The notes under the pieces: model-generated
What the model was told of the DNA's origin: nothing
The model's database searches: none
The model's input: the letters and a program-made list of their open reading frames with translations, nothing else
Shown here: one piece after another, positions 1 to 64,000 of the stretch
Layout of the letters: each line of letters begins with the position of its first letter
Position numbering within the stretch: position 1 is the stretch's first letter
Translations under genes and position numbers: made by a program
DNA from: Candidatus Sericytochromatia bacterium
GTDB taxonomy: Bacteria > Cyanobacteriota > Sericytochromatia > UBA7694
Length of the DNA stretch: 64,000 bases
NCBI GenBank assembly: GCA_044356335.1
Contig: JBIKWL010000006.1
Coordinates: 9,848 to 73,847, forward strand
Reading direction: 5' to 3'

Positions 1-233
1 ATTTGGTCAAAGAACTCAAAGCCCCCGATCGCCGCGTGCGCAAGCGGGGCCTGTTTGTGACCCGCAAAACCAAGATGCCTTCGGTTTTGTTGGAGATTGG
101 CTTTCTCTCCAATCCCCAAGAAGAGGCGCAATTGAGCAATAGCAATTACCAGCGCCTCGTGGCCAAAGCGATTCGCGATGGGATTTACGACTATCTCTCC
201 AAACACAAACCCGTGCGCGGTGGGCAGCTCTAG
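1..233 (+). CDS. C-terminal fragment of N-acetylmuramoyl-L-alanine amidase (Amidase_3 family), truncated by window start
   Basis: The motif LLEIGFLSNPQEE is typical of the C-terminal region of AmiA/B/C-type amidases. The ORF runs in from the window edge. Confidence 0.55.
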   Translation, partial: LVKELKAPDRRVRKRGLFVTRKTKMPSVLLEIGFLSNPQEEAQLSNSNYQRLVAKAIRDGIYDYLSKHKPVRGGQL

Positions 234-2140
234 TCTGTTTTCACTGACGGCAACAGATGTTTGATCGTCTGTATTTTCCAACTTGTGCCACTGGGGATCA
301 GGGGCAGTTGGGGCTGGATTTTTTTCTGTGGCTCTGGTTTGGCCAGCATATTTTGAACGGCCATTCCCCCAGTTAGTTTGTCGGCCTCTGCTTTGAATTC
401 AGATTTTAGCGCCAATTTTAGCGCCAATGGGCTCCAGAGCCATTCGCGGATCAGTGGATGCCCATTTTCGAGCATTGTTTGCCATTGGCGGGTGCTAAAG
501 ACGGGGTCTGTGTGGGTTTTGCTCAGGTAATCTATCACTTCACGCTGGGCTTGGCGACTGAGTAAGAACCAAAGTTGCCCATCGTCCTGTGCTTGCCAGG
601 CGCTGAAAAAGGCGGCCGTGATGTCTTCGGCATTGCGTTTGGGCAGAGCATAGCTACCTGTGGGCAATTGCTGCAGTATCGGGGCGCCGACCCAGATCCC
701 AAAGCCATCGACAAAGAGTTCGGGCACGATGACCAACTCCAAGGGCTGGTTTCCTCCCAGCCCTGGATGGCGCTCCAGATTGAGGCTGTTTAAGGCCAAT
801 TCGGCCAGCCAATTGGTTTCGGCCATTTTGGCTTGAATTGGCAATTGGGCCTGGGCATTTAAACTTGTGTATCCTGAAAATTGCCTGACCAGATGGGTGC
901 TGAGCAAGGGGCCGCGCCGCGTGCCCTCTTGGGCGTAGACCCGCAACAGCAACTGGGCATTTTTCCCCTCGTTTTTTCCTTCACTTTGCCCGAGGCCCAC
1001 GGGCAGACTCAATTTGCCTTTTAAACTGAGTCCGTCTGTTTTGCCGGGGGGGGCGGTTTGTCCTGCCTCCGTTTCTGCCGGTTGTTGACTTGGCTTTGTG
1101 TCTGATTGGGGAGGGCTGTCGGATTTGGGCGGGAGAGTGGATGGCGCTTGCGGAATTGTGCTGAGGATGGGCACCGGTTTGCGCTGATCCACCACCATTT
1201 GTTCTTCTTCGACCGCGCCATCGTCGGGGTCTTCACCCCCTTGCAAGCGACGGCCCCAGGCTTCGGGTTGATTCAAAGAGCGGTTGGGCGGTGTGGGCGT
1301 TGCTGGTGCAGGAAGCCCGTTGATCGCGTCTTTGGCGACAAAGCCCTCACGCACCACACGGGCAAACCAGGCGTAGTCGATTTGGCCAAAGCCGCCATTG
1401 GCCCAGCGCGGCCCCCAGGAATTGATCACCTTAAAGCTGCGTTTGGCATCATCGTAGCCCACCAATACCAGGGCATGGCCGCCCAGGCTTTTGCCTTCGC
1501 GCTTTTTCCAAACATGGCCTTTGCGGGCCCTGTAAAAGCCCTGATCGATCACCGCACCCAACATGACTGGGTAGCCCGCATTGAGATGGGCCTTGAGTTC
1601 TTTCGGATCGAGCACATTGACCTGCCGCCAATAGTCGATGCGCCAGGCGCGGGCTTTTTGCAAGAGCGCTGGCGCCGGTTTGCTGCGGAAATCGTCGGGA
1701 TTGTAAGGCATTTCTGACCAGGGCACGACGCCTTGGCTGGAGAGTAAATTGAGCGCGTCGATATACGTGATGCCGCCATCGCGGCTGTTATTGAGCAAAT
1801 TATAGACAAAGGCTGGGCTGAAGACCTTTTGCCACTGCGGCGAGCCATCGGGTTTGGCCAAGAGGTGATTGTGCTCAATCCGCTCTTGGTACGATTTGAG
1901 CACATAGGCTGTGGCCCAGCCCACACAGGAGTTTTGCCCGCCTTGGTCCCCCGGTGGGGGCATATTGTCAGACAAATCCACTTTGCCTGGCAAATCTATC
2001 CCCGAATAGGGCATCGAAGCCAGGGGGATGGCACGCAATTGCTCTGGGCTGGCCAATTGCAGGCCGGTCGGCGCTGTTCCTGGAATCAGGCTGGGCAGCA
2101 GGCTGGCCGCCAATAAACTCAGCAATGGGGTTTTGAACAC
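230..2140 (-). CDS. secreted papain-like (C1 family) cysteine peptidase with Pro-rich linker and ~320-aa C-terminal domain of unknown function
   Basis: N-terminal signal peptide. Catalytic-residue motifs are present: QGGQNSCVGWA (oxyanion Gln plus catalytic Cys), GGHALVLVGYD (His) and NSWGPRWANGGF (Asn). A long PTPPNRS...SPPQSDTKPSQQP linker follows. Confidence 0.6.
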   Translation of the reverse strand: MFKTPLLSLLAASLLPSLIPGTAPTGLQLASPEQLRAIPLASMPYSGIDLPGKVDLSDNMPPPGDQGGQNSCVGWATAYVLKSYQERIEHNHLLAKPDGSPQWQKVFSPAFVYNLLNNSRDGGITYIDALNLLSSQGVVPWSEMPYNPDDFRSKPAPALLQKARAWRIDYWRQVNVLDPKELKAHLNAGYPVMLGAVIDQGFYRARKGHVWKKREGKSLGGHALVLVGYDDAKRSFKVINSWGPRWANGGFGQIDYAWFARVVREGFVAKDAINGLPAPATPTPPNRSLNQPEAWGRRLQGGEDPDDGAVEEEQMVVDQRKPVPILSTIPQAPSTLPPKSDSPPQSDTKPSQQPAETEAGQTAPPGKTDGLSLKGKLSLPVGLGQSEGKNEGKNAQLLLRVYAQEGTRRGPLLSTHLVRQFSGYTSLNAQAQLPIQAKMAETNWLAELALNSLNLERHPGLGGNQPLELVIVPELFVDGFGIWVGAPILQQLPTGSYALPKRNAEDITAAFFSAWQAQDDGQLWFLLSRQAQREVIDYLSKTHTDPVFSTRQWQTMLENGHPLIREWLWSPLALKLALKSEFKAEADKLTGGMAVQNMLAKPEPQKKIQPQLPLIPSGTSWKIQTIKHLLPSVKTD

Positions 2141-2336
2141 GGCGGCCTCCTTTGGCGGATGTTGTCTGGGCTGGGAGTGGTATCAGATCAGACTCAGACG
2201 GGCGTTGAGTTGTTCATTTTAATTTTAGCAGAGGGGAGGGGGCTAAACGCAAAGCTGACAGGAAGCTGTTGAGCTTTCTTACTGTCAGGGAGGAGCAAAA
2301 GCAGCAGAGTCACACGGAATTGCGGCAAAACATGCT

Positions 2337-2570
2337 CTACCGTTGGCGTTGTGAAGCCAAGATGGAGGGAACCGAAATAGCACGCCTGCGACGTGAATTG
2401 GCCAGTGTCAGTGTGTCTTTGACCTCCACCTCTAGTGTGTGGCCTGCCAAGCGATGGCGCAAGGTAAAACTAACCTGAGCTTGGCGGTCGGTGGGGCTGG
2501 ATTTGGTGATTTTCCAGTTTTTCAGGTTTTGCGGCAATAGGCTGGCGATCCAAAAGCCGTCCGCGTCCAC
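2337..2570 (-). pseudogene. orphan fragment duplicating the 3' end (last ~70 codons) of the 949-aa surface protein gene at 8068..10917
   Basis: The 77-aa ORF reads ...DADGFWIASLLPQNLKNWKITKSSPTDRQAQVSFTLRHRLAGHTLEVEV, almost identical to the C-terminus of the 8068..10917 product. DNA at 2396-2625 is ~95% identical to 8103-8315. Confidence 0.6.
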
Positions 2571-4075
2571 TGCTGGGCCGGGGTAAAAGGGCGCGTCATC
2601 GGCAAAGATTTTGAGGGATTGTCTTTGCCTGTGAGGGCTCTATTTGCCTTTGAATACTCAGCCAGTAGATCCTCCAGCCAGCGACGCAGGAGTGGGGCTT
2701 TGATATTCGGATCAAATCTGACGTTAAAAGTAACGTTGCCAAAGGGTATGTCCACAGGTGCTTCTTGGTACGGGGTAGGCGGTGTTTGGGCAATCTGAAA
2801 GGCGCTGATTTGGAAGGGATTCCGGGTTGGTGGTTTGGTGGAGCCATCGGGAAGAAGATAATCGTAAATATATTTTGAAAAATAACCCAAAAAGCGGATT
2901 CCTATGGGGCGATTGTGCTGAGAATCCCACTCAACTCCTGTCATTGAGGGGGGACGAATATCTGGAAAAAAGACTAAAAGATCTTGGTCTGTTTCCCAGG
3001 CATTGGTGTCCAGGGTTTCACTGTACATATAGCGAATAGACCAAGGCCCAATGATACCTACCCGCTCCATATTCGTAGGGAGGGACAAGCGCCCCGGTTG
3101 GTTTAAACGCAAGCCCATCGGCTGAATCTGAATGACAGGGCCCGCATAATCCAATGGCGGGCACATATCTTTGTTCCTGGGGCAAGAGGCTTCGATCGAG
3201 GGTGCGGAGAGCATTTGTTTGATGGAAAGTGTGGTCGTTTGATTCAAAGCCCCTGCAGGCAACTCCAGCTTGGCCACCCCCGGCAGCTCCACGACCCCAC
3301 CTGCTGGCCCAATCTGCTTGATCCCCGGCGGATACGCCGCCTGCTGGTTGGTGGTCCACCAAGCCATCTGAAACTCTTTCACCGTATCGGTCTTAAACTT
3401 GAGCACCAGCTTTTGCCCATCGGGGTTGTACCAATCACTCGGCACAGGCAAAGGCCGCACGCCCAGTAAAAACCAGCGGTTTAAATCCAGCAATTTGCCT
3501 TGCTTGGAGCTGAGCGTGTCTTTGACATAGTAGAGGTCATCGCTCACCTCCAGGCTGCTATTGGGTTTCCACGGGCCTTGCAGGTGCAGCAGGGTCTCGT
3601 AGGTCTGTTTGGGCAGGCGAATCGTGGCTTGGCCATCGCTGCCATCGCCATCGAGGATCTCCAGTTTCTTGCCGCTGCTTGCTTCGAGCACCAGTTTAAA
3701 TTCGCCATTCTCGGGAATCTTGACCTGCTGCTTGAGGTTCTGGGCCTGCGCCATAAAGCGCACCACAAAGATCTGGGGCAGATTAAAGCTCTGCACAGCA
3801 AAGCCTTCTTCTGCTGGCTTTTCGGCCAGGGCCTGCTCGAGGGCTTGGTTGAGCTGGTCGTTTTTATCGGTTGGCAGGTTTGTGTCCAAGGGTGTGGTTT
3901 TCACCATATTGGGAAAGGTGACCTTTTCAGGCGGCTTTTGGCCAGTATCCGCAGCGGTCTGCACCTGGGCTTGTGCCTGTCGTTGGCTGCTTTGCTGGGC
4001 CGGGGGAATCAAGCTGCAGGCAGCGAGAAAGCTGGCGAGCAGGGCTGCAGATACGGGTTTAAATAAGGCTTTCAT
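2522..4075 (-). CDS. lipoprotein, paralogue A (517 aa); shares its N-terminal ~290 aa with 5036..8041, has a unique ~190-aa C-terminal region, and its last ~40 aa are read through the duplicated fragment
   Basis: Signal peptide plus lipobox (LAACS). Residues 1-290 are near-identical to the 1001-aa paralogue. The 3' end overlaps repeat fragment 2396-2625 in another frame, suggesting a chimeric or truncated 3' end. Confidence 0.65.
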   Translation of the reverse strand: MKALFKPVSAALLASFLAACSLIPPAQQSSQRQAQAQVQTAADTGQKPPEKVTFPNMVKTTPLDTNLPTDKNDQLNQALEQALAEKPAEEGFAVQSFNLPQIFVVRFMAQAQNLKQQVKIPENGEFKLVLEASSGKKLEILDGDGSDGQATIRLPKQTYETLLHLQGPWKPNSSLEVSDDLYYVKDTLSSKQGKLLDLNRWFLLGVRPLPVPSDWYNPDGQKLVLKFKTDTVKEFQMAWWTTNQQAAYPPGIKQIGPAGGVVELPGVAKLELPAGALNQTTTLSIKQMLSAPSIEASCPRNKDMCPPLDYAGPVIQIQPMGLRLNQPGRLSLPTNMERVGIIGPWSIRYMYSETLDTNAWETDQDLLVFFPDIRPPSMTGVEWDSQHNRPIGIRFLGYFSKYIYDYLLPDGSTKPPTRNPFQISAFQIAQTPPTPYQEAPVDIPFGNVTFNVRFDPNIKAPLLRRWLEDLLAEYSKANRALTGKDNPSKSLPMTRPFTPAQQWTRTAFGSPAYCRKT

Positions 4076-4200
4076 TTAATTGCCTCCTAACTTCGGCATG
4101 CTCAGTTACCCTCCGGGTAGAGGATAGTGCGGCCTGTATTGACCAAGGTGTCTTGGACCTCCACCTCTAGCGTATGGCCAGCGAGGCGATTGGGCAAGTG
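3208..4200. repeat. direct repeat copy A (~1 kb) of segmental duplication: lipoprotein 5' module + intergenic + terminal ~100 nt of the big surface-protein gene
   Basis: Read by eye: 3208-4075 is ~97% identical to 7174-8041, and 4076-4200 is ~85-90% identical to 8042-8170. Antisense ORFs 3500..4066 and 3609..4079 are duplicated at 7575..8045 as expected. Confidence 0.85.
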
Positions 4201-4278
4201 AGGATTTGTTAAAATTGCCTCAAAACACTCACACAAAATTCATATTATTTTTGTATATACATATGATATATTTTAAGT

Positions 4279-4563
4279 ATGCGTTTGCCAGATCAAATCC
4301 GCACCATTTCATCAGCTCACAAGCATGGGGTAACCGAAACTCAGATTCTCGATAGCTTGTACAATCCCTACCAACGCCCCTTGTTGTTGCGTTCAGAGTC
4401 TGACCCGACTGTGGTGCTGGCTTTGGCGGAAACAGAAGATGGAGAATTGTTTGAAATTGGCTATGTACCTGAGCAAGAGGGGGTAGCCAGGGTGATTCAT
4501 GCCATGCCCATGCGCCCAAGTTACCAAAAACGCTATCACACCAAGAGGAAAAGGCGAAGATGA
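4279..4563 (+). CDS. BrnT-like (COG2929/DUF497) type II toxin
   Basis: 94 aa. KHGVTETQILDSLYNP plus a ...LFEIGYVPEQEGVARVIHAMPMRPS core resemble BrnT-family RNase toxins. It overlaps the downstream antitoxin-like gene by 4 nt (ATGA) and follows an AT-rich promoter-like region at 4200-4278. Confidence 0.5.
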   Translation: MRLPDQIRTISSAHKHGVTETQILDSLYNPYQRPLLLRSESDPTVVLALAETEDGELFEIGYVPEQEGVARVIHAMPMRPSYQKRYHTKRKRRR

Positions 4564-4832
4564 AACGAACTGTGCCCCAAACGCTTGCTGAATGTCAAAC
4601 AGATGAGCAACGTGCAGACTATCTTGTAAAGCAGGATGTCTTTGAAAGCGATGAATTTAAGTATGAAGGGGTTGCTGAGCCTCCCCGTCGTCGCTTGATG
4701 CAGCAATTGCATATGCGGATTGATGAAGAGACGATTGTTCGTCTGCGCAAAGTGGCTGACAGCAAGCGCATGGGGTATCAGACTTTGGCCAGGATGTGGC
4801 TGATAGAGCGCTTAGAACAAGAAGATGTCTGA
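4560..4832 (+). CDS. BrnA-like (COG3514) antitoxin with C-terminal RHH-like DNA-binding motif
   Basis: 90 aa. The C-terminus HMRIDEETIVRLRKVADSKRMGYQTLARMWLIER matches the RISIRLDxDVL...GYQTRINAxLRE signature of BrnA antitoxins. The toxin-first, overlapping gene order is typical of brnTA. Confidence 0.55.
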   Translation: MKRTVPQTLAECQTDEQRADYLVKQDVFESDEFKYEGVAEPPRRRLMQQLHMRIDEETIVRLRKVADSKRMGYQTLARMWLIERLEQEDV

Positions 4833-5035
4833 GCAAATGGGTTTGGCCGCAGAACGTCAAGAATTGAGAAAAATCATGCTTGAGTTGGTTAAAGAAGATG
4901 TTGAAAAACATTGCAAGCACGTGAACTTCAACGTAAACGCGAAAGCGCCCGCCAGATGAAAGCCGATGGCTTGCCTGTGGTCAGTATTTGCAAGTACACA
5001 GGGCTGAGCGCCGAAGATGTGGCGGGGCTTTAGGG

Positions 5036-8000
5036 CTATTGAGGGCAAGGCTTTTGAGCTGCTGTGCTGAAAGAGGCATTGGTGGGCAGCATATTGCAGG
5101 CGTAGGTGGTGTGTTCGATGCGGTTGCTGGGAATATTGGCTGAGCGCGCTTCAATCCAGCCCCCTTTTAAGGCCTGGTTGGGGATGTTGACAAACATATT
5201 TTGAATCTCTACCCCATCACTGTCGATTTTGGATTCTAAAAAGACAGGCTTTTGTTTGATTTCTTTGCCCACTTCTGAGCGGGGCTGAAAGATAATTTCT
5301 GTGTTGGATGGATCAAAGCCTGTACCTGTTAAGTCGAGTTGGGGAGCGGCCTTGTCAGTGGTGATATCTTGGCCGTCTTTCTCTTTGGGCCATTCAGCCG
5401 AGAGCAGTTTGGGGCCGAGGAAAACTTCGAGGTTCATGGTAAAGGCATTTTTCCGCGGATCATCCCAAAAAGCAACTTTCCAGAGGGTGTTATAAATTGA
5501 CAAAATCGCTGATTTAACCGGCTGTTCATGACCAAAGGAAGGTATCATTAAAAAACCTTCTTTACTGACTGAGAAATCACTGCTGATATAAGGTTTTCTG
5601 CGTAGTCTACCAGAATTATCCAATTCAGTTTTGACGGCTATCCCTTCAGTATTATTAACCCCGACCAAACCTGGATACAGAAATTCGCGAATTTTACGAC
5701 GTCCTTCCTGATTACTAATGAAAAAGGTTGTTTCTGGAGTAGGTGAAATGCTGCGGATATATAAATTGCGTGGCTGACGTATTTTTTGATCGGCTTGTAA
5801 GAGTAGATTCACAACAGAGAGCGGTTCCGTTCCTTCGCTGCTGACAAGCAATGGGTTTTGAACTGTGTGAGTATTGGAAATAGTATGCTTTTTTTTATAG
5901 GCAATATGGTTTAATTCAATTTCTGTGAACAAGCTGACATTCTTTTGAATAATGGCATCTTTCACAAAATTCAGATAATAATCATCGATGGTTGGGCTGC
6001 CACTTTTTTGTTTGAGAAGATCAGACAACGATGCGATTGAACGTGTCAATATTTCTTGAACTCGATGTTTAGAGCCATACAGATGAATGAGTTCCGCTAT
6101 CCCTTTTGTGCCATAACTGTTAAAAAGATAAGTCCAGAAAGCAACTGTGTCGTAGGCATCTCTTCCCACTGGCGCATTGTACTGATCCAGTCTTAAAAAA
6201 AGGCTTGTGTCCAGTGTTTCTAGATGTTTGACTCGTCCTGCATAATGGGATTTAGTTGGGTTAACCGTTGTGAATCCGAACGTTGTTTTGAGTTCTTCGG
6301 TTAAGAAAAAACCAGCGAATTCTGCCGTGCCTTCAATCATGGCGCGTTCTTCTTTTTTAAAGGTGTCTCTTTTATCAACCATATAAGCATCTTGAAAAGT
6401 GTGAAACAATTCGTGTAAGACAACTTCAGCACTGAAAGGATCATTAAACGGATTGGCTTCATTGACTGCAATATTTATCTGTGGCCCCAAATACTGGCCT
6501 GTAGGGCCAAAGAGAGGCAATACTTGAGCAAGAAAATCACCTGGAGGATTAAATTGAAATTGAACAGGTATTCTACTTTCGTCTAAACCTGCTGGCTGAA
6601 AAGAAAGTGGTGGTGGGCGCATTTCCCAACCACGCCCTATAAGTGCAGCATGACCAGTTTCCAGATATTTTTTGATATTTTCTAATGATTCTGGGCATGC
6701 TTTACCGCTATTGTCGACAAGATAAAAATGTTCGCTCAGAGCATATTGAACAGCTCCCTTAATTGCACATGGGGGGGAGGTTTCACTTTGAGTTTTGAAA
6801 CCTTGAGATTGATAAAACTCTTCAACACTTGAAGTGTAATACATTTGCCGAGAAATATAAGCAAATTGTTGTAGTGACATGATGAGATTATGATGAGTAA
6901 TATCACTAAATTTTCGGATATGTGGACGCTTTGCTAAGTAGGGGAAGTATTGCCAAGAGACAGTATTGTTGATTTCTAGGCTACCTACTTCTTCTATGCT
7001 TATCGGGCTATAGCGTTCAAAAAACGTGTAAACAGGCAAATCCAAGGGAGCCGGTTTATTTAATTTAAGGCCCAAGGGTTCAATTTTGACAATGGGAGCT
7101 GCAAAAACCCAGCCCAGGTAACATTGATTGGGGTCATATGGATTAGGGCAATAGTCTTTCCGTGAAGCCACTTCTTTTTGCTGGCGCATGACCACCACCG
7201 TCGGCGCGCTTAAAGCTCCCGCAGGTAGTTCCAGTTTGGCCACCCCCGGCAGCTCCACGATCCCGCCCGCAGGCCCAATCTGCTGAATTCCCGGCGGATA
7301 AGCAGCCTTCTGATTGGTCGTCCACCAGGCCATCTGAAACTCTTTCACCGTATCGGTCTTAAACTTGAGCACCAGCTTTTGCCCATCGGGGTTGTACCAA
7401 TCACTCGGCACAGGCAAAGGCCGCACGCCCAGCAAAAACCAGCGGTTGAGATCCAGCAACTTGCCCTGCTTGGAGCTGAGCGTGTCTTTGACATAGTAGA
7501 GGTCATCGCTTACCTCCAGGCTGCTATTGGGTTTCCAAGGCCCCTGCAGGTGCAGCAGGGTCTCGTAGGTCTGTTTGGGTAGGCGAATCGTGGCCTGGCC
7601 ATCGCTGCCATCGCCATCGAGGATCTCCAGCTTCTTGCCGCTGCTTGCTTCAAGCACCAGTTTAAATTCGCCATTTTCGGGAATCTTGACCTGCTGCTTG
7701 AGGTTCTTGGCCTGGGCCATAAAGCGCACCACAAAGATCTGGGGCAGATTAAAGCTCTGCACAGCAAAGCCCTCTTCGGCGGGTTTTTCGGCCAGGGCCT
7801 GCTCCAGCGCGGCATTGAGCTGGGCGTTTTTATCGGCGGGCAGATTTGTGTTCAAGGGTGTTGTTGTCACCATATTGGGAAAGGTGACCTTTTCAGGCGG
7901 CTTTTGGCCAGTATCCGCAGCGGTCTGCACCTGGGCTTGTGCCTGTCGTTGGCTGCTTTGCTGGGCTGGGGGAATCAAGCTGCAGGCAGCGAGAAAGCTG

Positions 8001-8041
8001 GCGAGCAGGGCTGCAGATACGGGTTTGAATAAGGCTTTCAT
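5036..8041 (-). CDS. lipoprotein, paralogue B (1001 aa): shared N-terminal module fused to a ~700-aa gluzincin-like HExxH metallopeptidase region
   Basis: Same signal peptide, lipobox and first ~290 aa as 2522..4075. The downstream unique region contains VVLHELFHTFQ (HExxH) with Glu residues 17-23 aa further on, a thermolysin-like spacing. Confidence 0.65.
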   Translation of the reverse strand: MKALFKPVSAALLASFLAACSLIPPAQQSSQRQAQAQVQTAADTGQKPPEKVTFPNMVTTTPLNTNLPADKNAQLNAALEQALAEKPAEEGFAVQSFNLPQIFVVRFMAQAKNLKQQVKIPENGEFKLVLEASSGKKLEILDGDGSDGQATIRLPKQTYETLLHLQGPWKPNSSLEVSDDLYYVKDTLSSKQGKLLDLNRWFLLGVRPLPVPSDWYNPDGQKLVLKFKTDTVKEFQMAWWTTNQKAAYPPGIQQIGPAGGIVELPGVAKLELPAGALSAPTVVVMRQQKEVASRKDYCPNPYDPNQCYLGWVFAAPIVKIEPLGLKLNKPAPLDLPVYTFFERYSPISIEEVGSLEINNTVSWQYFPYLAKRPHIRKFSDITHHNLIMSLQQFAYISRQMYYTSSVEEFYQSQGFKTQSETSPPCAIKGAVQYALSEHFYLVDNSGKACPESLENIKKYLETGHAALIGRGWEMRPPPLSFQPAGLDESRIPVQFQFNPPGDFLAQVLPLFGPTGQYLGPQINIAVNEANPFNDPFSAEVVLHELFHTFQDAYMVDKRDTFKKEERAMIEGTAEFAGFFLTEELKTTFGFTTVNPTKSHYAGRVKHLETLDTSLFLRLDQYNAPVGRDAYDTVAFWTYLFNSYGTKGIAELIHLYGSKHRVQEILTRSIASLSDLLKQKSGSPTIDDYYLNFVKDAIIQKNVSLFTEIELNHIAYKKKHTISNTHTVQNPLLVSSEGTEPLSVVNLLLQADQKIRQPRNLYIRSISPTPETTFFISNQEGRRKIREFLYPGLVGVNNTEGIAVKTELDNSGRLRRKPYISSDFSVSKEGFLMIPSFGHEQPVKSAILSIYNTLWKVAFWDDPRKNAFTMNLEVFLGPKLLSAEWPKEKDGQDITTDKAAPQLDLTGTGFDPSNTEIIFQPRSEVGKEIKQKPVFLESKIDSDGVEIQNMFVNIPNQALKGGWIEARSANIPSNRIEHTTYACNMLPTNASFSTAAQKPCPQ

Positions 8042-8170
8042 TTAATTGCCTCCTAACTTCGGCATGCTCAGTTACCCTCCGGGTAGAGGATATAGCGGCC
8101 AGTGTTGGCCAAGGTGTCTTGGACCTCCACCTCTAGTGTGTGGCCTGCCAGGCGATGGCGCAAGGTAAAA
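7174..8170. repeat. direct repeat copy B of the ~1 kb segmental duplication
   Basis: See copy A. The 8103-8170 stretch (3' end of the big gene) is present three times (also 2396-2465 and 4135-4200). Confidence 0.85.
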
Positions 8171-10917
8171 CTGACCTGAGCTTGGCGGCCGGTGGGGCTG
8201 GATTTGGTGAGTTTCCAGTTTTTCAGGTTTTGCGGCAATAGGCTGGCGATCCAAAAGCCGTCCGCGTCCACTGCCGGGCTGGTGTAAAAGGGCGCGTCAT
8301 CGGCAAAGATCTGCAGGGCCCCAGCCTCTAATTGGGTTGCGTCTGGCAAAGTGCTCCCGCTTTCGTTGACTTTGGGGTCCACCAGGGTAAAGGAGACATC
8401 TGTTTCGTAAATCTCTGCTTGAGCATCAACCACCCTTTCGGTGATCACCAGATTTTTCACCACGGGCGGGGTATTGTCCACACGGAAGGGAATTTTGTCT
8501 TTTTCTTTGATAAAGACCGTGGTGGGAACTGCGTATTTATATTTAGGAACCTGCACATAAATTTGAGGCGGGTTTTCTTCGAGATAGGGTTTGGGTTGCA
8601 ATATCAGGCTCAAAGAATATTCGCCATCAATCAGACAGTCTTTGGATGATTGCCAACCATCATAGACAATGGTTTGCAGGCCCTCTTGGCCTTTAAACAC
8701 ATCAGGGCTTTTCCAGTTGGGATCTTTCTTGGATGCAATAGCCATATCCCAGCGAACATAATGGAGGCCAGGAAAAGAGTTGATATCACCTGCCGTAATA
8801 AAATGCACTTTGTCGGCAACACCGTTAATATCTCTCGGTGAAAAGGTGACAGGATTAAAAGGCGCTCCCAGAGGGGGATTGGGAGCATGTTCCACTTTAA
8901 AGAACATTTTTAAATAACACCCGTTGTCTTCATCATAGTCAAAATACTCCTTTGGGCAATAATCGCATTCTCCGCCAATTGAGTTACCATTGGCATCAAT
9001 TTTAGGGACATAAATATATCCATCAGAGCAACTTCCATCTGGTTTCGGCGTGGGTGATGGGGGAGGCAGACAGATGGCTCCCTGAGGGCAGGGTGTGGGG
9101 TTTGGGTCTGGGCAAGTACTGCCAGAACAGGTGGGGGGAGGGCAAATGCCCGCAGGCGGACAGGCCACTTCTGGAGGCACAGGGGGTCTCGGTCCCGGGG
9201 TTGGTGGTTTAGGCTTACCGCTACAGATAGAACCTACAGGGCATTCTAAACACAGAGCAGGGATGTCCTCACAGCCAGAGCGTGATGTCGGGGGGGCTGT
9301 TGGTTCTTCGCTAGGATTTTTACGCGGACGGTTAGTCTGTTTGGGTGGTGTGGGTGGACCTGTTGGTCCTGTTCCTTCGGGTTCGATTCTGACGGTGGCC
9401 GTATCGCTTTTCCCGGCAGCTTCCAACTTAAATTCGACTTGTCCAATGCCACTCACATCGCCATTGGGGCCTTGGCATATCCCATCCCAGGTAAACTGGC
9501 TGCCAGCGGTGCCGAAGTCTTCGGGTTGACACGTCACCTCTTGAGACCCGGCCGCAATACTTTTGAGGGTGCCGCTGATCAGGGTGATTTTGCCTTTGGG
9601 GCAGACGGGTTGTTTGATTGTAAAAGTAAAAGGGACGGGGAGCCCAAAGGTGACAAGATAACCGCCAGGATTAAATGCGACCTCGCTGCTCGCCGTCACA
9701 GTGGTTTGACCCGGTTCTTTGGGGGCATTGGCGTCGTCGTATTCGGCGATCAGCTCGTATTCTCCATCGGGCACTTCGCCCCCAAAGGGAATGTCTGTTT
9801 TTGTGCCTTGACCACTGCTGAGAGTTGTCTCTGCAAATGTGCAATCCCCTTTCAGGCTTTTGGCCTTGGCTTTGAGGGTCCAAGGCCGACTGTCGTTAAC
9901 GGGATCCACAGTGATTTTGACTTGTTCACTATCTGCAGGCGAAAAACTGCCGGGAAAGGCCTGAACATCAATCAAATCAGGGCTCTCTTCGACAAAAGGG
10001 ACACGCACTGTTCCTTCAATCCGAAAATTCGCTGATCCCGTTGCACCAATATTCATGCAGGCATATTGCGGTTCTTCTTGCTCAGGACCAGCCACATTCA
10101 ACCAGTTCTGGCCGCTGGTCGTTGTGGGGCCGCTGGCACTGACCTTGAGCGTGGCGGTTTTATTGCCGGGAGTGAGCGTCAATGAAGAAGTCGGAGAAAA
10201 AGAGATCAGACCTGAGCTTTGCCAGAATTGGCAGACAGTGGGGCTCACACCTGTAATATTGTTCACATTATAGATACTGAACGAGAGAAAAGAATTGCCC
10301 CCATTGCTGACAGGTTGATAGGTTTTTCCATCTGTGCTGCTAAATTGCATGATGGAAGAGATCACCGAGCGATCGGTAAAAGGGGGATTGCCCCCTGTTG
10401 TATTCACCGCTTGGATATTGAGCGCCATGCGTATTTCTGTGGCAATGGTAAAACCCGATTCATTTTTACCCGTACTCAATACCTGAAACCCATAATCGAG
10501 ACTTGTGGCTTGGTCCGCACTGATACTGGAACTGTTGATTCCCCCTACACTCGGCCAGCCCATACTGGCACTCAAAGCAACCAGCCCACAGTCTTCAGCA
10601 GAACAGCTTTGGGGATAATCTTGGATTTTGAAGCCTTCAGGCACAAAAGGGTAGGAGCTGGGGTGTCCCTGGGGCCATTTCAATTCTTTTGGGTCGAGCC
10701 ATTTCCCTTGCCGGTAATGAAAATCCTTGGGAGCCAAAATATACGAGGCCTTGCGTGTGGCTTTTTTCAGAAGGGCGGGTGTCGGGTCCGGCGCTTTGAC
10801 CGCTGGCGGCTGCGCAGTACAAGAGAGCAGAAATAGCACCAACACCAGCCAGGTCGTACACGCGCGCCCAAATAGACCATTGACCCAAATTTGCATAAAA
10901 GCCCCCAAAGCAGCCAA
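8068..10917 (-). CDS. large secreted/lipid-anchored Cys- and Pro-rich surface protein (949 aa), function unknown
   Basis: N-terminal hydrophobic segment with LLSCT lipobox-like motif. Central PTGPPTPPK...CPPAGICPPPTCSGSTCPDPNPTPCPQGAICLPPPSPTPKP Cys/Pro-rich region. The track start is TTG at 10917; the first ATG (MQIWVNGL...) is at 10896. Confidence 0.6.
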   Translation of the reverse strand: MAALGAFMQIWVNGLFGRACTTWLVLVLFLLSCTAQPPAVKAPDPTPALLKKATRKASYILAPKDFHYRQGKWLDPKELKWPQGHPSSYPFVPEGFKIQDYPQSCSAEDCGLVALSASMGWPSVGGINSSSISADQATSLDYGFQVLSTGKNESGFTIATEIRMALNIQAVNTTGGNPPFTDRSVISSIMQFSSTDGKTYQPVSNGGNSFLSFSIYNVNNITGVSPTVCQFWQSSGLISFSPTSSLTLTPGNKTATLKVSASGPTTTSGQNWLNVAGPEQEEPQYACMNIGATGSANFRIEGTVRVPFVEESPDLIDVQAFPGSFSPADSEQVKITVDPVNDSRPWTLKAKAKSLKGDCTFAETTLSSGQGTKTDIPFGGEVPDGEYELIAEYDDANAPKEPGQTTVTASSEVAFNPGGYLVTFGLPVPFTFTIKQPVCPKGKITLISGTLKSIAAGSQEVTCQPEDFGTAGSQFTWDGICQGPNGDVSGIGQVEFKLEAAGKSDTATVRIEPEGTGPTGPPTPPKQTNRPRKNPSEEPTAPPTSRSGCEDIPALCLECPVGSICSGKPKPPTPGPRPPVPPEVACPPAGICPPPTCSGSTCPDPNPTPCPQGAICLPPPSPTPKPDGSCSDGYIYVPKIDANGNSIGGECDYCPKEYFDYDEDNGCYLKMFFKVEHAPNPPLGAPFNPVTFSPRDINGVADKVHFITAGDINSFPGLHYVRWDMAIASKKDPNWKSPDVFKGQEGLQTIVYDGWQSSKDCLIDGEYSLSLILQPKPYLEENPPQIYVQVPKYKYAVPTTVFIKEKDKIPFRVDNTPPVVKNLVITERVVDAQAEIYETDVSFTLVDPKVNESGSTLPDATQLEAGALQIFADDAPFYTSPAVDADGFWIASLLPQNLKNWKLTKSSPTGRQAQVSFTLRHRLAGHTLEVEVQDTLANTGRYILYPEGN

Positions 10918-10980
10918 ATTTTCTTAAATATACCTTTAGGAGGTATTTTGAATCAAAGGGCATTTTGGGCCATAATTCCG

Positions 10981-11005
10981 ATTGGATTGGATTGGATTGG
11001 ATTGG
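10981..11005. repeat. pentanucleotide tandem repeat (ATTGG)x5 (= CCAAT x5 on the minus strand) in the promoter region of the 949-aa surface protein gene
   Basis: Seen directly: attggattggattggattggattgg, 76-109 nt upstream of the first ATG (10896) of the minus-strand gene. Confidence 0.8.
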
Positions 11006-11042
11006 CGATGTTCTCTGTTTTTTGCCGTTAGGTGCCAAAATC

Positions 11043-11070
11043 CAGACAAAAAAAAGGAGAGGCGAACCTC
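11043..11070 (-). terminator. rho-independent terminator downstream of aceA
   Basis: The minus strand reads GGAGAGG-ttcgc-CCTCTCC followed by TTTTTTTT, located ~50 nt after the aceA stop. Confidence 0.55.
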
Positions 11071-11117
11071 TCCCAGGGATTTCAAGGGATAAAAGACGCA
11101 GAAGACGCGTCGACCGA

Positions 11118-12392
11118 TTAATGGAATTGAGCTTCTTCGGTGGAACCCGCCAGGGCCGTGGTGGAGCTGAGCCCCCCCGTGATCACCTGTTGAATTTCAT
11201 CAAAATAACCGGCACCGACAAAACGCTGATGCTTGACGGCACTAAACCCGTGCTGCTTTTCGAGCGCAAATTCGCGTTCTTGCAGGCGGGAATAGGCAGC
11301 CATGCCTTCGCGGCTGTAAGCTTCGGCCAGCTCAAAAGCGGCTGTATTCAGGGCATGAAAGCCCGCCAGGGTCACAAACTGGAAGCGGTAGCCCAGTTCA
11401 CCCAGGTTCTCTTGGAAGCGGGCAATCTCTGTTTCGGAGAGGTGGCGCTGCCAATTAAAAGACGGAGAGCAATTGTAGGCCAGCATTTTGCCCGGATACT
11501 GGGCGTGAATGGCCTGGGCAAATTCGCGGGCTTCACCCAGATCGGGGGTGGAGGTCTCACACCAGATCAGATCGGCATAAGGGGCATAAGCCAAACCTCT
11601 GGCTATGGCACAGTCGTTGCCACCTTTGAGGCGGAAAAAGCCCTCGCTGGTGCGCTCGCCGGTCAAAAAGGGCTGGTCGCGTTCGTCGATATCGCTGGTG
11701 AGGAGTTGGGCGGCCTGGGCGTCGGTGCGGGCCACCAGCACGGTGGGCACGTTCATCACGTCGGCAGCCAGGCGGGCGGCCACGAGTTTGCGGATAAATT
11801 CAGAGGTGGGTACCAGCACCTTGCCGCCCATATGGCCACATTTTTTTTCAGAGGCCAATTGGTCTTCAAAATGCACACCGGCGGCCCCGGCTTCGATCAG
11901 GGCTTTCATCAGCTCGTGGGCGTTGAGCACGCCGCCAAAACCAGCTTCGGCATCGGCCACAATCGGGGCAAACCAATCGCGGCTGGCCTCTCCCTGCAGA
12001 CATTCGATCTGATCGGCCCGTTGCAAAGCATTGTTGATCCGGCGCACCACAGCGGGCACGCTGTCGACCGGATACAGGCTCTGGTCGGGATAGGTTTGGC
12101 CTGCGCTATTGGCGTCACCAGCCACCTGCCAGCCACTCAGGTAAATGGCCTGCAGACCCGCTTGCACGTATTGAACAGCCTGATTGCCTGTTAAAGCGCC
12201 CAGGGCGCGCACAAAGGCCTGTTGCTTGATGCGCTGCCAGAGGGTTTCGGCACCATGGCGGGCCAATGTGTATTCGGGGGTGAGGCTGCCGCGCAAACGC
12301 AGCACCTGCTCGGCACTGTAAGGGCGTTGAATGCCTTGCCAGCGCTCACTTTGCCAGGATTTTTCGAGAGCTTGAATCGATTCGGGAGTCAT
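11118..12392 (-). CDS. aceA: isocitrate lyase
   Basis: 424 aa with the KKCGHMGGK signature and overall ICL architecture. Confidence 0.9.
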
Positions 12393-12404
12393 ATTTTTAT
12401 TCCT

Positions 12405-14021
12405 TTACAGACGTTGATACGCCAAGAGCGTTAAAAATTCGGGGAAATTCTCTGCTTGGAGCAATTGCTCCAGCAATTCGGCTGCGGCAGTATAGGCCCC
12501 GGCCTGATAGCGTTCGGCTCCGAGCAAATTGCGGATTTTGGCCAGTTCTTCGGGCAGCCAGGCCATCACTTTGGCAGGGTTCATTGCTTCGCCATTGCTG
12601 AAGCGGATCTCGGGCCGGTGCAGCCAGAGCCAGAGTTGGGCGCGGGAGATTTCCGCGGTGGCGGCATCTTCCATTAAATTGTTGATTGCCACTGCGCCTT
12701 GGCCCTGCAGCCAGGCCGAGAGGTATTGCAGTGCCACGCTGATATTCGTGCGCACACCGGTTTCGCTGATCTGCCCACCCGTTATTTCAAAATTGAGCAG
12801 GTCTTCGGCGGCAATCGTCGCCTCTGAACGCGAGACTTCTTTCTGGTGGGGCTTTGACCCCAAGGCGGCAAATGCCTCTCGGGCCACAGGCACCAGATCG
12901 GGGTGGGCCACCCAGGTGCCGTCAAAGCCCTGGCTCACTTCGCGCTCTTTGTCGGCCCGCACCTGTTTCAGCGCCATTTCGGTGATCTCAAGCTGGCGGC
13001 GATTGGGAATAAAGGCCGCCATGCCGCCCATGGCGTGGGCGCCGCGCCTGTGGCAGGTTTGCACGAGTAAATCGCAATAGGCGCGCATAAACGGCACCTG
13101 CATGGTGATCTGGGAGCGATCGGGCAGCACAAAGCCGGGGCGGTTGCGGAACTTTTTGATCACGCTGAAGATATAGTCCCAGCGGCCGGCGTTGAGCCCG
13201 GCGATGTGTTCGCGCAGGGCATAGAGGATTTCGTCCATTTCAAAGGCTGCCAGAATGGTTTCGATCAGCACCGTCGCTTTGATACTGCCCTGTGGGATGC
13301 CGAGCAGATTTTGGGCCCGCACAAAGACGTCGTTCCAGAGCGCGGCCTCTTGATAGCTTTCGAGTTTGGGCAAATAAAACCAGGGGCCCCGGCCTTGCTC
13401 CAGCAATGCTTTGGCATTGTGGAAAAAATACAAACCGAAGTCAAAGAGTGAGGCGGAGATGCCCTCGCCATTGACCCTTACATGTTTTTCGTCCAAATGC
13501 CAGCCGCGGGGACGCACCAGCAAGACTGCCGTTTCGGCCTTGAGGCTGTACACTTTTTCTCCACTCTGGTGGCTGAGGCTGCCGCGCACGGCTTGGTAGA
13601 GATTGGCCTGGCCTTGGACCATGTTTTCCCAGGTCGGGCTGGAGGCGTCTTCGCAATCGGCCATAAAGACATCTGCCCCCGAGTTCAGGGCGTTGATAAT
13701 CATCTTGGCGTCAATCGGCCCTGTGATTTCCACGTGGCGCTTTTGCAAGGCGGCAGGAATAGGGGCGATTTGCCAATCCCCGGCCCGCAGATCGGCACTT
13801 TCTGGCAAAAAGCCGGGCAGTTGGCCGGCATCGATCTGCTTTTGACGCTCTTGGCGCCGGGCCAAAAGGGCCTGACGGCGGGGATTAAATTCGCGTTGCA
13901 AGGTGGCAATAAATTCCAGGGCGGCGGGGGTCAAAATCTCGGGCTGGGTATGGGGAACATGGGCGGTGATTTCAAGGCCAGTGGGGAGGCTCAAAACGGG
14001 CATGGGGGAATCTCCTTTCAA
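12405..14021 (-). CDS. aceB: malate synthase A
   Basis: 538 aa, malate-synthase-A-like throughout, lying 12 nt upstream of aceA. This is the aceBA operon arrangement. Confidence 0.9.
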
Positions 14022-14121
14022 TTATGCGCTGCATCAAACGTAGTCAGAATAACGCCTTTAACTTACAGTATCCTTACAAACGAATTACAGCCTGCAAAGC
14101 TGGGCGTGTTATTCTAAACAG

Positions 14122-16339
14122 ATGAGTTATTCAGACGCCCTTGCAGCCCTTGAGCCGGTTTTGCAGCAGGCCTCCTCAGCCGAGGCCCGCGTGCAGTTGT
14201 TGGCCTTGCTCGCTGAATATCCCCAAGAGCCGGAACTGCATTACCGCTTGGGGGTGCTCTGCCAAGCCCAGAACTGGCCCGAGGCCCAGAATCACTACCA
14301 GGCCGTCTTGGCCCGTTTGCCAGCCCATGCCCCCAGTTGGTTTGGGTTGGGTTTTTTGGCTTTTCGCCAAGCGGATTATCCACGGGCTGAGGATTATTTT
14401 CGCCAGGCCCTGCGCTTTCATCCGGATTTTGTTTTGGCCCTGGATTATCTCGCCCAAGTATTTTTGCTCAAAGGGGCGCTCTCAGCGGCTGTGGAGCTGT
14501 GGGAGCGTTGTTCTCAATTGGAAAAGGATCCTCCGCGCTGGCACCCCAAATTGACACTCTATTACCAGGAGCTCAAACGTTGGTCAGATGCCTATCGCCA
14601 TGTCCAGGCCTGGCTGGCAGACGCCCCCGATAATGCCGATGCCCACAACGAAGCCGGGCTGATCTTGATTCAATTGCGCCAGCCCGAAGCTGCTCGCCAG
14701 GCCTTTGAACAGGCCTTGCAACGGGCCCCTGAATTCGCCGAGGTCTGGACCAATTTGGGGCGTCTGGCCAAAAGCTGTGGCCTAATGAATGAGGCGCTGG
14801 ATGCTTATAAAAGGGCGGTGGAGATACGGCCCGATTATGTCGAGGGCTGGTACAATCTGGGCATGTTATACGACAAGAACGGGCAAACCCTGGCTGCTCG
14901 CCAGGCTGTTGGCCGGGCCTTGAGTCAACAGCCGATGCTTTTTCGCCCCGCCCAAACCGGCCCGTCCTTTTTGCCCACCCCTGCCAGTGAACGCGCTTTG
15001 CTGCTCTTGCGGCAGTCCATGATCCTGCCCCGTGTCTATGCCGATCAATCTGAAATCGAAGCTTACCGCGCGCAATTGTTTGAATGTTTCAACGCTTTGC
15101 AGGGCATTGATTTACAGGTGGCAGTGCCCGAGCGTGAGTTGATGGGGCTCACCCCCTTTTATTTGGCCTACCAAGGCCAGAATGACCGCGACATAAACAG
15201 CGCCTTGGCGCGACTTTTGGCCCCGGTTTTGGACCTGGCTCCCCCCTTGCCGGCCTCCCCGCGCGGACCACTGCGGATTGGCCTGGTCTCGGCTTTTTTT
15301 CAGGACCATTCCGTGACCCATTGTTTTGGCTCCATGATTCAGGCCCTGGCTGCTGAACCCGATTGGGAGGTCACGCTTTTTTTGACCCCCGCTGCCCAGC
15401 CCGACGCGGTCACACACCTTGGCGCAAAAGCTCAAGTTGGTTCATTTGCCTGCTGACTTGGCCCAGGCCCGTCAAACGCTGAGCGAACATCAGCTCGATT
15501 TGCTGATTTACCCCGAACTGGGCATGGACTCTTTCTCCTGGCTTTTGGCCTTTGCTCGGCTTGCCCCGGTGCAAGCGGTCTTGTCGGGGCATCCGGTCAC
15601 CAGTGGGATTCCCAACGTCGATTATTTTATTTCCCACAGCAGTCTCGAAACGGCCGAGGCCCAGCTTCATTATTCCGAAACCCTGATTGGCTTGCCCGGC
15701 GTGCCGGTGAACTATACGGCCCCTCCCCGGCGCAGCGCTTCGCGTACGCGGGCTGAGTTGGGCCTGTCTGAGTCCGCCCATCTTTACTTTTGCCCGATGA
15801 CCCTGTTTAAGCTGCACCCAGATTTTGATGCGGTTTTGGCCGAGATTCTGGCCCGCGATCCCTTGGCCGAGATTCTGCTCTTTCGCTATCACCACAGTCT
15901 TTTGCACCAAATTTTGCAGGCGCGTTTGCAGCGGCGATTGCCCAGGCCAGATGTGGCTCGGATTCGATTCTTGCCCTGGGCCCGCTGGGAGACCTTTATG
16001 GCCCTGCTCGAAAACGCCGATGTGGTACTCGACACCCCCCATTTTGGCGGTGGCAATACCCTGTACATGGCCTTTTCGCGCGCTTTGCCAGTGGTCACTT
16101 GGCCAGCGCCTTTTCAGCGCGGGCGTGGGGGCACAGGTCTCTACCAAGCGATGGGGTTGGATTTTGGCGTGGCCACAGATTTGGCCGACTATGCCCGCCG
16201 GGCCGTGCAATTGGCAAGTGAACCCGAGTGGAATCGTCTGTGTCGCAATCAATTGGCTGAGCGGCAGCATCAACTCTTTGGTCAAACACAAAGCACAGCG
16301 GCCCTGATTGACTGGGTGCGCAGCTTGAAACGCGTTTAA
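14122..16339 (+). pseudogene. TPR-repeat + GT41 (O-GlcNAc-transferase-like) glycosyltransferase gene interrupted by a +1 frameshift (ORFs 14122..15456 and 15419..16339)
   Basis: N-terminal ORF: TPR repeats then ...LRIGLVSAFFQDHSVTHCFG.... Second ORF: ...LDLLIYPELGMDSFSWLLAFARLAPVQAVLSGHPVTSGIPNVDYFISH... (GT41 C-terminal lobe). The frames join around an AAAA run at 15426-15429, and the second ORF has only a TTG start. Confidence 0.6.
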
Positions 16340-16341
16340 AC

Positions 16342-17541
16342 GTGAATCCGGCCCGGGCCAATCTCTGGAAACTCAGGCTCTATTGGTTTGGCCACAGCTT
16401 GGTTTTTGCCTATGTGATCGAGCGGGTCTTTGGCCTGGCGCGGGGCTTGAGCGTGCAGGACATGGTCACTGTCGAAATCTTTTATGCGCTCGCGGCTTTG
16501 GTTCTAGAAGTGCCAACCGGGGCCCTGGCCGACCGCTGGAGCCGCAAAAAGACCTTATTGCTCAGTTCTTTTTGTATTTTCTTTGAGTTTTTCCTGTTGA
16601 TTTTTGCCTACAATCTCTGGGGGTTTTTGGCTTCGGCCCTGGCAGCGGCCCTCGGGGGAGCCCTGGCGAGTGGCACAGCCAATGCCCTGCTCTACGATTC
16701 TCTGCTCGAAACGGGCGAACAGGGCGACTTTGAGCGCCAATTGGGGCGGATTGGCCTGTGGGAGAGCCTGGCGGGACTGATTGGCGCCCTGGGCGGCGCT
16801 TGGGTGGCTGTGCGCTGGGGACTTGTTTCGCCCTATTGGCTCTCGCTGCTGGGGGTGGTGCTGGCCTTTGGCACGGCCCTGAGCCTCTATGAACCAAACA
16901 AACAGAGCGATCATTCTCCCGCAGAGAATATCTGGGCGCATATGGGCGAGGCCTTTACTTTTTTACGCGGCCAGCCAGTTTTGCAAAAAATCGTGCTCTT
17001 GGCCACCTGTTTGGCGGCGGTTTTTGAATATGTCGATGAATACCTGCAAATTTATATGCAGGGGGTGGGCGTGCCTGTGGCGTTTTTTGGCCTCTTTTAT
17101 GCCTGTTATATGGGCGGAGAGGCTGGGTTTCGCAGTTTGGCTTACCGGCTCAAAGAGATCAAACAGCCCCGCTGGCTCTTTGTCGGATTCTTGGGGGGCT
17201 TTGCCCTGTTTTTGCTTTGGGCAGCAGCTCTGCGTTCGCTCTGGGGGTTATTGCCGCTATTTCTGGCTTTGGCCTGTGTCTGGCTGAGTCAACCCTTGAC
17301 CACTGGCTATTTGCACCACCGCACGCCTTCCAGCCACCGCGCCACGGTGGAGTCGTTTGCCCATTTGCTGACCAGTTTACTGGCTGTGGGGGTGGGATTG
17401 GCTTTCGGTCAAATTACCACCCGTTGGAATATTTTTAGCGGTTACCGATTTTTGGCCGTCATTTTATTGGGGTTTGCACTCTATTGGGCGCTGGCCGCCC
17501 GACATTTGCCCGCTTATGCCGCCATTGAGTATGATGACTGA
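16342..17541 (+). CDS. MFS-type transporter
   Basis: 399 aa with about 12 predicted TM segments and a D-R-x-x-R-K-like motif (ALADRWSRKK) after TM2. Confidence 0.65.
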   Translation: MNPARANLWKLRLYWFGHSLVFAYVIERVFGLARGLSVQDMVTVEIFYALAALVLEVPTGALADRWSRKKTLLLSSFCIFFEFFLLIFAYNLWGFLASALAAALGGALASGTANALLYDSLLETGEQGDFERQLGRIGLWESLAGLIGALGGAWVAVRWGLVSPYWLSLLGVVLAFGTALSLYEPNKQSDHSPAENIWAHMGEAFTFLRGQPVLQKIVLLATCLAAVFEYVDEYLQIYMQGVGVPVAFFGLFYACYMGGEAGFRSLAYRLKEIKQPRWLFVGFLGGFALFLLWAAALRSLWGLLPLFLALACVWLSQPLTTGYLHHRTPSSHRATVESFAHLLTSLLAVGVGLAFGQITTRWNIFSGYRFLAVILLGFALYWALAARHLPAYAAIEYDD

Positions 17542-17552
17542 GACGGATGAAT

Positions 17553-17999
17553 TTAATCGCGAAATTGATAGCGCAGTTGGAGTTGCTTCTGGGTTTGGTT
17601 GGGACTGGGTTTCCAGACCAATCTGCCACCAGCGGCATACCAATCCCCGTGATAACTCTCTTTAAACGCGCCCTGCAACTTCCAACCGGTGTATTTTTTG
17701 CCACCTTCGTGCAATTCCAACTCACCGTGGCCATGGCCCTGCATTTCCAAATCGAGGCCATGCACATGGGCTGAGCCTGAGTAGATCAAAGGTATTTCCT
17801 GAGCTTTGCTCAGATTGAGCTCTGTCTTTGTGGGGCTTGAACAGCCTACCAAGAGGAGCAGACAAACCCAGGCGAAGAGCGGCTGGCCCCGTGTAAGCAG
17901 ACCGAATGGGCGGAGGGATATTTGCGCTAAAATCTCAATCATAAGCCTCTTTTTTTGCGGTACAATACCATTATTCCAGTATAGTCTGTTTAAAAACAA
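17553..17999 (-). CDS. small lipoprotein with His-rich motif (HGHGELELHEGG), possible metal-binding; likely true start at internal Met (17942)
   Basis: Signal peptide ending LLLVGCSS (lipobox), then the His-rich stretch HVHGLDLEMQGHGHGELELHEGG. Confidence 0.4.
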   Translation of the reverse strand: MFLNRLYWNNGIVPQKKRLMIEILAQISLRPFGLLTRGQPLFAWVCLLLLVGCSSPTKTELNLSKAQEIPLIYSGSAHVHGLDLEMQGHGHGELELHEGGKKYTGWKLQGAFKESYHGDWYAAGGRLVWKPSPNQTQKQLQLRYQFRD

Positions 18000-18008
18000 G
18001 GAAGTAAG

Positions 18009-18533
18009 ATGTCGTCTGTCTCTGAGCCCTTATCTGCATTCGAAACGTCTTCCCTCGAAATCGCTTCATGGGAAAGCCAACGTGCGCCTGAGCCCGTGGG
18101 AGCTTATCCCCACGCTCGGCGGGTGGGCAATTTGCTCTTTTTGTCTGGTTTGGGGCCCCGGCAGCGCGGCAGCAAAACCATTCCGGGTGTGACCCTCGGC
18201 CCCAGCGGCGAAATTCTGGCTTACGATATCTCGCTCCAATGCCATTCGGTTTTTGCCAATGTGCGCACGGTGCTGCAAGAAGCGGGGGCCCGCTGGGAAG
18301 ATCTCGTCGATGTCACGGTCTACCTCACCGATATGCAGGCAGATTTTCAGACCTTTAACCGCCTCTGGGCTGAGTATTTTCCCGATCCGGCTACGCGTCC
18401 CTGCCGCACAACAGTTGAGGTGGGCGCTTTGCCCACGCCGATTGCGATTGAACTCAAATGCCTGGCCGAATTTAAATCCACCCAAGCCACTCAATCTGCT
18501 CAAGGAGCATCCCATGCTGCCCATCCCGATTAA
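18009..18533 (+). CDS. RidA/YjgF-family deaminase, probably 2-aminomuconate deaminase of the kynurenine branch
   Basis: 174 aa with a YjgF/RidA fold signature (...AYPHARRVGNLLFLSGL..., ...DVTVYLTDM...). The 2-aminomuconate deaminases AmnD and NbaF belong to this family. Its 3' end overlaps the HAAO gene start. Confidence 0.7.
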   Translation: MSSVSEPLSAFETSSLEIASWESQRAPEPVGAYPHARRVGNLLFLSGLGPRQRGSKTIPGVTLGPSGEILAYDISLQCHSVFANVRTVLQEAGARWEDLVDVTVYLTDMQADFQTFNRLWAEYFPDPATRPCRTTVEVGALPTPIAIELKCLAEFKSTQATQSAQGASHAAHPD

Positions 18534-19044
18534 TTTTATGCAGTGGATCGAAGACCACCGCGAATTGCTCAAGCCGCCTGTGGGCAATCAGGTGGTCTGG
18601 CAAGACACCGAATTTATGATCATGGTGGTGGGTGGGCCGAATACGCGCAAAGATTACCATATTAATCAGGGTGAAGAGTTCTTTTACCAGCTCGAAGGGG
18701 ATATCACCCTGAAAGTGATCGAGCAGGGCCAGCCCCGCGATTTACCGATTCGCCAGGGTGAGATTTTTCTCTTGCCGGGCAATGTGCCACACTCGCCCCG
18801 CCGTCCGGCCCACACCATCGGACTGGTGATCGAGCGCAAGCGCCGCGCTGACGAAATTGATGGCTTTCAGTGGTACTGTGAAAACTGTGGTCACAAGCTC
18901 TATGAGGAGTTTTTGCCCGTAACCGACATTGTCAGCCAATTGCCACCCGTCTTTGAGCGTTTTTTTAGCGACCCTGCCCATACCACCTGTGGCCAATGTG
19001 GCACAGTCATGGAACGTCCCGTCTCCCCTTCGGAGGAAAAATGA
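18514..19044 (+). CDS. 3-hydroxyanthranilate 3,4-dioxygenase
   Basis: Cupin with C-terminal rubredoxin-like CxxC...CxxC (CENCGHK...CGQCG). The AAGGAG RBS at 18503-18508 precedes ATG 18514; the track ORF 18253..19044 is over-extended at its N-terminus. Confidence 0.8.
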   Translation: MLPIPINFMQWIEDHRELLKPPVGNQVVWQDTEFMIMVVGGPNTRKDYHINQGEEFFYQLEGDITLKVIEQGQPRDLPIRQGEIFLLPGNVPHSPRRPAHTIGLVIERKRRADEIDGFQWYCENCGHKLYEEFLPVTDIVSQLPPVFERFFSDPAHTTCGQCGTVMERPVSPSEEK

Positions 19045-20057
19045 AAATAGATATCCACACCCATATTTTACCCGAAAAGCTGCCCAATTTTGTCGAAAAA
19101 TTTGGCTATCCAGGTTTTGTCGAACTGCATCACCACACGCCGGGCAAAGCCCTGATGGTCAAAGGCGGCAAGGTTTTTCGCGAAATCGACAGCAATTGCT
19201 GGGACCCGGCTGTGCGCCTGCTGGAATGTGATCAACACGCTGTCGATGTGCAGGTTTTGTCCACCATTCCGGTTTTGTTTAATTATTGGGCCGTGCCCGA
19301 AGACGCCCTCGAAGTTTCGCGCTATCTCAACGATCACTTGGCCGAAGTCGTGCGGGAGAACCCCCGCCGTTTTGTGGCCTTGGGCACCTTGCCTTTGCAA
19401 GAACCCAAGTTGGCGATTGCCGAACTCGAACGCTGCATGACCGAATTGGGGTTTGCCGGGATTGAAATTGGCACCCATGTCAACGATTGGAATCTCGATG
19501 AGCCTGCGCTCTTTCCGATTTTAGAGGCCTGTCAAGACCTCGGCGCTGCGGTTTTTGTCCACCCTTGGGACATGCGCGGCGTGAAAAATCTACAAAAATA
19601 CTGGCTGCCCTGGTTGGTGGCCATGCCCTTTGAAACCGCTGCTGCGATTTGTTCGCTGATCTTTGGCGGCGTGATGGAGCGTCTGCCCAAGCTGCGTTTG
19701 GCCTTTGCCCATGGGGGCGGGTCTTTTCCCTGCTTGGTGGGCCGGATTGAACACGGCTTTCAGGTGCGGCCCGATCTCTGTGCCGTGAATCAAATCCGCA
19801 ACCCGCGTGAGTATATTCGCCAGTTTTGGGTCGATTCACTGGTGCATGATGCCGGTTCGATGCGTGGTTTATTGGAGATCTTCGGTGAAAACCGGATTAT
19901 TTTGGGCAGCGATTATCCCTTCCCGCTGGGTGAAGATCATCCTGGCAGTCTGATTGAGTCGATGTCCGAAATTTCACCCGCGCTGCGTGAGAAACTGTTG
20001 TTTAGCAATGCGCTGGAGTGGCTCGGGCGCGAATCCCAGCATTTTTGCTGTAATTGA
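19041..20057 (+). CDS. 2-amino-3-carboxymuconate-6-semialdehyde decarboxylase (amidohydrolase_2 family)
   Basis: MKIDIHTHILPE... metal-binding HxH start and overall ACMSD-like sequence. ATG 19041 is preceded by GGAGGAAAA and overlaps the HAAO stop by 4 nt. Confidence 0.8.
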   Translation: MKIDIHTHILPEKLPNFVEKFGYPGFVELHHHTPGKALMVKGGKVFREIDSNCWDPAVRLLECDQHAVDVQVLSTIPVLFNYWAVPEDALEVSRYLNDHLAEVVRENPRRFVALGTLPLQEPKLAIAELERCMTELGFAGIEIGTHVNDWNLDEPALFPILEACQDLGAAVFVHPWDMRGVKNLQKYWLPWLVAMPFETAAAICSLIFGGVMERLPKLRLAFAHGGGSFPCLVGRIEHGFQVRPDLCAVNQIRNPREYIRQFWVDSLVHDAGSMRGLLEIFGENRIILGSDYPFPLGEDHPGSLIESMSEISPALREKLLFSNALEWLGRESQHFCCN

Positions 20058-20155
20058 CAAGTTTAAACAAAGACGCTTTACTGGATTGATACAGAGGGGC
20101 AGAACCTGAATCTTTGCGCGCTTATTTTTAGCCTATCAAGAGAAGGGTTCCTGTT

Positions 20156-21919
20156 ATGTTCAATTGTGGTAAAAAGTTTCAGCGATCTTCCCTGTCTATT
20201 TGCTTGGCCCTCTGTACCTGTCTGCTTCAGGCCTGTAATCCTGGCGACTTAGAGCGCCTCTTCAACCCTGCTGATTCTGAGCGCAATTCAACCCCCAATC
20301 AGGTCATTCCCGATGCAGAAACCCAAAGCAAGCCCAGTGCCGCTCCCTCGGGAGGTTTGCAAATTCCCTCGCCCCGTCCCAGTTTGTTTCGGCCACCGGG
20401 CCAGCAGAGTCCGATCCCCGTGTTGGCATCGGCTTCTCCGGGGGATGTCATCGCGATTTTGCCTGATCTGTACAATACCCGCATGCCGTTTAATTTTGGC
20501 TCTGTGGGTGCGCCGATGATCGGACGCCGCCATGAATTTTATGCGGGTCCCACCAGCCAATTTGCGCTGGATATTGAATTTAAAGCGCCATTGCCTGAGC
20601 TCGAAGGCAACGGTCTGATCGTCAAATCGGGTTCGGGTCAAATCTTGAAAAACCTGCGCAATTCAAATACGGTGTTGGTCAATGGCAACCTTGCTATTTT
20701 GGAATTAAATTGGAATGGCAAAGGCGACAAGCCCGAGGTCACGCTGCGGGCCTTGGGCAAAAAGAATTCAGGCGGGACATTCCCTGCCAAAGTCACAGCC
20801 TTGGGGGATCAGGTCAAGAGTATGCCTGTCACCCTTAATCAGCCGATCGAGGTTTTTTCGAACCCTGGTAACCAGGCCCAATTGCATTTTTTCACAGTCA
20901 CGGGCGTTCGGGGCAAAGACCTGGACATCATCGCAGATGGGCCGAGCACCGTCTATGTCAATCATGAGAGCCGGGGTTTTTTCTTTCCGAATGAAGGGAC
21001 CGCCCCCGATGAACGTATCGATGCGGGGAATCAGGGATTTGTGCATATCCCGGCCTCGCAGCAGGACACCCTGCTGGTGACGCTGGAAACCCCAGGCAAT
21101 TCCAAAGAGGCTGTTCATACGCGCTTCAGTGTCAACGAAGTCAAAGAGTTGATTGATTTAACCGTGCGTTTTCCGCGTCCACCCGCTGAATATGATATGG
21201 CTGGCCCGCAGACCTTGCTCGATCGAATGAGCGAAATTACCCGCTATGCCTCCTTGTCGCTCTACCAGATCACGGCAGGCCACACCCGCATTCGCAGTCT
21301 CAAAGTCTTGCTGGGGCAGGCCCAGCCTTTGGCCAAAATTGATGTGCGGGTCGATTCCAATTCCATCGCCCGTGATTTTATTCCTGAACATGCCGTTTTG
21401 GGGGGAACCCCTTTTGCTTTGATTGAACTTGAGAAAAAATGGTGGCTGCGTTTTAATACCCTCAGGGATCACCCCGGATTTGTCTTGGCGCACGAACTGA
21501 TCCACCACCGCTACGCGATTATGGATGAATATCTTGGCTCTTGGAAAATTGACGTGGAATTTCAATCGGGAAGTCTGGATGTCGGAATCGATCGTACCAG
21601 TACCAATTATTGTCCGAACTCTGTCATGTCTTCCCCTGTGGCTGAATTCTGCTGGCAGGGAAACCACAATCCCACGGGCAATCAAACCATTGCCTCACGT
21701 TTTGACAATCCCTTGACGCCCGGTGTGGTCGAAAAAAATTCCACCTGGGATCTCTATGCCTTTCGGGTGGGGGTGACTCCGCCCAATCATCACCCGCCTT
21801 TGATTCTCAAAGAGATTAAAAGATTGGAGCGCGACACCCAAACCAATGTGGTTTTGCCTTTGAGCAGCAGCATCGAAATGGGCACATTTTTGCCCGAGCT
21901 CAAAATCCCAACGCCTTAA
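20156..21919 (+). CDS. lipoprotein with HExxH motif (putative zinc metallopeptidase)
   Basis: Signal peptide with lipobox (LLQACN). FVLAHELIHHRYAIMDEY contains HExxH. Confidence 0.5.
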   Translation: MFNCGKKFQRSSLSICLALCTCLLQACNPGDLERLFNPADSERNSTPNQVIPDAETQSKPSAAPSGGLQIPSPRPSLFRPPGQQSPIPVLASASPGDVIAILPDLYNTRMPFNFGSVGAPMIGRRHEFYAGPTSQFALDIEFKAPLPELEGNGLIVKSGSGQILKNLRNSNTVLVNGNLAILELNWNGKGDKPEVTLRALGKKNSGGTFPAKVTALGDQVKSMPVTLNQPIEVFSNPGNQAQLHFFTVTGVRGKDLDIIADGPSTVYVNHESRGFFFPNEGTAPDERIDAGNQGFVHIPASQQDTLLVTLETPGNSKEAVHTRFSVNEVKELIDLTVRFPRPPAEYDMAGPQTLLDRMSEITRYASLSLYQITAGHTRIRSLKVLLGQAQPLAKIDVRVDSNSIARDFIPEHAVLGGTPFALIELEKKWWLRFNTLRDHPGFVLAHELIHHRYAIMDEYLGSWKIDVEFQSGSLDVGIDRTSTNYCPNSVMSSPVAEFCWQGNHNPTGNQTIASRFDNPLTPGVVEKNSTWDLYAFRVGVTPPNHHPPLILKEIKRLERDTQTNVVLPLSSSIEMGTFLPELKIPTP

Positions 21920-22042
21920 AAAGGCTGAGGAAATATTAAAAAAGATCTAAAATTCTGTAAAGACACACATCTGCGATCGGTTTTAAGCCTATAAATTGGG
22001 GGTATAAAGATCGTATCCCATTTCTTTGGAGTTATTTAAGCT

Positions 22043-23149
22043 ATGTCGAGTGCTGCTATCCGTGGAACTGGCCCTCTGAATCCCGCTCTTTTGCCAGCGG
22101 CCCCTGCTGCTCCGGCCCGTCCAAAATCTGCAACTTCTGCTGCCCCTGCGCCCGCCAGCGCGGCTCCTGCTGGTACGGCTTCCAGCGCCAAAATCAGTAG
22201 TGTGGATATGTGTCAGGGCTCTGCCAAAGCGGCCTGCAGCCTCGAAACGCCCGAAGCCTGTGTTGAGCCCTCTACGAGCAAACCCCCCAAGACCTTTTTT
22301 ATCAACGGCATTCGCACCCCCGAGCGCAGTGCCAAAGAAACCCAGGCGCTGATCTCCGAACGCTTGGGCGGTACCCTCGTGGAATTGGTGTACAACCCCA
22401 CCCACGGTCTGGTTGCTGATGCTGCAGAATCGCTGATGAATATTACCGGCGTGGACACCCAGATCTCCAAAGATATGCAGGGCCGTTTGCGCAAAGCCCT
22501 GGATGCTGGCGAAAAGGTGCGCGTCTTTGCCCACAGCCAAGGTGCAGCCATTACAGGGGATGCCTTACATGATATCGCCGCAGCCTATAAAAAAGTGGGC
22601 AAGTCAGACGCCGATGTGGCCAAGATTATGTCGCGCGTTGAGGTGATCAGCTTTGGGGGCTTTGCCGACAAAGACAGCTTTCCTGATGGGGTTAAATTTA
22701 ATCTCAACCGCGAGAAAGACGATTCGATTCCACAATTGGCGACCTCGTGTCTGGCCATTGGCAAAGATTATCGCGAGGTCTGCGCCGAGCCCAAAAAGCT
22801 CAAAAATTGGCTTGATCTCGGTGGCAGCGTACTCTCGGGCCTCGAAACCACGGGACGCAATGCTGCTCACAATGCCGGTCAAGCGGTTGTGAGTGCCTAT
22901 CGCAACAGCGATAAGCTTTGGGATGCCTTTGGCAAAGGCAAGTTCTTCGACAATCTCTTTAAAGGGGATGTCGATACTGCTTGCAGCCAATTTAATGCCA
23001 AGAGTTTGGACGCCTATTGTGCCCAGATTGGCAAAGATGTTACCTCGGACCATGTCACCGTGCTTTTGGACGCCAAAGGCAAGGCTTCAGCCGGTTATGT
23101 GGTGAAATACTTTGATGGCCTGCGTGGCCGCCAAGACAAAGTGGCCTAA
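22043..23149 (+). CDS. putative serine hydrolase/lipase with Ala/Pro-rich disordered N-terminus
   Basis: Nucleophile-elbow GxSxG motif in VRVFAHSQGAAITG. A PAAPAAPARPKSATSAAPAPASAAPAG low-complexity N-terminus precedes an alpha/beta-hydrolase-like core. Confidence 0.45.
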   Translation: MSSAAIRGTGPLNPALLPAAPAAPARPKSATSAAPAPASAAPAGTASSAKISSVDMCQGSAKAACSLETPEACVEPSTSKPPKTFFINGIRTPERSAKETQALISERLGGTLVELVYNPTHGLVADAAESLMNITGVDTQISKDMQGRLRKALDAGEKVRVFAHSQGAAITGDALHDIAAAYKKVGKSDADVAKIMSRVEVISFGGFADKDSFPDGVKFNLNREKDDSIPQLATSCLAIGKDYREVCAEPKKLKNWLDLGGSVLSGLETTGRNAAHNAGQAVVSAYRNSDKLWDAFGKGKFFDNLFKGDVDTACSQFNAKSLDAYCAQIGKDVTSDHVTVLLDAKGKASAGYVVKYFDGLRGRQDKVA

Positions 23150-23198
23150 TTCCACCTTTGGCCACTTTGCTTTTGACGTGTCTGTTGCTGACTTTTGC

Positions 23199-24314
23199 TT
23201 AGCAATTCTGATCACAAAAGCGCGACTGCGGTTGTTTTTGGCCGGGGATCCAAAGTGGACGTGGGGTCATGGTTACAATCAGGGCATTGGTAACGGGGCG
23301 GGGGCCATGTTTGATGCCTTTGTCTGAGACATAGAGAGAGGTGGAACCGCCGCCATCCAGCCCGAGGGCCTCAACGGCTCCCAGTCGTTTCATAATTTGT
23401 GCCAAACGGGTATAAGTCACCCCCCCTTTGCTTTTGCCTTCGGGAAAGACATTGAGCAGCAGCAATTTCTGATTGTGGGTATAACCCACGGCGCTGCGCG
23501 AATTGGGCGCTTTGAGTGAGGCCTGGAGTTTTTCTTGGTAGTAGGTATTGTGAATGCGGCCTTCGTGTACCAAATGTGGGGCACCCGTGATAATCGTGCG
23601 AACTTTGCTCCACTCGCCGCTTTTTTCGGCGTGAATGCTGAGCCGTGTGCCAACAGGATAGAGCTTTTGAATTTCTGTTTTGCTTTTGCCGTGGGTCGAG
23701 ATCACAAAACCATTGCGCGGAATAAAGCTATTGCCCCGTCCGTAACGTGCGATCCGGTTTTTTTCGACGATCACCTCTTGGCCATATTGATTGGTCTGGG
23801 TGTGTTTGCCAAAGCGGGGGGTGTAGACGACCGTCTGTTTGGGTTTGCGCGGCTGGTTGATACCACTGACCAGCTGAAAACGATTTTTTTCGGGAAAATG
23901 TAAACCCGTTTTGATCTTGGGAATGCCAATCACAAAGCGGCGATCCGAAGTGATGCCCAGCGAGGTTCGGCGGTGGCGGGAGTCGGCGATGATTTCTCCC
24001 TCACGCATGACCAAACCGACTGAGCTGGTGATGCGGTTTCCGTGAAAAAAACTGCCGTTGATTGCGGCCACGGCGTTGGTGCGTTCGGCCATGCCACGGA
24101 TCCGTTCTTCACCACTGGCTTTGCCATGGGCCAGGGCCACGCCGACGATCATGCGTGGGTCTTGCAAATTGATTTCAACCAGGTGTACGCGCAGACTGCG
24201 TCCCCGCTCTTGGTCTTTAAAGGAGCGGTATTGTAAGGGCTCTGGTGTGGCTGCTTGCAGTGGCGCAAAGCTGGCTAAGATGCCCGCCAAAAGAAAAATA
24301 ATAAACTTGTACAT
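23199..24314 (-). CDS. phosphodiester glycosidase family protein (DUF2233/NAGPA-like), secreted
   Basis: Signal peptide, then a C-terminal ...ALGLDGGGSTSLYV... motif typical of this family. Confidence 0.55.
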   Translation of the reverse strand: MYKFIIFLLAGILASFAPLQAATPEPLQYRSFKDQERGRSLRVHLVEINLQDPRMIVGVALAHGKASGEERIRGMAERTNAVAAINGSFFHGNRITSSVGLVMREGEIIADSRHRRTSLGITSDRRFVIGIPKIKTGLHFPEKNRFQLVSGINQPRKPKQTVVYTPRFGKHTQTNQYGQEVIVEKNRIARYGRGNSFIPRNGFVISTHGKSKTEIQKLYPVGTRLSIHAEKSGEWSKVRTIITGAPHLVHEGRIHNTYYQEKLQASLKAPNSRSAVGYTHNQKLLLLNVFPEGKSKGGVTYTRLAQIMKRLGAVEALGLDGGGSTSLYVSDKGIKHGPRPVTNALIVTMTPRPLWIPGQKQPQSRFCDQNC

Positions 24315-24483
24315 GCATTCCCCCTTTCACTACCATACCCTTTAACGAGAACAAGAAATAGCGCAGGTATCACAGGTATTGGGTTGCTTGGACAGACGTG
24401 TGTGAATGTTGCGTAAATCAAGCTGCTGTCGATGTGCCCGAAATAAAGACAACAAGGCTATTATAGCCTGTTTTCTTTTGGCC

Positions 24484-27400
24484 CTACAAGCAGATCGCAA
24501 AAGCCTTTTCCATCGCTGTTTTAAGCTCTGCAAAAGCGCTTTCTAGTCGCGGCCAATCCTGCTCTAAGGCTTCCTGATTGTGATCCAATGCCGCTTGCTC
24601 CATGGTTTTGACCAATCTCAGCAGGTGGGAATTGCTGACATTGGAGGTCGCCCCTTTGATTTTATGCAATTGTTGTGCCGCTTGATCGAGATTTCCCGCT
24701 TTGAGACTTTGAGCCAGATATTCTAATTGGGGGGGAATTTCACTTAAATACAGGGTCACCAACTCGCGGGCCCAATCGGAATCCATCATGACCCTTTCGA
24801 GCAGGTATTGAAGATCGAAGGCTTGGCTGTTGACGTTTTCGGGTTGTGGATTTTCGGCAGCCCCATTTTCCAGGCTGGGAAGTTTATCCAGGTATTTTCT
24901 CAGGACCATTTCTAATTCTTTGAACAAGAGCGGTTTACTCAGGTAATCGTTCATGCCCGTACTCAGACAGCGCTCACGGGTGCCTTCTTGAATATCTGCC
25001 GTCAGGGCCACAATCGGCACTTCTGAATTGAGCACCTCTGCTGTTTGGTTGCGAATTTGCCGTGTGGCTTCAAAGCCATCCATACCCGGCATTTGGCAGT
25101 CCATCAAAACCAAAGCATACGGAATTGTCGAAAGAGCCAGTAAAACCTCTTCGCCACTGGCAACAGCATCGGCTTGATAGCCCAGTTTATCGAGCATGCG
25201 CAGGGCCACCAATTGATTGGTGGGATTGTCCTCTGCCACCAAAATGCGCCCCTGGCGTTGGGGCCGATTTTGGCCATTTTCTTGTTCTGTGGGCAAAAAA
25301 AGCTGCCAGCAGTTGCCGTCTCTGTTGAGTAAGCTCAATGCCTCCTCTAAGACGGGTTTGCGTAAGGGTTTGGTCAAACAGCCTTTAAATCCCAATTGTT
25401 TCAGGTTTTCAATCTGGGTATAACCGGTCATGGGGGTTAAAAGCAAGGTTTGGGCCTGAAGCAGATCTGAGTTTTTGCTGAATTGGTGGCCCCACAAGGT
25501 GCCTTTGCCGTCAGGCAGTGTCAAATCGAGCAGGACGATGTCAAACGGGGTGTCTTGACGTTTGGCCTGCCAGGCTGTTTCTAAGGCCGCTTCTCCATTG
25601 CCGACACTGCTTAATTCGCAGTTCCAGCTTTGGCACCAATTGTGCAAGGCCTGATGGGTGGCTTGGCTGGGAGAGGCCAAGAGCAGCCGTTGACCTGTGA
25701 AGGACAACTCTTTGGCGGGCAATGACCGATGGGCGGCTGTTTCAAGTGGAATGCTGAAATAAAAGCAGGCACCTTCACCCTCTTGGCTGTTTAAATGAAG
25801 ACTGCCACCCATTAACTCAACCAATTGTTTGCAAATGGCGAGCCCCAGGCCCGTTCCTCCATATTTGCGCGTGGTCGAGCCATCAGCCTGCATAAATGGC
25901 GAGAAAATTGCATTTTGGCGATCGACGGGAATGCCAATCCCGGTATCTTGGACTTGGAATTCAATCTCTTGTCCTCCGTGCTCGCCGGTGTGCTGGGATG
26001 TGCTCTGTGATGTACTCTGTGCGGCCAAAACAATTTGTCCCTGTTTGGTGAATTTGACGGCATTTCCACCCAGATTGAGCAAGACCTGGCGCAGACGGGC
26101 CGGATCACCCCGCACCCAGAGGGGAACATCGGGGGAGATCAAACAAACCAGATCGAGGCCTTTTTCTTGGGCTTTGACGGCCAACATTTCTGCGGTATCT
26201 TCCAGCAGGGCATGTAAGTCAAAATCCAGCCATTCCAAATCCAGTTTTTGGGCCTCCATTTTTGAGAAATCCAGTAAATCGTTGAGCAGGGTCAAAAGTG
26301 ACTCGCCACTGCGGTGCACAATACTGGCGTATTGCCGCTGCTCAGTATTTAAATTGCCCTCCAATAAAAGTCCACTCATCCCAATAATGCCATTCATGGG
26401 CGTGCGCAATTCGTGGCTGATATTCGCCAAAAATTCACTTTTGGCCTGATTGGCCTGCTGGGCTTCAACGGCCATTGCCTGAGCGCGGCAGCGGCTTTCT
26501 TCGAGCTGAAAATTGGATTCCAGCAGGGCCTCTTCGGCCTTTTTGCGGGCCAGCGTTTGGGCCAGCATATTGGCAAAGGTTTCCAGCACCTGCAACTCTT
26601 CTTTACGCCAATGACGGGTTTGCGTGGCTGAATCAAAACTGATAAACCCTTCCAGGCTGTTTTGCCACACCATAGGCACCACCAGCAAAGCGCGAATCCC
26701 CATATCTTGCCAGAGCTCTTTTTCACGCCAGGCCTCTGAAGGCAGGGCCTGAATATCTGGTACTTCGAGGATTTTAAACTGTTTGAGTGAAGCCATGCCC
26801 CAGGGAAAGAGTTCGGCTGAAACCCCCTGCATTTCGTGAAGGATTGGACGCACCCCTTCGGCATGCCATTCGTGGCTGCTGTAGATTTTATTCTGGGCCC
26901 TGAGATGAAAGAGCAGGCAGCGATCCACACCCAGCAGGCGGCCAATTTCACCCAGGGCCACATCCAGCGCCGTGTCGATTTCTCCCACCGGCAGGTGAAT
27001 AAAACGGGTTGAGAGATGGGTGATTAATGAGAGCAACTCGACTTGGTAGTGTAGAATTTTTTCGACCTGCTCCTGTTCGGTAATGTCTTGCAGCAGAACC
27101 AATTCAGCCTCTTTTTCAGCAAAGAGCAGGGGGTGACTGGTGGTTTTTACCAAAATTTGCCTGCCTGTTTGGGTAATATGCCTTTGTAATTCGACATTTT
27201 CTTGGTTTCCAGGCTGGGGAATATATGCGCTGCCAGTGGCTTTTTGAATCTGATCCAGCCGGAGTGTAAGAAAGGCCTCCTGGCTCCAGCCATAATGGCT
27301 GACAGCAGCTTCATTGACCGCCAAAAAGTACTGGCTTTTGCGGTCGTAGATCCACATCGGCAGCGGATTGTTTTCAAAGAGTTGGCGGTAGCGGGTTTCA

Positions 27401-28446
27401 CTCTCACGCAGATCGCGTTGGGCCTGATATTCTTGGGTTATTTCTCGCAGTAAGCAGATATAACCCAGGTGTTTTTCCTTTTGGTAGACGGGTTCTATTT
27501 TGAGATCAAAGCCCCGAAAATGGCCAGCGAGGGTTTGGGTCAACTCAGAGTGAAAATTTGACCAGGGGGTTTGTTCCCAAAGGGGTTCGGCGCTTTCCCA
27601 GTCACCCAGGCAGAGTTTAATTGGGGTTCCCAGGTTTTTGATGCTCAGGCCCAGCTGTCTTTGAGCCGCTGGGTTAAAATCCACCAGCCGTTCCTGGGGG
27701 TCGGCAATCAGAACGGCGTCTGATAATTTTTCAAAGAGCAGGGTTCGGGCCAGGGGGGGGAGTTCGAGAAAGTTGAGTCGCAGCCCCCAGAGAAACAAGA
27801 GACAACTGATTCCCAAGGCAAACGGTGTGGGGTCAATATTCCATGGGCTATTGCCTGTTAGATAGAGCAGATTTGCCAGCCAGGGGACCAAAGAACCGAT
27901 TAAGAGCACCACAAAGTTTTGGCGATAAGGGGTTCCGACCTGACGCCAGCTCATAAAAAAAAGCAGATTACTGAACAAAACCGCCAGGCCTGAATAAATT
28001 TGAGCAGGCCAATACCAAGGGCCTTTCTCAGACATAAAAACCGGGAAGGGACCCGAGGTGTCGACCCAGGTGTGGACATAAAAGAGGTGATGGCTTGAAT
28101 TGCTATATAACATGAGCAGGATCATGCTCGAAAAACTGAACAAGAGAAGATAGACAGAGGCTCTCAGCCATTGAGAGCGATAGGTATACGAGAGGCTAAA
28201 GACGATTAAAAACGTGGGCAAAAAGCTGGTGCCCAGGTATTCCATATAAATCCAAGGCATCATACTTTTAATTTCAAAAGCACAGAGTTCGCCCGCATAT
28301 CCAGCCGCATAAAGGGTGCTGGCAATTAACAGAGCACTAAAACTCCAGGAACCTGGTTTGCTGCGAAAGCGCCAAGTGCTACCCGCCATACGTAAAAGCA
28401 GGATGGCCGTCCCCAGTAAAAACAGGGAAAAATTATTAAAGTACAT
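24484..28446 (-). CDS. hybrid sensor histidine kinase (multi-TM sensor, PAS/GAF, HisKA, HATPase_c, two receiver domains, C-terminal Hpt)
   Basis: H-box [17 protein letters not shown], then HATPase G-boxes. Receivers are recognisable at [11 protein letters not shown]...[11 protein letters not shown]; Hpt at [10 protein letters not shown]. The true start is likely ATG at 28446 (strong AAGGAGAGG RBS); the track ORF extends to 28602. Confidence 0.85.
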
Positions 28447-28623
28447 ACCTCTCCTTTGTGTGCTGGCTTTTGTGCGGACTTCATTTAAAGCCTGTCTGAC
28501 TCTCATTTCTATTTTAACTGCCTTTTGTTTGTTTTTGATAAAGCGAGATGGGGGGCGGTTCAGGCAAAATGCGGCCCCCTTGACGATTGCACGCTGCATC
28601 ACCTATCTTGAAGGTGACGAATA

Positions 28624-29030
28624 AAAGTGGACCGGGTGATTGCGTGCAGTTTCGGCTGTGCGAGGAAAGTCCGGGCTCCGCAGGGCAGGACGCTGGATAA
28701 CGACCAGTGGGGGGAACCCCAGGACAGTGCCACAGAAAAAAACCGCCCTAAACGCAGCAGACTGTGAGCAAGATACGCAGCAAATACGCAGCACTGAATA
28801 CAGCACACACAGACGCAGGGCAAGGGTGCAAAGGTGGTGTAAGAGACCACCGGCAATTGGGTGACCAATTGGCCAGGCAAACCCCGTTCGGAGCAAGGCA
28901 AACAGAGATAACGGGCTGCCCGCCCAGGTCTCGGGTATGCTGCTAGAGGTGGTCGGCAACGGCCATCCCAGAGGGATAATCACCCCTTGCCTTCGGGCAG
29001 GGACAGAACCCGGCTTATAGGTCCACTTTT
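28624..29030 (+). ncRNA. rnpB: RNase P RNA (bacterial type A)
   Basis: P4 strand GAGGAAAGTCCGGGCTCC at 28661-28679 and ACAGAACCCGGCTTA at 29003-29017. The P1 helix pairs 5' AAGTGGACC with 3' GGTCCACTT. ORFs 28599..28901 and 28603..28983 (minus) overlap the RNA and are judged spurious. Confidence 0.9.
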
Positions 29031-29065
29031 ATTCTTTCTCTCCAGCTTTTTTCAGGAGTCCCGTC

Positions 29066-30244
29066 ATGCCTACCGCCCTTCATGAACGCGTTCGCGCGGC
29101 CCTCAAACAGCATTTGCCCCAGGTGCGCCAGGTCGCATTGGAGATTCACGCCCGTCCCGAACTGCGCTACGAAGAATTTTATGCCAGTCAGCACTTGGCC
29201 GACCATTTGGCGGCAGCGGGTCTGCCTGTGGAAAAGCCTTTTGGTGGACTCGAAACCGCTTTTTGTGCCAAACTGGGCAATTCCGCGGGCCCACGGGTTG
29301 CCATTTTAGCGGAATACGATGCCCTGCCAGAGATTGGCCATGCCTGTGGGCATAATTTAATTGCCACCGCTGCCCTCGGGGCCGGTTTGGCTTTGGCCAG
29401 CATACGAGCAGAGCTGCCGGGTGAGATTTGGATCATGGGTACCCCTGCTGAAGAGGGTGGGGGCGGCAAGATCAAATTGATCGAAGCCGGTGCCTTTCAA
29501 GGACTCGACGCAGCGATGATGTTTCATCCCTTTGATCAGCATCTGCTCGGCCTGGATTCGTTGGCCATGCACGTCTTGCAGGTGGATTTTAAAGGCCAGC
29601 CCAGCCATGCCGCTGCCGCCCCCTGGGATGGCAAGAGCGCCCTCTCTGGCGTGATTCAGACCTTTAATTTGGTCGATGCTGCACGTGTCCATTTTCGCGA
29701 TGGTACACGGGTGCATGGGATTATTACCAATGGTGGGCAGGCTGTGAATATCATTCCCGAGACCGCTTCTGCGCGTTTCTCCGTGCGGGCCCGCACCGCG
29801 ACCTATCTTGATGATGTGGTCATGCCTCAAGTCATGTGCTGCGCTCAAGCCGCGGCTTTGGCCACGGGCACCGAGGTGACTTTAACGATCGAAAAAGGCT
29901 ATAAAAACGTTGTCAATAATTGGACATTGGCCCGGCGCTTTGGCCAGTATTTACAGGCCCAGGATGCATCTTTTCTGGAAACAGATCCCGATTCGGGCAT
30001 CGGCAGCACAGATATGGGCGATGTCAGCCAAGTGGTGCCTTCGATTCATCCCTATTTGGGTATTTGTGCCAAAGGTGAGAGCCTTTGTCATCAGCACAGC
30101 TTTGCCCGGCTCGCAGGCAGTGAACCGGGGCTGGACACCATGGCCCTGGCCGCTGAGAGTTTGGCCCTCACCGCTCTCGACGTCTTGCTCGACGGGGATT
30201 TGCGCGCAGCGGCAAAAGCTGAGTTTGAGGCCCAGCGGGCTTAA
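29066..30244 (+). CDS. M20D-family amidohydrolase (hippurate hydrolase/aminobenzoyl-glutamate utilisation AbgB-like)
   Basis: 392 aa; ...ILAEYDALPEIGHACGHNLI... is the metal-binding motif typical of M20D amidohydrolases. Confidence 0.8.
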   Translation: MPTALHERVRAALKQHLPQVRQVALEIHARPELRYEEFYASQHLADHLAAAGLPVEKPFGGLETAFCAKLGNSAGPRVAILAEYDALPEIGHACGHNLIATAALGAGLALASIRAELPGEIWIMGTPAEEGGGGKIKLIEAGAFQGLDAAMMFHPFDQHLLGLDSLAMHVLQVDFKGQPSHAAAAPWDGKSALSGVIQTFNLVDAARVHFRDGTRVHGIITNGGQAVNIIPETASARFSVRARTATYLDDVVMPQVMCCAQAAALATGTEVTLTIEKGYKNVVNNWTLARRFGQYLQAQDASFLETDPDSGIGSTDMGDVSQVVPSIHPYLGICAKGESLCHQHSFARLAGSEPGLDTMALAAESLALTALDVLLDGDLRAAAKAEFEAQRA

Positions 30245-30250
30245 GCTTTG

Positions 30251-31672
30251 CTAACGCAAGACCTGTTCAAAGACGCGCATAAAGCTCCCGCCGAGAATCA
30301 GCTGAATGTCTTCGTCGCTGTATTTGCGCTTGCGCAATTCTGCGGTGATACCCGGGAACTTTGAGGCATTTTCCAGGCCCACTGGCGGCGCGCTATCGAG
30401 TCCATCAAAGTCCGAGCCCAAACCCACATGGGCGGCGCCCACCTGTTTGACGGCGGCATCGATATGGTCCACAACCTTGGCCAAATTGGAGCTGCGACGC
30501 ACGTCAATATACGGTGGGTAAAAATAAATGCCCACCGTGCCACCATTTTTGGCCAATTGTTTGAGCATCTCGTTTGTCAGATTGCGGGCATGGAGCCGCA
30601 CCGAACGCACGCCAGAGTGGGAGGCAATCACCGGTTGTGTTGAAATTTTGAGTACATCGGCAAAGGCCGCGTCGGAGATATGTGAGACATCCACCAACAT
30701 GCCGAGTTCATTCATGCGTTTGACTACGTCTTTGCCAAATTTGCTCAGGCCTTTCCAATAGGCCTTTTGGCTGGCACTGTCGGCCAAAAGGGTGTTGGCG
30801 CTCCAGGTCGGGCTGAGATAGCGCACGCCCTGTTTGTAAAAATAGTCCACGTTTTTGAGGTCGCTGCCGAGTGGTTCTCCCCCTTCCATGCCCATCAGAG
30901 CAGCAATTTTGCCCTGGGCGACGATCCGTTGAATATCTGCGTGGCTATAGGCCAAAGCGATCTCTTTGGGGTGAGCCGCGACCTGCTCTTTGATCGATTT
31001 GATAATAAAATCGGCATGGCTTTTGGCGATTTTGCGGTAGCGCCAGGGATTGACAAAAACCGAGAAAAAGACCACGTCTACGCCGCCCTGTTTGAGTTTG
31101 ATCAAGTCCACTTGGCCACGGGGATTGTTGCCCAGTTTGGCGCGATTTTCGGTAAAGAGCAGTGGGGTTTCGACATGGGTGTCCACGACCACGGCTTGGG
31201 CATGTAAGGTCTTGAGGTCGAGGTCAGAGCTGGGCCGGGGGGTTGGGCTGGTGCTGTCGGTTGGGCTGGCAGAGGGGGTGCTGGACGCACTACCGGATGC
31301 GCTACTGGAAGCACTGGGGGAGGGTCTGCGATCCAAAAACATCATGGGCGTGGGGGTGGCCGAGCTATTTGGCCCAGTGGGACTGGCACTGGCTTTGCTG
31401 GCGTCGGCTTTGAGTTGGGCACGGGCCAAGCGCAGGCGCCGATGCCAATCGCTTTCGTTGGGAGGGGGCCCTTCGGCTGTGCTCTGGCTGGAAAGGGGAG
31501 ATCTTTGCAGTTCGCCTTCTGCGCTCACGACCTGTGGCTCGGGTTGGCTACCACCGACTTTAATCGACAGTGTTTGCACGGGGGCTGGGCTCTCAAAGGA
31601 GGTGCGAATCAGGGCTGCACCGCCCATTAGCATGATCGCTGTCCCAAATAAAATCACGGCTTTGCTGCTCAT
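30251..31672 (-). CDS. membrane-anchored dipeptidase (peptidase M19 / renal dipeptidase family) with Ser/Pro/Thr-rich linker
   Basis: N-terminal TM segment, then a low-complexity SASPTGPNSSATPTP...SASSSASGSASSTPSASPTDSTSPTPRPSS linker. The C-terminal M19 core is recognisable (...VDVSHISD..., ...GLGSDFDG...). Confidence 0.75.
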   Translation of the reverse strand: MSSKAVILFGTAIMLMGGAALIRTSFESPAPVQTLSIKVGGSQPEPQVVSAEGELQRSPLSSQSTAEGPPPNESDWHRRLRLARAQLKADASKASASPTGPNSSATPTPMMFLDRRPSPSASSSASGSASSTPSASPTDSTSPTPRPSSDLDLKTLHAQAVVVDTHVETPLLFTENRAKLGNNPRGQVDLIKLKQGGVDVVFFSVFVNPWRYRKIAKSHADFIIKSIKEQVAAHPKEIALAYSHADIQRIVAQGKIAALMGMEGGEPLGSDLKNVDYFYKQGVRYLSPTWSANTLLADSASQKAYWKGLSKFGKDVVKRMNELGMLVDVSHISDAAFADVLKISTQPVIASHSGVRSVRLHARNLTNEMLKQLAKNGGTVGIYFYPPYIDVRRSSNLAKVVDHIDAAVKQVGAAHVGLGSDFDGLDSAPPVGLENASKFPGITAELRKRKYSDEDIQLILGGSFMRVFEQVLR

Positions 31673-33342
31673 GGCTGCTCTCCTCTGGGTTCATTTCCAC
31701 TGCTGGGGGGTGGGAGGGGTTTTTTCCCGACAATAAAGGTATCGTTCCAACCAAATTCTTCAAAGCCCCCAGCCAATACTTCAAACCCAGCGTCTTTGAG
31801 CACTTGCTCGAGCAGCGGCAAGGGGTAGGGGCGAACATGGGTAATGTCTAGCCAAAAGCCCTCCTGACGCACTGTCGCGTTGCGCCAATTGGGGGTGCGA
31901 ATGACCAGTAATCCGCCCGGACGCAGGGCGGTCAGGGCATTTTCGATCATGGCAATGGCCCGTGTGCCATCGATGTGTTCGATAATATGGCTGGCATGAA
32001 TACCGCCCAGACTGTTTTCGCCACAGTCCGCCAGCAGACGCTCGTCGCCAGGTAGGGCCTGGAGTCCGAGTTCGCGGCAGACGTCGACCATATCCGAATC
32101 GGGATCGACGCCAAAGGCGGGTACCTGGGCATCGCGCAGAATTTCAAGAAAAATGCCCGAGCCTGAACCTATGTCGACAACCTCGCCTGGGGCGGCCATA
32201 AAATAGGCAGCGTAACGCTCATGCCAAGCCCGCCGGGCTTTGAGTTCATCACTTTGGTAATCGGAGTGAAAGAGGCTGTATTTTTGTTTGCGGCCCTCGC
32301 GGGAGGCCTCTTTGCGTTGCAAACGTTCGGCTTTGGCCTGGGCCCGCCGGTTGGGCAGGTCGATCTGATTGGCGAGTTCTTGCAATTGCGTTAAGAGGAG
32401 CTTGACCACATTTTCGGGACTGTGGGTTTGAAAAACGTCTGGTTCAAGCCCCTGAGCCTGTGTCTGTAAAGCCTGTTGGAGGGTGTTGTGGTTGGCCGCT
32501 GGGCTCTCTTGCCAGGGCAGACAGCCCCATTGGGATTCAACCCGCTTTGGCTGGGCCAGCACGGTTTTGCCCAAAGCGCGGCCAATCAAGGCCTGGAGTG
32601 GATGATAGGGCAGGAGCAGCAGCTCGCTGCACTGCAGCAGACCCCGCTGGGATTCGGCATCAAGTGGGCCAATCAGGGTGTGAATATTCAGGCTCTCGGG
32701 ATCGGCAATCTGGTTTTCTTGGCAGAGGCGTTCGATCTCCGCCAGCAATTGATCTTCAAAGGCCGGTAAAACCTGATCCAATTGCAAAACCAGCACGGCG
32801 TCAGGCCAATCTGCTGAGAGGGGGATAAACGCCGCCAAGAGGGCTGATAGGTCGGCATGTGTTGTTTCGGCTTTGGCTTGTGGGGAAGCCTGCCAAAGCA
32901 AGATGCGTTGGCCTGATTCCCATTCCAGGTCGCTGGGAGGGGTGGCTGGGCTTTGCCAAAGGCCCATATCCAGACACAGGGGCAAGGCCCCTGAATCCGT
33001 GGGGAATGTTTTGATAAGCTCTGCCAGGCCTGTTGCGGTCCAGCTCCAGCGCTGATCGGCAGAAGCCAAATGGCTGGGCTGCTCGAAACCGGAGCCCCAC
33101 CAGATATTGATACAGGCAGGATCGGGTTTAAATCGGGGGCCTGAATGCAAATAAAAATCGCTCTGCAGCAGGGGTTTTGAGAAAAGTCCGTAGAGTTTGG
33201 GATTGTTTAAAACAAGGGCCTGGGCTGTATGGCTGCTTTCCAGTTTCAACTCAAGCTGCTCAGACAGAGCCGTTGCCAAGTTCTGGGCAAGCAGGCTGTC
33301 AAAAAAGCAGGTCGTGTCAAAGGCATAACGAAGGGTAAACAT
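31669..33342 (-). CDS. class I SAM-dependent methyltransferase with ~380-aa N-terminal domain of unknown function
   Basis: C-terminal VVDIGSGSGIFLE (motif I) ... LRPGGLLVIRTPN. The N-terminal 380 aa show no recognisable motif. The gene overlaps the M19 gene by 4 nt. Confidence 0.6.
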   Translation of the reverse strand: MFTLRYAFDTTCFFDSLLAQNLATALSEQLELKLESSHTAQALVLNNPKLYGLFSKPLLQSDFYLHSGPRFKPDPACINIWWGSGFEQPSHLASADQRWSWTATGLAELIKTFPTDSGALPLCLDMGLWQSPATPPSDLEWESGQRILLWQASPQAKAETTHADLSALLAAFIPLSADWPDAVLVLQLDQVLPAFEDQLLAEIERLCQENQIADPESLNIHTLIGPLDAESQRGLLQCSELLLLPYHPLQALIGRALGKTVLAQPKRVESQWGCLPWQESPAANHNTLQQALQTQAQGLEPDVFQTHSPENVVKLLLTQLQELANQIDLPNRRAQAKAERLQRKEASREGRKQKYSLFHSDYQSDELKARRAWHERYAAYFMAAPGEVVDIGSGSGIFLEILRDAQVPAFGVDPDSDMVDVCRELGLQALPGDERLLADCGENSLGGIHASHIIEHIDGTRAIAMIENALTALRPGGLLVIRTPNWRNATVRQEGFWLDITHVRPYPLPLLEQVLKDAGFEVLAGGFEEFGWNDTFIVGKKPLPPPSSGNEPRGEQP

Positions 33343-33395
33343 GCATAGTAATTTAACACAATTGGGTATACTGAAACAAAAACTGGGAGGCCACC

Positions 33396-34187
33396 ATGAC
33401 GCTGATTCTTGCGATTCCCACTGCCCAAGGCATTGTTTTGGCTTCAGATACGCAATACACCAGCGGTGAGGTGCGCACCACTGGGCCCAAAATTTACCCG
33501 CTTAATGGCCAATGCGCCTGGGCCGGTGCTGGTGAAATTGCCCTGATTCAGCGCGTTCAGGAGGCCATTGAGGCCGCTTCGGCCCGCCATTCTTTGGCCG
33601 ATCTGCGCGACAGTCTTGCGCGGATGGTGCAGCAATCGGTCAGGGCCCTACTCGAACTCGATGTCTTAACCGAGTTTGTTCAAAGCGATCCCTCACTTTT
33701 GCTTTCGCTGCATCCCGGGGATTTTATTTTTGCTGAATTTAATCAAGGTCAGCCGCGCATGTTACACATTACGAGCAGCGGTACGCCCGAATGGATTTCA
33801 AGTCTCTTTGCCAGTGGCAATGGGGCCAATTTTGCCTATGCCCTGATGCAAAAATACCAAACCACTCAACTCAGCTTGGAAAGCGCGAGTTTATTGGCGT
33901 TTAAGGTGATCGATGAAACCATTCAGGTCGGGGCTTATGGCCTGGATTACCCCATCGATATCTGGCTGATCCGTGAAACGGGTCTGGCCCGCTTGGAAGA
34001 AAAAGAATTGTTTTTATTGGCCGAGGCCACCGAGACCCTGCGCCAAAAAGAAATTCGGCTCTTGCGCCAAGTGCCCTTTCAGTTTGAACCGACAAAACCC
34101 GCTAAAGAAAACAAGGACAGCAAAAAAGACCCAAATAGGGGCAAACTGAAAAAAACCGAAAAATCAGGTCCGGTTGTAGGAGCTTAG
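33396..34187 (+). CDS. proteasome-type Ntn-hydrolase (HslV/Anbu/BPH-like beta-subunit homologue) with Lys-rich C-terminal tail
   Basis: MTLILAIPTAQGIVLASDTQYTSG...GPKIYPL supplies Thr2, Asp18 and Lys32 at the positions of the proteasome beta catalytic Thr1/Asp17/Lys33. There is no propeptide. The tail reads ...KPAKENKDSKKDPNRGKLKKTEKSG. Confidence 0.55.
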   Translation: MTLILAIPTAQGIVLASDTQYTSGEVRTTGPKIYPLNGQCAWAGAGEIALIQRVQEAIEAASARHSLADLRDSLARMVQQSVRALLELDVLTEFVQSDPSLLLSLHPGDFIFAEFNQGQPRMLHITSSGTPEWISSLFASGNGANFAYALMQKYQTTQLSLESASLLAFKVIDETIQVGAYGLDYPIDIWLIRETGLARLEEKELFLLAEATETLRQKEIRLLRQVPFQFEPTKPAKENKDSKKDPNRGKLKKTEKSGPVVGA

Positions 34188-34786
34188 TTTTTGGAGACGG
34201 TTTCGTCGGCAATCACGGCTTTCTGCTGAGACTTGAGGCCCGCCAATTCCTGTTTGAGCGAAGCGATTTGCTGTTCCAACGAAGTGATGCGCTCGGCTTT
34301 GCTGACGGGTTCAGCGCTGATGGCTTCCTCTTCTTCTTTGTCCGAGGGATGGGCCACTTTGTCCATCACTTTGTGGATATTCTCAGTGCCTTTTTCGAGC
34401 AATTCTTTTACGAAGCGGGCCCGCTGATCTTCGGCCAATTCGCCGCGTTTGACCAGTTCATTGACAATTTCATCGAGTTTTTCACGGGTCAGAGAGGCCA
34501 AGCCAATCCCGCCGAGCAGGAATTTTTTAATGACTGACTCAATGTTCTGACCTTCTTGGATCAGCCCCTGCAGCACAAATTTATTTAAAAAGAGCTGCTT
34601 GGTTTCGAGATTTTCTTGCAAAAAGATCTGGCCGAGAATCTTGGGGGTGATGTCGTGGCCCTGGCTATCGATCACCTGGATATCGTCGCCCTGGCGGATC
34701 ATATCGGCAATTTCACCCAGGTTAACCGTTTTGCTGGTCTGGGTATCATATAGTTTGCGGTTATCGTAACGCTTAATGACTCGCAC
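34184..34786 (-). CDS. PhaR-like PHA/PHB accumulation regulator (N-terminal PHB_acc_N DNA-binding domain + coiled-coil/phasin-like C-terminus)
   Basis: N-terminus VIKRYDNRKLYDTQTSKTVNLGEIADMIRQGDDIQVIDSQGHDITPKILGQI matches the PhaR N-terminal domain. Convergent with the proteasome-like gene; the stops overlap by 4 nt. Confidence 0.65.
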   Translation of the reverse strand: MRVIKRYDNRKLYDTQTSKTVNLGEIADMIRQGDDIQVIDSQGHDITPKILGQIFLQENLETKQLFLNKFVLQGLIQEGQNIESVIKKFLLGGIGLASLTREKLDEIVNELVKRGELAEDQRARFVKELLEKGTENIHKVMDKVAHPSDKEEEEAISAEPVSKAERITSLEQQIASLKQELAGLKSQQKAVIADETVSKN

Positions 34787-34921
34787 AGTGAGGATTCTCC
34801 CTTGTTTTCTGGCTCAGATGGGTACACTATGGTATGCGATCTTTATCACTGACGTCAAACCCAAGCTGTTTCTTTGGAGCCAATTGCCATGGAGTTTGAA
34901 CAACCACTAAGATAGAGGTTC

Positions 34922-35983
34922 ATGTGGTATCAAAATTTACTCGAAGCAAATCAAATTCCCGATCCCCTGCTGCGCTGGGGAATCCGCTATTACAATTCAA
35001 TGCATCTGCGTCGCCTGGCCAGAGGGGGAGCAGAGGCTCATGAGGCCCGCTTTCAGGCCTTTTTGAAGCAGCTTGAAAAGGCCCCGCTTGCAGCCCTGCC
35101 CGAAAAAGCCAACGAACAGCATTACGAGGTACCCGCTGCTTTTTATCAAAAGGTGCTGGGCCCCCATTTAAAATACAGCTGTGGTTATTGGCCGAGTGGC
35201 CAAGAGAGTCTGGCCGAATCTGAAGCCAAAATGTTGGCCCTGACCTGTGAGCGGGCCCAATTGGAGCAACTCAAACCCGGTCAACAGATCTTGGAATTGG
35301 GCTGTGGCTGGGGCTCGCTCAGCCTTTATATGGCTCAACACTTCCCTGAGAACCCCATCACGGCGGTCTCTAATTCCCACAGTCAGCGTGCCTATATCGA
35401 AACCCAGGCCCAGAGCCGGGGTTTAACCAATCTGCGCGTGATCACCCAGGATATCAACCAGTTTGAACCCGAGCAGGGTTTTGATCGGATTGTCTCGGTT
35501 GAAATGTTTGAACACCTGCGCAATTATCCCGAACTCTTTCGCCGTTTAGAGCGCTGGCTCTTGCCTGGTGCATTGCTCTTTGTGCATATCTTTGGCCACC
35601 ACACCCATGCCTATCTCTTTGAGGTGGAACACGAGCGGGATTGGATGGCTCGCTATTTTTTCAGTGGCGGCACCATGCCCTCACGGGATTTGCTCTTACA
35701 TGTCTGTGAGCCGCTGATCGCCCGCAATCTCTGGGTCGTCAATGGCCAACACTACCAAAAGACCTGTGAGGCCTGGCTGGCCCAAATGGACGCCCAAGAA
35801 GCGGTCATTCGTCCGATTCTGGCAGCCACCTATGGGGCCGAGCAGACCACCCGTTGGTGGGTCTATTGGCGCGTGTTTATGCTGGCCTGCGCTGAACTCT
35901 TTGGCCACAGAGCAGGCCAGGAGTGGCAGGTCTATCATTATTTATTTGAAAAACCCGAGCAGGCAATCAGTTCAACTGACTGA
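34922..35983 (+). CDS. cyclopropane-fatty-acyl-phospholipid synthase family methyltransferase
   Basis: ILELGCGWGSL (SAM motif I) with CMAS-family features: ...RIVSVEMFEH... and ...YFFSGGTMPS.... Confidence 0.75.
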   Translation: MWYQNLLEANQIPDPLLRWGIRYYNSMHLRRLARGGAEAHEARFQAFLKQLEKAPLAALPEKANEQHYEVPAAFYQKVLGPHLKYSCGYWPSGQESLAESEAKMLALTCERAQLEQLKPGQQILELGCGWGSLSLYMAQHFPENPITAVSNSHSQRAYIETQAQSRGLTNLRVITQDINQFEPEQGFDRIVSVEMFEHLRNYPELFRRLERWLLPGALLFVHIFGHHTHAYLFEVEHERDWMARYFFSGGTMPSRDLLLHVCEPLIARNLWVVNGQHYQKTCEAWLAQMDAQEAVIRPILAATYGAEQTTRWWVYWRVFMLACAELFGHRAGQEWQVYHYLFEKPEQAISSTD

Positions 35984-36884
35984 TCACGCTGTTCATGCGG
36001 TGTAAGTGGTTGGCCACTTCGGCCGAGGTCTCATCAATGATCGTCATGATGCCTTTGGCTTGTACCTGTTGGCCCTGCCATTCTTTCTGAAAGCTGCCAT
36101 TCCAACGGCTCCAGGCGTCGTCAAGCTCGCCTTTGATCTGTTGGCGGGCATTGGCATCGATGGTATCGATAAAAGGGCCCTGAGTGGTAAAAAACTGATT
36201 GTAGATCAGATTGGCCTTGAGGGCCTCGTTATAGGTGGTGATGCCTTGTTTCTTGGCTTCGTTGAGCAAGCTGACTGCCTGATCGCGAAACTCCGTGACA
36301 CGGGCCATCATCACTTGTTTTTGCTGAGGGTCCATTTTTCCCCATTGGGAATAAACCTGTTCAGCGGTTTCTGCGGCCTGAGCGGCATAATAGCGGGCAC
36401 CCCAGGTAAATCGGTTGGCTGTTTCGCGGGATTGTTTGGCCGCGTCACTGTGGGCGGCAATTAATTGCACTGCCTGTTGGGGGGCCTGCACGGGTTGGGT
36501 CTCCTGTTGAAGGATTTCCTGGATATTGGCCATGGCTGGCCCTTCGGGAATGTCTTTGGGCAGGGTAAATATAATTTTGGCGGGCTCAGCCGGTTTTGTT
36601 GGGCCTGCCGGCTGGGACGGCTGCTGGGGTTTGTTGAGATAGTCCACGGGCTTGCCATCGGGGCGGTGAAAGGGCGAGAGGGTGGATTGTTTGTCGCGCA
36701 GCAGATTGATATTCGGCTGAATGCCACGGGCCATCGGCTGGGTGCTGACACTGTCTCCACTGAAACCTGAGGGAGGAGCGCTGGGAGGCTCATTGCCGCG
36801 TGCAAAGGGCGACATCGGGGAGCGGTTGGGGGATGCTCCCGGTATGGAGGGGTTAGAAGCGGGCTGCGGTTGTACCGAATTCAT
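35967..36884 (-). CDS. hypothetical protein with Pro/Gln/Ser-rich disordered N-terminal half and helical C-terminal domain; paralogue of 36889..37902
   Basis: 305 aa. The C-terminal region (...ITTYNEALKANLIYNQFF...DDAWSRWNGSFQKEWQ) aligns with the neighbour's ...ATYDEALYANLAMDELL...QEAWKGWTTGVEE. Confidence 0.5.
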   Translation of the reverse strand: MNSVQPQPASNPSIPGASPNRSPMSPFARGNEPPSAPPSGFSGDSVSTQPMARGIQPNINLLRDKQSTLSPFHRPDGKPVDYLNKPQQPSQPAGPTKPAEPAKIIFTLPKDIPEGPAMANIQEILQQETQPVQAPQQAVQLIAAHSDAAKQSRETANRFTWGARYYAAQAAETAEQVYSQWGKMDPQQKQVMMARVTEFRDQAVSLLNEAKKQGITTYNEALKANLIYNQFFTTQGPFIDTIDANARQQIKGELDDAWSRWNGSFQKEWQGQQVQAKGIMTIIDETSAEVANHLHRMNSVISQLN

Positions 36885-36888
36885 GGGA

Positions 36889-37902
36889 CTACCTCTGGAT
36901 CATGACCCGGCCGAGGATCTGGTCTACCTGATTGAGGTAAGCCGTCACCGTACCAACCGAGCGGGTAAATACCTCGGGCGCTGCAGGCAGCTTCTTGGAG
37001 AAGAAGAGATACTGGCTCTCTTCGACACCCGTGGTCCAACCTTTCCAGGCTTCTTGAACGCTGCGGTTGGCATCTTGGGCCAAACCGGGCACCTGTGGGA
37101 AGCGCGGCAGCAATTCATCCATGGCCAAATTGGCGTAGAGGGCTTCGTCGTAAGTGGCTTTGGTGTACTCTTCGGCGCGTTTGAGGGATTCCAGAGCTTG
37201 GCTTTTTTTGGACTCCAACTCGCTCAGGGTTTGATTCAATTGCTGAGGAGGCATCCGGCCTTGGCTCTGTTCAATGCGCTGAGCCAAAACAGCGGCTTCT
37301 TTGGCAAGGCCTTCGGCATGGCGTGATTCTTCTTCAGCGTGGCGGCGGTTGTCCAAGGACTTTTTGGCGTGCAAATCGATGTGGCGGAAAGCAGTGCCAG
37401 GATCTTGAACCTGTTGTAGGTCACCAGCCACCACTTGGCGGGCCTGGTTGATATCGGTTCCGGGAGGAGCAGCAGGCATAGAGCTTGGGGGGGGCATGCC
37501 CGGCGGGGGCATACCTGGGCCGCCCTGACCCGGCTGTTGGGGTTGGGGTTGCTGGGCTTTGTCTTTGCCAAAGCCAAACATCCCAAAAATACCTTTAAAG
37601 AGTTTGACCACAAGGCTGACGATTGTATTCAGAATTTTGGCGATAATGCTGGTCAGAGAGGTGAAGATATTGGCCATGCCGGTGGCCGCGCCACCAATGG
37701 AAGAAGAGGCACCAGATGCTGCCATGGCTCCCTGTACATACCCTGTTTGCTGAGGGCCGGTGGGGCGATAGACGTCATTGGCATAGCCGGGGGCACCATA
37801 AGGAACTTGGCCAGAGGGCACATAAGGACCATTTTGATTGCCATAATTGGGGACAGGGGGTCCGTAGGCCTGGTACTGGGGCGAAATATTCACTTTAGAC
37901 AC
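36889..37902 (-). CDS. hypothetical protein with Tyr/Pro/Gln/Gly-rich prion-like N-terminus, one hydrophobic helix, poly-Pro/Gln linker and helical C-terminal domain
   Basis: 337 aa. N-terminus MSKVNISPQYQAYGPPVPNYGNQNGPYVPSGQVPYGAPGYANDVYRPTGPQQTGY. Hydrophobic segment NIFTSLTSIIAKILNTIVSLVVKLFKGIFGMF, then QQPQPQQPGQGGPGMPPPGMPPP. A 4-nt gap separates it from the downstream paralogue. Confidence 0.5.
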   Translation of the reverse strand: MSKVNISPQYQAYGPPVPNYGNQNGPYVPSGQVPYGAPGYANDVYRPTGPQQTGYVQGAMAASGASSSIGGAATGMANIFTSLTSIIAKILNTIVSLVVKLFKGIFGMFGFGKDKAQQPQPQQPGQGGPGMPPPGMPPPSSMPAAPPGTDINQARQVVAGDLQQVQDPGTAFRHIDLHAKKSLDNRRHAEEESRHAEGLAKEAAVLAQRIEQSQGRMPPQQLNQTLSELESKKSQALESLKRAEEYTKATYDEALYANLAMDELLPRFPQVPGLAQDANRSVQEAWKGWTTGVEESQYLFFSKKLPAAPEVFTRSVGTVTAYLNQVDQILGRVMIQR

Positions 37903-38002
37903 CTCCGCATGATCGTGCTCTCTGATCTGACTGATCTATACATAGCCACTTGAGCGTGCTTTCTTGTTTATCTTTAAACAAAAATTAGTAATTTCTTTAG
38001 AT

Positions 38003-38554
38003 CTACTTATGTTTTTTTTTGTGTTTTTTTGCTGGGCGTCGGCCGGATCTGCGCCGGAGACGCTTCAACATCGAAACAATTTCATCGGCGAGTGTATGGC
38101 TAAAACCGCCCAACCACAAGCCCACAAACCCCACTCCCACATAAACAGGATTCTGAAAAAAGACGGCCGTCTGCTTGGCGAGGCCAAAACCCTGCTCTGC
38201 CAATTGAGCTTGGTCAAGGGCCAGGGCCACACGGGTCAGGGTGGCAAAAAGCAGGGCGACCCAAACCGAAAGGTAGAGCAAACGCGTCAGCACGCCCAGA
38301 ACCGGTCCGTGCGAAAAAGGGGAACGGTGAGGAACCAGTTTGCGGTAGGGGATCCAAATCCAGCGAAACCAGCCCCAACGCTTATATTGTACACTTTTTG
38401 TATCCAGATCTCCACTAAACATCAAGCCTGCGAACAAAAAGCAGGCAACCAGAAGGGCTGTAACACTCAATTCGTGCGAGATCATCCAGCCGAGCCAGGC
38501 CATTGGCAGGGCCGTGAACCATGTGATTTTGTCATGGGTTTTACCACTGGGCAC
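38003..38554 (-). CDS. DUF457/YdjM-like membrane-bound metal-dependent hydrolase
   Basis: 183 aa, multi-TM, with conserved His motifs (GKTHDK, SGDLDTKS...HRSPFSHG, FSHTLADEIV) matching the YdjM-family pattern. Basic C-terminal tail RRRSGRRPAKKHKKKHK. Confidence 0.45.
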   Translation of the reverse strand: MPSGKTHDKITWFTALPMAWLGWMISHELSVTALLVACFLFAGLMFSGDLDTKSVQYKRWGWFRWIWIPYRKLVPHRSPFSHGPVLGVLTRLLYLSVWVALLFATLTRVALALDQAQLAEQGFGLAKQTAVFFQNPVYVGVGFVGLWLGGFSHTLADEIVSMLKRLRRRSGRRPAKKHKKKHK

Positions 38555-38563
38555 AGGCAGAAC

Positions 38564-40021
38564 TCAATCGCTGCGAAGGCGTTCGACAAAAATATGTTTG
38601 CGGTCTTCCAATTCGCGAATGCCCCAGAGAATGGAGAGGCGATCGTGGGGCATCACAGCAAAGAGTTGGCCAATGCAGCGTTGGCCATCGACCCAGCCAA
38701 AAACAGCCTGGGCCAATTTGGAGAAAACCTCGTTTTTGGCGGGTTCGCGAATCAATTCCGGGATGTCCCGATCCTGATAATCGGGCCAGAGGGTTTCCAT
38801 CTCCTGCAGATAATTCTGGGCCTCTGCGAGCAGCACTTTCTGATCATAATCCAGGTATTGGCCAGAGCCTTCGGTAGGCGTGCCGGGAATAAATGAAAAA
38901 TTCCCGCTTTCCCAGGAGAGCAAATCCATCAGCAGCAAATCGCCGCCGAGGTGTTTGCCTTTGATATCCGCGTAGTGAATATTCCCGTGATTAAACCCAA
39001 TGCTGCCCTGTTGCCAGGCATTCCAGATCAGGCATAAACCATCTACTTGGGCCTGCATCAGGCGTGTCACGGCCTGCATGAGACGAAAGGATTCAAACAG
39101 GCGAATGCGGGGCAATATTGCTGGGCTCACCGATGTGGGGCTGGGTTCTGATTCGGGGTAGGCTTTGTCTAAGACGACCCGAACCATCTGTTGCAATTGG
39201 CGGCTGCTGGCAAAGCGGTGTTGGGGGAATTTTTGCATACAGCTCAGAATCAATTGGTTGAGATCGGGGCCGACGCTGGGGTTGAGTTGCATCGGCGGGA
39301 TGGGATCGCGACTGAAAATTTCGAGCACGGCGGTGCCAGGGTTGGAGGCATTAAAGGGCATTTTGCCCGTGAACAATTCGTACATCAACACACCCAACGC
39401 GTAGAGATCGCTCTGAGCGGTGATCAGACGGCTGTTTTGGATTTGTTCGGGCGACATATAAGCCACGGTTCCCAAGAGGCTACCATCAATCGTGAGTTGG
39501 TTTTGTCCCTCAATTTTGGCAATCCCAAAATCCAGTAATTTGACCTGTTTTCCCGTTATAATCATCACATTTTCGGGTTTAATGTCCCTGTGAATAATGT
39601 GTTTGGAGTGGGAGTATTCTAAGGCGTCCAATAATTGTTCGATCCAGAGCAGAATTTCGCGGTGGGAAGGGGCATGTCTTTCGACATATTCTTTTAGGCT
39701 CAACCCCTGTAAAAACTCCACCACCATAAAATAATCACTGCCAATTTGCTTAAAATCATAGACCGACATGATATTGGTATGGCGCAATAATTGCATCGTC
39801 AGGGCTTCATTGCGGAAACGCATAATCCGCATTTCGCGATCCGGGCCTGACATATCCGGAGAGAGAGTGAGATGTTTGACCGCCACTGTCTCACCCGAAG
39901 CAATGTCCATGGCTCTAAAAATGGCAGCTGTTGCGCCGCGGCCAATTTCTTCAATCAGAACATAGCGCCGATTCACCTCAAACCCTGGAGAAATATGCGA
40001 TGAATACAGGGAATCAGACAT
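38564..40021 (-). CDS. Ser/Thr protein kinase (Hanks-type) with C-terminal DUF4388-like domain
   Basis: Kinase subdomains IGRGATAAIFRA (Gly loop), VAVK, HRDIKPENVMI and DFGIAK. The C-terminal ~200 aa (...GLCLIWNAWQQGSIGFNHGNIHYADIKGKHLGGDLLLMDLLSWESGNFSFIPG) fit the DUF4388 pattern. Confidence 0.75.
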   Translation of the reverse strand: MSDSLYSSHISPGFEVNRRYVLIEEIGRGATAAIFRAMDIASGETVAVKHLTLSPDMSGPDREMRIMRFRNEALTMQLLRHTNIMSVYDFKQIGSDYFMVVEFLQGLSLKEYVERHAPSHREILLWIEQLLDALEYSHSKHIIHRDIKPENVMIITGKQVKLLDFGIAKIEGQNQLTIDGSLLGTVAYMSPEQIQNSRLITAQSDLYALGVLMYELFTGKMPFNASNPGTAVLEIFSRDPIPPMQLNPSVGPDLNQLILSCMQKFPQHRFASSRQLQQMVRVVLDKAYPESEPSPTSVSPAILPRIRLFESFRLMQAVTRLMQAQVDGLCLIWNAWQQGSIGFNHGNIHYADIKGKHLGGDLLLMDLLSWESGNFSFIPGTPTEGSGQYLDYDQKVLLAEAQNYLQEMETLWPDYQDRDIPELIREPAKNEVFSKLAQAVFGWVDGQRCIGQLFAVMPHDRLSILWGIRELEDRKHIFVERLRSD

Positions 40022-40085
40022 GGGCCGAGACAGTTAACAAAGGGGAATTAAACATATTTCTTATTGTACAGGAAGACAAGCAATC

Positions 40086-40478
40086 TCATGAAGCCTGTCT
40101 AAATAAGCGCTGTAACTCACGCAGCATAAACTGATCATCGATCGGCTTGAGCCAAGTTGCCAGGGGTTGGATATCTTTAATGCGGCTGTCTTTGCGCAGA
40201 ATGTCTGAATTACCCGTTAAAAAAATAACCGGAATATTGTACCGCTGACGCAACAGCAAAGCCGCTTCGACGCCGTTCATCTGGCCTGAAAGGCCAATGT
40301 CCATTAAGACGCAGTCAGGGGGCGTTCTGGCCGCTGCTGATAGCACTGCTTCGCCGCTGTTGACAGTGGCCAGGACCTGATGCCCTGCTTCGATTAAAAC
40401 AGTTTCCAAAAACATACTGATCACAAAATTGTCTTCGGCCACAATAAATGAATTTATCTGTTTGCTTGGATCCTTCAC
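40086..40478 (-). CDS. single-domain response regulator (CheY-like receiver)
   Basis: 130 aa with the receiver-domain pattern FIVAEDNFVISM...CVLMDIGLSGQMNGVE...PVIFLTGNS. Overlaps the upstream kinase gene by 4 nt. Confidence 0.8.
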   Translation of the reverse strand: MKDPSKQINSFIVAEDNFVISMFLETVLIEAGHQVLATVNSGEAVLSAAARTPPDCVLMDIGLSGQMNGVEAALLLRQRYNIPVIFLTGNSDILRKDSRIKDIQPLATWLKPIDDQFMLRELQRLFRQAS

Positions 40479-41938
40479 GAAGCGGTTTCCACCTCTTGAA
40501 AAGAGATTTTATAACAGCATCCCCGCTCTTGGGGGAGTTGCTCCAATCTGCCTTGCAATTGTTTTACCAAATTTTGGATCAAACGCAAACCGAGAGAGGG
40601 ACTCTTTGGCAAGTTCAGTTCGGCAGGCAGGCCGGGCCCATCATCGCTAAAAATCAAACAATAGCCGCCATGGAGCTGTTTGGCCAATTCCACCCGAATA
40701 CAACCTTCTAAGCGGTCCACAAAGGCATGTTTGAGGGCATTGGCGGTGAGCTCATTTAAGATCAATCCCAGCGGGATGGCTGTATCAATTTGAAAGAAGA
40801 TCTCATCAATCTTTAATTGCAGGCTTATTTTTTGTGCCGGAGAGGTCAGAATCTGCACCATTTGCTCCAAAAGCCGCTGTACATAATCTTTGTAAGGAAT
40901 ATGGCTGAGGCTGTCGGAGTCATATAACATCTCATGTACCATCGCAATGGAGGAGATCCGATGTTGGGTTTGGCGAATGGTTTCAACCGCTTCGGGGTTT
41001 TTGATATGGTTCATTTGCAGCGCCATTAAAGAGACAATCACCTGCAAATTATTTTTGACCCGGTGGTGAATTTCTTGTAAGAGAATTTCTTTTTCTTGGA
41101 GCGAGGCCCGAATTATTTCTTCGCTGACTTTGCGATTAAAAAACAAAGGGGTTTCTGCTGAACTGTGGTAGGTATCTGTAGCCAAATATTCACTGATGCG
41201 GTGGGGGGGAGCCATAATAAAGGTGCAGGAAGCATCTCCCCGCGCCCGGCAAGCAATTTCGACGGCTGTCAGCGGTATGCCAAAACTGGCCTCACACCAG
41301 CCTGATGAATAAGCCGCATTCATAATACACACGGCATCTTGAGAGCGTTGTCCGCGCGAAAGCCACGAGTCGGCTTCAAAGGAATACGGGTGATGGTATT
41401 TGAGAAAATAATTTTCATCGGGGCTGGGGTTGCTCTCTGGCAATATTTCGACAAAGCCCCAGCCCGCATAGGCAAAGTGAACAGGGCCTGCTGAGAGTTT
41501 TTCAACCGGGTCATGTAGTCCCATTTTGGCATGAAAACATTTGGCGTCGGCAATGCCAAGCACATGCCCGATATCAAAGAGAAAATCCTGTCCCGTCTGA
41601 AAGGCGGTTTGAGCATCTCGATCACTGTAGAGATGGCGCAGATAATTAAAAAAATCACAGGACAAGGATGACGCGCGCACCAAAACATAGCGTTCGTTTT
41701 CAACCTCGATTAAACCTTGAGTGGGTTTAAATACCAGATTTTCGAAATAGCGTTGGACGTTGTCTTGGGCCTGTTGAAAAATGGCTGAAAACGGCTCCGG
41801 GACGCTGACGGTTGCGCCGATTTCAGCGTGAATCACGGGTTGATGCTGCAGATCCTGTATTTCTTGTTCTAAAACGGCGATCCGCGCTAACAATTCTTCC
41901 CGTGAAAAATCTGCATAGTCCTGAATTTGTGTGCCCAT
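40475..41938 (-). CDS. sensor histidine kinase, HisKA_2/HWE-type, with N-terminal XylR-N/V4R (4-vinyl-reductase-like) ligand-sensing domain
   Basis: The N-terminal ~250 aa resemble the XylR/DmpR effector-sensing region and include the Cys-containing V4R-like segment GWCEASFGIPLTAVEIACRARGDASCTFIM. H-box LLQEIHHRVKNNLQVIVSL; ATPase LILNELTANALKHAF ... DDGPGLP. No TM segments, so cytoplasmic. Confidence 0.65.
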   Translation of the reverse strand: MGTQIQDYADFSREELLARIAVLEQEIQDLQHQPVIHAEIGATVSVPEPFSAIFQQAQDNVQRYFENLVFKPTQGLIEVENERYVLVRASSLSCDFFNYLRHLYSDRDAQTAFQTGQDFLFDIGHVLGIADAKCFHAKMGLHDPVEKLSAGPVHFAYAGWGFVEILPESNPSPDENYFLKYHHPYSFEADSWLSRGQRSQDAVCIMNAAYSSGWCEASFGIPLTAVEIACRARGDASCTFIMAPPHRISEYLATDTYHSSAETPLFFNRKVSEEIIRASLQEKEILLQEIHHRVKNNLQVIVSLMALQMNHIKNPEAVETIRQTQHRISSIAMVHEMLYDSDSLSHIPYKDYVQRLLEQMVQILTSPAQKISLQLKIDEIFFQIDTAIPLGLILNELTANALKHAFVDRLEGCIRVELAKQLHGGYCLIFSDDGPGLPAELNLPKSPSLGLRLIQNLVKQLQGRLEQLPQERGCCYKISFQEVETAS

Positions 41939-42126
41939 ATTTTTAGGATTATATTTAGGGTTATTTTAATACTCTGCTTGAATACTCTGTGTTAACAGAA
42001 ATCTGCCAATCTCATTAGGCCATATTTTGAAGTTAAAAGCAATCTGCCGAAAAAAAGGCAATCCAGTATAATCAAGACTGAGCTTTGCGTTCGCATTTTC
42101 GTGGGGAGATCATTCAGGTTTAATTT

Positions 42127-44052
42127 ATGTCAATATCACAAGCTGAAGTCTATTTTCAGGCTGCCCAGGCCCTCCAAGCGCAGGGCAATTTGGATGCGGC
42201 TGTCAGCCAATATCAGCAGGCCCTGCAATGCGATCCGCGTTTGGCCGCTGCTTATTTGCAATTGGCTCAGATGCAACAGACCTTGGGGCAGCCTGCACAA
42301 GCTGTGCAAAACCTCTTAAAATACATCCAATTTCGGCCTAACGAAGTGGCTGTGTATGTGGTGATTGGGAATCTATTGCTGTTTTTGAAACAACCGGAAC
42401 AGGCCCAGCGCTATTTTTTAAAGGCCCTTGAACTTGAACCGGGCCATCCCGAGGCGCTGAGTACCTGGCTGACAATTAAAACCGATCACGATCCCGCCAA
42501 AATGTTGGATCTTTTGCTGAGTATGGCTCAGTCTCAGCCCGAATTGCGGAGTATTATCGCCTGTCAAGTGGGTCGCATGATGGAGACTGTTCATAACAGT
42601 CAAGAAGCAGCTAAATGTTATGCTTTTGCTCTCGAAGATCCCCTTTTGATGGAGCGTCAAGCATGGGAATTAAAAAGCCAATTGCTCGTACCTGTGATCT
42701 CTCCCGATCGGGCCTATCAAGAAAAATACCTGCAAGGCACCCAAGCTTGGTTGGACCATTGGGAACAGGCTCCAGCACCTGAAACACCCTGGATTTTGCC
42801 TGATTTTAGCAATGTGGAGGCCTATTTCTTAAATTGGTTACCCCTTGAAGGCATGGCCTATACCTATCTCAATCCCTACCGTGAGCGTCAGCGTTTGGGG
42901 GCGATTCTCAAACGCTGGCTGCCGGTCTTGCCTCAAAGCAGCCGGACGTCTTTGCGCCCAGAGCGCCGCCGGGTTGGGTTTGTGCTTGGGCCCTCAGGCG
43001 CAGTTTTGAATTTTATGGTGGGTCTCTTGCAGCGTTTGCCTCCAGCTGATCTGGATGTGCATATTTTGCACACCCACCGCATCAGCGCTGCCCATTTTTC
43101 CCAAGAGCAGCTGCGCCCAGAATTTAACTACCATTTGCTGGCTGATGATTTGGCTGCGGCCTATCAGCAGGTTTTAGCCTTGGATTTGGATATTCTCTAT
43201 TTGACCGAACCCAATGCTCAGCAGCCCCTGCAATCGCTGCTTTCATCCTTTCGCCTGGCCCCGGTTCAGGTTACTTCTTGGTTGAGTTCAGGCAGTACAG
43301 GCCAGCCCGAAATGGATTATTTTCTCTCTTCTCATGTGCTTGAACAAGCTGAAAATCCCCAGCGTTTTTATAGCGAGCAACTGGTTTTACACCAAACCAT
43401 TCCGACTTATTTCTTTCGGCCCGAAACAGTCAATACTTATACTCGGGCGGATTATGGCTTGCCTGAAGCGGACCATTTGTATATTTGTCCCCATGTGATG
43501 AGTAAAATTCAGCCCGATTTGGACACGCTTTTTGAAGGCATTTTGCGCCAAGACCCGCTGGGCCATCTGGTCTTGCTCACCAATCCCGACAATCGCCACT
43601 ACCAGCGAATTTTGTTGCAGCGCTTTGAAAATACATTTCCCGATCTGATGTCTCGGATTTGGTTTCTGCCCTATCTCAAGCCGCAAGAGTATTTGAATTT
43701 ATTGACGCTGGGCGACGTGATGCTCGACCCACTCTATTTTGGGGGCGGCACCACGACCTATGAAGCTCTCTCAGCAGGGATTCCCATTATCACTTGGCCT
43801 GCCGATCGCCTGCATGGGCGGATTACCCATGCCTGTTATCTCAAAATGGGCCTGTCTGATTGTGTCGCACATTCTGCCGAGGACTATATTCAAAAAGCTG
43901 TTGCAATCGCCTCAGACCCCACACTCAATCAACGCATGCGTACGCAGATTCTGGCTCAGGCACCGCTGATCTTTGAAGAAGATCTTGCCGTGGACGAACT
44001 GATCGCTTTTTTATGCCAAGTAGAGGTGCGCGCCCGAAAGACGGCAACCTGA
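42127..44052 (+). CDS. TPR-repeat + GT41 (O-GlcNAc-transferase-like) glycosyltransferase, intact paralogue of the frameshifted gene at 14122..16339
   Basis: 641 aa. N-terminal TPRs, then ...RVGFVLGPS..., ...LDLDILYLTEPNAQ..., ...LAPVQVTSWLSSGSTGQPEMDYFLSSH... and ...FGGGTTTYEALSAGIPIITWPAD..., parallel to the other copy. Confidence 0.7.
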   Translation: MSISQAEVYFQAAQALQAQGNLDAAVSQYQQALQCDPRLAAAYLQLAQMQQTLGQPAQAVQNLLKYIQFRPNEVAVYVVIGNLLLFLKQPEQAQRYFLKALELEPGHPEALSTWLTIKTDHDPAKMLDLLLSMAQSQPELRSIIACQVGRMMETVHNSQEAAKCYAFALEDPLLMERQAWELKSQLLVPVISPDRAYQEKYLQGTQAWLDHWEQAPAPETPWILPDFSNVEAYFLNWLPLEGMAYTYLNPYRERQRLGAILKRWLPVLPQSSRTSLRPERRRVGFVLGPSGAVLNFMVGLLQRLPPADLDVHILHTHRISAAHFSQEQLRPEFNYHLLADDLAAAYQQVLALDLDILYLTEPNAQQPLQSLLSSFRLAPVQVTSWLSSGSTGQPEMDYFLSSHVLEQAENPQRFYSEQLVLHQTIPTYFFRPETVNTYTRADYGLPEADHLYICPHVMSKIQPDLDTLFEGILRQDPLGHLVLLTNPDNRHYQRILLQRFENTFPDLMSRIWFLPYLKPQEYLNLLTLGDVMLDPLYFGGGTTTYEALSAGIPIITWPADRLHGRITHACYLKMGLSDCVAHSAEDYIQKAVAIASDPTLNQRMRTQILAQAPLIFEEDLAVDELIAFLCQVEVRARKTAT

Positions 44053-44073
44053 CTCTAGACAGTGCCAGAGGGC

Positions 44074-45231
44074 TTAGTTTTGAACAGGGGCTTCCTGTGG
44101 AAAATGCAGGATTACGGTTGTGCCTGCTCCTGCTTCGGAATCGATCGTCATGCTGCCTCCGAGGACCGAGCTGACGAGGTTATCGACAATGGCCAGTCCC
44201 ATGCCGCTATAGCCTTCCTGTTTGCGGGTCGAGAAAAACGGGGAGCACACCTGGGGCAAAATCTCAGGGGCCATACCCAGTCCAAAATCCTGCACGCGCA
44301 AGACAAACCGTGAATCTTCAAAGTCCAGAATCAAGCGCACGGGTTCATCATCGAGCGGATAAGCATGGGCTTCACAATTATTGAGCAAATGCATCAGGGC
44401 TTCTGCCAATTGGGCCGGGTACCCCTGCCAAACTTGACTGGCGGCATCAGCTGAGACATGGAGTTCGAGCGGCAGTCGGCGCAAACTGGTCACCCGGTAC
44501 AATTCCTGCAGGCGGCTCCAAAATTGGGGCCAATTGACGGCTTGGCGGCGGGAGAGTACCTCAGCAGGGGCCACAGATTGCAGCGATTGCACCAACATCA
44601 GAGCGCGTCCGAGTAAGCTGCGAATATCTTCACAGGCCTCTTGTTTGGCTTCGGGCAGGCCGATCAGGAGCTTTTCGAGCTGGCTTTGGGCCTCGACCAG
44701 GGGCACTGCGACCTCTTGGGAGAGGCCTTGGACCATGCGGGTAATGGTCTGACGCTGAACCCGCCCCATTTCCAATTGCAGGGTTTGCTTTTGCAATTGC
44801 TCTTGAAAGAGGTGGTGATTCACGCCGCGCACTTTTTGGCTGATGGCTCCAATCACCTGCGAGAGCAATTCGGGCGAGGCTGCCAATTGGCGGAAAAAAG
44901 CATCGCGGTTGAGGGCAAAGAGTTGGCAGGGGCTTAACGTGACTGCTGTAGCGGTGCGTAGGCCCCCTTCGGCCAAGGCCAATTCGCCAAAAAACTCTCC
45001 GGCAGTTAAGGTGGCCAGGGGAGCGTCCTCGCCCTGGTCGTTGCGGGCCAGAATGGAGACCTCACCGGTCAAGATCAGGTAGAGGGCATCACCTGGATCG
45101 TCTTCACGAAAGAGCAGGTGATCCGCTTCATGGTTGATCACAGCACCACTGTCGACCAGCGATTTTAAGGTCTCGAAGGGAAGATTCTGAAAAAAGGGAA
45201 TTTTATGAAGCAATCCATACAATAATTCCAT
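44074..45231 (-). CDS. cyclic-nucleotide-binding (cNMP) domain protein fused to histidine-kinase-like ATPase (HATPase_c)
   Basis: N-terminus FFQNLPFETLKSLVDSGAVINHEADHLLFREDDPGDALYLILTGEV...FFGELAL (CAP/cNMP fold). C-terminus ...DFGLGMAPEILPQVCSPFFSTRK..GMGLAIV (G1/G2 boxes). The dimerisation/His region is non-canonical. Confidence 0.65.
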   Translation of the reverse strand: MELLYGLLHKIPFFQNLPFETLKSLVDSGAVINHEADHLLFREDDPGDALYLILTGEVSILARNDQGEDAPLATLTAGEFFGELALAEGGLRTATAVTLSPCQLFALNRDAFFRQLAASPELLSQVIGAISQKVRGVNHHLFQEQLQKQTLQLEMGRVQRQTITRMVQGLSQEVAVPLVEAQSQLEKLLIGLPEAKQEACEDIRSLLGRALMLVQSLQSVAPAEVLSRRQAVNWPQFWSRLQELYRVTSLRRLPLELHVSADAASQVWQGYPAQLAEALMHLLNNCEAHAYPLDDEPVRLILDFEDSRFVLRVQDFGLGMAPEILPQVCSPFFSTRKQEGYSGMGLAIVDNLVSSVLGGSMTIDSEAGAGTTVILHFPQEAPVQN

Positions 45232-45308
45232 GGTTTAAGCCCCTGCAAAAGAATTGAAGGTCGATAGACCTCTTTCAATTGTAGGCCCAAGCGCAACAGG
45301 ATGCAAAT

Positions 45309-46148
45309 TCAGAGTTTTTCGAGACAGAGCACAGGCAATTTGCCACTGCGCAGATCGCTGAGAAAAGAAATGGCTGTGCGGTCGAGGTCGATCTCGCCGC
45401 CTTTTTGCAAGAAGTTGCGCTGTCTGCCGATATCGGGTAAGTAAATCGGCTCTTGGCCAAAGGCCTTTTGCAAATAGCCTGGAAACTCCGTATGTAAAAG
45501 TTGCAGGCCGAGTTCGGCCAATTGCACAGGCGGGGCTGAGTGTTCACTGACTGAACCAATCAGGGCCAGTTTGAGGGCCACATGTTGATCTTCGAGTTTG
45601 GGGGGAATCACCCCCGGACTGTCGAGCAATTCCAGGTCTTTGGCAATACTCACCCATTGCATGCTCTTGGTCACGCCGGGTTTGTCGCCCACTTTCATCG
45701 AGCGCTTGTTGATCAGGGCATTGATCAGGGTCGATTTGCCCACATTGGGCAGCCCCATGATCAATGTGCGCAATTTGCGGGGGATGCGTCCCCGCTGTTT
45801 CATCTTGGCAGACAGCGCAGCATGATAGAGACCCAGCTCTTTGCGTAATTCCTGTACACCCTCACGGCCTGGAATATTCAGGGCCACTGTTGGGAACCCC
45901 TTTTCGCGCCAATAGGCCAAAGCCGCTTCAAGGCTTTCTTGTGGAGCCAGATCGGATTTGTTGATGGCCATGATGCGGGGTTTTTGTCCGAGCAATTCAT
46001 CGACAAAGGGAAAATGACTGCTTTTGGGCAGACGGGCATCCACCAATTCAACCACACAGTCGACGAGGGTGAGTTTTTCTTTGAGTTGGCGTTGGGCCTT
46101 GGCAATATGCCCAGGGTACCATTGAATCAAGCGGTCTTCGGTGGTCAT
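45309..46148 (-). CDS. rbgA: ribosome biogenesis GTPase A (YlqF/RbgA), circularly permuted GTPase
   Basis: The G4 motif (AINKSDL) precedes G1 (GLPNVGKSTLIN), and the N-terminus is WYPGHIAKA, as expected for RbgA. Confidence 0.8.
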   Translation of the reverse strand: MTTEDRLIQWYPGHIAKAQRQLKEKLTLVDCVVELVDARLPKSSHFPFVDELLGQKPRIMAINKSDLAPQESLEAALAYWREKGFPTVALNIPGREGVQELRKELGLYHAALSAKMKQRGRIPRKLRTLIMGLPNVGKSTLINALINKRSMKVGDKPGVTKSMQWVSIAKDLELLDSPGVIPPKLEDQHVALKLALIGSVSEHSAPPVQLAELGLQLLHTEFPGYLQKAFGQEPIYLPDIGRQRNFLQKGGEIDLDRTAISFLSDLRSGKLPVLCLEKL

Positions 46149-46171
46149 GAATTTTTCTGGTTTCTGTGGGT

Positions 46172-47902
46172 TTAGTGGGGAGCGATTTCAACAAAACTCA
46201 TCTCATTGCGGATCAGCGGGTGCATTTGCTGGCCGCGCACATAGGGCTGCACGAGTTTGTATTCGACATTGGTGTACAAGAAGATCCAGGGGGCATCTTC
46301 GATGATCATGCTCTCAGCGTCTTGGTAGAGTTTTTCACGCTCAGACCAGTTGACGGTGGTGCGGGCCTTGTTCACCAAGGTGTCAAAAGTTGGGTTTTTA
46401 TAGCGGGTCACGTTATCCTGGCCAATGTTTTTGCTGTTAAACAGGGTCCAGAGATAATTGTCGGGATCGGGATAATCTGCGGCCCAGCCGAATCTGAAAA
46501 AAGTCGCTTCGTTGCGTTTGATCTTTTCGATATACGAGGCCCATTCCATCGATTTGACCTCGATGTCTACACCGAGATCGCGCAAATCGGCCTGGACTGC
46601 GGCACCCAACATGGCATAGATTGCGCTCTGGTTGTGCCAAAAGGTCACTTTTAAAGGCTTGCCATTTTTGTCGAGAATGCCGTCACCATTGCTGTCGGTC
46701 CAACCGGCTTGGGCCATCATCGCTTTGGCTTTGTTTAAATCGTAGGGGTAGGGAATGGCGCGGTCGGCTTTAAAGGCGGGGAAGCCATTTGGCAAGACAC
46801 CGCGTGCAGGAATCCCGCGCCCGTTGCGCACCACGTCGATGATCTTGCGTTTATTCACGGCAAAATTAAAGGCCTGGCGCACGGTTTTGTCTTTAAAGGG
46901 CTCAGACTGGGTGTCCATACCCAGATACTGAATGGTCCACTCTTTGTCTTTGATCACGTTGGATTGGGCGGGATCATTCAGGCTTTCGATTTTACGAATC
47001 GCTTTGTTGCCGAGTTTGTTCCAGTGCGGATCGGTCAGGATGCGGTCAAAACTGGCGGCGGGAATCGGGGGCTCGAGATGCTCCAATTCGCCGTTTTCAA
47101 ACCAGAGCAGGCGAATATCTTCGCTGGGCACGATATAAAAGCGCAGTTCGTCGAGTTTTGGAATGCCAGGCTCAAAGAAATTCGGGTTTTTGACCAGCAC
47201 CAATTTTTGGTTGGACTTCCACTCTTTGAGCATAAAGGGGCCTGTGCCGGTGGCGTGAAAAGAAAATTGATCTTTCCATTTTTTGACTTCGTTTTGAGGC
47301 ACGACGTAATAATAAGACATTGCGAGCACGTGTAAGGCAAAGGGAATGACATCTTTGAGGGTAATCGAGACGGTGTAGTCGTCGATCACTTTGACACTGT
47401 CGAGGTGAACGGTCTGGCCCGCTTGGCAGGCCTTTTGGTACGCTTCGAGCCCGGCCAATGAAAGTCCATCGAGGGTCCACATGCCTTTGGAGGCATTGCG
47501 GGGATCCGCCAGGCGCTCAATCGAAAATTTGACATCCGAAGCGGTGAATGCGTCGCCATTGTGGAATTTAACGCCTTTGCGCAGTTGAAAGGTATAGGTT
47601 TTGCCATCGGGCGAAATTTTCCAGGACTCTGCCAGATCGGGCACCAGATCTGAGAGCTTTTGGTTGGGGCCCGTGATCCGGGGACGGTAGCGCACAAGGC
47701 CGTTGTAAATATTGTGGCCGACATCGTGGGACTGCGTATCGCCGATTTGAATCGGGTCAAGCGAGGGCACATCTCCTTCAAAGGCACTGCGGTAGACTTT
47801 TTTATTGCTGTCGGGAGGGCGACAGGCGCTCAGCGGAGAGAGCAATGCCCCTGTGCACAAAGCGGCGATACTCAAGCGAATCCACGGTTTAACGAGCTGC
47901 AT
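46172..47902 (-). CDS. ABC transporter substrate-binding lipoprotein, peptide/nickel (family 5, OppA/DppA-like)
   Basis: SBP_bac_5-like throughout. The likely start is MQLVKPWIRLSIAALCTGALLSPLSAC (lipobox) at 47902; the track ORF extends to 47983. Confidence 0.75.
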   Translation of the reverse strand: MQLVKPWIRLSIAALCTGALLSPLSACRPPDSNKKVYRSAFEGDVPSLDPIQIGDTQSHDVGHNIYNGLVRYRPRITGPNQKLSDLVPDLAESWKISPDGKTYTFQLRKGVKFHNGDAFTASDVKFSIERLADPRNASKGMWTLDGLSLAGLEAYQKACQAGQTVHLDSVKVIDDYTVSITLKDVIPFALHVLAMSYYYVVPQNEVKKWKDQFSFHATGTGPFMLKEWKSNQKLVLVKNPNFFEPGIPKLDELRFYIVPSEDIRLLWFENGELEHLEPPIPAASFDRILTDPHWNKLGNKAIRKIESLNDPAQSNVIKDKEWTIQYLGMDTQSEPFKDKTVRQAFNFAVNKRKIIDVVRNGRGIPARGVLPNGFPAFKADRAIPYPYDLNKAKAMMAQAGWTDSNGDGILDKNGKPLKVTFWHNQSAIYAMLGAAVQADLRDLGVDIEVKSMEWASYIEKIKRNEATFFRFGWAADYPDPDNYLWTLFNSKNIGQDNVTRYKNPTFDTLVNKARTTVNWSEREKLYQDAESMIIEDAPWIFLYTNVEYKLVQPYVRGQQMHPLIRNEMSFVEIAPH

Positions 47903-47965
47903 AAGGGTCTCTCTCCCGGCGAAATAATGATGGGGTTTGCTCTGTAGTTTAGCATATTCCTTTTT

Positions 47966-47990
47966 TTTGCCGATTGGAATCAAGCTGAAG
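47966..47990. repeat. left copy of imperfect 21-bp direct repeat flanking the AT-rich island (tttgcCgattGGaatcaagctgaag)
   Basis: Compared by eye with 51094-51118 (tttgcTgattAAaatcaagctctgc): 18 of 21 core positions are identical. Confidence 0.4.
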
Positions 47991-48099
47991 TGGCTATTGT
48001 TGCTTTAAACTGCGATTGAATTTACAATTCCTACGTTCGATTGCTCTGTCTGCTTATTGAAGATTAATAGCAAAATAAAAGTAATATAAACATAAGCCT

Positions 48100-51072
48100 G
48101 TGCACCCTCTCGAAAAACTTTATCCACAGCTCAAAAACAGTGAGCCCTCCTCTCTGCAAATGGATTCTTTTTTGGCACATATGGATCTGATGCAAAGCTA
48201 TTTGGTTTTTTGCTTTGGTCTGCAGGCTGAAAAAAAGATGAGCTTCTACCATTTGGGTGAAATGCATTTTTATTCAAATCAAGTTTATTTATCTGACAGA
48301 TATGACTCTTTGGACATCATCAAAAAAAGTCTCTTTTCTGCCCAGGATTATTTTCAAAAGGGATATGCCTCTTATGAGAGAAATAATTCAGATTTTTATT
48401 TATTGGAAGATGAAATTGTTGGATTTGAATTAACTTGTAATTATTACATTGTGTTATTTGATTTTTTAATTGGAGACAGAGCTAAAAGTGTCGAAATGGC
48501 CAGATCCGAATTGGATAAAAATAAGGATCTGATGCATGAAGACTTGAAGTCCATCTATAAATACATCATAGAGCATGATTTAAACTGTTCTCCTTTCGAG
48601 ATTTTAAGTGCATTCTACCGAGGTGATTTTAAAAATATTTTTTTTAAAACGATAAAATTATCTCAATATCAATTAGATGAAGATGATTTTTCTCGTTCAA
48701 TTAAATTAAAAATGGATTTACTCTTTTACACAGAAGAGTATGGTTTTAATTATCAACAGGTAACATGGCGTTCCTCTCTTTTAAAGCATCTCTATGCATC
48801 TGAATACCCTGAATCAGAAAAAGTAAACGTCTTGAGCCTGATTCAAAATGATCACAGCTTCAAAGATAGCTGTTTAAAAAGCCAACTCAATTATTTTGAA
48901 CTCAATCAGACACTGCCTGAATCCATCGATATTTTGGTTGATTGGCAATGCCAAGATCTAAACCGGCTGACATCGTCTTTGCGGATGGTCAAAGACGGAG
49001 GTCTCTGTTTAATTGCTGTACCGCGTTCCTGTACAAATCCCGAAGTCATCAGAAAAGAAATGGAAATTGGAATTCAAGCAAGCTGTTTTTTAATAGACAG
49101 GGAAAGCTTTTCTGATATTTTAATTGTCTATGGTTTTAAAAATAGAAAATTTAATCTGCATACCCGCCTTTTGATTTTGATGCGTCCGGATTCTGTTCAA
49201 GCCATGGGTGGCGCTGATATACAGCTATTCAAAAGCCGTGCAAGGCTTAAACATGCGGGTATTTGCTCAGATATTTCACTGGCTTGCCGCTTAGATAGCA
49301 GAGTTTATGCTTGTATCTATGTTGTTGGCTACTACCATGAAATATATAAATTTAATTATCTAAATCAAAGTAATCTGCCAAAATTATGCATGCCCATCGC
49401 TTCTCTCTGCTTTGAAGAGAGTCAGGTTTCGGACTACTTTATTGGTATGTTTAAGCATGATCTGCAAGAAAAAATTACTTCTAATCACAAAAATTTGCTT
49501 TGTATTGAAAATATAAATTTTTTAAGACAATCAATTTTAAATAAGTTAGCATTAGATTCAAATTGGAATAATCGCTTTTACAAGGAACTGGCCAAGTCCT
49601 GTGATTATTTTATTCCACAAAGTCAAAAAGAAATGGATCTATTATTCCCCCAACGGGATTACAAAGAATTCGAACTGGTTTTTAATGGCTGTAATTTTGC
49701 GGGTGTTGTCGAAGAAAAGTCAAACATTTTTGTGGATACACACAAAATTAATGATTATATCATTTGTGTCGGACGGATCCAAGCCAACAAAAATCAACTT
49801 TTTTTGGCTTATGCCTTACGGGAAACCGAGATCCCACTTGTCTTAATTGGCAGAGAATTTCAGCAAGGCTATCTCAAATTATGCCAAGATCTGGGCAATA
49901 ATCAGGTTTATCATTTTGAGGATGTATCTTCGGACATGTTGCTCTCGGCGTTACAAAACGCCCGACTATTTGTTTTACCGAGTTTTTCAGAGGTCTCTCC
50001 CCTTTCTTCTATTGAGGCAGCAATGATCGGTGTGCCTGTGGTTTTAACCCAAAATTCAGGCCAAGATGAGCAATTTAAAGATGCTTTTTATTATTGTGAT
50101 CCCTGGGATCCAGAAAACATAAAAGAGGTAATTGTTAAGGCTTTTTATGCTGATAACAGCGATAAAATAAAAAGAGCTAAAGAAATAGCTGAAAAAACGT
50201 CGTCATGGTCGATTATGTCTGATAAAATTGCAAATATAATTTATATGCTGATTGGAAGAGAGAACGGCGATAATTATATTCAATATCAGGACAAGTGGTT
50301 TAAACTCCTCCCAGCTTTGGCAGAACAGGATAAATCCGTTGATATCGCACATTCAGCTTATCAGCCGAGTATTTATCCAATTGCCAATGTCGGTACCTTT
50401 CTTGCCCAACAATATGATCCGCTCATATACAAAGACGTGTTTTTAATTGTCAATACAGACCTTGCGGAATTCAAAATGAAACAATTGGGTTTTGAAAACA
50501 CCATTAAACAAATACCAAGTCCCAATCAATCAACTTATTTGGGTGGGGTGAGTCTGGCCCTTGAAGATGCTTGCCAAAGGAATTTGCTCTGTTTCTATGA
50601 CCCTGAAAATATCTTTTCATGGCAAGAAACCATCCTGGCTTATATTGAGGGGCACAGTCCAGAAGATAACTGTGTTTTATTTATTTGCACGTATGATTGT
50701 GATGACAGCCACTATCCAGAAGAAGAGATCTCAGATTATTTAATCAGCCAAGGATGTGACCTTGAAAGTATTCCAAACATCTCCATCTTGACGGATTTTA
50801 AAGCACAAAAACAATTAAAAGACCTGTTTAAATCTGTCGACATCCTTGTTTTTCCAGCCAAGACCCTCTGGGGATACGAGTCTTTGTACTATCAAATCAT
50901 TTACTCTGAAAAAACAGTCATTACCCACCCGTTTAATAGGGGGATTCACACTCAGAAAATTATTTATTTAGAGCCATTTGAATCACTTTGCCAACTCCCT
51001 TCTTTTGCGGAGATTCCAGTTTCTGTTCAGACCCTGAGCCAGTGCTTAAAATTGGCCGATCCCTCTCGCTGA
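48100..51072 (+). CDS. 990-aa multidomain glycosyltransferase (central GT4 domain with EX7E motif) encoded in an AT-rich island; N- and C-terminal domains unassigned
   Basis: GT4 C-terminal core: ...ICVGRIQANKNQLFLAYAL...LVLIGR...FVLPSFSEVSPLSSIEAAMIGVPVVLTQNSG.... Codon/amino-acid usage is strongly AT-biased (K, N, I, F, Y rich), unlike the flanking genes. Confidence 0.6.
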   Translation: MHPLEKLYPQLKNSEPSSLQMDSFLAHMDLMQSYLVFCFGLQAEKKMSFYHLGEMHFYSNQVYLSDRYDSLDIIKKSLFSAQDYFQKGYASYERNNSDFYLLEDEIVGFELTCNYYIVLFDFLIGDRAKSVEMARSELDKNKDLMHEDLKSIYKYIIEHDLNCSPFEILSAFYRGDFKNIFFKTIKLSQYQLDEDDFSRSIKLKMDLLFYTEEYGFNYQQVTWRSSLLKHLYASEYPESEKVNVLSLIQNDHSFKDSCLKSQLNYFELNQTLPESIDILVDWQCQDLNRLTSSLRMVKDGGLCLIAVPRSCTNPEVIRKEMEIGIQASCFLIDRESFSDILIVYGFKNRKFNLHTRLLILMRPDSVQAMGGADIQLFKSRARLKHAGICSDISLACRLDSRVYACIYVVGYYHEIYKFNYLNQSNLPKLCMPIASLCFEESQVSDYFIGMFKHDLQEKITSNHKNLLCIENINFLRQSILNKLALDSNWNNRFYKELAKSCDYFIPQSQKEMDLLFPQRDYKEFELVFNGCNFAGVVEEKSNIFVDTHKINDYIICVGRIQANKNQLFLAYALRETEIPLVLIGREFQQGYLKLCQDLGNNQVYHFEDVSSDMLLSALQNARLFVLPSFSEVSPLSSIEAAMIGVPVVLTQNSGQDEQFKDAFYYCDPWDPENIKEVIVKAFYADNSDKIKRAKEIAEKTSSWSIMSDKIANIIYMLIGRENGDNYIQYQDKWFKLLPALAEQDKSVDIAHSAYQPSIYPIANVGTFLAQQYDPLIYKDVFLIVNTDLAEFKMKQLGFENTIKQIPSPNQSTYLGGVSLALEDACQRNLLCFYDPENIFSWQETILAYIEGHSPEDNCVLFICTYDCDDSHYPEEEISDYLISQGCDLESIPNISILTDFKAQKQLKDLFKSVDILVFPAKTLWGYESLYYQIIYSEKTVITHPFNRGIHTQKIIYLEPFESLCQLPSFAEIPVSVQTLSQCLKLADPSR

Positions 51073-51093
51073 GAGGCAGATCGCTGCCCCTGA

Positions 51094-51118
51094 TTTGCTG
51101 ATTAAAATCAAGCTCTGC
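51094..51118. repeat. right copy of imperfect direct repeat flanking the AT-rich island
   Basis: See 47966-47990. Confidence 0.4.
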
Positions 51119-51196
51119 GCTTGACGTCTCTCAAGGAGGGCCAGCCCAAAAGCCCCTACACTGAGGATGGAGAGATCTTCTCAGGAGGAACACATC

Positions 51197-52750
51197 ATGG
51201 CTGCGCGTTGGCTGGGACTTTTGGCTTTGATCATCAGCTTGGGAGGCTGTCAGCTTCGTGCCGTGTCACCTCTGCCAGCGGGGCAATTGGCTTTTCGTTG
51301 GCAACATCCCTCTGCCAGCTTCACGCTGGCTGCAATACCTGAGCAGACCCGCTTCTTTCAGATTTCCATTCGTGGTGCAGGCCTGAGCCAGCCACTGGAA
51401 ACCGAAATAAACGCTTTATTGCCCAGTGCGCGCAGCTACCGTCTGTCTTTGCCCGTGGGCCCCAAAGAGGTCACCGTCGTGGCCTATGATCAGCACAAGG
51501 CCTTGAGCCGGGCCCAGGTGTCGGTGGAGATCCGTCCAGCCATGCTGACCCAGGCCGAAATGGAGCTGGTCGGGATTTTAAATCCCTTGCAACTCGACTT
51601 GCAGGCTGCTTGGCCTTTGCCTTTGGAATTGGAGTTGGAACTCAGTGGCAAGGCCCTTCGAGATGCACAGCCCTGGCGTTTTTCTTTGCTTTTGCCTGCC
51701 GGTCAAACGACGCTGAATCTGCCAGATATCCCCGCTGAAGAGGCCTTCTTGCGTCTGCGTACACGTCCCCAAGGGCAGGCACAATGGGGACAATGGCTTG
51801 AGCAAAAACTGACAGGCAGCTTGCCGCTGAAGGCTCCCTTTTTGGCTGAAAGGGTCTTGGAGAGCTGGCAGGCCTTTGTGCCTGAATGGCTCTCCGGCCA
51901 ACCCGAAGGCGTGCAGGTGCGTATTTTGGCTCTGATGGGCAGTCTCCAATTGACGCGTTTGCTTCGCTCTGCTCAATTAAACCCTGTTTTGCGGGCCCGA
52001 ATTCAAGCCGAACTGGATCGCAAACGCAGTGCGGGCAATGCCTCTGGCTTGCCATCCCCGGTTATTGCCCCGCCTCTTGTGGCCTCTGGTTCTCCTGCCC
52101 CGCAGATTTCGGCCTCTCCGCAAGTGACACCTTCTCCCAGCCCAGTGGTCAGTGGCTTGCCGAACACGGTGCCCACCTCTCCTTTGGCTTTTTATCTGGT
52201 CGAAGCGGGAGACAGCTATTTGCGTTTGGCCTGGGAGCCTGTCAATGGCGCAAGCGCCTACAGCCTCAGGCTGGATGGGCAATTATTGAGTAATAGTCTT
52301 AACTATACAACCTATTCCCTGAATGGGCTCAGCCCACAGACCCGTTATCATTTTCTGCTGCGGGCCCACAACCAAGCGGGTGAGAGTGGGGCGGTGACCC
52401 TGGTCGCTCAAACCCTGGCTACAGGTGCCCGCACCACAGGGGGTGGAAGTGACCCCGCTCCAACGGCAACGCCCTTGCCGGCCCCTGTGCTGGAGTCGGT
52501 CAGTCCGCTTCATGCCAATATTGGCAGCCGTTTGATCCTGCGGGGACAACATTTTTATCCGCCAGTTCAGGTTCAATTTGATGGGCTTTACCCCGCTGCA
52601 GTTGTCTCTCTGACCGAACATGAGATTCAAGTGGAAATTCCTGCTTTGGCCCGCTTGGGTCAGATCCAGGTCCAGACAGCCAGTGGGGCTTTTTCGACGG
52701 CAATTTTGATTCAAATGGGCGCGGTACAACTTGATGGAGGTTATCATTAA
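51197..52750 (+). CDS. surface lipoprotein with fibronectin-III-like and C-terminal IPT/TIG domains
   Basis: AGGAGG RBS at 51181-51186, then ATG 51197. Signal peptide with LGGC lipobox; the track ORF starts earlier, at 51167. Fn3-like ...YLRLAWEPVNGASAYSLRLDG...YHFLLRAHNQAGES, and TIG-like ...VLESVSPLHANIGSRLILRGQHF.... Confidence 0.6.
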   Translation: MAARWLGLLALIISLGGCQLRAVSPLPAGQLAFRWQHPSASFTLAAIPEQTRFFQISIRGAGLSQPLETEINALLPSARSYRLSLPVGPKEVTVVAYDQHKALSRAQVSVEIRPAMLTQAEMELVGILNPLQLDLQAAWPLPLELELELSGKALRDAQPWRFSLLLPAGQTTLNLPDIPAEEAFLRLRTRPQGQAQWGQWLEQKLTGSLPLKAPFLAERVLESWQAFVPEWLSGQPEGVQVRILALMGSLQLTRLLRSAQLNPVLRARIQAELDRKRSAGNASGLPSPVIAPPLVASGSPAPQISASPQVTPSPSPVVSGLPNTVPTSPLAFYLVEAGDSYLRLAWEPVNGASAYSLRLDGQLLSNSLNYTTYSLNGLSPQTRYHFLLRAHNQAGESGAVTLVAQTLATGARTTGGGSDPAPTATPLPAPVLESVSPLHANIGSRLILRGQHFYPPVQVQFDGLYPAAVVSLTEHEIQVEIPALARLGQIQVQTASGAFSTAILIQMGAVQLDGGYH

Positions 52751-52751
52751 A

Positions 52752-55520
52752 ATGAAAAAAATCTATGGACTCTGCTTGACTCTTGCCCTGGCTGCTTGTC
52801 AGGCGCTTCCTCCCTCTGTCAGTGGGCCTCAGACTCTTGCGGGTATTTCTCAGGCCCATTCTGCCCCGGTCCTGATGCCGGGTAAAAAGAATTCTCCAGC
52901 TCTTTCGGGGACCGTTGAAATTCATGTTGCGGGCCGCCAAGGAACCACCGTTCAAATGCGGATTCAGGTTCCGCGCGCTTTGTTTCAAGGCTTTCGCACC
53001 CAAGATTCCGAAAGCCATTTTGCCAATTTTGCCTATTTGCGTTTCAGTCTCAAGGCCCCCCCACTTGTGGACCCGATTTATCCACTGAATGCCCTGCGCG
53101 ATCCGGAACATCCTGAACAGGACTATTTGATTGAAAATACAGGCCAACCTTTGAATATTGTCTTTGAAAATATTCCCGCAGGTGAATTGCGTTTTGCCAG
53201 CATTACTGCATTTGACAGCCATAAACAGCCCATACCGGGTTCGACCATCGAAGCGGTTTTTCCCGTGGGGCTCGACAGCACACCCGTGAGCCGGGAAGTG
53301 ACTTTTCGGACCACCCCTTTGGCCCAGATTTTGAGCCTTCTTTTACAGGCTTCACTCGATTTAGCCAAGGGGCTCGACTTGGCTGGGTTACAGGCCTTTC
53401 TCGATCAGATCACGGGTCTGCAGGGCACGCGCCCCAATTATCTCTATACCCTGCAACATCCTTTGCAGCTCGATGTGGCCCTGTTGGTTGCAGATTTATT
53501 GGCCTTCAATGGCAATCTGGGTCTTTTGGACCCCCATAAAAATTACGCTTTGCCTTTGGGTCAATTGGTGGGACATGTACAGGGCCTGGCAGAAGGGGAT
53601 CACCTGGTGATTCAAACCTCTGATCTCAGTCAGCCGATTTTAGAAGTGACGGCCAATGGCGTTTTTCGTTTGGATGGCCTGCGTTCGGGTCTGTGGGATC
53701 TGTCTTATTGGGTTGAAGGGGGAGCAGAATATAACACGCCTCCCGATCGCCAAGTGGTGGTCAGTGGGGGGCACGATTTGGATTTGGGCCTGATTCCTGT
53801 GCTGGCAGAAAAACCTGTGATTGACTCCCTTTCTCGCTTTTCGGTTCCTGCGGGAGAATCATTTAGGATCTATGGCAGTGGTTTTCATGAGACTTTGGCT
53901 GGCAATCGGGTCTGGATTGGTGAACAACAAGCAGAAATACTCAATGCCTCTGATGAAGAATTGGAAGTCCGTGTGCCTGATGGCCCTGTGGGTGAGCAGG
54001 TGATTCGGCTTGAAATTGGCTCATCCTCGGAAAGTTATACTGGTTTTACGCGTACAGGGTTGGATGCGGTGACGCCCAACAGGGGGCGGATTGGCGATTG
54101 GATCACCCTCACAGGTTTGGCGCTGGACAATATCTTTCGCGTTAAAGTGAATCAAACCGAGGCCTCTTTTCAGCAGATCTCGGAGACAGAATTGCTGGTT
54201 CAGATTCCTGCAGGAGCAAGCAGTGGCAAGATCACGCTCCTTTATGGCGAAGGAGGACAAATGACTTCACCAGAGAACTTTGAAGTGACCAATAAAGTGC
54301 TCTTTGTGGCTCAACATCTGATGAGCGTGGCTGGTTTTGGTGAGGGAGAAGAAGCCTGGATCGGCGTTTCCCCTTCTTTGCAGGCTGCTTTGGCCAATGC
54401 TGACAGTGGGGATGAAATCTGGGTTGCGGAAGGGATCTATACCCCCGACCAGGCAGAAGGGGATCGCCATCTCTCTTTTCAGCTCAAAAATAACGTGGGT
54501 GTGTATGGGGGCTTTGCAGGTCATGAGCGAAACCGCCTAGATCGCGAGATCAGAAACAATCCCACGGTTTTGAGTGGGGATCTCAACGAAAATGATCAGG
54601 CTGAGGGAACTTCGCGGGAGGACAATAGTTATCACGTGGTGACCGCTTCAGGGGTATCTGCCACCACGGTTTTGGATGGCTTTATCCTTCAGGCTGGTCA
54701 AGCGGAGACCGGCGGTCTAATTTTGCAAGGCGGTGGGCTCTTGTGTCAAAACGCCTCTCCCAGCTTACGCAATTTGGTCATCAGAGACAATCACGCTGAT
54801 CGCAGTGGCGGTGGCATGGCCATTTTGGGAAGTGGTTCTCCACAGCTTGAGAATATGGTCTTTGAAAACAATCAGGCTGCCAATTCCGATCAGCAAGAGG
54901 CCACTGGGGGGGGGCTGCAGATCGAAACCGCCAGTGATTCCACACCCGTACTCAAAAATGTGGTTTTTGTGAATAATTTTGCCTTGAGTGATGGTGGGGC
55001 CCTGTTTGTTGCGGGGGCTCAACCTCGTCTGACCCAAGGCAGCTTTGTGGGCAATGGCACTGAAAACAGTGATGGCGGGAATGCCATTGGCATCCAGCAA
55101 AATGGCAGCCGCCTGGAATTACATAACAGTCTTTTCTGGCACAACCCAGGTCGGGATATTTCTGTGGCAGGAGGCCAATTGCAATTGGCGTATAATGGCC
55201 TTGAAGAAGGGTTGGCGGGGGTTTTGACCCATCCAGTGACGGGAGCGAGTTTTCAAGATCTGGGTGGAAATAGGACGCTCTCTCAAACTCCCTTTGCAGA
55301 TCTCTATCAACCACGGGGCAATGATCAGCGCTGGATGACTGCAGACGATGGCTTGATTCCGCCTTTGGAAAGTGATGTGGCTGATGCTGGCAATGGGGCT
55401 TTGGCTCCCAGTTTTGACATCGTGGGGCGGGCCCGGCCTTTTGGGGCGGGTTTTAGCATGGGGGCTTATGAAGAGGCTGAACTGCCTTATTCTTCTGGCT
55501 GTTATCCCTATGGCTGTTGA
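52752..55520 (+). CDS. large surface lipoprotein with two IPT/TIG domains and a C-terminal right-handed beta-helix (Pmp/pectin-lyase-like repeats)
   Basis: GGAGG RBS, then ATG 52752 (MKKIYGLCLTLALAAC lipobox); the track ORF starts at 52731. TIG: ...VIDSLSRFSVPAGESFRIYGSGF... and ...LDAVTPNRGRIGDWITLTGL.... Beta-helix repeats: GGGLLCQNASP / SGGGMAILGSGSP / DGGALFVAGAQP. Confidence 0.6.
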   Translation: MKKIYGLCLTLALAACQALPPSVSGPQTLAGISQAHSAPVLMPGKKNSPALSGTVEIHVAGRQGTTVQMRIQVPRALFQGFRTQDSESHFANFAYLRFSLKAPPLVDPIYPLNALRDPEHPEQDYLIENTGQPLNIVFENIPAGELRFASITAFDSHKQPIPGSTIEAVFPVGLDSTPVSREVTFRTTPLAQILSLLLQASLDLAKGLDLAGLQAFLDQITGLQGTRPNYLYTLQHPLQLDVALLVADLLAFNGNLGLLDPHKNYALPLGQLVGHVQGLAEGDHLVIQTSDLSQPILEVTANGVFRLDGLRSGLWDLSYWVEGGAEYNTPPDRQVVVSGGHDLDLGLIPVLAEKPVIDSLSRFSVPAGESFRIYGSGFHETLAGNRVWIGEQQAEILNASDEELEVRVPDGPVGEQVIRLEIGSSSESYTGFTRTGLDAVTPNRGRIGDWITLTGLALDNIFRVKVNQTEASFQQISETELLVQIPAGASSGKITLLYGEGGQMTSPENFEVTNKVLFVAQHLMSVAGFGEGEEAWIGVSPSLQAALANADSGDEIWVAEGIYTPDQAEGDRHLSFQLKNNVGVYGGFAGHERNRLDREIRNNPTVLSGDLNENDQAEGTSREDNSYHVVTASGVSATTVLDGFILQAGQAETGGLILQGGGLLCQNASPSLRNLVIRDNHADRSGGGMAILGSGSPQLENMVFENNQAANSDQQEATGGGLQIETASDSTPVLKNVVFVNNFALSDGGALFVAGAQPRLTQGSFVGNGTENSDGGNAIGIQQNGSRLELHNSLFWHNPGRDISVAGGQLQLAYNGLEEGLAGVLTHPVTGASFQDLGGNRTLSQTPFADLYQPRGNDQRWMTADDGLIPPLESDVADAGNGALAPSFDIVGRARPFGAGFSMGAYEEAELPYSSGCYPYGC

Positions 55521-55606
55521 GGGCGAATTCTGGATTTCCCGTCACTGAACCGGTCTGGGTCTCATGTTAGAATAGTCAGACACCCAAGCTTTTCAGGAGC
55601 AACCCC

Positions 55607-56296
55607 ATGCTGCGCGTGCTGATTCGATTCGAAGGGATGGCCCTCTTTCTCACCCTTCTCATTCTCTCGACCTTTGTGCATTTGCGCATGCCCTATTTTT
55701 CTGTTCTGGCCCCCCAATTGCCCGATGCTGAGCCCTGGTTAACCAGCTCCTGGTTCTATGTGGGCAGCTATACTGCCAATTTGCAATTGCTGGTGGTGAT
55801 GGCCTGTATCTTGCTTTTGAGTACGCCTTTGGCCACATTGACGTTGATTGTTTATTTATCGTTGGGCTTGATGGGCCTGCCGATTTATTATAACGGCGGT
55901 GGCTTGGCGTATTTGCAACAGCCCACCACGGGCTATTTGATCAGCCTGATTCCGGCGGCTTGGTTTTGTGGTCTTTTGTTGCATCGTCACCCCCGCCGCG
56001 TGCCTTTGCCGGGCCCTTATTTGTTGGCGGCGGTGTTGACCTTGGTGATGATCCACGTTTTGGGGGCAATCTATGCCGCTGTCTATTTTCAGATGGTGCC
56101 CGTGCAATTTATCGGTGCCTATGTCTTACCCCAATTGCCCTGGCAGATCACCCTGCTCTGCCTGATGGCATTGGCCATTTTTCAGTGGAACCGCTACCGT
56201 TTCAGCCATTTGCGCAAAGGCAAAGCACCTGTCGGAAAACAAAAATCCACAGCTGGGCCTGCTGCCCGTCGCCGTCTCAGCCCTGGGCGCGCCTGA
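55607..56296 (+). CDS. bioY: BioY-family biotin transporter (ECF S-component-like)
   Basis: Five or six TM segments plus the BioY signature GLMGLPIYYNGGGLAYLQQPTTGYL. Confidence 0.65.
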   Translation: MLRVLIRFEGMALFLTLLILSTFVHLRMPYFSVLAPQLPDAEPWLTSSWFYVGSYTANLQLLVVMACILLLSTPLATLTLIVYLSLGLMGLPIYYNGGGLAYLQQPTTGYLISLIPAAWFCGLLLHRHPRRVPLPGPYLLAAVLTLVMIHVLGAIYAAVYFQMVPVQFIGAYVLPQLPWQITLLCLMALAIFQWNRYRFSHLRKGKAPVGKQKSTAGPAARRRLSPGRA

Positions 56297-56321
56297 TTTG
56301 GGCACTTAAGGTGTTTTTTTA

Positions 56322-57323
56322 GTGCGGGCCCTGTTGCAGGTAATTTCGGGGCTGTTTGTGCTGACCTTGGTCTGGTTGGGGGTTTGGGGCTGGGGCACTG
56401 GCCCTGATTTGCCCCGTTGGCATGAGGTCTGGCTGCTTTTAAGTGGTTCTCCGGCTTTGGCCGAGACCGATCAGCTAATTTTATTGCAATTGCGTTTGCC
56501 GCGCATGGTTTTGGCGACCTTGGCTGGGGCTGGTCTGGCCTCTGCAGGTTTGGCCTTGCAGGGGCTTTTTCGCAACCCCTTGGTCGATCCCTTTGTGATT
56601 GGGGTTTCTGGGGGCGCAGCCTTGGGGGCTGGCTTGGCCTTGGTCCTCAACTGGCAGTTTCAGCTCTGGGGCATTAACACGGTGCCTTTGGCAGCGTTTT
56701 TGGGGGCCTTGGGCATGATGGCGCTGGTCTATCGCCTGGGCCAGGTACAGGGCCAAATGGTGATTGAACGCCTGCTTTTGGCAGGGGTGGCTTTAAGTGC
56801 GCTCAGCTCTTCGTTGCTTTCCTTGGTTTTGGTTTTGCGCGGCGAAGGGATGGAGGCCGTGGTCTATTGGATCATGGGTAGTTTTGCGGGCCGCACTTGG
56901 GAGGATGCCTGGGTGCTTTTGCCCTTTTGGGGGGTGGGCACACTTTTGCTTGTGAGGCACCTCAAAGCGCTCAATGCCCTGCAGGTGGGTGAAGAGTCGG
57001 CCACTTATCTGGGGGTGGAGGTTGATCGGCTCAAAAACCAGGTCATTTTTTCAGCCACGTTGCTGGCTGCTGCCGTGGTCTCGGTCAGTGGTGTGATTGG
57101 CTTTGTGGGCCTGATTGTGCCGCATATGGCACGCTTTTTGTGCCGCAGCACAGATTTTCGCATCCTTTTTCTGCCCTCGCTTTTTGCGGGTGCAGCCTTG
57201 TTGGTCTTGGCCGATGGGCTTTCACGCAATCTGCTCCCGGCCCAAGAGATCCCCGTTGGTATTTTTACGGCGCTCTTGGGGGTGCCTTTTTTCTTGGGGT
57301 TGTTATTGCGTCAGCAGCGCTGA
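56322..57323 (+). CDS. FecCD-family ABC permease (iron-siderophore/cobalamin-type, BtuC/FepD-like)
   Basis: 333 aa with FecCD signature regions (...LAGAGLASAGLALQGLFRNPLVDPFVIGVSGGAALGAGLAL...). No ATPase or substrate-binding partner is adjacent. Confidence 0.75.
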   Translation: MRALLQVISGLFVLTLVWLGVWGWGTGPDLPRWHEVWLLLSGSPALAETDQLILLQLRLPRMVLATLAGAGLASAGLALQGLFRNPLVDPFVIGVSGGAALGAGLALVLNWQFQLWGINTVPLAAFLGALGMMALVYRLGQVQGQMVIERLLLAGVALSALSSSLLSLVLVLRGEGMEAVVYWIMGSFAGRTWEDAWVLLPFWGVGTLLLVRHLKALNALQVGEESATYLGVEVDRLKNQVIFSATLLAAAVVSVSGVIGFVGLIVPHMARFLCRSTDFRILFLPSLFAGAALLVLADGLSRNLLPAQEIPVGIFTALLGVPFFLGLLLRQQR

Positions 57324-59165
57324 ATGCTTGACCAAAGGTCGGCTTTCACCCCTGAGCAAGCCCTGATAGACCTCTTCCAGATTCCACTGGGACTGGAGAC
57401 GTCGGTGCGGCAATTGGTAGCTGGCTTTAAATTGAGAACGCGCCATTTCGAGACTTTCTGCCAGCACCCCTTGGGGCAAACGCGGTGCTTTCAACGCCTG
57501 CCATTCATCCAGTAGCCAGTCAGACGTCTCGTCAAAAAAGCGATCGAGCAATTCGTTTTCGATCAGGCCGTGGTAGACCAAATTAATCGCTGAAAGCCAG
57601 ATTTTCTCGGGCTGACCAGGAATCGCGGGGCCAGGAGAATAGAGTGGCTCTCCTTTCAAAATTCCCGCCACACGGGCCTGCAAAAATGTGTGGATCTGAT
57701 GCGAGAGCGGGGCGCGCTCGGCTTTTAAGTTTTGCCATTGCTGGAGCAAATAAACCAAAGACAGCTCTTCGATTTCCATCAGCAAGAGCAAGGGCAATTG
57801 CAGGGCCCTTTGGTAAAAATAGAGCAAATCTGTGATCCAGGCCAAAATGCGCATTTGGGCCCAGTCATTGCGGCTGAAGCTGCTGCTGCCCACCACCAAT
57901 TCATAGGTCTCAAAGGGTTTCTGCCAGTCCTCAAGTGGGCCCCAGGGAATCACCGCGGGCACAAACAGGGTTTCCAATTGGTGGGTTTTGCGGTATTCCG
58001 GCTGGGCCATTGGCGCATTGGGCAGCAGCGAAATTTCATAAAAACGCAATTGCTCGTGTTGGCCACCGCGAATCACGGCTTCCAGACCTTGGGCAAATGA
58101 GTCCAAGGTTTCGCCAGGCACGCCGATCAGCAGATCGGTATAGGTCGGAACCCCCGCCGCTTTAAAGCGCTTTTGCAGCTCCTGGTAACTCTCGAGGGAG
58201 ATATTCTCGCGCTGAATGGCCTGCAAGGCATTGGGAGAAAGGGATTGAAAAGAAAGTGTCGCACCTCGGCTGAGGCCATTTTCGGAGAGGGTGGTCTGGA
58301 TGCGGTAGACCTTTTCGGTGGCATTTTTGGCACTTTGGGTATGTACATCGGTTGGGAATCCGGTCTGTTTGTGTTGTGCGACAATTTCAGCGATCAGTTC
58401 TTCGTCGCGCTGCAACATGCCAAAATTGGCGTCACAGCAGAAGAGCGAGTGAATGCGGCGCTGAGAAAACCACTCGATTTCGGCCATCAGGCGCTCCAGC
58501 GGAAAGCGCAGCACCTTGCTGCCGGTCGCCGAACCCCAATCACAAAAGCTGCAAGAAAACGGGCAGCCCCGATTGGTTTCCCAGGAGGCGATCCAATGTT
58601 CATCGGGGTGAGCTGCCAAAAGCGGATCCAGCACCCCCGAAAGATAGGGCGAGGCTATTTCTGCCAGATCGCGTTTCCAGGGTGCGCGCGGTACGTGCAC
58701 AAATTGAGCCTGCGCATCTAAATAGCTCACGCCTGGCAGTTCTGACCAAGGGCGCAGGGGATAGGCTTCGAGTAGGGCCAAAAAGAGCTCTTCGCCGGGG
58801 CCATGGCAGCAGAGATCGACCTGGGGGTGTTGTCTTAAGAACGTCTCGGCCCGATCCGGGACTTGGGGACCGCCAAAGACAATCCAAATCTCCGGTTTGA
58901 TTTTTTTGAGGGCCGCAGCCACTGCCAGGGAGCGCTCAATATTCCAAACATAGACACTGAATGCGACAAGATCTGCAGCCAGCAATTTTTCCACAGTCTT
59001 TTCCACAGCTTCGATTTGAAAGACCGGCAATAAAAAGAGATAGCGCTGTGGATTCTGGCTCTGGGCCAGAACCTGGGCCTGCAAAAGGGCCACCGAATAG
59101 GGCAAAAAACGCTGATCAAAGAAGCGCTGGTTCATTTGAACCAAACCAATCACAATCGGCTTCAT
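57303..59165 (-). CDS. B12-binding domain radical SAM protein
   Basis: N-terminal cobalamin-binding-like domain, then the CxxxCxxC radical SAM motif (NRGCPFSCSFCDW). Confidence 0.8.
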   Translation of the reverse strand: MKPIVIGLVQMNQRFFDQRFLPYSVALLQAQVLAQSQNPQRYLFLLPVFQIEAVEKTVEKLLAADLVAFSVYVWNIERSLAVAAALKKIKPEIWIVFGGPQVPDRAETFLRQHPQVDLCCHGPGEELFLALLEAYPLRPWSELPGVSYLDAQAQFVHVPRAPWKRDLAEIASPYLSGVLDPLLAAHPDEHWIASWETNRGCPFSCSFCDWGSATGSKVLRFPLERLMAEIEWFSQRRIHSLFCCDANFGMLQRDEELIAEIVAQHKQTGFPTDVHTQSAKNATEKVYRIQTTLSENGLSRGATLSFQSLSPNALQAIQRENISLESYQELQKRFKAAGVPTYTDLLIGVPGETLDSFAQGLEAVIRGGQHEQLRFYEISLLPNAPMAQPEYRKTHQLETLFVPAVIPWGPLEDWQKPFETYELVVGSSSFSRNDWAQMRILAWITDLLYFYQRALQLPLLLLMEIEELSLVYLLQQWQNLKAERAPLSHQIHTFLQARVAGILKGEPLYSPGPAIPGQPEKIWLSAINLVYHGLIENELLDRFFDETSDWLLDEWQALKAPRLPQGVLAESLEMARSQFKASYQLPHRRLQSQWNLEEVYQGLLRGESRPLVKHSALLTQ

Positions 59166-59182
59166 TGTCTCCCCCTAAAATA

Positions 59183-59216
59183 AAAACAGGGCCAGTTGGC
59201 CCTGATATCTGTTATG
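59183..59216 (-). terminator. rho-independent terminator downstream of the glycine-zipper protein gene
   Basis: The minus strand reads CAGGGCC-aact-GGCCCTG followed by TTTTTATTTT, located ~25 nt after the stop at 59241. Confidence 0.55.
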
Positions 59217-59240
59217 AAAATCTTTGTTTAAAATCGACGC

Positions 59241-60116
59241 TTAACGGCGCTGCATGCTCATCATTTGTTGCGGAGACATCATGCTGCTGACGCTGCTGAA
59301 ACCACCTTGGGGGGTGATTTGGATATTGATCCCAATCGGTTGACCGACAGCCGGACCATTGTTGCCAGGCAAGCTGGGCAGGGTGGAATAACCATTGCCG
59401 GGATTAAAGTTGGTCAGGGCAGCTCCGCCATTGGTGGGGCGGCTGCCGTCTTCGGTGATGCTGGCAATGGTGCTGAGGTCTTTGTTGGTGCTTTTGGCTT
59501 CCATGGCGCCTTTGATGGCGCCATAGGTCATGGTGATACCGGCACCGACGCCACCTGCGATGGCGATCAGCTTCAAGCCGCCGACAACCCCTGATTTCAG
59601 GGCGTCTAAAATACCACCGGCAAATCCGGGGGGCATACCAACGGGAGCTGCGGCCAAACTGGCACCAACGGCACCGACTGCGGCGCCTTGGCCTGAGGCT
59701 TTGACCATCTGATAAATGCTGTAGCCAGCGAGACCCACACCACCGGCCACACCTGCGGTTGGACCAATCGTGGTAATGATATTCTTGACGGCACCAAAGA
59801 CGGCGTCGCTGCTGTCTTTGATCGCTTTGATGGCGCCCAATTTGGCCCCTTCCATCATGCTGTTGGCTTCGTCGTCATAGGCCACGATATCTGCTTTTTG
59901 GCTGTCGAAAGCCACGGTGGGAATATTGTTCTTTTTGAGTGCGCTGATATTCAAAGAATCGCCATAAGCCACATAGGCTTTGCCGTTGGAGGTGAAAAAA
60001 ACTTCATCTAAGCCATTATTTTTGGTCTTTAAGGCGGCCTGTTCAATTGTGATACCGGGCTTGAGGGCCCTTACTCCCTGAACGGCGATGCTGACTCCGT
60101 TAATGGTCAAACTCAT
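59241..60116 (-). CDS. Gly/Ala-rich glycine-zipper protein of unknown function (no signal peptide)
   Basis: 291 aa. Central GxxxG/AxxxG zipper stretches (GPTAGVAGGVGLAGYSIY...GAAVGAVGASLAAAPVG...GGLKLIAIAGGVGAGITMTYGAIKGA). C-terminal Gly/Asn/Pro/Ser/Met-rich tail. Confidence 0.5.
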   Translation of the reverse strand: MSLTINGVSIAVQGVRALKPGITIEQAALKTKNNGLDEVFFTSNGKAYVAYGDSLNISALKKNNIPTVAFDSQKADIVAYDDEANSMMEGAKLGAIKAIKDSSDAVFGAVKNIITTIGPTAGVAGGVGLAGYSIYQMVKASGQGAAVGAVGASLAAAPVGMPPGFAGGILDALKSGVVGGLKLIAIAGGVGAGITMTYGAIKGAMEAKSTNKDLSTIASITEDGSRPTNGGAALTNFNPGNGYSTLPSLPGNNGPAVGQPIGINIQITPQGGFSSVSSMMSPQQMMSMQRR

Positions 60117-60410
60117 GGCGCATTACCTTTTACAACAATATTCTCAAAACAGATATGGGTCTTACTGAAGAAGTTATCGTTATCACACGAATAAAACTTG
60201 CTTAAAAAAACATTAAAAACAGATCAAGATGTCAAAAAAGAGTCTGATTGTGGCTTCGCTTAAACCCTGACTTGATCAAGATCCCCTGGATTGATTGATA
60301 TAGATCAAAGTGCAAACGGTCTGAAATAGGCTATAAAATATGATAGATTAATGGATAGAATGAATAAATAAAACTCATCTTCGCTGCACACAATACAGAA
60401 GGACAGTTTC

Positions 60411-61757
60411 GTGCAATTTATTTTACTGGGACTCAATCACCGCACAGCCTCTCTCGATATCCGAGAACGCTTTGCTTTTTCAGGTGATACGCTTACGCAG
60501 GCCTTGGCGGCCTGTCAACAGGCCCCTGAAATCAGTGAAGCAGTCATTCTCTCGACCTGCAATCGCACCGAGATCTATGCTTTAACCGAACAATTAAGTG
60601 CCTCACGCGAAGTGCTCAAAAACCTGCTCTGTGAACATGCGGCTTTGAGTCCTGACTGTTTTGAGGATATTTCGTATACCGCTTACAATAAATTTGCAGC
60701 CCAACATCTGTTTCAGGTGGCTGCAGGCCTCGATTCGATGGTCTATGGCGAAAATGAAATTCTGCGCCAGGTCAAAGATGCCCTTTTGGATGCCCAGGTG
60801 GCTGAAGCCTCTGGCGCCGTCCTCAATCAATTGTTTACCTCCGCGATTCGGGCCGGAAAACGGGTCCGCAGCGAAACCGCGATCAATCAGGGTGCCGCCT
60901 CGATTGGCTCGGTCTCTGCCCGTTTGATCCGTGAATATGCCCAGGCCCTGCAGCGGGAACCCCGGATTCTCTTGCTGGGCACAGGCAAAATGGGTGAGGT
61001 CACTCTGATGCATTTGGCCCAAACGCCGTGTTCCCTGACCTTGGCCAATCGCTCCCGTGCCAAGGCCGAAGAACTGGCGGCCGCCTACGGACGTGGCAGC
61101 GTGGTTGACCTGGCAGAGATGCCAGATCAATTGGCCCAACACGATGTGGTCATTACCTGCACGGCTGCCGATCATTATTTGGTCGATTATAGCCATCAAG
61201 CGGCCTTTTCTCAGCGCAAGCAGCCTGTTCTGCTCATCGATTTATCCGTTCCCCGCAATATCGATCCCCATTTGGCTGAAATTGAAGGGGTTTCTTATTA
61301 CGATATGGACCGCCTCCAGCAGGTGGTGGAGCGTTCTTACGAAAATCGCATGTTGTGTCAGGACTTGGCCGAGACGATTCTGGCCGACGAAATGGCGCGT
61401 TTCTTGGAGTGGTTTAATACCCGCGACGTGGTGCCCACGATTCAATCCCTGTACGAAATGTTTAACGAGATCCGTAGCCGGGAAATGGAACGTGGCCTGA
61501 AAAAATACCAGGGCGAAGTCGCTCCCGAGGTCCACGATTTGCTGGATCGGGTCAGCCGTGCGATTACCCAAAAGATCCTTCATTACCCGGTTGTACAGCT
61601 CAAGGTTGAACGGGATCCCGAGCGCAAGCAATTGTATACAGATGTGCTCTCCGCGCTGTTTAAACTCGATGCCCAAGATGGCATTGACCGCTTTGTGCAT
61701 ACCGAGCTTTCTGAGCCTGCCAAGTCTCCTCACCGACACGTTCACAAACATGACTGA
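60411..61757 (+). CDS. hemA: glutamyl-tRNA reductase
   Basis: GTG start. The N-terminus (ILLGLNHRTASLDIRERFAF...LSTCNRTEIYA) is diagnostic for HemA. Confidence 0.9.
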   Translation: MQFILLGLNHRTASLDIRERFAFSGDTLTQALAACQQAPEISEAVILSTCNRTEIYALTEQLSASREVLKNLLCEHAALSPDCFEDISYTAYNKFAAQHLFQVAAGLDSMVYGENEILRQVKDALLDAQVAEASGAVLNQLFTSAIRAGKRVRSETAINQGAASIGSVSARLIREYAQALQREPRILLLGTGKMGEVTLMHLAQTPCSLTLANRSRAKAEELAAAYGRGSVVDLAEMPDQLAQHDVVITCTAADHYLVDYSHQAAFSQRKQPVLLIDLSVPRNIDPHLAEIEGVSYYDMDRLQQVVERSYENRMLCQDLAETILADEMARFLEWFNTRDVVPTIQSLYEMFNEIRSREMERGLKKYQGEVAPEVHDLLDRVSRAITQKILHYPVVQLKVERDPERKQLYTDVLSALFKLDAQDGIDRFVHTELSEPAKSPHRHVHKHD

Positions 61758-62673
61758 ACTTCTGCGCCCCCGCCTGGGCACCCGCGGGAGTCCGCTGGCC
61801 CTGTGGCAGACCGAGCAAGTGGCTTTGCGCCTCAAACAGCAATTGCCGGGCTGTGAACCCCAGATCTGCGTGATCAAAACCCAGGGCGACCGCATTTTGG
61901 ATTTGCCCCTGGCCCAAATTGGCGACAAAGGCCTGTTTACCCAAGAATTGGAAACGGCCCTGCTGCAAAACGAAATTGATCTGGCTGTGCACAGCTTAAA
62001 AGATCTGCCGACAGAATTGCCCCCCGGCTTGGCCCTGGGCGCCATATTAGAGCGGCACTCGCCCCACGATGTCTTGGTCTCTCAGGGCAATCTTCAACTC
62101 GAAGACTTGCCCGCCGGTGCTTTGGTGGGCACGGGCAGCCAGCGCCGCCGCACCCAATTGATGCAGGCCCGGCCCGATCTGGTTTTTCAGGATCTGCGCG
62201 GCAATATTCAAACCCGTTTGAACAAATTGGACCGGGGCGATTACGCCGCGATTGTGATGGCCCAAGCCGCACTGGATCGCCTGCAAATGAGCCACCGTAT
62301 CAGCCAAGTCTTGCCTTTGGCCCTGATGTTGCCCGCCGTCGGTCAAGGGGCGATTGGGATTGAAATCTCTGAATCCCGCGCCGATCTTAAAACGGTTTTA
62401 AGCGCTTTACACGATCTGCCCACCGGTTTTGCTTGCAGTGCCGAGCGGGCGTTTTTGCGCGCCTTGGGGGGCGGCTGCCAGACCCCTCTGGGGGCCTATG
62501 CCCTGTTTTCAAGCGACAATCCCGAGCACCTGCTGCTCTATGGCTATTTGTCCAGCGAAGATGGCGCCCATTTTTGGCGCGATCGCATCGAAGGGCCCGC
62601 CACCGAGCCCGAAGCCCTGGGCAGACAGTTGGCTGAGCGCATGAAAGCCCAAGCTGGCCCACTTTTTCATTGA
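61750..62673 (+). CDS. hemC: porphobilinogen deaminase (hydroxymethylbilane synthase)
   Basis: MTELLRPRLGTRGSPLALWQTEQV... from ATG 61750, overlapping the hemA stop by 8 nt. The track ORF 61558..62673 is over-extended at its N-terminus. Confidence 0.9.
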   Translation: MTELLRPRLGTRGSPLALWQTEQVALRLKQQLPGCEPQICVIKTQGDRILDLPLAQIGDKGLFTQELETALLQNEIDLAVHSLKDLPTELPPGLALGAILERHSPHDVLVSQGNLQLEDLPAGALVGTGSQRRRTQLMQARPDLVFQDLRGNIQTRLNKLDRGDYAAIVMAQAALDRLQMSHRISQVLPLALMLPAVGQGAIGIEISESRADLKTVLSALHDLPTGFACSAERAFLRALGGGCQTPLGAYALFSSDNPEHLLLYGYLSSEDGAHFWRDRIEGPATEPEALGRQLAERMKAQAGPLFH

Positions 62674-62738
62674 GCCTTTGCGTGCTTTGGCTAAAATTTG
62701 GGTAAAATAGAAACAGATCCAATCTCTGAGAAAGACTG

Positions 62739-63758
62739 ATGACCATGAAAAAGAAGTACACCGTTGGAATTTTAGGCGCAACCGGCTTGGTGGGGCGTGA
62801 AATGATCAAGACCCTGCTGGAGCGCAAATTCCCGGTGGCCAAATGGGTGCCGCTGGCCTCTGCCCGTTCTGCGGGCACTGTCGTCAGTGTGGGCAAACAG
62901 CATTTGCCTGTGCAAATTGCCGAGCCCGAAGCGTTTAAAGGCATCGACTTTCTCTTTTCTTCGGCTGGCGGCAGTGTGAGCAAGGCCCTGGTGCCCGCCG
63001 CTGTCGAGCAGGGCTGTATCGTGATCGACAATACCAGCGCCTTTCGCATGCAAGATTGGGTGCCCTTGGTGGTGCCCGAAGTCAATGCCGAAGCCCTGCG
63101 CAACCACAAAGGCCTGATTGCCAATCCCAATTGCTCCACTGCGCAACTCGTGGTGGTGCTCAAGCCCCTGCACGATGCCTTTGGCATCAAACGCATTGTC
63201 TGCTCGACCTATCAAGCCGTCTCGGGTGCCGGCAAGAAGGCCATCGAAGAACTGTATACCCAGTCCGAACAGGTCTTGAGCGGCCAGCCCGCCCTGCCTC
63301 AGGTCTTGCCTTATCCGATTGCCTTTAATGTGATTCCCTTTATCGGGGAATTTGAGCCCAATGGCTATACCAACGAAGAGATGAAAATGACCCACGAAGT
63401 GGCCAAGATCATGGGCGAGGCGATTCCGACCACAGCCACCTGTGTGCGGGTGCCCGTGGCCAATGGCCACAGTGAGTCGGTGAATATTGAATTTTCGCGT
63501 CCTGTCTCGCCGCAAGAGGCCCGGTTGGTGCTGCAAGAGGCCCCGCTGATCACGATCCGCGACGACCGCCAACTCAGGCACTTTCCCTATCCGCTGGATG
63601 TCTCGGGTACGGATTCGGTCTATGTGGGCCGGATTCGCGAAGATGTCTCGCATCCCCATGGTCTGAATCTCTGGATTGTGGCCGACAATCTGCGCAAAGG
63701 TGCGGCCCTCAATGCCGTGCAAATTGCCGAAAAAATGGTTGAGATGGGGCTGGTTTAA
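62739..63758 (+). CDS. asd: aspartate-semialdehyde dehydrogenase
   Basis: N-terminus GILGATGLVGREM and the catalytic region ...IANPNCSTAQLVVVLKPL... Confidence 0.9.
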   Translation: MTMKKKYTVGILGATGLVGREMIKTLLERKFPVAKWVPLASARSAGTVVSVGKQHLPVQIAEPEAFKGIDFLFSSAGGSVSKALVPAAVEQGCIVIDNTSAFRMQDWVPLVVPEVNAEALRNHKGLIANPNCSTAQLVVVLKPLHDAFGIKRIVCSTYQAVSGAGKKAIEELYTQSEQVLSGQPALPQVLPYPIAFNVIPFIGEFEPNGYTNEEMKMTHEVAKIMGEAIPTTATCVRVPVANGHSESVNIEFSRPVSPQEARLVLQEAPLITIRDDRQLRHFPYPLDVSGTDSVYVGRIREDVSHPHGLNLWIVADNLRKGAALNAVQIAEKMVEMGLV

Positions 63759-63763
63759 TCTCT

Positions 63764-64000
63764 CTGGAGCGCTATTCCTGGACAGGGGCCCAGTTTCGCC
63801 GGGCCCGTGAAGCCGCAGCCTGGAGCCAAGTAGAACTGGCGGCGCGGGCCCATCTCTTTGTCTACGAGGTGCAAAAGCTCGAAGCGGGCCAAAAAATCCC
63901 GCCGAATAAATTTCCGCGTCTCTTGACCTGTCTGCAGCCCTATCTGGAAAAACCCAAGCGTGGGCCTGTGCGGCAGGCGTTTAAGCCAACACCGCCTCTT
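63764..64000 (+). CDS. partial ORF with HTH (XRE-like) motif, non-ATG start, truncated by window end
   Basis: The frame reads ...WTGAQFRRAREAAAWSQVELAARAHLFVYEVQKLEAGQKIP..., an XRE/Cro-like helix-turn-helix. No in-frame ATG and no stop before the window end. Confidence 0.3.
   Translation, partial: MERYSWTGAQFRRAREAAAWSQVELAARAHLFVYEVQKLEAGQKIPPNKFPRLLTCLQPYLEKPKRGPVRQAFKPTPPL

Follow-up and report, generated by a model that had tools for sequence, protein, structure and literature searches.

A predicted standalone N-terminal threonine hydrolase from a distinct proteasome-related family in Sericytochromatia

The window, a 64-kb stretch of DNA from a Ca. Blackallbacteria/Sericytochromatia genome that was analyzed as a whole, contains an open reading frame at 33396-34187(+) that we read, with a probability of roughly 0.6, as encoding a catalytically competent N-terminal-Thr hydrolase, a standalone protein with the beta-subunit fold that belongs to a distinct family and carries an appended tail. 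The protein belongs to the proteasome superfamily and is encoded by a real gene: Pfam matched residues 4–177 to PF00227 (48.2 bits against a cutoff of 22.4, E = 1.3e-12), more than 226 homologues were found, and the dN/dS of the core was 0.015–0.036, an observation that exceeds chance. The initial annotation had described a standalone proteasome-type Ntn hydrolase, and the Pfam match agrees with this, as do the best matches, which were proteasome subunits and not members of a non-protease Ntn family. The features discussed below are as follows.

33385..33390, + strand: Shine-Dalgarno sequence GGGAGG, 5 nt 5′ of the start codon (read directly from the sequence)
33396..34187, + strand: complete coding sequence of the proteasome-family Ntn hydrolase, 263 aa plus stop (open reading frame, Pfam PF00227, AF2 model, Foldseek)
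33399..33401, + strand: Thr2 codon, the predicted N-terminal nucleophile (Thr1) after removal of the initiator Met (invariant in 121/121 homologues and at all loci; aligns with beta-subunit Thr1)
33447..33449, + strand: Asp18 codon, equivalent of Asp17 (invariant)
33489..33491, + strand: Lys32 codon, equivalent of Lys33 (invariant; aligns with beta5 Lys33)
33531..33533, + strand: Gly46 codon, equivalent of the oxyanion-hole Gly47 (invariant)
33816..33824, + strand: G141-N142-G143, equivalent of the beta-subunit G128-S129-G130 loop, with Asn at the Ser129 position (beta5 alignment)
33999..34070, + strand: long C-terminal helix H5, residues 202–225, Anbu/WPH-like, with E219 invariant (DSSP on the AF2 model; family conservation; Anbu structures gave the highest query coverage)
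34071..34184, + strand: Lys-rich tail, residues 226–263, pI 9.9, predicted to be disordered, with a "TEK" unit of variable copy number (pLDDT 58–62; clade comparison; dN/dS)

Start site, fold, active site and tail

Because ATG 33396 is the earliest start codon downstream of the in-frame stop, and because a strong ribosome-binding site (GGGAGG) lies 5 nt upstream of it, a propeptide is impossible, and the Met-Thr start without propeptide claimed from the first inspection holds. The GC content of the gene was not anomalous, and a sigma-70 scan of the 53-bp divergent intergenic region found no promoter.

The AF2 model of the full-length protein (pLDDT 90.4, pTM 0.83) adopted the alpha-beta-beta-alpha sandwich of proteasome subunits, and Foldseek matched it with a probability of 1.00 to beta5/beta5i, to archaeal and actinobacterial beta subunits, and to Anbu. 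Secondary structure assignment with DSSP on this model gave the canonical S1–S10/H1–H5 layout.

The initial annotation had also proposed that the catalytic Thr, Asp and Lys are intact, and alignment with beta5 placed Thr2, Asp18 and Lys32 at Thr1, Asp17 and Lys33. Together with Gly46, these residues were invariant in 121/121 homologues and at 38/38 loci examined, in every clade and in both bacteria and archaea, so that conservation of Thr2 in orthologues, on which the early reading depended, was complete; every family member starts with M-T-[L/I]. The SG.G-type segment noted at the outset (SGNGANFAYAL) is present, and its G141 and G143 are invariant, but the Ser129 equivalent within it is Asn142, and this position is variable among family members (S, N, V, T, I, M). 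In 20S beta subunits, the Thr1 site is supported by Ser129, Asp166 and Ser169. The window protein has Gly179 and Gly182 in place of Asp166 and Ser169, and none of the three residues is conserved (Asn/Ser, Gly and Gly, respectively); therefore, catalytic efficiency or chemistry may differ from that of 20S beta subunits. A separate set of polar residues is invariant and specific to the family, namely Q20, T22, Q52, D72, D89, H106, D109, E114, H124, E132, Y154, E174 and E219.

The basic tail, described initially as the C-terminal 40 residues, is real: residues 226–263 contain nine Lys and one Arg versus five Asp/Glu, giving a pI of 9.9 versus 4.8 for the core, and no other of the 41 window genes encodes a C-terminus as rich in Lys. 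It is, however, specific to one clade and not a feature of the family, being found only in Sericytochromatia/Blackallbacteria, where close relatives carry one, two or three TEK units. The dN/dS of the tail reached 0.57 versus approximately 0.02 in the core, indicating relaxed selection, and we conclude that the tail is a fast-evolving appendage of this clade that is predicted to be disordered.

Assignment to a family distinct from HslV, Anbu, BPH and 20S beta

Classification with HMMs for HslV, Anbu, BPH and beta subunits had been put forward as a check in the initial annotation. Run with NCBIfam at E ≤ 10, it returned no HslV model and only matches lying far below the equivalog cutoffs: archaeal beta (TIGR03634, arc_protsome_B) scored 37.8 bits against a cutoff of 224, bacterial beta (TIGR03690) scored 11.9 bits against 191.9, and archaeal alpha (arc_protsome_A) was likewise far sub-threshold. 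When the family profile was compared with PDB sequences, archaeal and eukaryotic beta subunits came out on top (at most ~35 bits), alpha subunits scored ~27 bits, and no Anbu, HslV or BPH chain appeared among the top 60 matches; the single-sequence PDB search gave an alpha subunit as its best match and beta5 as the next. BPH was also absent from the top structure matches, and the likeness to Anbu (TM 0.66–0.67, 12–18% identity) was at the level of the fold, through the long C-terminal helix. The early suggestion of a BPH/Anbu-like protease thus fails as a statement of family membership. Only 22, 93 and 283 clusters at 50% identity, among 1.84 billion representatives, reached E ≤ 1e-30, 1e-10 and 1e-3, respectively. 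From this, we concluded that the protein belongs to a separate, small and conserved prokaryotic family, equally distant from 20S alpha and beta, which is not HslV, Anbu, BPH or true 20S beta. Automatic JGI and UniRef annotations name relatives "20S proteasome alpha/beta subunit" or "proteasome beta subunit."

The most likely identity of this family is WPH (Widespread Proteasome Homolog), an uncharacterised cluster that Fuchs, Alva and Lupas (2021) defined in a survey of 22 new clusters (PMC8665760); this identification was made by matching distribution and features and not by direct comparison. WPH was reported from Proteobacteria, Actinobacteria, PVC and other bacteria, and from Euryarchaeota and other archaea (Table 1 of PMC8665760); the loci and matches of the present family fall within this distribution, covering Deltaproteobacteria, Actinomycetota, Planctomycetota, Methylacidiphilum, Chloroflexi, Acidobacteria, Methanoregula and Methanomassiliicoccales. 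Its accessions include WP_013707553.1 from Desulfobacca acetoxidans and WP_039722253.1 from Methylacidiphilum kamchatkense, and the WPH representative is WP_040339656.1. The two also share the lack of a propeptide, conserved Thr1, Asp17, Lys33 and Gly47, similarity to both 20S alpha and beta (seen here in the PDB and NCBIfam searches), and the lack of an associated AAA+ partner. For WPH, a coiled-coil-type H5 is predicted; the model of the single window subunit shows a long conserved helix at residues 202–225, which may be its counterpart. The present family differs in that about a third of its sampled members have a coupled antitoxin-like partner, and the window protein adds its clade-specific Lys-rich tail. 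The PHD cluster of the same survey (representative OGP72033.1) was rejected on distribution only, as it lacks PVC and archaeal members.

Among the characterised relatives, Anbu (PDB 5NYW, 5NYG) resembles the window protein in its size (~240 aa), its Met-Thr start without propeptide, its beta fold and its long C-terminal helix, and it covers the largest part of the window model among PDB matches; it differs in sequence (the 12–18% identity given above) and in its operon of ATP-grasp, transglutaminase-like and alpha-E genes, which neither the window nor any of the family loci contains. The 20S beta subunits (PsmB, beta5/beta5i, PrcB) gave the best sequence and structure matches and share the Thr1/Asp17/Lys33 triad and Gly47, whereas the window protein has no alpha partner, no propeptide, a longer H5 and no conservation at the Ser129, Asp166 and Ser169 equivalents. 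HslV (ClpQ) is likewise a bacterial Thr1 protease of the proteasome superfamily, but is ~175 aa long compared with 263 aa; the window protein has H5, and the window has no HslU. BPH, the beta-proteobacterial proteasome homologue (PDB 5OVS), is also a standalone bacterial homologue for which no unfoldase is known, and belongs to the compact "group I" lacking the C-terminal S12/H5 elements (PMC8665760), in contrast to the window protein, in which H5 is present.

Genomic setting and partnered relatives

Pfam analysis of the 41 large ORFs of the 64-kb window identified no alpha subunit, no HslU or other AAA+ protein, no ATP-grasp and no transglutaminase, and the family HMM found no second proteasome-like ORF there even at E ≤ 10, in agreement with the initial remark that no alpha, HslU or Anbu-operon neighbour lies nearby. 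Within these 64 kb of the genome the gene is single-copy, chromosomal and partner-less. It sits among housekeeping genes, in a gene order common to five Sericytochromatia/Blackallbacteria loci, and we conclude that it has been vertically inherited, with its core under very strong purifying selection (dN/dS 0.015–0.036, as given above). At approximately 40 loci of the family, no alpha-like paralogue was found near family members, and the Anbu-operon genes were not a conserved neighbour. Comparison of the neighbours of standalone members showed conservation of clade-local gene order only (methyltransferase/PhaR/CMAS in Sericytochromatia, and dprA-[gene]-topA-trmFO or xseA-xseB-ispA-dxs in Deltaproteobacteria) and revealed no unfoldase. 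In B. subtilis, the order dprA-topA-trmFO runs on into xerC-hslVU; a corresponding continuation at the family loci was rejected, as nothing recognisable followed trmFO.

In 13 homologous loci from at least eight phyla, a gene of ~146 aa lies directly upstream of the protease gene, and in 12 of the 13 its stop codon falls inside the ATGA of the protease start, an arrangement of translational coupling. NCBI locus tags showed the same adjacency in three further genomes, and the partnered share amounts to about one third of the sampled family. The partner scored below threshold against Pfam SocA_Panacea in three of eight sequences (best 23.4 bits against a cutoff of 25.7), and PF13274 is precomputed on two homologues. 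PADLOC gave a DarG match at model positions 177–272 as well as a PDC-M19A match. The AF2 model of the partner (pLDDT 90.7) found its best PDB match in chains B/D of 7yk3, a DarTG complex (TM 0.60–0.62, probability 1.00, E = 2.5e-3), and the partner has an invariant YGP motif comparable to the "GPV" signature of Panacea. DUF4065/Panacea has been reported to be homologous to the DarG C-terminal domain (PMC13621843), which sequesters DarT (PMC7003065). These profile and model comparisons suggest that the partner is a Panacea/DarG-C-terminal-like, antitoxin-type protein. It also showed weak similarity to wHTH regulators (MarR/PadR), its profile giving only weak MarR-type wHTH matches among PDB sequences; a transcription factor or an adaptor is another possible identity.

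The surroundings of the partnered loci point to defence islands. In two of them the cassette lies between HmaA and HmaB, adjoining HEC-01 and PDC-S01, and in another it lies between the methyltransferase and restriction subunits of a Type III system; the cassette of Methylacidiphilum kamchatkense, made up of the protease WP_039722253.1 and a 144-aa partner, adjoins a large N6/N4 methyltransferase. "Guilt by embedding" is an argument for a role of such cassettes in defence (10.1101/2024.01.29.577857). The partnered relatives, and only these, thus resemble PanAT/DarTG type II toxin–antitoxin systems in having a small upstream Panacea/DarG-C-terminal-like protein, a coupled downstream enzyme and a location in defence islands; they differ in that the enzyme is a proteasome-like protease whose toxicity is putative, and the window gene differs further in having no partner. 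A proteasome-like protease paired with such an antitoxin domain is absent from the Panacea and NetFlax papers and their supplements. In a neighbour-joining tree without support values, partnered members branched off deeply and at scattered points, and the standalone clades were nested between these branches. No partner was found at the window gene in any reading frame at E ≤ 10, and no residues were found that tell partnered from standalone proteins. No PADLOC model matched the protease, and no family member was matched on sequenced plasmids, phages or viral contigs.

Proposed activity and competing explanations

In the reading we favor, translation would start at Met-Thr and methionine aminopeptidase would remove the Met, as is permitted with Thr at residue 2, exposing the Thr1 nucleophile without autocatalytic cleavage of a propeptide; Asp18 and Lys32 would complete the triad, with Gly46 providing the oxyanion hole. 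By analogy with Anbu, BPH and HslV, the protein probably forms a homo-oligomer through beta-type lateral and H5–H5 contacts and probably serves as a peptidase that needs no ATP, with peptides or unfolded proteins as its substrates. The tail on the acidic core would project from the outer surface, where it may well serve in electrostatic contact with a polyanion or acidic partner, or in self-regulation. One observation weighs against this reading: the coupling to an antitoxin-like partner within defence islands, seen in about a third of the sampled family, suggests an activity that is conditional and possibly toxic, as opposed to a housekeeping one.

This last point leads to the alternative we weighed most heavily, which we nonetheless regard as unlikely: that the window protein is a domesticated or orphaned effector of a toxin–antitoxin-like or anti-phage cassette whose ancestral form was a two-gene module. 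The upstream Panacea/DarG-C-terminal-type antitoxin would sequester the protease, and release, for example upon phage infection, would let it degrade proteins of the cell or of the phage; the gene in Sericytochromatia would encode a partner-less, conditionally active and potentially harmful protease that is otherwise restrained, possibly by its basic tail. The coupled partner in 13 loci of at least eight phyla with adjacency in three more genomes, its Panacea/DarG likeness by profile, structure and YGP motif, the Hma and Type III restriction-modification setting, and the deep position of partnered members in the tree, with standalone members nested, are all consistent with this. Against it, the window gene has no partner and lies among housekeeping neighbours in a clade-conserved order, and its dN/dS of ~0.02 fits a constitutive cellular role. 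The lack of discriminating residues, of plasmid, phage or viral members and of a PADLOC model for the protease also argues against such an origin, as do the weak wHTH likeness of the partner and the missing support values of the tree. It seems distinctly improbable to us that the protein is instead a non-degradative Ntn enzyme specific for a single defined substrate, such as an amidase, a processing peptidase or a connectase-like ligase, working in monomeric or small oligomeric form. Such an enzyme would accommodate the loss of conservation at the Ser129, Asp166 and Ser169 equivalents, the many invariant family-specific polar residues, which suggest a specialised pocket or interface, and the one-to-one genetic pairing with a small protein seen in one third of the family; connectase, a monomeric ligase, is itself part of the proteasome-like family, and several of the new homologues seem ring-incompatible (PMC8665760). 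Against this, the model has no connectase-type insertion over the active site and shows the canonical S1–S10/H1–H5 layout, the structures that match it best along the entire fold, H5 included, are Anbu and ring-forming beta subunits, and no candidate substrate gene is conserved beside the standalone forms.

That the protein is a canonical 20S beta subunit, HslV or Anbu with partners encoded elsewhere in the genome would agree with the automatic names given to its relatives and with the 64-kb scope of the neighbour analysis, but the scores of 37.8 against 224 and 11.9 against 191.9, the lack of any HslV match, the missing propeptide and the length of 263 aa against ~175 aa for HslV make this very improbable; no Anbu, HslV or BPH chain was among the top 60 matches, the family forms its own tight cluster, and none of its ~40 loci carries an alpha-like paralogue. 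Equally little weight, if not less, falls to a catalytically dead structural protein (an alpha-like pseudo-enzyme) or a decaying remnant, which we consider extremely unlikely. Inactivity could be indicated by the lost Ser129, Asp166 and Ser169 equivalents, yet Thr2, Asp18, Lys32 and Gly46 are invariant in bacteria and archaea, the core dN/dS is ~0.02, and the frame is intact with a strong Shine-Dalgarno sequence; a remnant is effectively refuted.

To our knowledge, the only proteasome homologues with a known function, besides the proteasome itself, are HslV, Anbu, BPH and connectase. The window gene is an ordinary member of one of the other clusters, probably WPH, with a lineage-specific tail added, and a deep, non-photosynthetic sister lineage of the cyanobacteria thus keeps a strongly constrained, partner-less Thr1 protease (its activity being predicted). 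The 2021 survey reported no informative genomic context for the new clusters (PMC8665760). For the family as a whole, we tentatively raise the possibility that it is, or derives from, the effector of an unreported two-gene immune or toxin–antitoxin module of Hma and restriction-modification islands, in which a Panacea/DarG-C-terminal-type antitoxin would restrain the protease, the window gene and a large deltaproteobacterial clade being domesticated, partner-less descendants with a cellular role. If true, it would give the "new" proteasome homologues their first functional context and would link a proteasome-type protease to prokaryotic conflict systems for the first time; if the partner coupling is confirmed, this branch of proteasome evolution would gain its first point of entry for functional work. 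Both forms occur in cultured organisms, the partnered one in M. kamchatkense and the standalone one in Desulfobacca acetoxidans.

Catalytic site, N-terminus and tail of the protease

A standalone proteasome-type open reading frame with a Met-Thr start and no propeptide had been proposed in the initial annotation, and both points held up. The 263-aa protein passed the Pfam Proteasome model PF00227 (48.2 bits vs. a cutoff of 22.4). Since the ATG at 33396 is the earliest possible start downstream of an in-frame stop and is preceded by GGGAGG, the N-terminus is Met-Thr and a propeptide is impossible.

Features at the protease locus (window coordinates)
33385-33390, + strand: Shine-Dalgarno sequence GGGAGG, 5-nt spacer to ATG 33396
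33396-34187, + strand: protease coding sequence, 263 codons plus stop
34184-34786, − strand: PhaR-type regulator, convergent, with a 4-nt 3′-end overlap with the protease gene (34184-34187)
Upstream, divergent: M19 dipeptidase and a 557-aa methyltransferase-domain protein
Flanking: CMAS-type methyltransferase

HMMER alignments placed Thr2, Asp18 and Lys32 onto Thr1, Asp17 and Lys33 of beta5, in agreement with the catalytic positions initially assigned to Asp18 and Lys32, and all three, along with Gly46 (the equivalent of the oxyanion-hole Gly47), were invariant in 121 homologues. The proposed SG.G-type segment (SGNGANFAYAL) stood only in part: both of its glycines are conserved without exception, but it is Asn142 that aligns with Ser129, and at this position the family carries S, N, V, T, I or M. 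Gly179 and Gly182 occupy the positions of Asp166 and Ser169. We also observed that family position 179 (codon 33930-33932 in the window) is mostly Gly, with 9 of the 16 standalone deltaproteobacterial proteins carrying Asp, so that the canonical Asp is limited to one clade. Pseudo-enzyme status of the window protein is effectively excluded.

The highly basic C-terminus described earlier was likewise evident, as residues 226-263 contain 9 Lys and 1 Arg vs. 5 acidic residues (tail pI 9.9, core pI 4.8). This C-terminus is the most Lys-rich among the window's 41 genes, while two membrane proteins exceed its net positive charge. The tail is restricted to the Sericytochromatia clade, other family members having short and often acidic tails, and is predicted to be disordered, forming low-confidence coil after residue 225 of the AlphaFold model. 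Its TEK unit occurs in 1, 2 or 3 copies among near-identical relatives. When window positions 34140-34184 were compared with the homologous loci L010, L012 and L013, we counted one copy in the window (and in L011), two in L012 and three in L010, a variation that looks like replication-slippage-type length change in a coding low-complexity region.

Within this clade, dN/dS was 0.015-0.036 for the catalytic core, across synonymous divergences that ranged from 0.2 to saturation, and 0.06-0.57 for the tail. The gene is thus functional and inherited vertically in the Sericytochromatia clade, and the tail is a fast-evolving, lineage-specific appendage.

Relationship to known proteasome homologues

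HMM classification against known subunit models, which the initial annotation had suggested, returned a far sub-threshold archaeal beta model as the best NCBIfam match (37.8 vs. 224), followed by archaeal alpha (14.9) and bacterial beta (11.9 vs. 191.9), with no match to the HslV model. A family profile built from 65 sequences and searched against all PDB sequences gave archaeal and eukaryotic beta subunits as top matches, at only ~35 bits, and an alpha subunit at ~27 bits; the best 60 matches included no chain of Anbu, HslV or BPH. Of the original description as an "orphan BPH/Anbu-like protease", the orphan proteasome-type Ntn hydrolase thus survives and the BPH/Anbu type does not. A canonical 20S, HslV or Anbu identity is effectively excluded.

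The AlphaFold model (pLDDT 90.4, pTM 0.83) showed the canonical strand/helix order and ended in a 24-residue C-terminal helix, H5 (residues 202-225). Foldseek matched it to beta5/beta5i, to archaeal and actinobacterial beta subunits, and to Anbu. Anbu gave the greatest coverage (TM 0.66-0.67), because the long H5 helix is common to both, yet identity was only 12-18%.

When 1.84 billion cluster representatives were scanned exhaustively with HMMER, only 22, 93 and 283 clusters were recovered at E≤1e-30, 1e-10 and 1e-3, respectively; the family is small and tight. Bacterial members came from Deltaproteobacteria, Actinomycetota, Planctomycetota, Methylacidiphilum, Chloroflexi, Acidobacteria, Binatia, Saccharibacteria and Firmicutes, and archaeal members from Methanoregula and Methanomassiliicoccales. 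Fuchs, Alva and Lupas (2021) described 22 new clusters of proteasome homologues (PMC8665760), one of which, WPH ("Widespread Proteasome Homolog"), lacks a propeptide, resembles both alpha and beta subunits and has a long H5, as does the window family. Its distribution, which includes Proteobacteria, Actinobacteria, PVC, other bacteria and Euryarchaeota, fits the present family, while PVC and archaea are absent from the alternative cluster, PHD, in their Table 1 (PMC8665760). We infer from this fit to the published description that the window family is most likely WPH (representative WP_040339656.1).

Partnered and standalone family members

As initially claimed, Pfam annotation of the large ORFs of the 64-kb window revealed no alpha subunit, HslU, ATP-grasp or transglutaminase gene, nor any AAA+ unfoldase, and, even at E≤10, the family HMM detected no further proteasome-like ORF there. 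None of the flanking genes is functionally linked to a protease, and the nearest relatives (91-98% identity, identical gene order) are Candidatus Blackallbacteria and Candidatus Sericytochromatia MAGs.

When all neighbours in about 40 homologous loci were clustered, just one proved to be shared between phyla: an ORF of ~146 aa, in the same orientation as the protease gene and directly upstream of it. This partner was present in 13 loci, from Anaerolineae, Binatia, Actinomycetota, Thermodesulfobacteriota, Planctomycetota, Acidobacteria, Firmicutes, Verrucomicrobia and unbinned contigs, and in 12 of the 13 its stop codon lies within the ATGA start of the protease gene. NCBI locus tags placed the two genes side by side in three further genomes, and the partner family (370 matches) is about equal in size to the protease family.

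Two-gene cassettes (Panacea/DarG-C-terminal-like partner, then protease) in homologous loci
L003, 7564-8750, and L008, 5564-6741: flanked by HmaA and HmaB in Hma systems, with HEC-01 and PDC-S01 alongside
L009, 5567-6684: between a Type III methyltransferase and a restriction subunit
L044 (Methylacidiphilum kamchatkense), 5570-6705: adjoining a large N6/N4 methyltransferase
L007: inside a restriction-modification and mobile-element island
L015, L016, L018, L025, L026, L029, L034, L038: cassette present

The partner matched the PADLOC candidate PDC-M19A and, weakly, DarG (model positions 177-272); against Pfam SocA_Panacea it remained sub-threshold (best 23.4 bits vs. a cutoff of 25.7), and its invariant Y-G-P motif recalls the Panacea "GPV" signature. 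Its AF2 model was confident (pLDDT 90.7) and best matched chains B/D of 7yk3, the M. tuberculosis DarTG complex (TM 0.60-0.62, probability 1.00, E=2.5e-3). DUF4065/Panacea proteins are homologous to the toxin-inhibiting C-terminal domain of DarG, with 7YK3 as their best match (PMC13621843), and this domain sequesters DarT (PMC7003065).

Genes embedded in such defence systems are often defence genes themselves, according to Payne et al. (10.1101/2024.01.29.577857). PADLOC has no model for the protease, and searches of sequenced plasmids, phages and IMG/VR contigs recovered no family member. As Fuchs et al. found no informative genomic context (PMC8665760), and as "proteasome" is absent from the main text of the embedded-defence paper (10.1101/2024.01.29.577857) and from the Panacea and NetFlax papers and supplements searched, the pairing appears to be unreported within the searchable literature.

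No partner was detected in any reading frame at the window gene, or at other standalone loci, including that of the isolate Desulfobacca acetoxidans. In a midpoint-rooted NJ tree, partnered members were deep-branching and scattered, and standalone members fell into two coherent clades (Sericytochromatia and a large deltaproteobacterial group), both of which have a housekeeping gene order of their own; as the tree carries no support values, it only suggests the direction of partner gain or loss. No residue separated partnered from standalone proteins, the catalytic set being universal.

The window gene is functional and under constraint, and stands alone in its genome region. Its product has the proteasome-beta fold, a complete Thr1/Asp17/Lys33/Gly47 site and a long H5, lacks a propeptide, and ends in a basic tail predicted to be disordered. 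We favour, with a probability of roughly 0.6, a reading in which methionine aminopeptidase would expose Thr1, the protein would assemble into a homo-oligomer through beta-type and H5 contacts, as in Anbu, and act as an ATP-independent peptidase, and the tail may provide electrostatic interaction or self-regulation. A clearly less probable alternative, although the main rival, is that the protein is still a conditionally activated effector descended from an antitoxin-controlled cassette. A connectase-like specific enzyme is suggested by the absence of Ser129, Asp166 and Ser169 and by the many invariant polar residues particular to the family, but we consider it improbable.

By itself, the window gene is a modest find of a known but experimentally uncharacterised kind; the lead is that this branch of the proteasome family is often coupled, within defence islands, to an antitoxin-type partner. 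Cultured organisms carry both the partnered (M. kamchatkense) and the standalone (D. acetoxidans) form.

Side observations at related loci and in the window

At the D. acetoxidans locus (L045; DSM 11109, CP002629.1 2890550-2903257), a HEPN/nucleotidyltransferase pair, a YafQ-type toxin gene and a truncated RtcR-like regulator adjoin the homologue, which is therefore near toxin-antitoxin genes, though without the Panacea-like partner. In one deltaproteobacterial subclade (L022, L024, L030-L033, L037), the homologue separates dprA from topA-trmFO. In Bacillus subtilis this gene neighbourhood continues into xerC-hslV-hslU; neither xerC nor hslVU was recognisable downstream at the subclade loci within the flanks covered.

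All large ORFs of the 64-kb window were annotated with Pfam, which identified glyoxylate-shunt, kynurenine-pathway, haem-biosynthesis, transport, signalling and glycosyltransferase genes. In this Sericytochromatia-type genome, isocitrate lyase and malate synthase (glyoxylate shunt) are adjacent at 11118-14021 (−). At 18009-20057, a RidA/L-PSP-family gene (18009-18533) is closely followed by genes for 3-hydroxyanthranilate 3,4-dioxygenase and an amidohydrolase_2 (ACMSD-like), and the group looks like a kynurenine/quinolinate-branch cluster. The listed dioxygenase ORF (18253-19044) overlaps the RidA ORF, and its true start is probably further downstream, as the Pfam match begins only at residue 92. 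Large ORFs of 1001, 949, 587 and 368 aa (5036-10917, −; 20156-23149, +) had no Pfam match at E≤1e-4. Terminator-like hairpins occur on the minus strand between 33857 and 34175, within the protease gene. A DUF2227 metal-binding membrane protein (38003-38554, −) has a strongly basic end, …RLRRRSGRRPAKKHKKKHK, with a net charge of +11 over its last 35 aa, and the C-terminus of a BioY protein (55607-56296) is similarly basic. Two adjacent paralogous genes (35967-36884 and 36889-37902, −; 305 and 337 aa) lack a Pfam match, encode N-terminal halves rich in Pro, Gln and Gly, and are kept as a pair in all Sericytochromatia/Blackallbacteria loci.

Follow-up and report, generated by a model that had tools for sequence, protein, structure and literature searches.

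A Sericytochromatia-specific tandem gene pair and the nested conservation of the signalling genes beside it

Introduction

HWE/HisKA_2 histidine kinases that work with single-domain receivers are exemplified by LovK–LovR and by PhyK of the alphaproteobacterial general stress response. Aromatic effectors are sensed by the "A domain" (XylR_N plus V4R) of XylR, DmpR and MobR, in which it belongs to a sigma-54 AAA+ activator. In cyanobacteria, the PatA-type regulators PixE, PixG and PatA combine a PATAN domain with a receiver (REC) domain; among multi-domain PATAN architectures, PATAN–REC fusions are the most common, and PATAN binds PilB1/PilC (bioRxiv 10.1101/2021.06.11.447907). YdjM/DUF457 proteins (PF04307) are small, polytopic proteins of the inner membrane, and PopZ is a bacterial scaffold with a disordered region and a helical oligomerisation domain.

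Here we describe a locus that invites comparison with all of these systems and comes from the Sericytochromatia, non-photosynthetic relatives of cyanobacteria. It lies in a 64,000-nucleotide stretch of DNA (the window) from a metagenome-assembled genome that is Blackallbacteria-like (Candidatus Blackallbacteria). An earlier note had read six of its genes as a single signalling module. We find instead that conservation across related loci is nested and is not that of one module. We favor, with moderate confidence, the model that this 6-kb stretch arose by lineage-specific accretion from separable units and is not one system, with ordinary signalling genes brought, at the level of the genus, beside an autonomous orphan pair.

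Results and Discussion

All six ORFs are co-directional on the minus strand and lie exactly where the earlier note had placed them (Table 1). The spacings also hold: from the histidine kinase (HK) to LC2 they are a 4-nt overlap followed by 64, 9, 100 and 4 nt. LC1 probably starts at a GTG further in, the conserved one, which makes the DUF2227–LC1 gap 109 nt, not 100.

Table 1. Features of the locus, with positions counted from the first letter of the window
Feature	Position	Strand	Length or residues	Remarks
Histidine kinase (HK)	40475-41938	-	487 aa	
HK, XylR_N/V4R-type sensor	41204-41770	-	aa 57-245	after N-terminal coiled segment
HK, HisKA_2			aa 289-362	H-box HRVKN at aa 292
HK, HATPase_c			aa 388-480	
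Receiver/response regulator (RR)	40086-40478	-	130 aa	
Hanks Ser/Thr kinase (STK)	38564-40021	-	485 aa	
STK, PATAN-like tail	38798-39091	-	aa 311-408	marginal match
DUF2227 (PF09988) membrane protein	38003-38554	-	183 aa	
Promoter/operator-like element, upstream of LC1	37939-37992	-		conservation in spacer alignment
AT-rich box TAATTTTTGTTTAAAGATAAACAAG	37987-37963	-		holds palindrome TTGTTTA-N4-TAAACAA
CTATGTA	37945-37939	-		17-nt spacer after AT-rich box
LC1	36889-37902	-	337 aa	probable start GTG 37893, giving 334 aa
LC1, N-terminus			aa 1-73	disordered, Tyr/Pro/Gly/Gln/Asn-rich, charge-poor
LC1, helix			aa 74-108	hydrophobic, amphipathic, 35 aa, length invariant
LC1, linker			aa 109-146	Pro/Gln/Gly
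LC1, helical-bundle domain			aa 147-337	family-specific
LC2	35967-36884	-	305 aa	
LC2, N-terminus				disordered, Pro/Ser-rich; two invariant SPF motifs (aa 25, 70)
LC2, C-terminal domain			aa 116-305	paralogous to that of LC1

We compared about 30 related loci by tblastn and gene tables, covering 8 kb on either side of each cassette. LC1 and LC2 stand in tandem at every locus that shows both neighbours. They are all that is left at seven loci in which LC1 is 36–41% identical to that of the window, and a still more distant tandem pair (P0090 and P0086) is found at locus L032. DUF2227 adjoins the pair at all loci with an LC1 at least 58% identical; nine of these, distinct from one another, have no adjoining STK (LC1 58–75% identical), and the flanks are different in each. 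The order STK-DUF2227-LC1-LC2 appears only at LC1 identities of at least 80% (L035, L036, L037 and L006–L009), the STK being absent beside the cassette wherever LC1 identity is 75% or lower. Each genome that has the STK carries it 2–9 nt upstream of DUF2227. The HK–RR pair is present only in the window's genus (L006–L009) and in L036, a more diverged lineage that keeps the six-gene order with identities to the window of 65% for HK, 64% for RR, 72% for STK and 86% for LC1. L037 has no HK–RR and is syntenic with the window, with GT41 upstream, STK-DUF2227-LC1-LC2, and CMAS and PHB_acc downstream; L035 also lacks HK–RR and has only the upstream GT41 flank in common with the window. Genomes without local copies may carry STK or HK–RR orthologues elsewhere.

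These distributions bear directly on the proposal of one integrated module, in which the V4R–HisKA_2 kinase and its receiver act on a PATAN-tailed STK that phosphorylates both low-complexity proteins as regulated scaffold or condensate substrates. In its favour, all six genes run in one direction with tight spacing, their order is shared by the window's genus and L036, and the STK keeps its place close to DUF2227 wherever LC1 is at least 80% identical. Signalling from REC to PATAN is plausible because the two are so commonly fused, and the tail of LC1 has a prion-like composition. At wider range, however, the module comes apart. HK–RR is missing from L035 and L037, the STK is not beside the cassette in the nine distinct loci or in the seven more distant ones, and LC1–LC2 has an upstream element of its own that is conserved over most of the class. 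Moreover, the genomes that keep the STK also keep the unrelated flanking genes GT41, CMAS and PHB_acc, so inherited synteny suffices to explain the adjacency of the STK, and unrelated upstream genes closely abut DUF2227 in STK-less genomes too. Altogether, we consider a single integrated module unlikely.

In the model of separable units, the old core is LC1–LC2, a translationally coupled pair that would be transcribed from its own promoter/operator-like element and served by a strong ribosome-binding site. LC2 starts 1–13 nt past LC1 in all loci examined. Upstream of LC1 the element ends with CTATGTA, and 46 nt downstream come GGAGG and the LC1 GTG start. The family consensus, TAAnTTTnGTTTAAnnTAnnCAAG-N17-CTAT, was matched as a regular expression in 14 of 20 upstream regions, including those of six of the seven loci with LC1 36–41% identical. 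An exact 15-mer of the element occurs once in the window and, in nine loci, is restricted to the spacer upstream of LC1. Scans of the region for consensus sigma-70 promoters and terminators gave nothing above chance, and we call the element promoter/operator-like on the strength of its conservation. Element and Shine-Dalgarno site are kept in most lineages, whichever gene precedes them, which argues that LC1–LC2 is an autonomous transcription unit.

The two proteins of this core are paralogues, as had been proposed: BLASTP aligns them at 26% identity over 178 aa (E 5e-10), invariant residues are common to both, and the same fold is predicted for each. The paralogous part is the C-terminal ~190 aa, a confidently predicted helical domain (pLDDT about 90) in which a long three-helix bundle is followed by a beta-hairpin and a last helix (4–5 helices plus the hairpin). 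This domain has no relative in Pfam or NCBIfam and no informative one in the PDB; 1.84 billion proteins yield only 22 representatives of it, and the LC1–LC2 pair is confined to Sericytochromatia. The domain carries a W-x-x-W(-x-G) motif, its only resemblance to the WXG100 family.

The N-terminal regions of LC1 and LC2 are quite different from one another. Both proteins had been described as dominated by low-complexity Y/P/Q/G sequence, a description that fits the N-terminus and linker of LC1 only. Residues 1–73 of LC1 consist of 58% Y/P/G/Q/N, with 11% Tyr and 4% charged residues, and the LC1 segment statistics give 57%, 13% and 3% for the tail; this composition is held family-wide while sequence identity falls to 26%, and by composition residues 1–73 fit a prion-like or FUS-like domain. 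In LC2, residues 1–105 are rich in Pro and Ser, contain 1% Tyr and 15% charged residues, and do not fit a prion-like composition. The hydrophobic helix of LC1, which LC2 does not have, is exactly 35 aa in 19 of 19 sequences, with 51% ILVFM and a hydrophobic moment of 0.40–0.68.

From these sequence features and the predicted fold, LC1–LC2 is probably a membrane-associated heteromer. We envision a scenario in which the C-terminal domains pair into a hetero-oligomer, the amphipathic helix anchors the complex at the cytoplasmic membrane, and the Tyr-rich, charge-poor tail of LC1 and the SPF-motif tail of LC2 serve as multivalent interaction arms, so that the two proteins together would form a structural or scaffolding complex. 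The order of parts, a biased disordered N-terminus and then a compact helical C-terminal domain, is reminiscent of PopZ, an analogy of function only: we found no sequence or specific fold similarity between the LC proteins and PopZ-type scaffolds. Unlike PopZ, LC1 carries an added amphipathic hydrophobic helix and acts as one of a pair of paralogues. Alternatively, LC1 and LC2 could be the two components of a membrane-active or secreted pair, either a ClyA/XaxAB-type bipartite alpha-helical pore-forming toxin or a heterodimeric substrate like WXG/Esx. Structurally, the domain bears no specific resemblance to the ClyA/Xax/Yax fold, and it has no WXG100/Esx match in Pfam or NCBIfam, and at ~190 aa with 4–5 helices and a hairpin it contrasts with the about 100-aa helix-turn-helix of that family. 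We regard both forms of this alternative as very unlikely.

The second unit of the accretion model is DUF2227, a His-motif membrane protein that would have been added upstream of LC1–LC2 in one sub-clade. The gene encodes a full-length member of PF09988 (E 1.7e-48, 165 bits) with the motifs KTHD, SGDLD, HRSPFSH and SHTLAD. It had been taken for a DUF457 membrane hydrolase of the LexA-regulon type, an identification that we replace: PF04307 (DUF457/YdjM) finds no match in the protein even at E<=10. Like YdjM, the window protein is small, polytopic and membrane-bound. The collinear motifs HRxF(S/T)H and SHxLAD are common to the window protein and E. coli YdjM; a direct BLASTP comparison recovers these two short His motifs only (E 0.044), and YdjM itself matches the DUF2227 model below threshold (E 0.052). 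It is E. coli ydjM that is LexA-regulated, and since the window protein is not PF04307 and has only short motifs in common with YdjM, the LexA-regulon label does not carry over. In the window the gene sits only 9 nt 3' of the STK, which implies read-through into DUF2227.

The third unit, which precedes DUF2227 in the Blackallbacteria-level clade only, would be the Hanks-type kinase with its PATAN-like tail. The kinase assignment is firm (PF00069 Pkinase, 175.9 bits, aa 20–277), with VAVK at aa 46, HRDIKPEN at 144, DFG at 164 and SPE at 190, and full-length orthologues with 68–72% identity are found in L035, L036 and L037. The DUF4388 (PATAN) tail that the earlier note attached to it is a marginal match to PF14332 (25.9 bits, cut-off 25), and in the L035 orthologue, which is 68% identical, the tail scores 18.0 bits, under the cut-off. 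As in PatA-type regulators, PATAN-like and REC parts occur together at the locus, in neighbouring genes. Unlike PatA, the locus has its PATAN-like part at the C-terminus of a Hanks kinase and its REC in a separate protein encoded 64 nt away, and we rejected a PatA-type response regulator. No pilus genes were found in the window by Pfam searches of 20 further large ORFs and the gene table for 28–48 kb. The STK could also be read as a PD-T4-6-like anti-phage kinase in a defence island. The PADLOC models PD-T4-6 and mad6 match it with E values down to 6e-75, and NCBIfam MADS6 does so below threshold (152.5 bits, cut-off 460). However, these matches are confined to the generic kinase domain (aa 16–298), the other five proteins have no PADLOC match, DUF2227, LC1 and LC2 have no PHROGs match, and the gene context is housekeeping and syntenic. 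A defence role thus seems hardly credible.

The fourth unit would be the HK–RR pair, an accessory inserted between GT41 and the STK in some lineages only. The HK is a HisKA_2/HWE kinase (PF07568, 89.8 bits, cut-off 22.3; PF02518, HATPase_c, 30.6 bits, cut-off 26.4). Its proposed V4R sensor is less clear-cut: XylR_N (PF06505) just passes (23.4 bits, cut-off 23), V4R (PF02830) falls short (28.3 bits, cut-off 31), and the NCBIfam MobR V4R model matches aa 57–244 (E 1.4e-10). This region resembles the A domain of XylR, DmpR and MobR, fused here to a histidine kinase and not to a sigma-54 AAA+ activator. The receiver is confirmed (Response_reg, PF00072, 52.1 bits), with all CheY-like key residues present: the acidic pair E15/D16, the phospho-acceptor D60, T88 and K111. 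Searches of Pfam and NCBIfam found no output domain in it. In the 4-nt overlap between the two genes, the RR GTG start lies over the HK stop codon.

With LovK–LovR and PhyK the pair has in common the HRVKN H-box and HATPase_c, and like them the HK is soluble and cytoplasmic, with translational coupling to a single-domain receiver. In NCBIfam that receiver is most similar to those of the PhyR type. Unlike LovK and PhyK, the HK would sense through an XylR_N/V4R-type module in place of LOV, PAS or HWE-associated domains. The HK was rejected as a PhyK orthologue (NCBIfam PhyK, 124.9 bits, cut-off 750), and Pfam and NCBIfam detected no PhyR, NepR or sigma-EcfG partner among the flanking genes. HK homologues with 48–71% identity occur on other metagenomic contigs, with no RR or STK homologue adjoining them. 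Where the pair is present at the cassette, its receiver may signal to the PATAN tail of the STK.

The six-gene order in L036, kept despite HK and RR identities of only 65% and 64%, and the consistently close STK–DUF2227 spacing make a functional link between STK and cassette possible within the STK-bearing clade. That the LC proteins might be kinase substrates or condensate formers is at most a clade-restricted possibility. At its most ambitious, the model would make LC1–LC2 a Sericytochromatia-specific, membrane-tethered heteromeric scaffold whose Tyr-rich, near-uncharged tail makes it self-associate multivalently or condense at the membrane, placed in the Blackallbacteria clade under a PATAN-tailed STK that is itself fed by a small-molecule-sensing two-component pair. 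We consider this full version speculative and quite improbable. If it were true, the LC1 tail would be a bacterial counterpart of FUS-like low-complexity domains, its composition kept while its sequence drifts. In the genus, conservation across the neighbourhood is highest for LC1 and LC2, with identities to L006 of 97% and 96%; the other neighbourhood genes range from 84% to 95%.

Results

Six closely spaced genes on the minus strand had been read in an earlier note as one signalling module, with two low-complexity proteins as candidate substrates of its kinases. The six ORFs are real and lie exactly where they had been placed, the claimed spacings of 64, 9, 100 and 4 nt are correct, and searches of Pfam and NCBIfam upheld most of the domain calls. 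Two annotations need correction: the identity of the fourth gene, and the nature of the paralogy and low complexity of the last two. Rfam and tRNA scans of the six-gene region returned no RNA families and no tRNAs.

Coordinates of the six genes, the conserved DNA element and a small protein encoded at distant related loci
Feature	Coordinates	Strand	Details
HK (histidine kinase)	40475-41938	-	487 aa
RR (response regulator)	40086-40478	-	130 aa; GTG start, 4-nt overlap with HK stop
STK (Hanks Ser/Thr kinase)	38564-40021	-	485 aa
DUF2227 membrane protein	38003-38554	-	183 aa
LC1	36889-37902	-	337 aa as listed
LC2	35967-36884	-	305 aa
Conserved element upstream of LC1	37939-37992	-	TAATTTTTGTTTAAG-ATAAACAAG, 17-nt spacer, CTATGTATAGATCAG; followed further downstream by GCGGAGGTTT-N7-GTG
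Small signal-peptide protein	L005 3877-4377; L015 7299-7778; L016 1816-2262; L017 7439-7888		

HK and RR make up an ordinary two-component pair, cytoplasmic and of the HisKA_2 type. HK carries HisKA_2 (89.8 bits) and HATPase_c domains in Pfam, and RR is a receiver-only protein with an intact acidic pocket and D60, T88 and K111 present; HisKA_2 kinases typically partner receiver-only regulators. The HK sensor matches XylR_N at 23.4 bits (cut-off 23), V4R at 28.3 bits, under the cut-off of 31, and the MobR V4R model at E 1.4e-10 in the NCBIfam/Pfam searches; it is a predicted homologue of the aromatic-effector domain of XylR/DmpR/MobR. STK has a Hanks kinase domain (175.9 bits) with every catalytic motif, and a tail with a marginal DUF4388/PATAN match (25.9 bits, cut-off 25). 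The corresponding match in the STK orthologue of the related locus L035 scores 18.0 bits, and a homologue search with the tail returned one uninformative 121-aa fragment. A defence-island reading was rejected, as the defence models match the generic kinase domain only.

The fourth gene had been called DUF457 and given a LexA-regulon label. We dropped this identity: the protein belongs to DUF2227 (PF09988, E 1.7e-48) and has no match to PF04307 even at E<=10, and the LexA label is therefore not transferable. E. coli YdjM has just two short collinear His motifs in common with it and reaches only E 0.052 against the DUF2227 model, and a distant superfamily tie between the two is possible. Our literature search found no mention of DUF2227.

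We compared the order of the six proteins and their flanking genes with that in about 30 related loci, and found it nested. LC1 and LC2 lie in tandem, 1-13 nt apart, wherever both neighbours are visible, including seven loci with LC1 only 36-41% identical and the distant pair P0090 and P0086 in L032. DUF2227 precedes them at every locus with LC1 at least 58% identical. Nine distinct loci of this kind lack STK (L003/L011 on one contig, L010, L012-L014, L033, L034 and L038), and there the flanking genes on both sides vary between genomes. STK stands 2-9 nt upstream of DUF2227 only at loci whose LC1 reaches 80% identity or more (L006-L009, L036, L037 and L035, the last with a full-length orthologue 68% identical, tail included). 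HK-RR is narrower still, being confined to the window's genus (L006-L009) and to L036, where HK is 65% and RR 64% identical and where the LC1 homologue, P0003, is labelled Candidatus Blackallbacteria by NCBI. The upstream flank gene GT41 directly adjoins STK in L037, though both flanks are syntenic there (GT41 upstream, CMAS and PHB_acc downstream), and also in L035, which has the upstream flank alone in common; this marks HK-RR as a unit that is inserted or deleted separately. The clade that keeps STK also retains neighbours with no relation to it, GT41 and CMAS among them, so that simple inherited synteny would suffice to account for the adjacency of STK.

The closest homologues of HK outside the genus, on low-GC contigs from other metagenomes (L022-L030; 32-44% GC), are 48-71% identical, sensor domain included, and no RR or STK homologue adjoins them. 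Some differ in architecture, with 1077 aa in L026 and an insertion in L029. These observations suggest a sensor-kinase that is widely distributed and moves between phyla.

In four loci of the distant Sericytochromatia clade (L005, L015, L016 and L017) a small signal-peptide protein of about 150-166 aa lies immediately upstream of LC1-LC2, where other loci have DUF2227. It is unrelated to DUF2227 and has no Pfam matches.

The spacer between DUF2227 and LC1 is kept at the DNA level between lineages whose proteins are just 58-75% identical, and equivalents of the element within it occur in the spacers of L003, L005, L010, L013, L015-L019 and L034-L037. The palindrome TTGTTTA-N3/4-TAAACAA (form TGT-N9/10-ACA), within TAATTTTTGTTTAAG-ATAAACAAG, is present in many lineages. 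Written as a regular expression, the consensus of the box, TAAnTTTnGTTTAAnnTAnnCAAG-N17-CTAT, was present in 14 of the 20 upstream regions, among them six of the seven loci with LC1 36-41% identical, despite a different upstream gene. The element is thereby shared by most of the class. An exact 15-mer (37973-37987) has a single copy in the window and, in nine loci, is confined to the spacer upstream of LC1. The spacer alignment places the conserved start of LC1 at the GTG at 37893, 8 nt past GGAGG, which gives a 334-aa protein in agreement with database entry P0001; the listed GTG at 37902 is GTT in relatives. We read the spacer as a putative promoter/operator dedicated to LC1-LC2, with a strong Shine-Dalgarno site; this would make the pair an independent transcription unit, and the sequence evidence favours independent transcription of the pair. 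A scan of 35700-42300 for sigma-70 promoters and intrinsic terminators gave nothing above shuffled expectation and did not flag the element, so the promoter assignment rests on conservation.

LC1 and LC2 are paralogues, as had been claimed (BLASTP 26% over 178 aa, E 5e-10), and the part that they share is a folded C-terminal domain. Modelled with AlphaFold on family alignments, LC1 147-337 and LC2 116-305 reach a pLDDT of about 90 and have a common topology: a short helix, then two helices each about 45 residues long, one of 18 residues, a beta-hairpin and a last helix. PxxPxG, one His, TY[D/N]EAL and W..W are invariant across both families. The low complexity in Y/P/Q/G that had been ascribed to both proteins holds for the LC1 tail only, whereas the LC2 tail is Pro/Ser-rich, with 1% Tyr, 15% charged residues and two invariant SPF motifs. 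Residues 1-73 of LC1 are 58% Y/P/G/Q/N, with 11% Tyr and 4% charged, and this composition is kept family-wide (Tyr 10-19%, charged 1-6%) while identity drops to 26%. LC1 also has a hydrophobic helix of exactly 35 residues in 19 of 19 aligned sequences, with no indels and 51% I/L/V/F/M. Since its hydrophobic moment is 0.40-0.68 and its polar residues are regularly spaced, an amphipathic membrane-binding or oligomerising helix fits better than a plain transmembrane span. Against L006, within the genus, LC1 (97%) and LC2 (96%) surpass all of their neighbours (84-95%) in identity.

The LC1-LC2 family is very small and restricted to Sericytochromatia: searching with a profile of the common domain found 22 representatives in 1.84 billion proteins. 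Homologues with a name come from MAGs of Candidatus Blackallbacteria and Candidatus Sericytochromatia; of the distant members only two have a source name, one labelled Sericytochromatia and the other 'Pedobacter sp.' on a 2.2-kb contig. Fifteen of the 16 loci in GTDB species representatives bear the label Sericytochromatia or Blackallbacteria, and the other is labelled only 'Cyanobacteriota bacterium'. Metagenome contigs from JGI and Logan hold exact copies of the locus. Two papers name Sericytochromatia together with Blackallbacteria, one being a metagenomics survey of Lake Tanganyika, and we know of no cultured representatives of Sericytochromatia.

One MAG encodes a second, solitary protein with an LC1-type C-terminal domain (L021, 7413-8558; 381 aa) without an LC2 partner; it has a different N-terminus and lacks the hydrophobic helix. 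On the opposite strand, 1.5 kb away, is the gene of an unrelated Ser/Thr kinase of 585 aa.

Discussion

Altogether, comparative genomics supports a model in which ordinary genes, those of the two-component pair and the Hanks kinase, were recruited step by step beside a much older, autonomous LC1-LC2 pair. One hybrid signalling system with low-complexity substrates, as first proposed, finds no support outside a narrow clade. In the gene-order check that the earlier note had itself named as able to refute it, conservation breaks down for HK-RR and for STK once relatives are moderately distant. A scaffold that is tethered to the membrane, forms condensates and is regulated by the kinase strikes us as improbable.

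In lineages with both RR and STK, signalling from REC to PATAN is plausible, because a stand-alone REC is encoded beside STK-PATAN and the majority of multi-domain DUF4388 proteins have a REC domain (bioRxiv 10.1101/2021.06.11.447907). With REC split from STK-PATAN, the arrangement adds a minor new variant to PATAN signalling. PixE binds the pilus motor PilB1 and platform PilC through its PATAN domain (bioRxiv 10.1101/2021.06.11.447907); no pilus genes were seen in the window by Pfam searches of 20 further large ORFs and in the gene table for 28-48 kb.

The remaining point of interest is LC1-LC2, an undescribed orphan pair kept wherever both neighbours are examinable in Sericytochromatia, with a Tyr-rich disordered tail, a fixed-length amphipathic helix, a new helical domain and its own cis-element. 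The tight coupling of the genes and the common fold of their products suggest that the two proteins are produced in stoichiometric amounts and form a hetero-oligomer. We tentatively envision a membrane-associated structural or scaffolding heteromer, a reading that we would not yet call probable, in which the LC1 helix would anchor the complex at the membrane and the disordered tails of LC1 and LC2 would supply multivalent contacts. Should the pair turn out to have a core role in the envelope or as a scaffold, it would serve as a lineage marker and offer a rare bacterial case of a low-complexity domain conserved by composition.

The AT-rich box of the LC1 element has three matches in the whole window, compared with 0.38 expected from shuffles. 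Copies with two mismatches (59218-59232, plus strand; 60201-60215, minus strand) flank a 291-aa ORF (59241-60116) with no Pfam matches. The extra copies might mark a small regulon, or be chance.

The remainder of the window is ordinary chromosome, carrying isocitrate lyase, malate synthase, HemA, BioY, FecCD and RNase P RNA. The first two lie side by side as a glyoxylate-shunt gene pair (11118-14021, minus strand), and the RNase P class A RNA (28624-29033, plus strand; RF00010, 282 bits) occupies the gap after a large hybrid histidine kinase gene (24484-28602). Adjoining large minus-strand ORFs (5036-8041, 1001 aa; 8068-10917, 949 aa) in a region of 46-52% GC have no Pfam matches at E<=1e-5. 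A 990-aa glycosyltransferase (48100-51072, plus strand), with a GT4 domain only at aa 552-695, is encoded where GC content drops to 35%, compared with about 52% for the remaining window, and may have been acquired horizontally. A 263-aa proteasome-family protein (PF00227; 33396-34187, plus strand), which may be an Anbu/BPH-type bacterial proteasome homologue, adjoins a PHB_acc_N (PF07879) gene and holds the same position in L006, L007, L009 and L036.

Follow-up and report, generated by a model that had tools for sequence, protein, structure and literature searches.

ZipA-like tethers of bacteria consist of a membrane anchor, a Pro/Gln-rich linker, and a C-terminal globular binding domain, and EsxA/EsxB (WXG100) and YaxAB/XaxAB (ClyA family) are tandem paralogous pairs of long-helix proteins that form obligate heteromers. 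FUS-like sticker-spacer sequences carry evenly spaced aromatics in an uncharged polar context at high valency (tens over >100 aa) and are demonstrated to phase-separate, and yeast-type prion-like domains are disordered regions of at least ~60 aa that are strongly enriched in Q/N and poor in proline and in charge, score positive in PLAAC/PAPA, and aggregate in a self-templating manner. High proline with low Q/N is unfavorable for yeast-type prion domains by both PAPA and PLAAC. ALPS-type lipid-adsorbing helices (e.g. ArfGAP1 and GMAP-210), as defined in PMC6164224, are long, with a polar face mainly of Ser/Thr/Gly, few or no charges, and sparse bulky residues, about one per turn, that give curvature selectivity.

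Here we compare these systems with 2 genes, A and B, in the window—i.e. the whole stretch of 64,000 nt that was analyzed, from a Candidatus Sericytochromatia bacterium. The predicted modules of A follow the same order as those of ZipA-like tethers (lipid anchor, flexible P/Q linker, and folded C-terminal interaction domain), but there is no sequence relation: the ZipA C-terminal FtsZ-binding domain is unmatched in Pfam and NCBIfam, the predicted fold of A is all-helical, its anchor is amphipathic rather than transmembrane and has a tail ahead of it, and a dedicated paralogous partner is encoded alongside. As in EsxA/EsxB and YaxAB/XaxAB, A and B are adjacent, co-translated paralogs of long helices; they differ in that sequence searches link them to neither pair, fold similarity is weak (ClyA TM-score 0.13–0.27), and a WXG turn hairpin, a secretion-system context, and signal peptides are all lacking. 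WXG100 proteins are ~100 aa long with W-x-G in the turn, whereas the A/B domain covers ~190 aa and its conserved W..W..G follows helix 4 rather than sitting in the turn of the hairpin. The reading we tentatively prefer, at a probability of roughly 0.4, is that A and B form a lipid-surface-anchored scaffold whose tails would give weak multivalent or motif-based binding.

The 2 ORFs lie in tandem at 35967–37902, where the original prediction had placed them (Table 1). On their arrangement, A and B read as adjacent minus-strand genes that are bicistronic and translationally coupled, with an intergenic gap of 4 nt between the stop codon of A (36889–36891) and the ATG of B (36884). The true start of A is probably the GTG at 37893, 3 codons inside the longest ORF, which yields 334 aa, since the GGAGG overlaps the first GTG and homologs open with MNISPQ.

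Table 1. Features of the A–B locus, in positions of the window.
Feature	Position	Strand	Size or context	Basis
DUF2227 multi-pass membrane protein gene	38003..38554	-	directly upstream of A, ~100 nt AT-rich spacer	
GGAGG ribosome-binding site of A	37902..37906	-	8 nt upstream of GTG 37893	read from sequence
Gene A, longest ORF	36889..37902	-	337 aa	36 homologs of ~330 aa
A residues 4-53, N-terminal tail, Tyr/Pro/Gly/Gln-rich, nearly uncharged, predicted disordered	37744..37893	-		composition, AlphaFold2, conservation
A residues 54-76, invariant G-Y-x-Q-G, then Gly/Ala/Ser-rich flexible stretch	37675..37743	-		family conservation
A residues 77-112, predicted amphipathic helix	37567..37674	-	~36 residues	composition, AlphaFold2, hydrophobicity, hydrophobic moment
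A residues 113-142, variable Pro/Gln/Gly linker, predicted disordered	37477..37566	-	small CCCAAC repeat	composition, AlphaFold2, conservation
A residues 143-337, predicted C-terminal helical-bundle domain	36892..37476	-		profile comparison, AlphaFold2, fold search
AGAGG ribosome-binding site of B	36892..36896	-	within final codons of A	
Gene B	35967..36884	-	305 aa	35 homologs
B residues 1-110, Pro/Ser/Gln-rich region, predicted disordered	36555..36884	-		AlphaFold2, motif conservation
B residues 111-305, predicted paralogous C-terminal helical-bundle domain	35970..36554	-		profile comparison, AlphaFold2, fold search

By BLASTP (E = 5e-10, 26% identity across 178 aa) and by alignment of the A and B family profiles with hhalign (99.4% probability, E = 1.5e-21), the 2 proteins are paralogous far beyond chance. 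These comparisons and AlphaFold2 bear out the proposed tandem paralogs with a common helical C-terminal domain and differing disordered N-terminal halves, with the correction that the shared region, put at ~130 aa, extends over ~190 aa (A 144–333, B 111–304). In the AlphaFold2 models, pLDDT exceeds 90 over most of both C-terminal domains, and the secondary-structure elements follow an identical order in A (a PPGTD motif, helices 151–161, 168–212, 219–267, and 274–289, a beta-hairpin at 293–305, and helix 308–336) and B (helices 121–129, 135–179, 186–232, and 244–262, a beta-hairpin at 264–277, and helix 279–304). The shared domain is thus modeled as an elongated antiparallel helical bundle plus a beta-hairpin.

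A match between this domain and a well-characterized family, the outcome that the original prediction had named as speaking against it, was looked for, and nothing significant appeared in any library. Specifically, both full proteins retrieved nothing significant from Pfam, NCBIfam, PHROGs, or PADLOC; 20 isolated C-terminal domains searched against Pfam at E ≤ 10 gave scattered coiled-coil-type noise alone; A-family, B-family, and combined-domain profiles matched no PDB sequence under E = 0.028; neither model reached E < 0.001 against PDB folds (Foldseek); and no viral fold matched the domain significantly. The weak PDB-sequence matches that did appear, to coronavirus S2, dicistrovirus VP4, and protein A repeats, were put down to composition. 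The best fold matches of both A and B are elongated three-helix bundles—i.e. Smac/DIABLO, the MIC60 helical bundle, and gp41 mimetics—with target-normalized TM-scores of up to 0.72 (6jx6_C) and 0.58 (9qwr_B), but with E-values of 0.02–0.3 and identities of 7–13%, and the extra beta-hairpin and short helix of the A/B domain have no place in them. Judged from the models, this likeness is that of a generic fold and carries no evidence for shared ancestry or function; the sequence and model searches together mark the ~190-aa domain as undescribed.

The N-terminal halves of both proteins are predicted to be disordered, with pLDDT <50 for A 1–87 and 109–139 and for most of B 1–115, where blocks of 10 average 40–54. 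The compositions given earlier for the low-complexity regions agree with those computed for A residues 1–60 (P 17%, G 15%, Y 13%, Q 12%, and 3 charged residues), the A linker (residues 116–150; P 37%, Q 17%, and G 17%), and B residues 1–110 (P 21% and S 13%). Across the family, the A tail measures 36–53 aa before G-Y-x-Q-G; that of the window protein closes with a conserved D-x-Y-R-P-T-G-P motif. In almost all A-type members sampled, distant ones included, it holds 10–26% Tyr and 1–4 charged residues, with Pro at 7–31% (19% in the window protein) and Q+N at 5–26% (21% in the window protein), and even the most distant members, and one genome of low GC content, keep this composition. A Tyr-rich uncharged segment, defined as 45 aa with ≥5 Tyr, ≥70% Y/G/P/Q/N/S/T, and ≤4 charged residues, is unique to A among the 126 six-frame ORFs of ≥100 aa in the window. 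Recent DNA slippage was rejected as the origin of the low complexity: the sole repeat is a 16-nt CCCAAC one, in the A linker.

Family tails of 26–55 aa carry 5–13 aromatic residues. In the window protein, 8 aromatics in 52 aa have a gap CV of 0.33 vs 0.75 in shuffles (p = 0.009), and spacing is evener than the shuffle mean in 16 of 18 family representatives, the p-values of these related sequences not being independent. The tail was rightly singled out as unusual, i.e. it is so locally, and its tyrosine spacing is more regular than that of shuffles, as in sticker-spacer sequences. The label of a eukaryote-like prion region fits poorly by comparison. Like FUS-family low-complexity and yeast prion-like domains, the tail is uncharged, contains Tyr/Gly/Gln, is predicted to be disordered, and shows evenly spaced aromatics in an uncharged polar context; it differs in being several-fold shorter, far richer in Pro, and only modest in Q/N, and in carrying a position-specific motif. 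It has neither the length and strong Q/N enrichment of yeast-type prion-like domains nor the sticker valency of FUS-like sequences. The further claim that such segments are rare in bacteria was overstated, as bacterial proteomes average about 11 PLAAC/PAPA-type predictions (PMC6400439).

Conservation also bears on how the tail would work. By mean pairwise identity (tail 0.55, linker 0.41, and domain 0.62), the A tail is conserved nearly as strongly as the folded domain, and position by position this holds for Y35, Y40, D43, Y45, G54, Y55, Q57, and G58, which include the D-x-Y...G-Y-x-Q-G motif. Specific binding motifs thus fit the tail better than the composition-driven prion or amyloid behavior originally suggested, and high proline, short length, and position-specific conservation together argue against a yeast-type prion domain in A. 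A profile of the A tail plus helix found no match at E ≤ 0.01 among 5.8e9 proteins, family members included, presumably due to composition correction, and the search gives no evidence for this module on other domains.

The N-terminal half of B, which had been described as low complexity, instead combines conserved linear motifs with variable spacers between them. A conserved (R)PxSPF motif lies at residues 21–30 and a conserved block, QPxARGIQPNxNLL...SPFxRPDGKPxD(F/Y)L, at residues 44–84, with a mean pairwise identity of 0.67–0.70 in the motif blocks vs 0.27–0.39 in the spacers. B has no hydrophobic segment (KD19 maximum 0.33).

An unlikely alternative is that the Tyr tail of A, with aromatic B tails elsewhere, acts as a sticker-spacer sequence in a condensate or prion-like scaffold, giving phase separation or amyloid-like assembly, perhaps in 2 dimensions on a membrane, with the bundles adding valency. 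The high Tyr and low charge of almost all A-type tails, their even aromatic spacing, their unique composition within the window, the Tyr-rich tails of B-type proteins in distant lineages (P0079 and the B of L010), and an A helix segment rich in beta-branched residues and of low model confidence all fit such a scaffold. Against it stand the short tails with few aromatics, their high Pro and low Q+N, the nonindependence of the spacing p-values, and the position-specific conservation, which points to defined contacts.

The single hydrophobic segment first noted in A, as a helix, does exist (residues 77–112); it is amphipathic, however, and falls short of transmembrane grade. I/L/V/F occupy its hydrophobic face and S/T/G/N/A with 3 Lys its polar face, and GxFGxGK comes at its end. 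In 12 family members the helix is amphipathic over ~36 residues (muH 0.39–0.57, vs 0.09 in a real transmembrane helix, the DUF2227 control), with S/T/G/N/A at 11–18 of 18 polar-face positions and 0–3 charged residues per segment. This long, nearly uncharged helix with its Ser/Thr/Gly/Asn polar face resembles ALPS-type helices, yet 18 of its 36 residues form a continuous I/L/V/F face that is dense (~1.8 bulky residues per turn) rather than sparse, and it is bacterial, with a Tyr-rich tail before it and a Pro/Gln linker after it, its lipid binding being putative. By the criteria of PMC6164224, the dense hydrophobic face predicts promiscuous, not curvature-selective, binding.

Could segment 77–112 nonetheless cross the bilayer? 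Such a bitopic A, perhaps oligomeric via its small-residue face, would hold the tail outside and the bundle inside, as the positive-inside rule predicts from the KDK/KKK that follows the helix. The Kyte-Doolittle 19-residue maximum is borderline at 1.75, just above the usual transmembrane threshold of 1.6, the Lys residues follow the helix, GxxG-type small-residue patterns occur in the segment, and the nearly chargeless tail would permit signal-independent translocation. A single-pass anchor, however, should combine favorable insertion energy with a low hydrophobic moment over 19–23 residues. Here, the rough insertion free energy, summed with an approximate, position-independent Hessa-type scale, comes to +2.4 to +6.9 in 12 of 12 members vs –1.3 for a transmembrane helix of the neighboring DUF2227 protein, the hydrophobic moment is strong along the entire segment, which is atypical for single-pass anchors, and the segment of distant members is still more polar and Gly-rich. 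In one relative (P0080), moreover, the tail lies behind a ~170-aa domain that has no visible signal peptide, an arrangement that speaks against export of the tail. We consider a bitopic A as unlikely as the condensate, and on its sequence the helix is more polar than a classic transmembrane helix would be; an oligomeric membrane-spanning state is possible, given the low-confidence helix model (pLDDT 44–60) and a Kyte-Doolittle value that just passes the threshold.

In the preferred lipid-anchored scaffold, A would lie flat on the cytoplasmic membrane face or another lipid surface via its ~36-residue helix without spanning the bilayer; this helix has a bulky I/L/V/F face and a Ser/Thr/Gly/Asn face, with Lys residues after it. 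The flexible Pro/Gln/Gly linker would keep the helical bundle of A off the lipid surface, where it could pair with the paralogous bundle of soluble B to give a heteromeric scaffold tethered to the membrane. Both disordered tails would then serve as interaction modules—i.e. the spaced tyrosines and D-x-Y...G-Y-x-Q-G of A and the SPF motifs of B—for weak multivalent self-association or the recruitment of partners. In this model we infer that A binds lipid, that the proteins are cytoplasmic, that A pairs with B, and what the tails do; a cytoplasmic location is favored by the lack of any hydrophobic segment in B and of a signal-like one before residue 77 in A, and by the domain order of P0080. In a version that we find slightly less probable than the 2 alternatives above, the helix would concentrate A on lipid, and tyrosines together with the aromatic/SPF motifs of B, paired through the bundles, would drive two-dimensional phase separation that organizes an envelope- or division-related process.

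If true, the scaffold model would add an undescribed family of protein domains and would give Sericytochromatia, the uncultured, non-photosynthetic sister class of oxygenic cyanobacteria, whose cell biology is almost wholly uncharted, a two-gene module that defines the lineage. It would join 3 elements seldom combined in bacteria (an uncharged Tyr-sticker tail, a helix of great length whose polar face is ALPS-like, and a helical-bundle protein as paired partner), and a module this small would make a tractable test case for the cooperation of disordered regions and lipid-adsorbing helices in prokaryotes. A true membrane condensate would be the bacterial equivalent of the Tyr-sticker low-complexity scaffolds of eukaryotes, on an unrelated, undescribed fold, and tails that merely carry motifs for a partner would leave an ordinary, though neatly organized, pair of hypothetical proteins.

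A profile search of 1.84 billion (1.84e9) representative proteins returns 22 clusters only, and every named family member comes from Candidatus Sericytochromatia/Blackallbacteria; on both grounds the module appears restricted to Sericytochromatia. The A-then-B tandem, with a gap of 3–10 nt, recurs in the window and at 5 further loci (L001, L003, L008, L009, and L010) with differing flanking genes, and a partner paralog is adjacent in every contig with a readable neighboring gene. At the loci examined, no conserved neighbor hints at a pathway apart from DUF2227, whose linkage is retained in the closer clade only; the upstream gene of L003 was rejected as a divergent DUF2227. Links to a PhaR-like gene, a Ser/Thr kinase, or a CFA synthase were also rejected, as these neighbors are not conserved.

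The PhaR-like gene (PHB_acc_N + phasin; 34184–34786) lies 2 genes off and would suit a phasin- or perilipin-like coat, in which the A helix would adsorb to a monolayer-bounded granule, e.g. of PHA or neutral lipid, while the bundles formed the coat. A dense hydrophobic face with an uncharged polar face is indeed the chemistry reported for curvature-independent lipid binding, lipid droplets included (PMC6164224). We regard such a coat as distinctly improbable: that gene sits beyond a convergent gene and is missing at every other locus examined, and phasin families are unmatched among Pfam hits even at E ≤ 10.

Far less probable is a binary alpha-helical pore-forming toxin of the ClyA/YaxAB type, in which the tandem paralogs would build a membrane pore. 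Paralogous helical proteins in tandem, one with a membrane-active segment, a beta-hairpin between helices as in ClyA-family heads, and the presence of ClyA among the weak fold matches of both models (E 0.045–0.5) are compatible with it. However, TM-scores to ClyA are low (0.13–0.27) with no match at E < 0.001, the B hairpin is hydrophilic (SFQKEWQGQQVQAK), unlike a hydrophobic beta-tongue, signal peptides and Pfam toxin matches are absent, and named members all belong to one bacterial class, with no plasmid or phage copies. Prophage or mobile-element cargo, e.g. a holin-like lysis pair, is scarcely credible despite a small membrane-active protein and an SLT-like gene downstream in L001, as a phage or plasmid origin is essentially refuted by the absence of PHROGs and PADLOC matches, by tblastn without a match in 50,697 phage and 72,556 plasmid records, by the lack of a significant viral fold match, and by housekeeping flanking genes that differ between species.

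Departures from the A-then-B order are seen at 2 loci. In L002, a distant A-type protein is followed by an HMA-domain gene rather than a B-type one, and an upstream partner could fall beyond the contig end. L011, from a distant lineage, carries 2 A-type paralogs in tandem, and 2 further paralog pairs lie on common contigs.

A and B are true tandem paralogs, as the original prediction proposed. BLASTP aligns the two proteins over 178 residues at 26% identity (E = 5e-10), and comparison of the A-family and B-family alignments (37 and 35 sequences) gives a probability of 99.4% (E = 1.5e-21) spanning A 144-333 and B 111-304. The C-terminal domain is indeed shared by both proteins, but it covers approximately 190 residues rather than the 130 first reported. 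The sequence 5' of A reads GGAGGTGTCTAAAGTGAAT. Because GGAGG overlaps the first GTG of the longest ORF, and because close homologs of A begin with MNISPQ and have lengths of 332-335 aa, the real A product is probably 334 aa long and starts from the second GTG (37893), 8 nt after GGAGG. The stop codon of A occupies 36889-36891 and the ATG of B follows 4 nt further on, with an AGAGG within the final codons of A ahead of it; this layout is that of a translationally coupled pair.

Using family alignments as input, AlphaFold2 models most of both C-terminal domains above 90 pLDDT, and the order of elements is the same in A and B: each domain opens with a short helix, continues with two long ones (45-49 residues) and a fourth of ~16-19 residues, and closes with a beta-hairpin and a last helix of ~26-29 residues. 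Positions invariant in both paralogs include the Pro ahead of helix 2 and, in A numbering, His178, Arg186, an Ala ladder (196, 200, 203, and 207), Y-(D/N)-E-A-L at 251-255, and W286..W289..G292. The domain is undescribed and goes unrecognized by curated libraries, none of which assigns it to a well-characterized family: Pfam, NCBIfam, PHROGs, and PADLOC give no match, the best E-value against PDB sequence profiles is only 0.028, and Foldseek, run against PDB with either model and also against BFVD, returns nothing at E < 0.001. The top fold matches, with 7-13% identity, are generic elongated three-helix bundles, including Smac/DIABLO (TM-score up to 0.72 normalized to the target), the MIC60 bundle, and gp41 mimetics; ClyA is a weaker match. 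We regard all of these as fold resemblance only.

The domain defines a small, lineage-restricted orphan family. Its profile recovers only 22 clusters (E ≤ 0.001) from 1.84 billion representative proteins, and all source-named members, the very distant protein P0086 included, belong to Candidatus Sericytochromatia or Blackallbacteria. Over the domain used as the query, the window shows 100% identity with a contig from 'Candidatus Blackallbacteria bacterium isolate mt_P12'. Phage and plasmid collections yielded no copies of the domain. An A-type gene followed by a B-type gene, 3-10 nt apart, is found in the window and at the relatives' loci L001, L003, L008, L009, and L010, and this order persists down to about 35-40% identity. 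Adjacent pairs are present wherever the neighboring gene is readable. Homologs P0083 and P0079 lie on one contig. P0035, a distant member, is located 124 nt from the end of its contig and is followed by an HMA-domain gene; a partner upstream could lie beyond that end. Flanking genes vary among loci, apart from an upstream DUF2227 gene in four closer species, and the conserved unit is therefore the A/B pair itself, a real, cleanly organized, lineage-specific two-gene module. The DUF2227 protein may be a clade-specific functional partner of the pair, and its gene is not found upstream of the pair at L003, L010, or L011, all of them more distant loci. DUF2227 is described as 'uncharacterized metal-binding', and the gene is kept although the other neighbors of the four species differ. 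In L001 the gene after the pair (10077-10892) encodes an SLT-like transglycosylase, and its counterpart in L008 (9529-10032) encodes a protein with a PG_binding_1 domain; these peptidoglycan-related genes could be there by chance or hint at an envelope role.

Alternative architectures also occur. The two A-type proteins of the distant locus L011 differ from each other, although each combines a Tyr/Gly/Pro/Gln tail with a Gly-rich amphipathic segment; P0085 and P0087, on one contig, look like a pair of this kind. The tail-plus-helix architecture may therefore be ancestral, the helix having been lost in B-type proteins. Among other homologs, P0078 (199 aa) is the domain alone, P0081 and P0084 carry it behind unrelated N-terminal regions, and P0074 has another segment in place of the helix and, in its N-terminal region, a possible EF-hand-like stretch. 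In P0080, a domain of ~170 residues without a visible signal peptide precedes the Tyr tail, which argues that the tail need not be exported.

Both N-terminal halves are predicted to be disordered, as originally suggested, with pLDDT below 50 over A 1-87 and 109-139 and mostly low over B 1-115 (10-residue blocks average 40-54). The compositions first described also hold: A residues 1-60 contain P 17%, G 15%, Y 13%, and Q 12% with three charged residues, the PQG linker (A 116-150) contains P 37%, Q 17%, and G 17%, and B 1-110 contains P 21% and S 13%. Rather than loose low-complexity sequence, the N-terminal half of A carries structured information, and the tails are under selection. Among 126 six-frame ORFs of the window (at least 100 aa), only A has a Tyr-rich, nearly uncharged polar segment of 45 residues. 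In almost all sampled A-types, the most distant included, a tail of 36-53 residues precedes an invariant G-Y-x-Q-G and contains Tyr 10-26%, Pro 7-31%, and only 1-4 charged residues; in the low-GC genome of L010, spacers are Asn/Met-rich and the tyrosines are retained. Conservation is at least 90% at Y35, Y40, D43, Y45, G54, Y55, Q57, and G58, and mean pairwise identity is 0.55 in the tail, 0.64 in the helix, 0.41 in the Pro/Gln/Gly linker, and 0.62 in the folded domain. Aromatic residues are more evenly spaced in the A tail of the window than in shuffles (gap CV 0.33 vs 0.75, P = 0.009), and the CV falls below the shuffle mean in 16 of 18 representatives, which are related to one another. DNA-level tandem repeats are negligible in this half of the gene. 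The tails are unlikely to act as true condensate-forming or prion-like elements, as the tail is short, its Pro content high, its Q/N content modest, and its conservation position-specific; the 'eukaryote-like prion' label is not supported by the features analyzed. Prion-type predictions are uncommon in bacteria without being exceptional, averaging about 11 in each proteome (PMC6400439).

The 'single hydrophobic helix' attributed to A does exist as one segment, but it is amphipathic and its Kyte-Doolittle maximum is borderline (1.75). Twelve family members show coherent 100-degree periodicity over 35-44 residues, with one face purely I/L/V/F, S/T/G/N/A at 11-18 of 18 positions on the opposite face, and 0-3 charged residues per segment. 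A bilayer-spanning helix that leaves the tail outside would suit that tail's lack of charge and the Lys residues that follow a terminal GxFGxG in Blackallbacteria-type proteins; polarity and hydrophobic moment do not fit, however, and we consider this topology improbable. Specifically, the whole-segment moment is 0.39-0.57 vs 0.09 in a true transmembrane helix of the neighboring DUF2227 protein, and a rough, position-independent insertion-energy sum is +2.4 to +6.9 vs -1.3 in the same control. Lipid-packing sensors of the ALPS type are defined chemically by a Ser/Thr/Gly polar face that carries few charges, while a dense hydrophobic face leads to lipid-surface binding irrespective of curvature, lipid droplets included (PMC6164224). 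The A helix resembles these sensors in its polar face and differs from them in its dense hydrophobic face (about 1.8 bulky residues per turn).

B lacks any hydrophobic segment, and neither protein has a signal-like segment. In the N-terminal half of B, conserved blocks, i.e. (R)PxSPF at residues 21-30 (mean identity 0.70) and D..Q.QP.ARGIQPN.NLL...SPF.RPDGKP.D(F/Y)L at 44-84 (0.67), alternate with variable spacers (0.27-0.39). B-type tails are Tyr-rich in distant lineages, examples being P0079 and the L003 and L010 B proteins, and an aromatic-rich uncharged tail was therefore probably ancestral to both paralogs.

The most likely mechanism, to which we tentatively assign a probability of about 0.4, is that A adsorbs to a lipid surface, either the cytoplasmic side of the membrane or some other one, through its long amphipathic helix. 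The flexible Pro/Gln/Gly linker would present the helical bundle of A, which would pair with the bundle of soluble B, and the disordered tails would provide multivalent Tyr-based and SPF-motif contacts for self-association or partner recruitment. In this view, which is more conservative than the prion one, the module would be a heteromeric scaffold anchored to lipid and equipped with disordered modules for interaction. The combination of a Tyr-sticker tail with a very long helix bearing an ALPS-like polar face is unusual, and the architecture is novel and testable.

A role in coating granules fits the helix chemistry and the nearby PhaR-like gene, which suggests that the organism makes PHA. 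That gene was not seen linked to the pair at other loci, and we consider this role quite improbable. A ClyA-type binary toxin is very improbable and a mobile-element origin even more so, given that the fold scores are weak, the hairpin is hydrophilic, signal peptides are lacking, the family is confined to one class, and phages and plasmids yielded no copies.

Coordinates of the A/B pair, related loci, and other features of the window
Feature	Position	Strand	Remarks
A	36889..37902	-	longest ORF, 337 aa
A start region	37891-37906	-	the GGAGG ribosome-binding site (37906-37902) and GTG 37902 overlap
B	35967..36884	-	ORF, 305 aa
DUF2227 multi-pass membrane protein gene	38003-38554	-	directly upstream of pair
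DUF2227 gene in relatives	L001 7351-7905; L008 6962-7516; L009 6911-7474		upstream of pair
Tandem A-type paralogs, L011	6001-6996 and 7021-7992		distant Sericytochromatia MAG GCA_014377495.1
Ser/Thr protein kinase, C-terminal DUF4388	38564-40021	-	upstream of DUF2227 and pair, same strand
PhaR-like gene	34184-34786	-	PHB_acc_N DNA-binding domain, weak phasin match; two genes downstream of pair
Proteasome-like gene, stand-alone	33396-34187	+	263 aa; Proteasome subunit PF00227, E = 1.3e-12
RNase P class A RNA, bacterial	28624-29033	+	282 bits
Hybrid histidine kinase	24484-28602		1372 aa, 7TM sensor region; adjoins RNase P RNA
ORF	20156-21919	+	587 aa
Adjacent large ORFs	5036-8041 and 8068-10917	-	1001 and 949 aa, lipoprotein-like N-termini
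ORF, GT4 glycosyltransferase domain	48100-51072	+	990 aa

Elsewhere in the window, linkage of the Ser/Thr kinase to the pair is not conserved in other species. The proteasome-like protein has a Lys-rich C-terminal tail, and its host is a relative of cyanobacteria. The 587-aa ORF and the 1001- and 949-aa ORFs have no Pfam match at E ≤ 1e-5, and the latter two are not paralogous to one another (BLASTP E = 0.013). Within the GT4 ORF, GC content falls sharply at 48001-50000 (35% vs about 52% window-wide), and because of this drop the segment may have been horizontally acquired.
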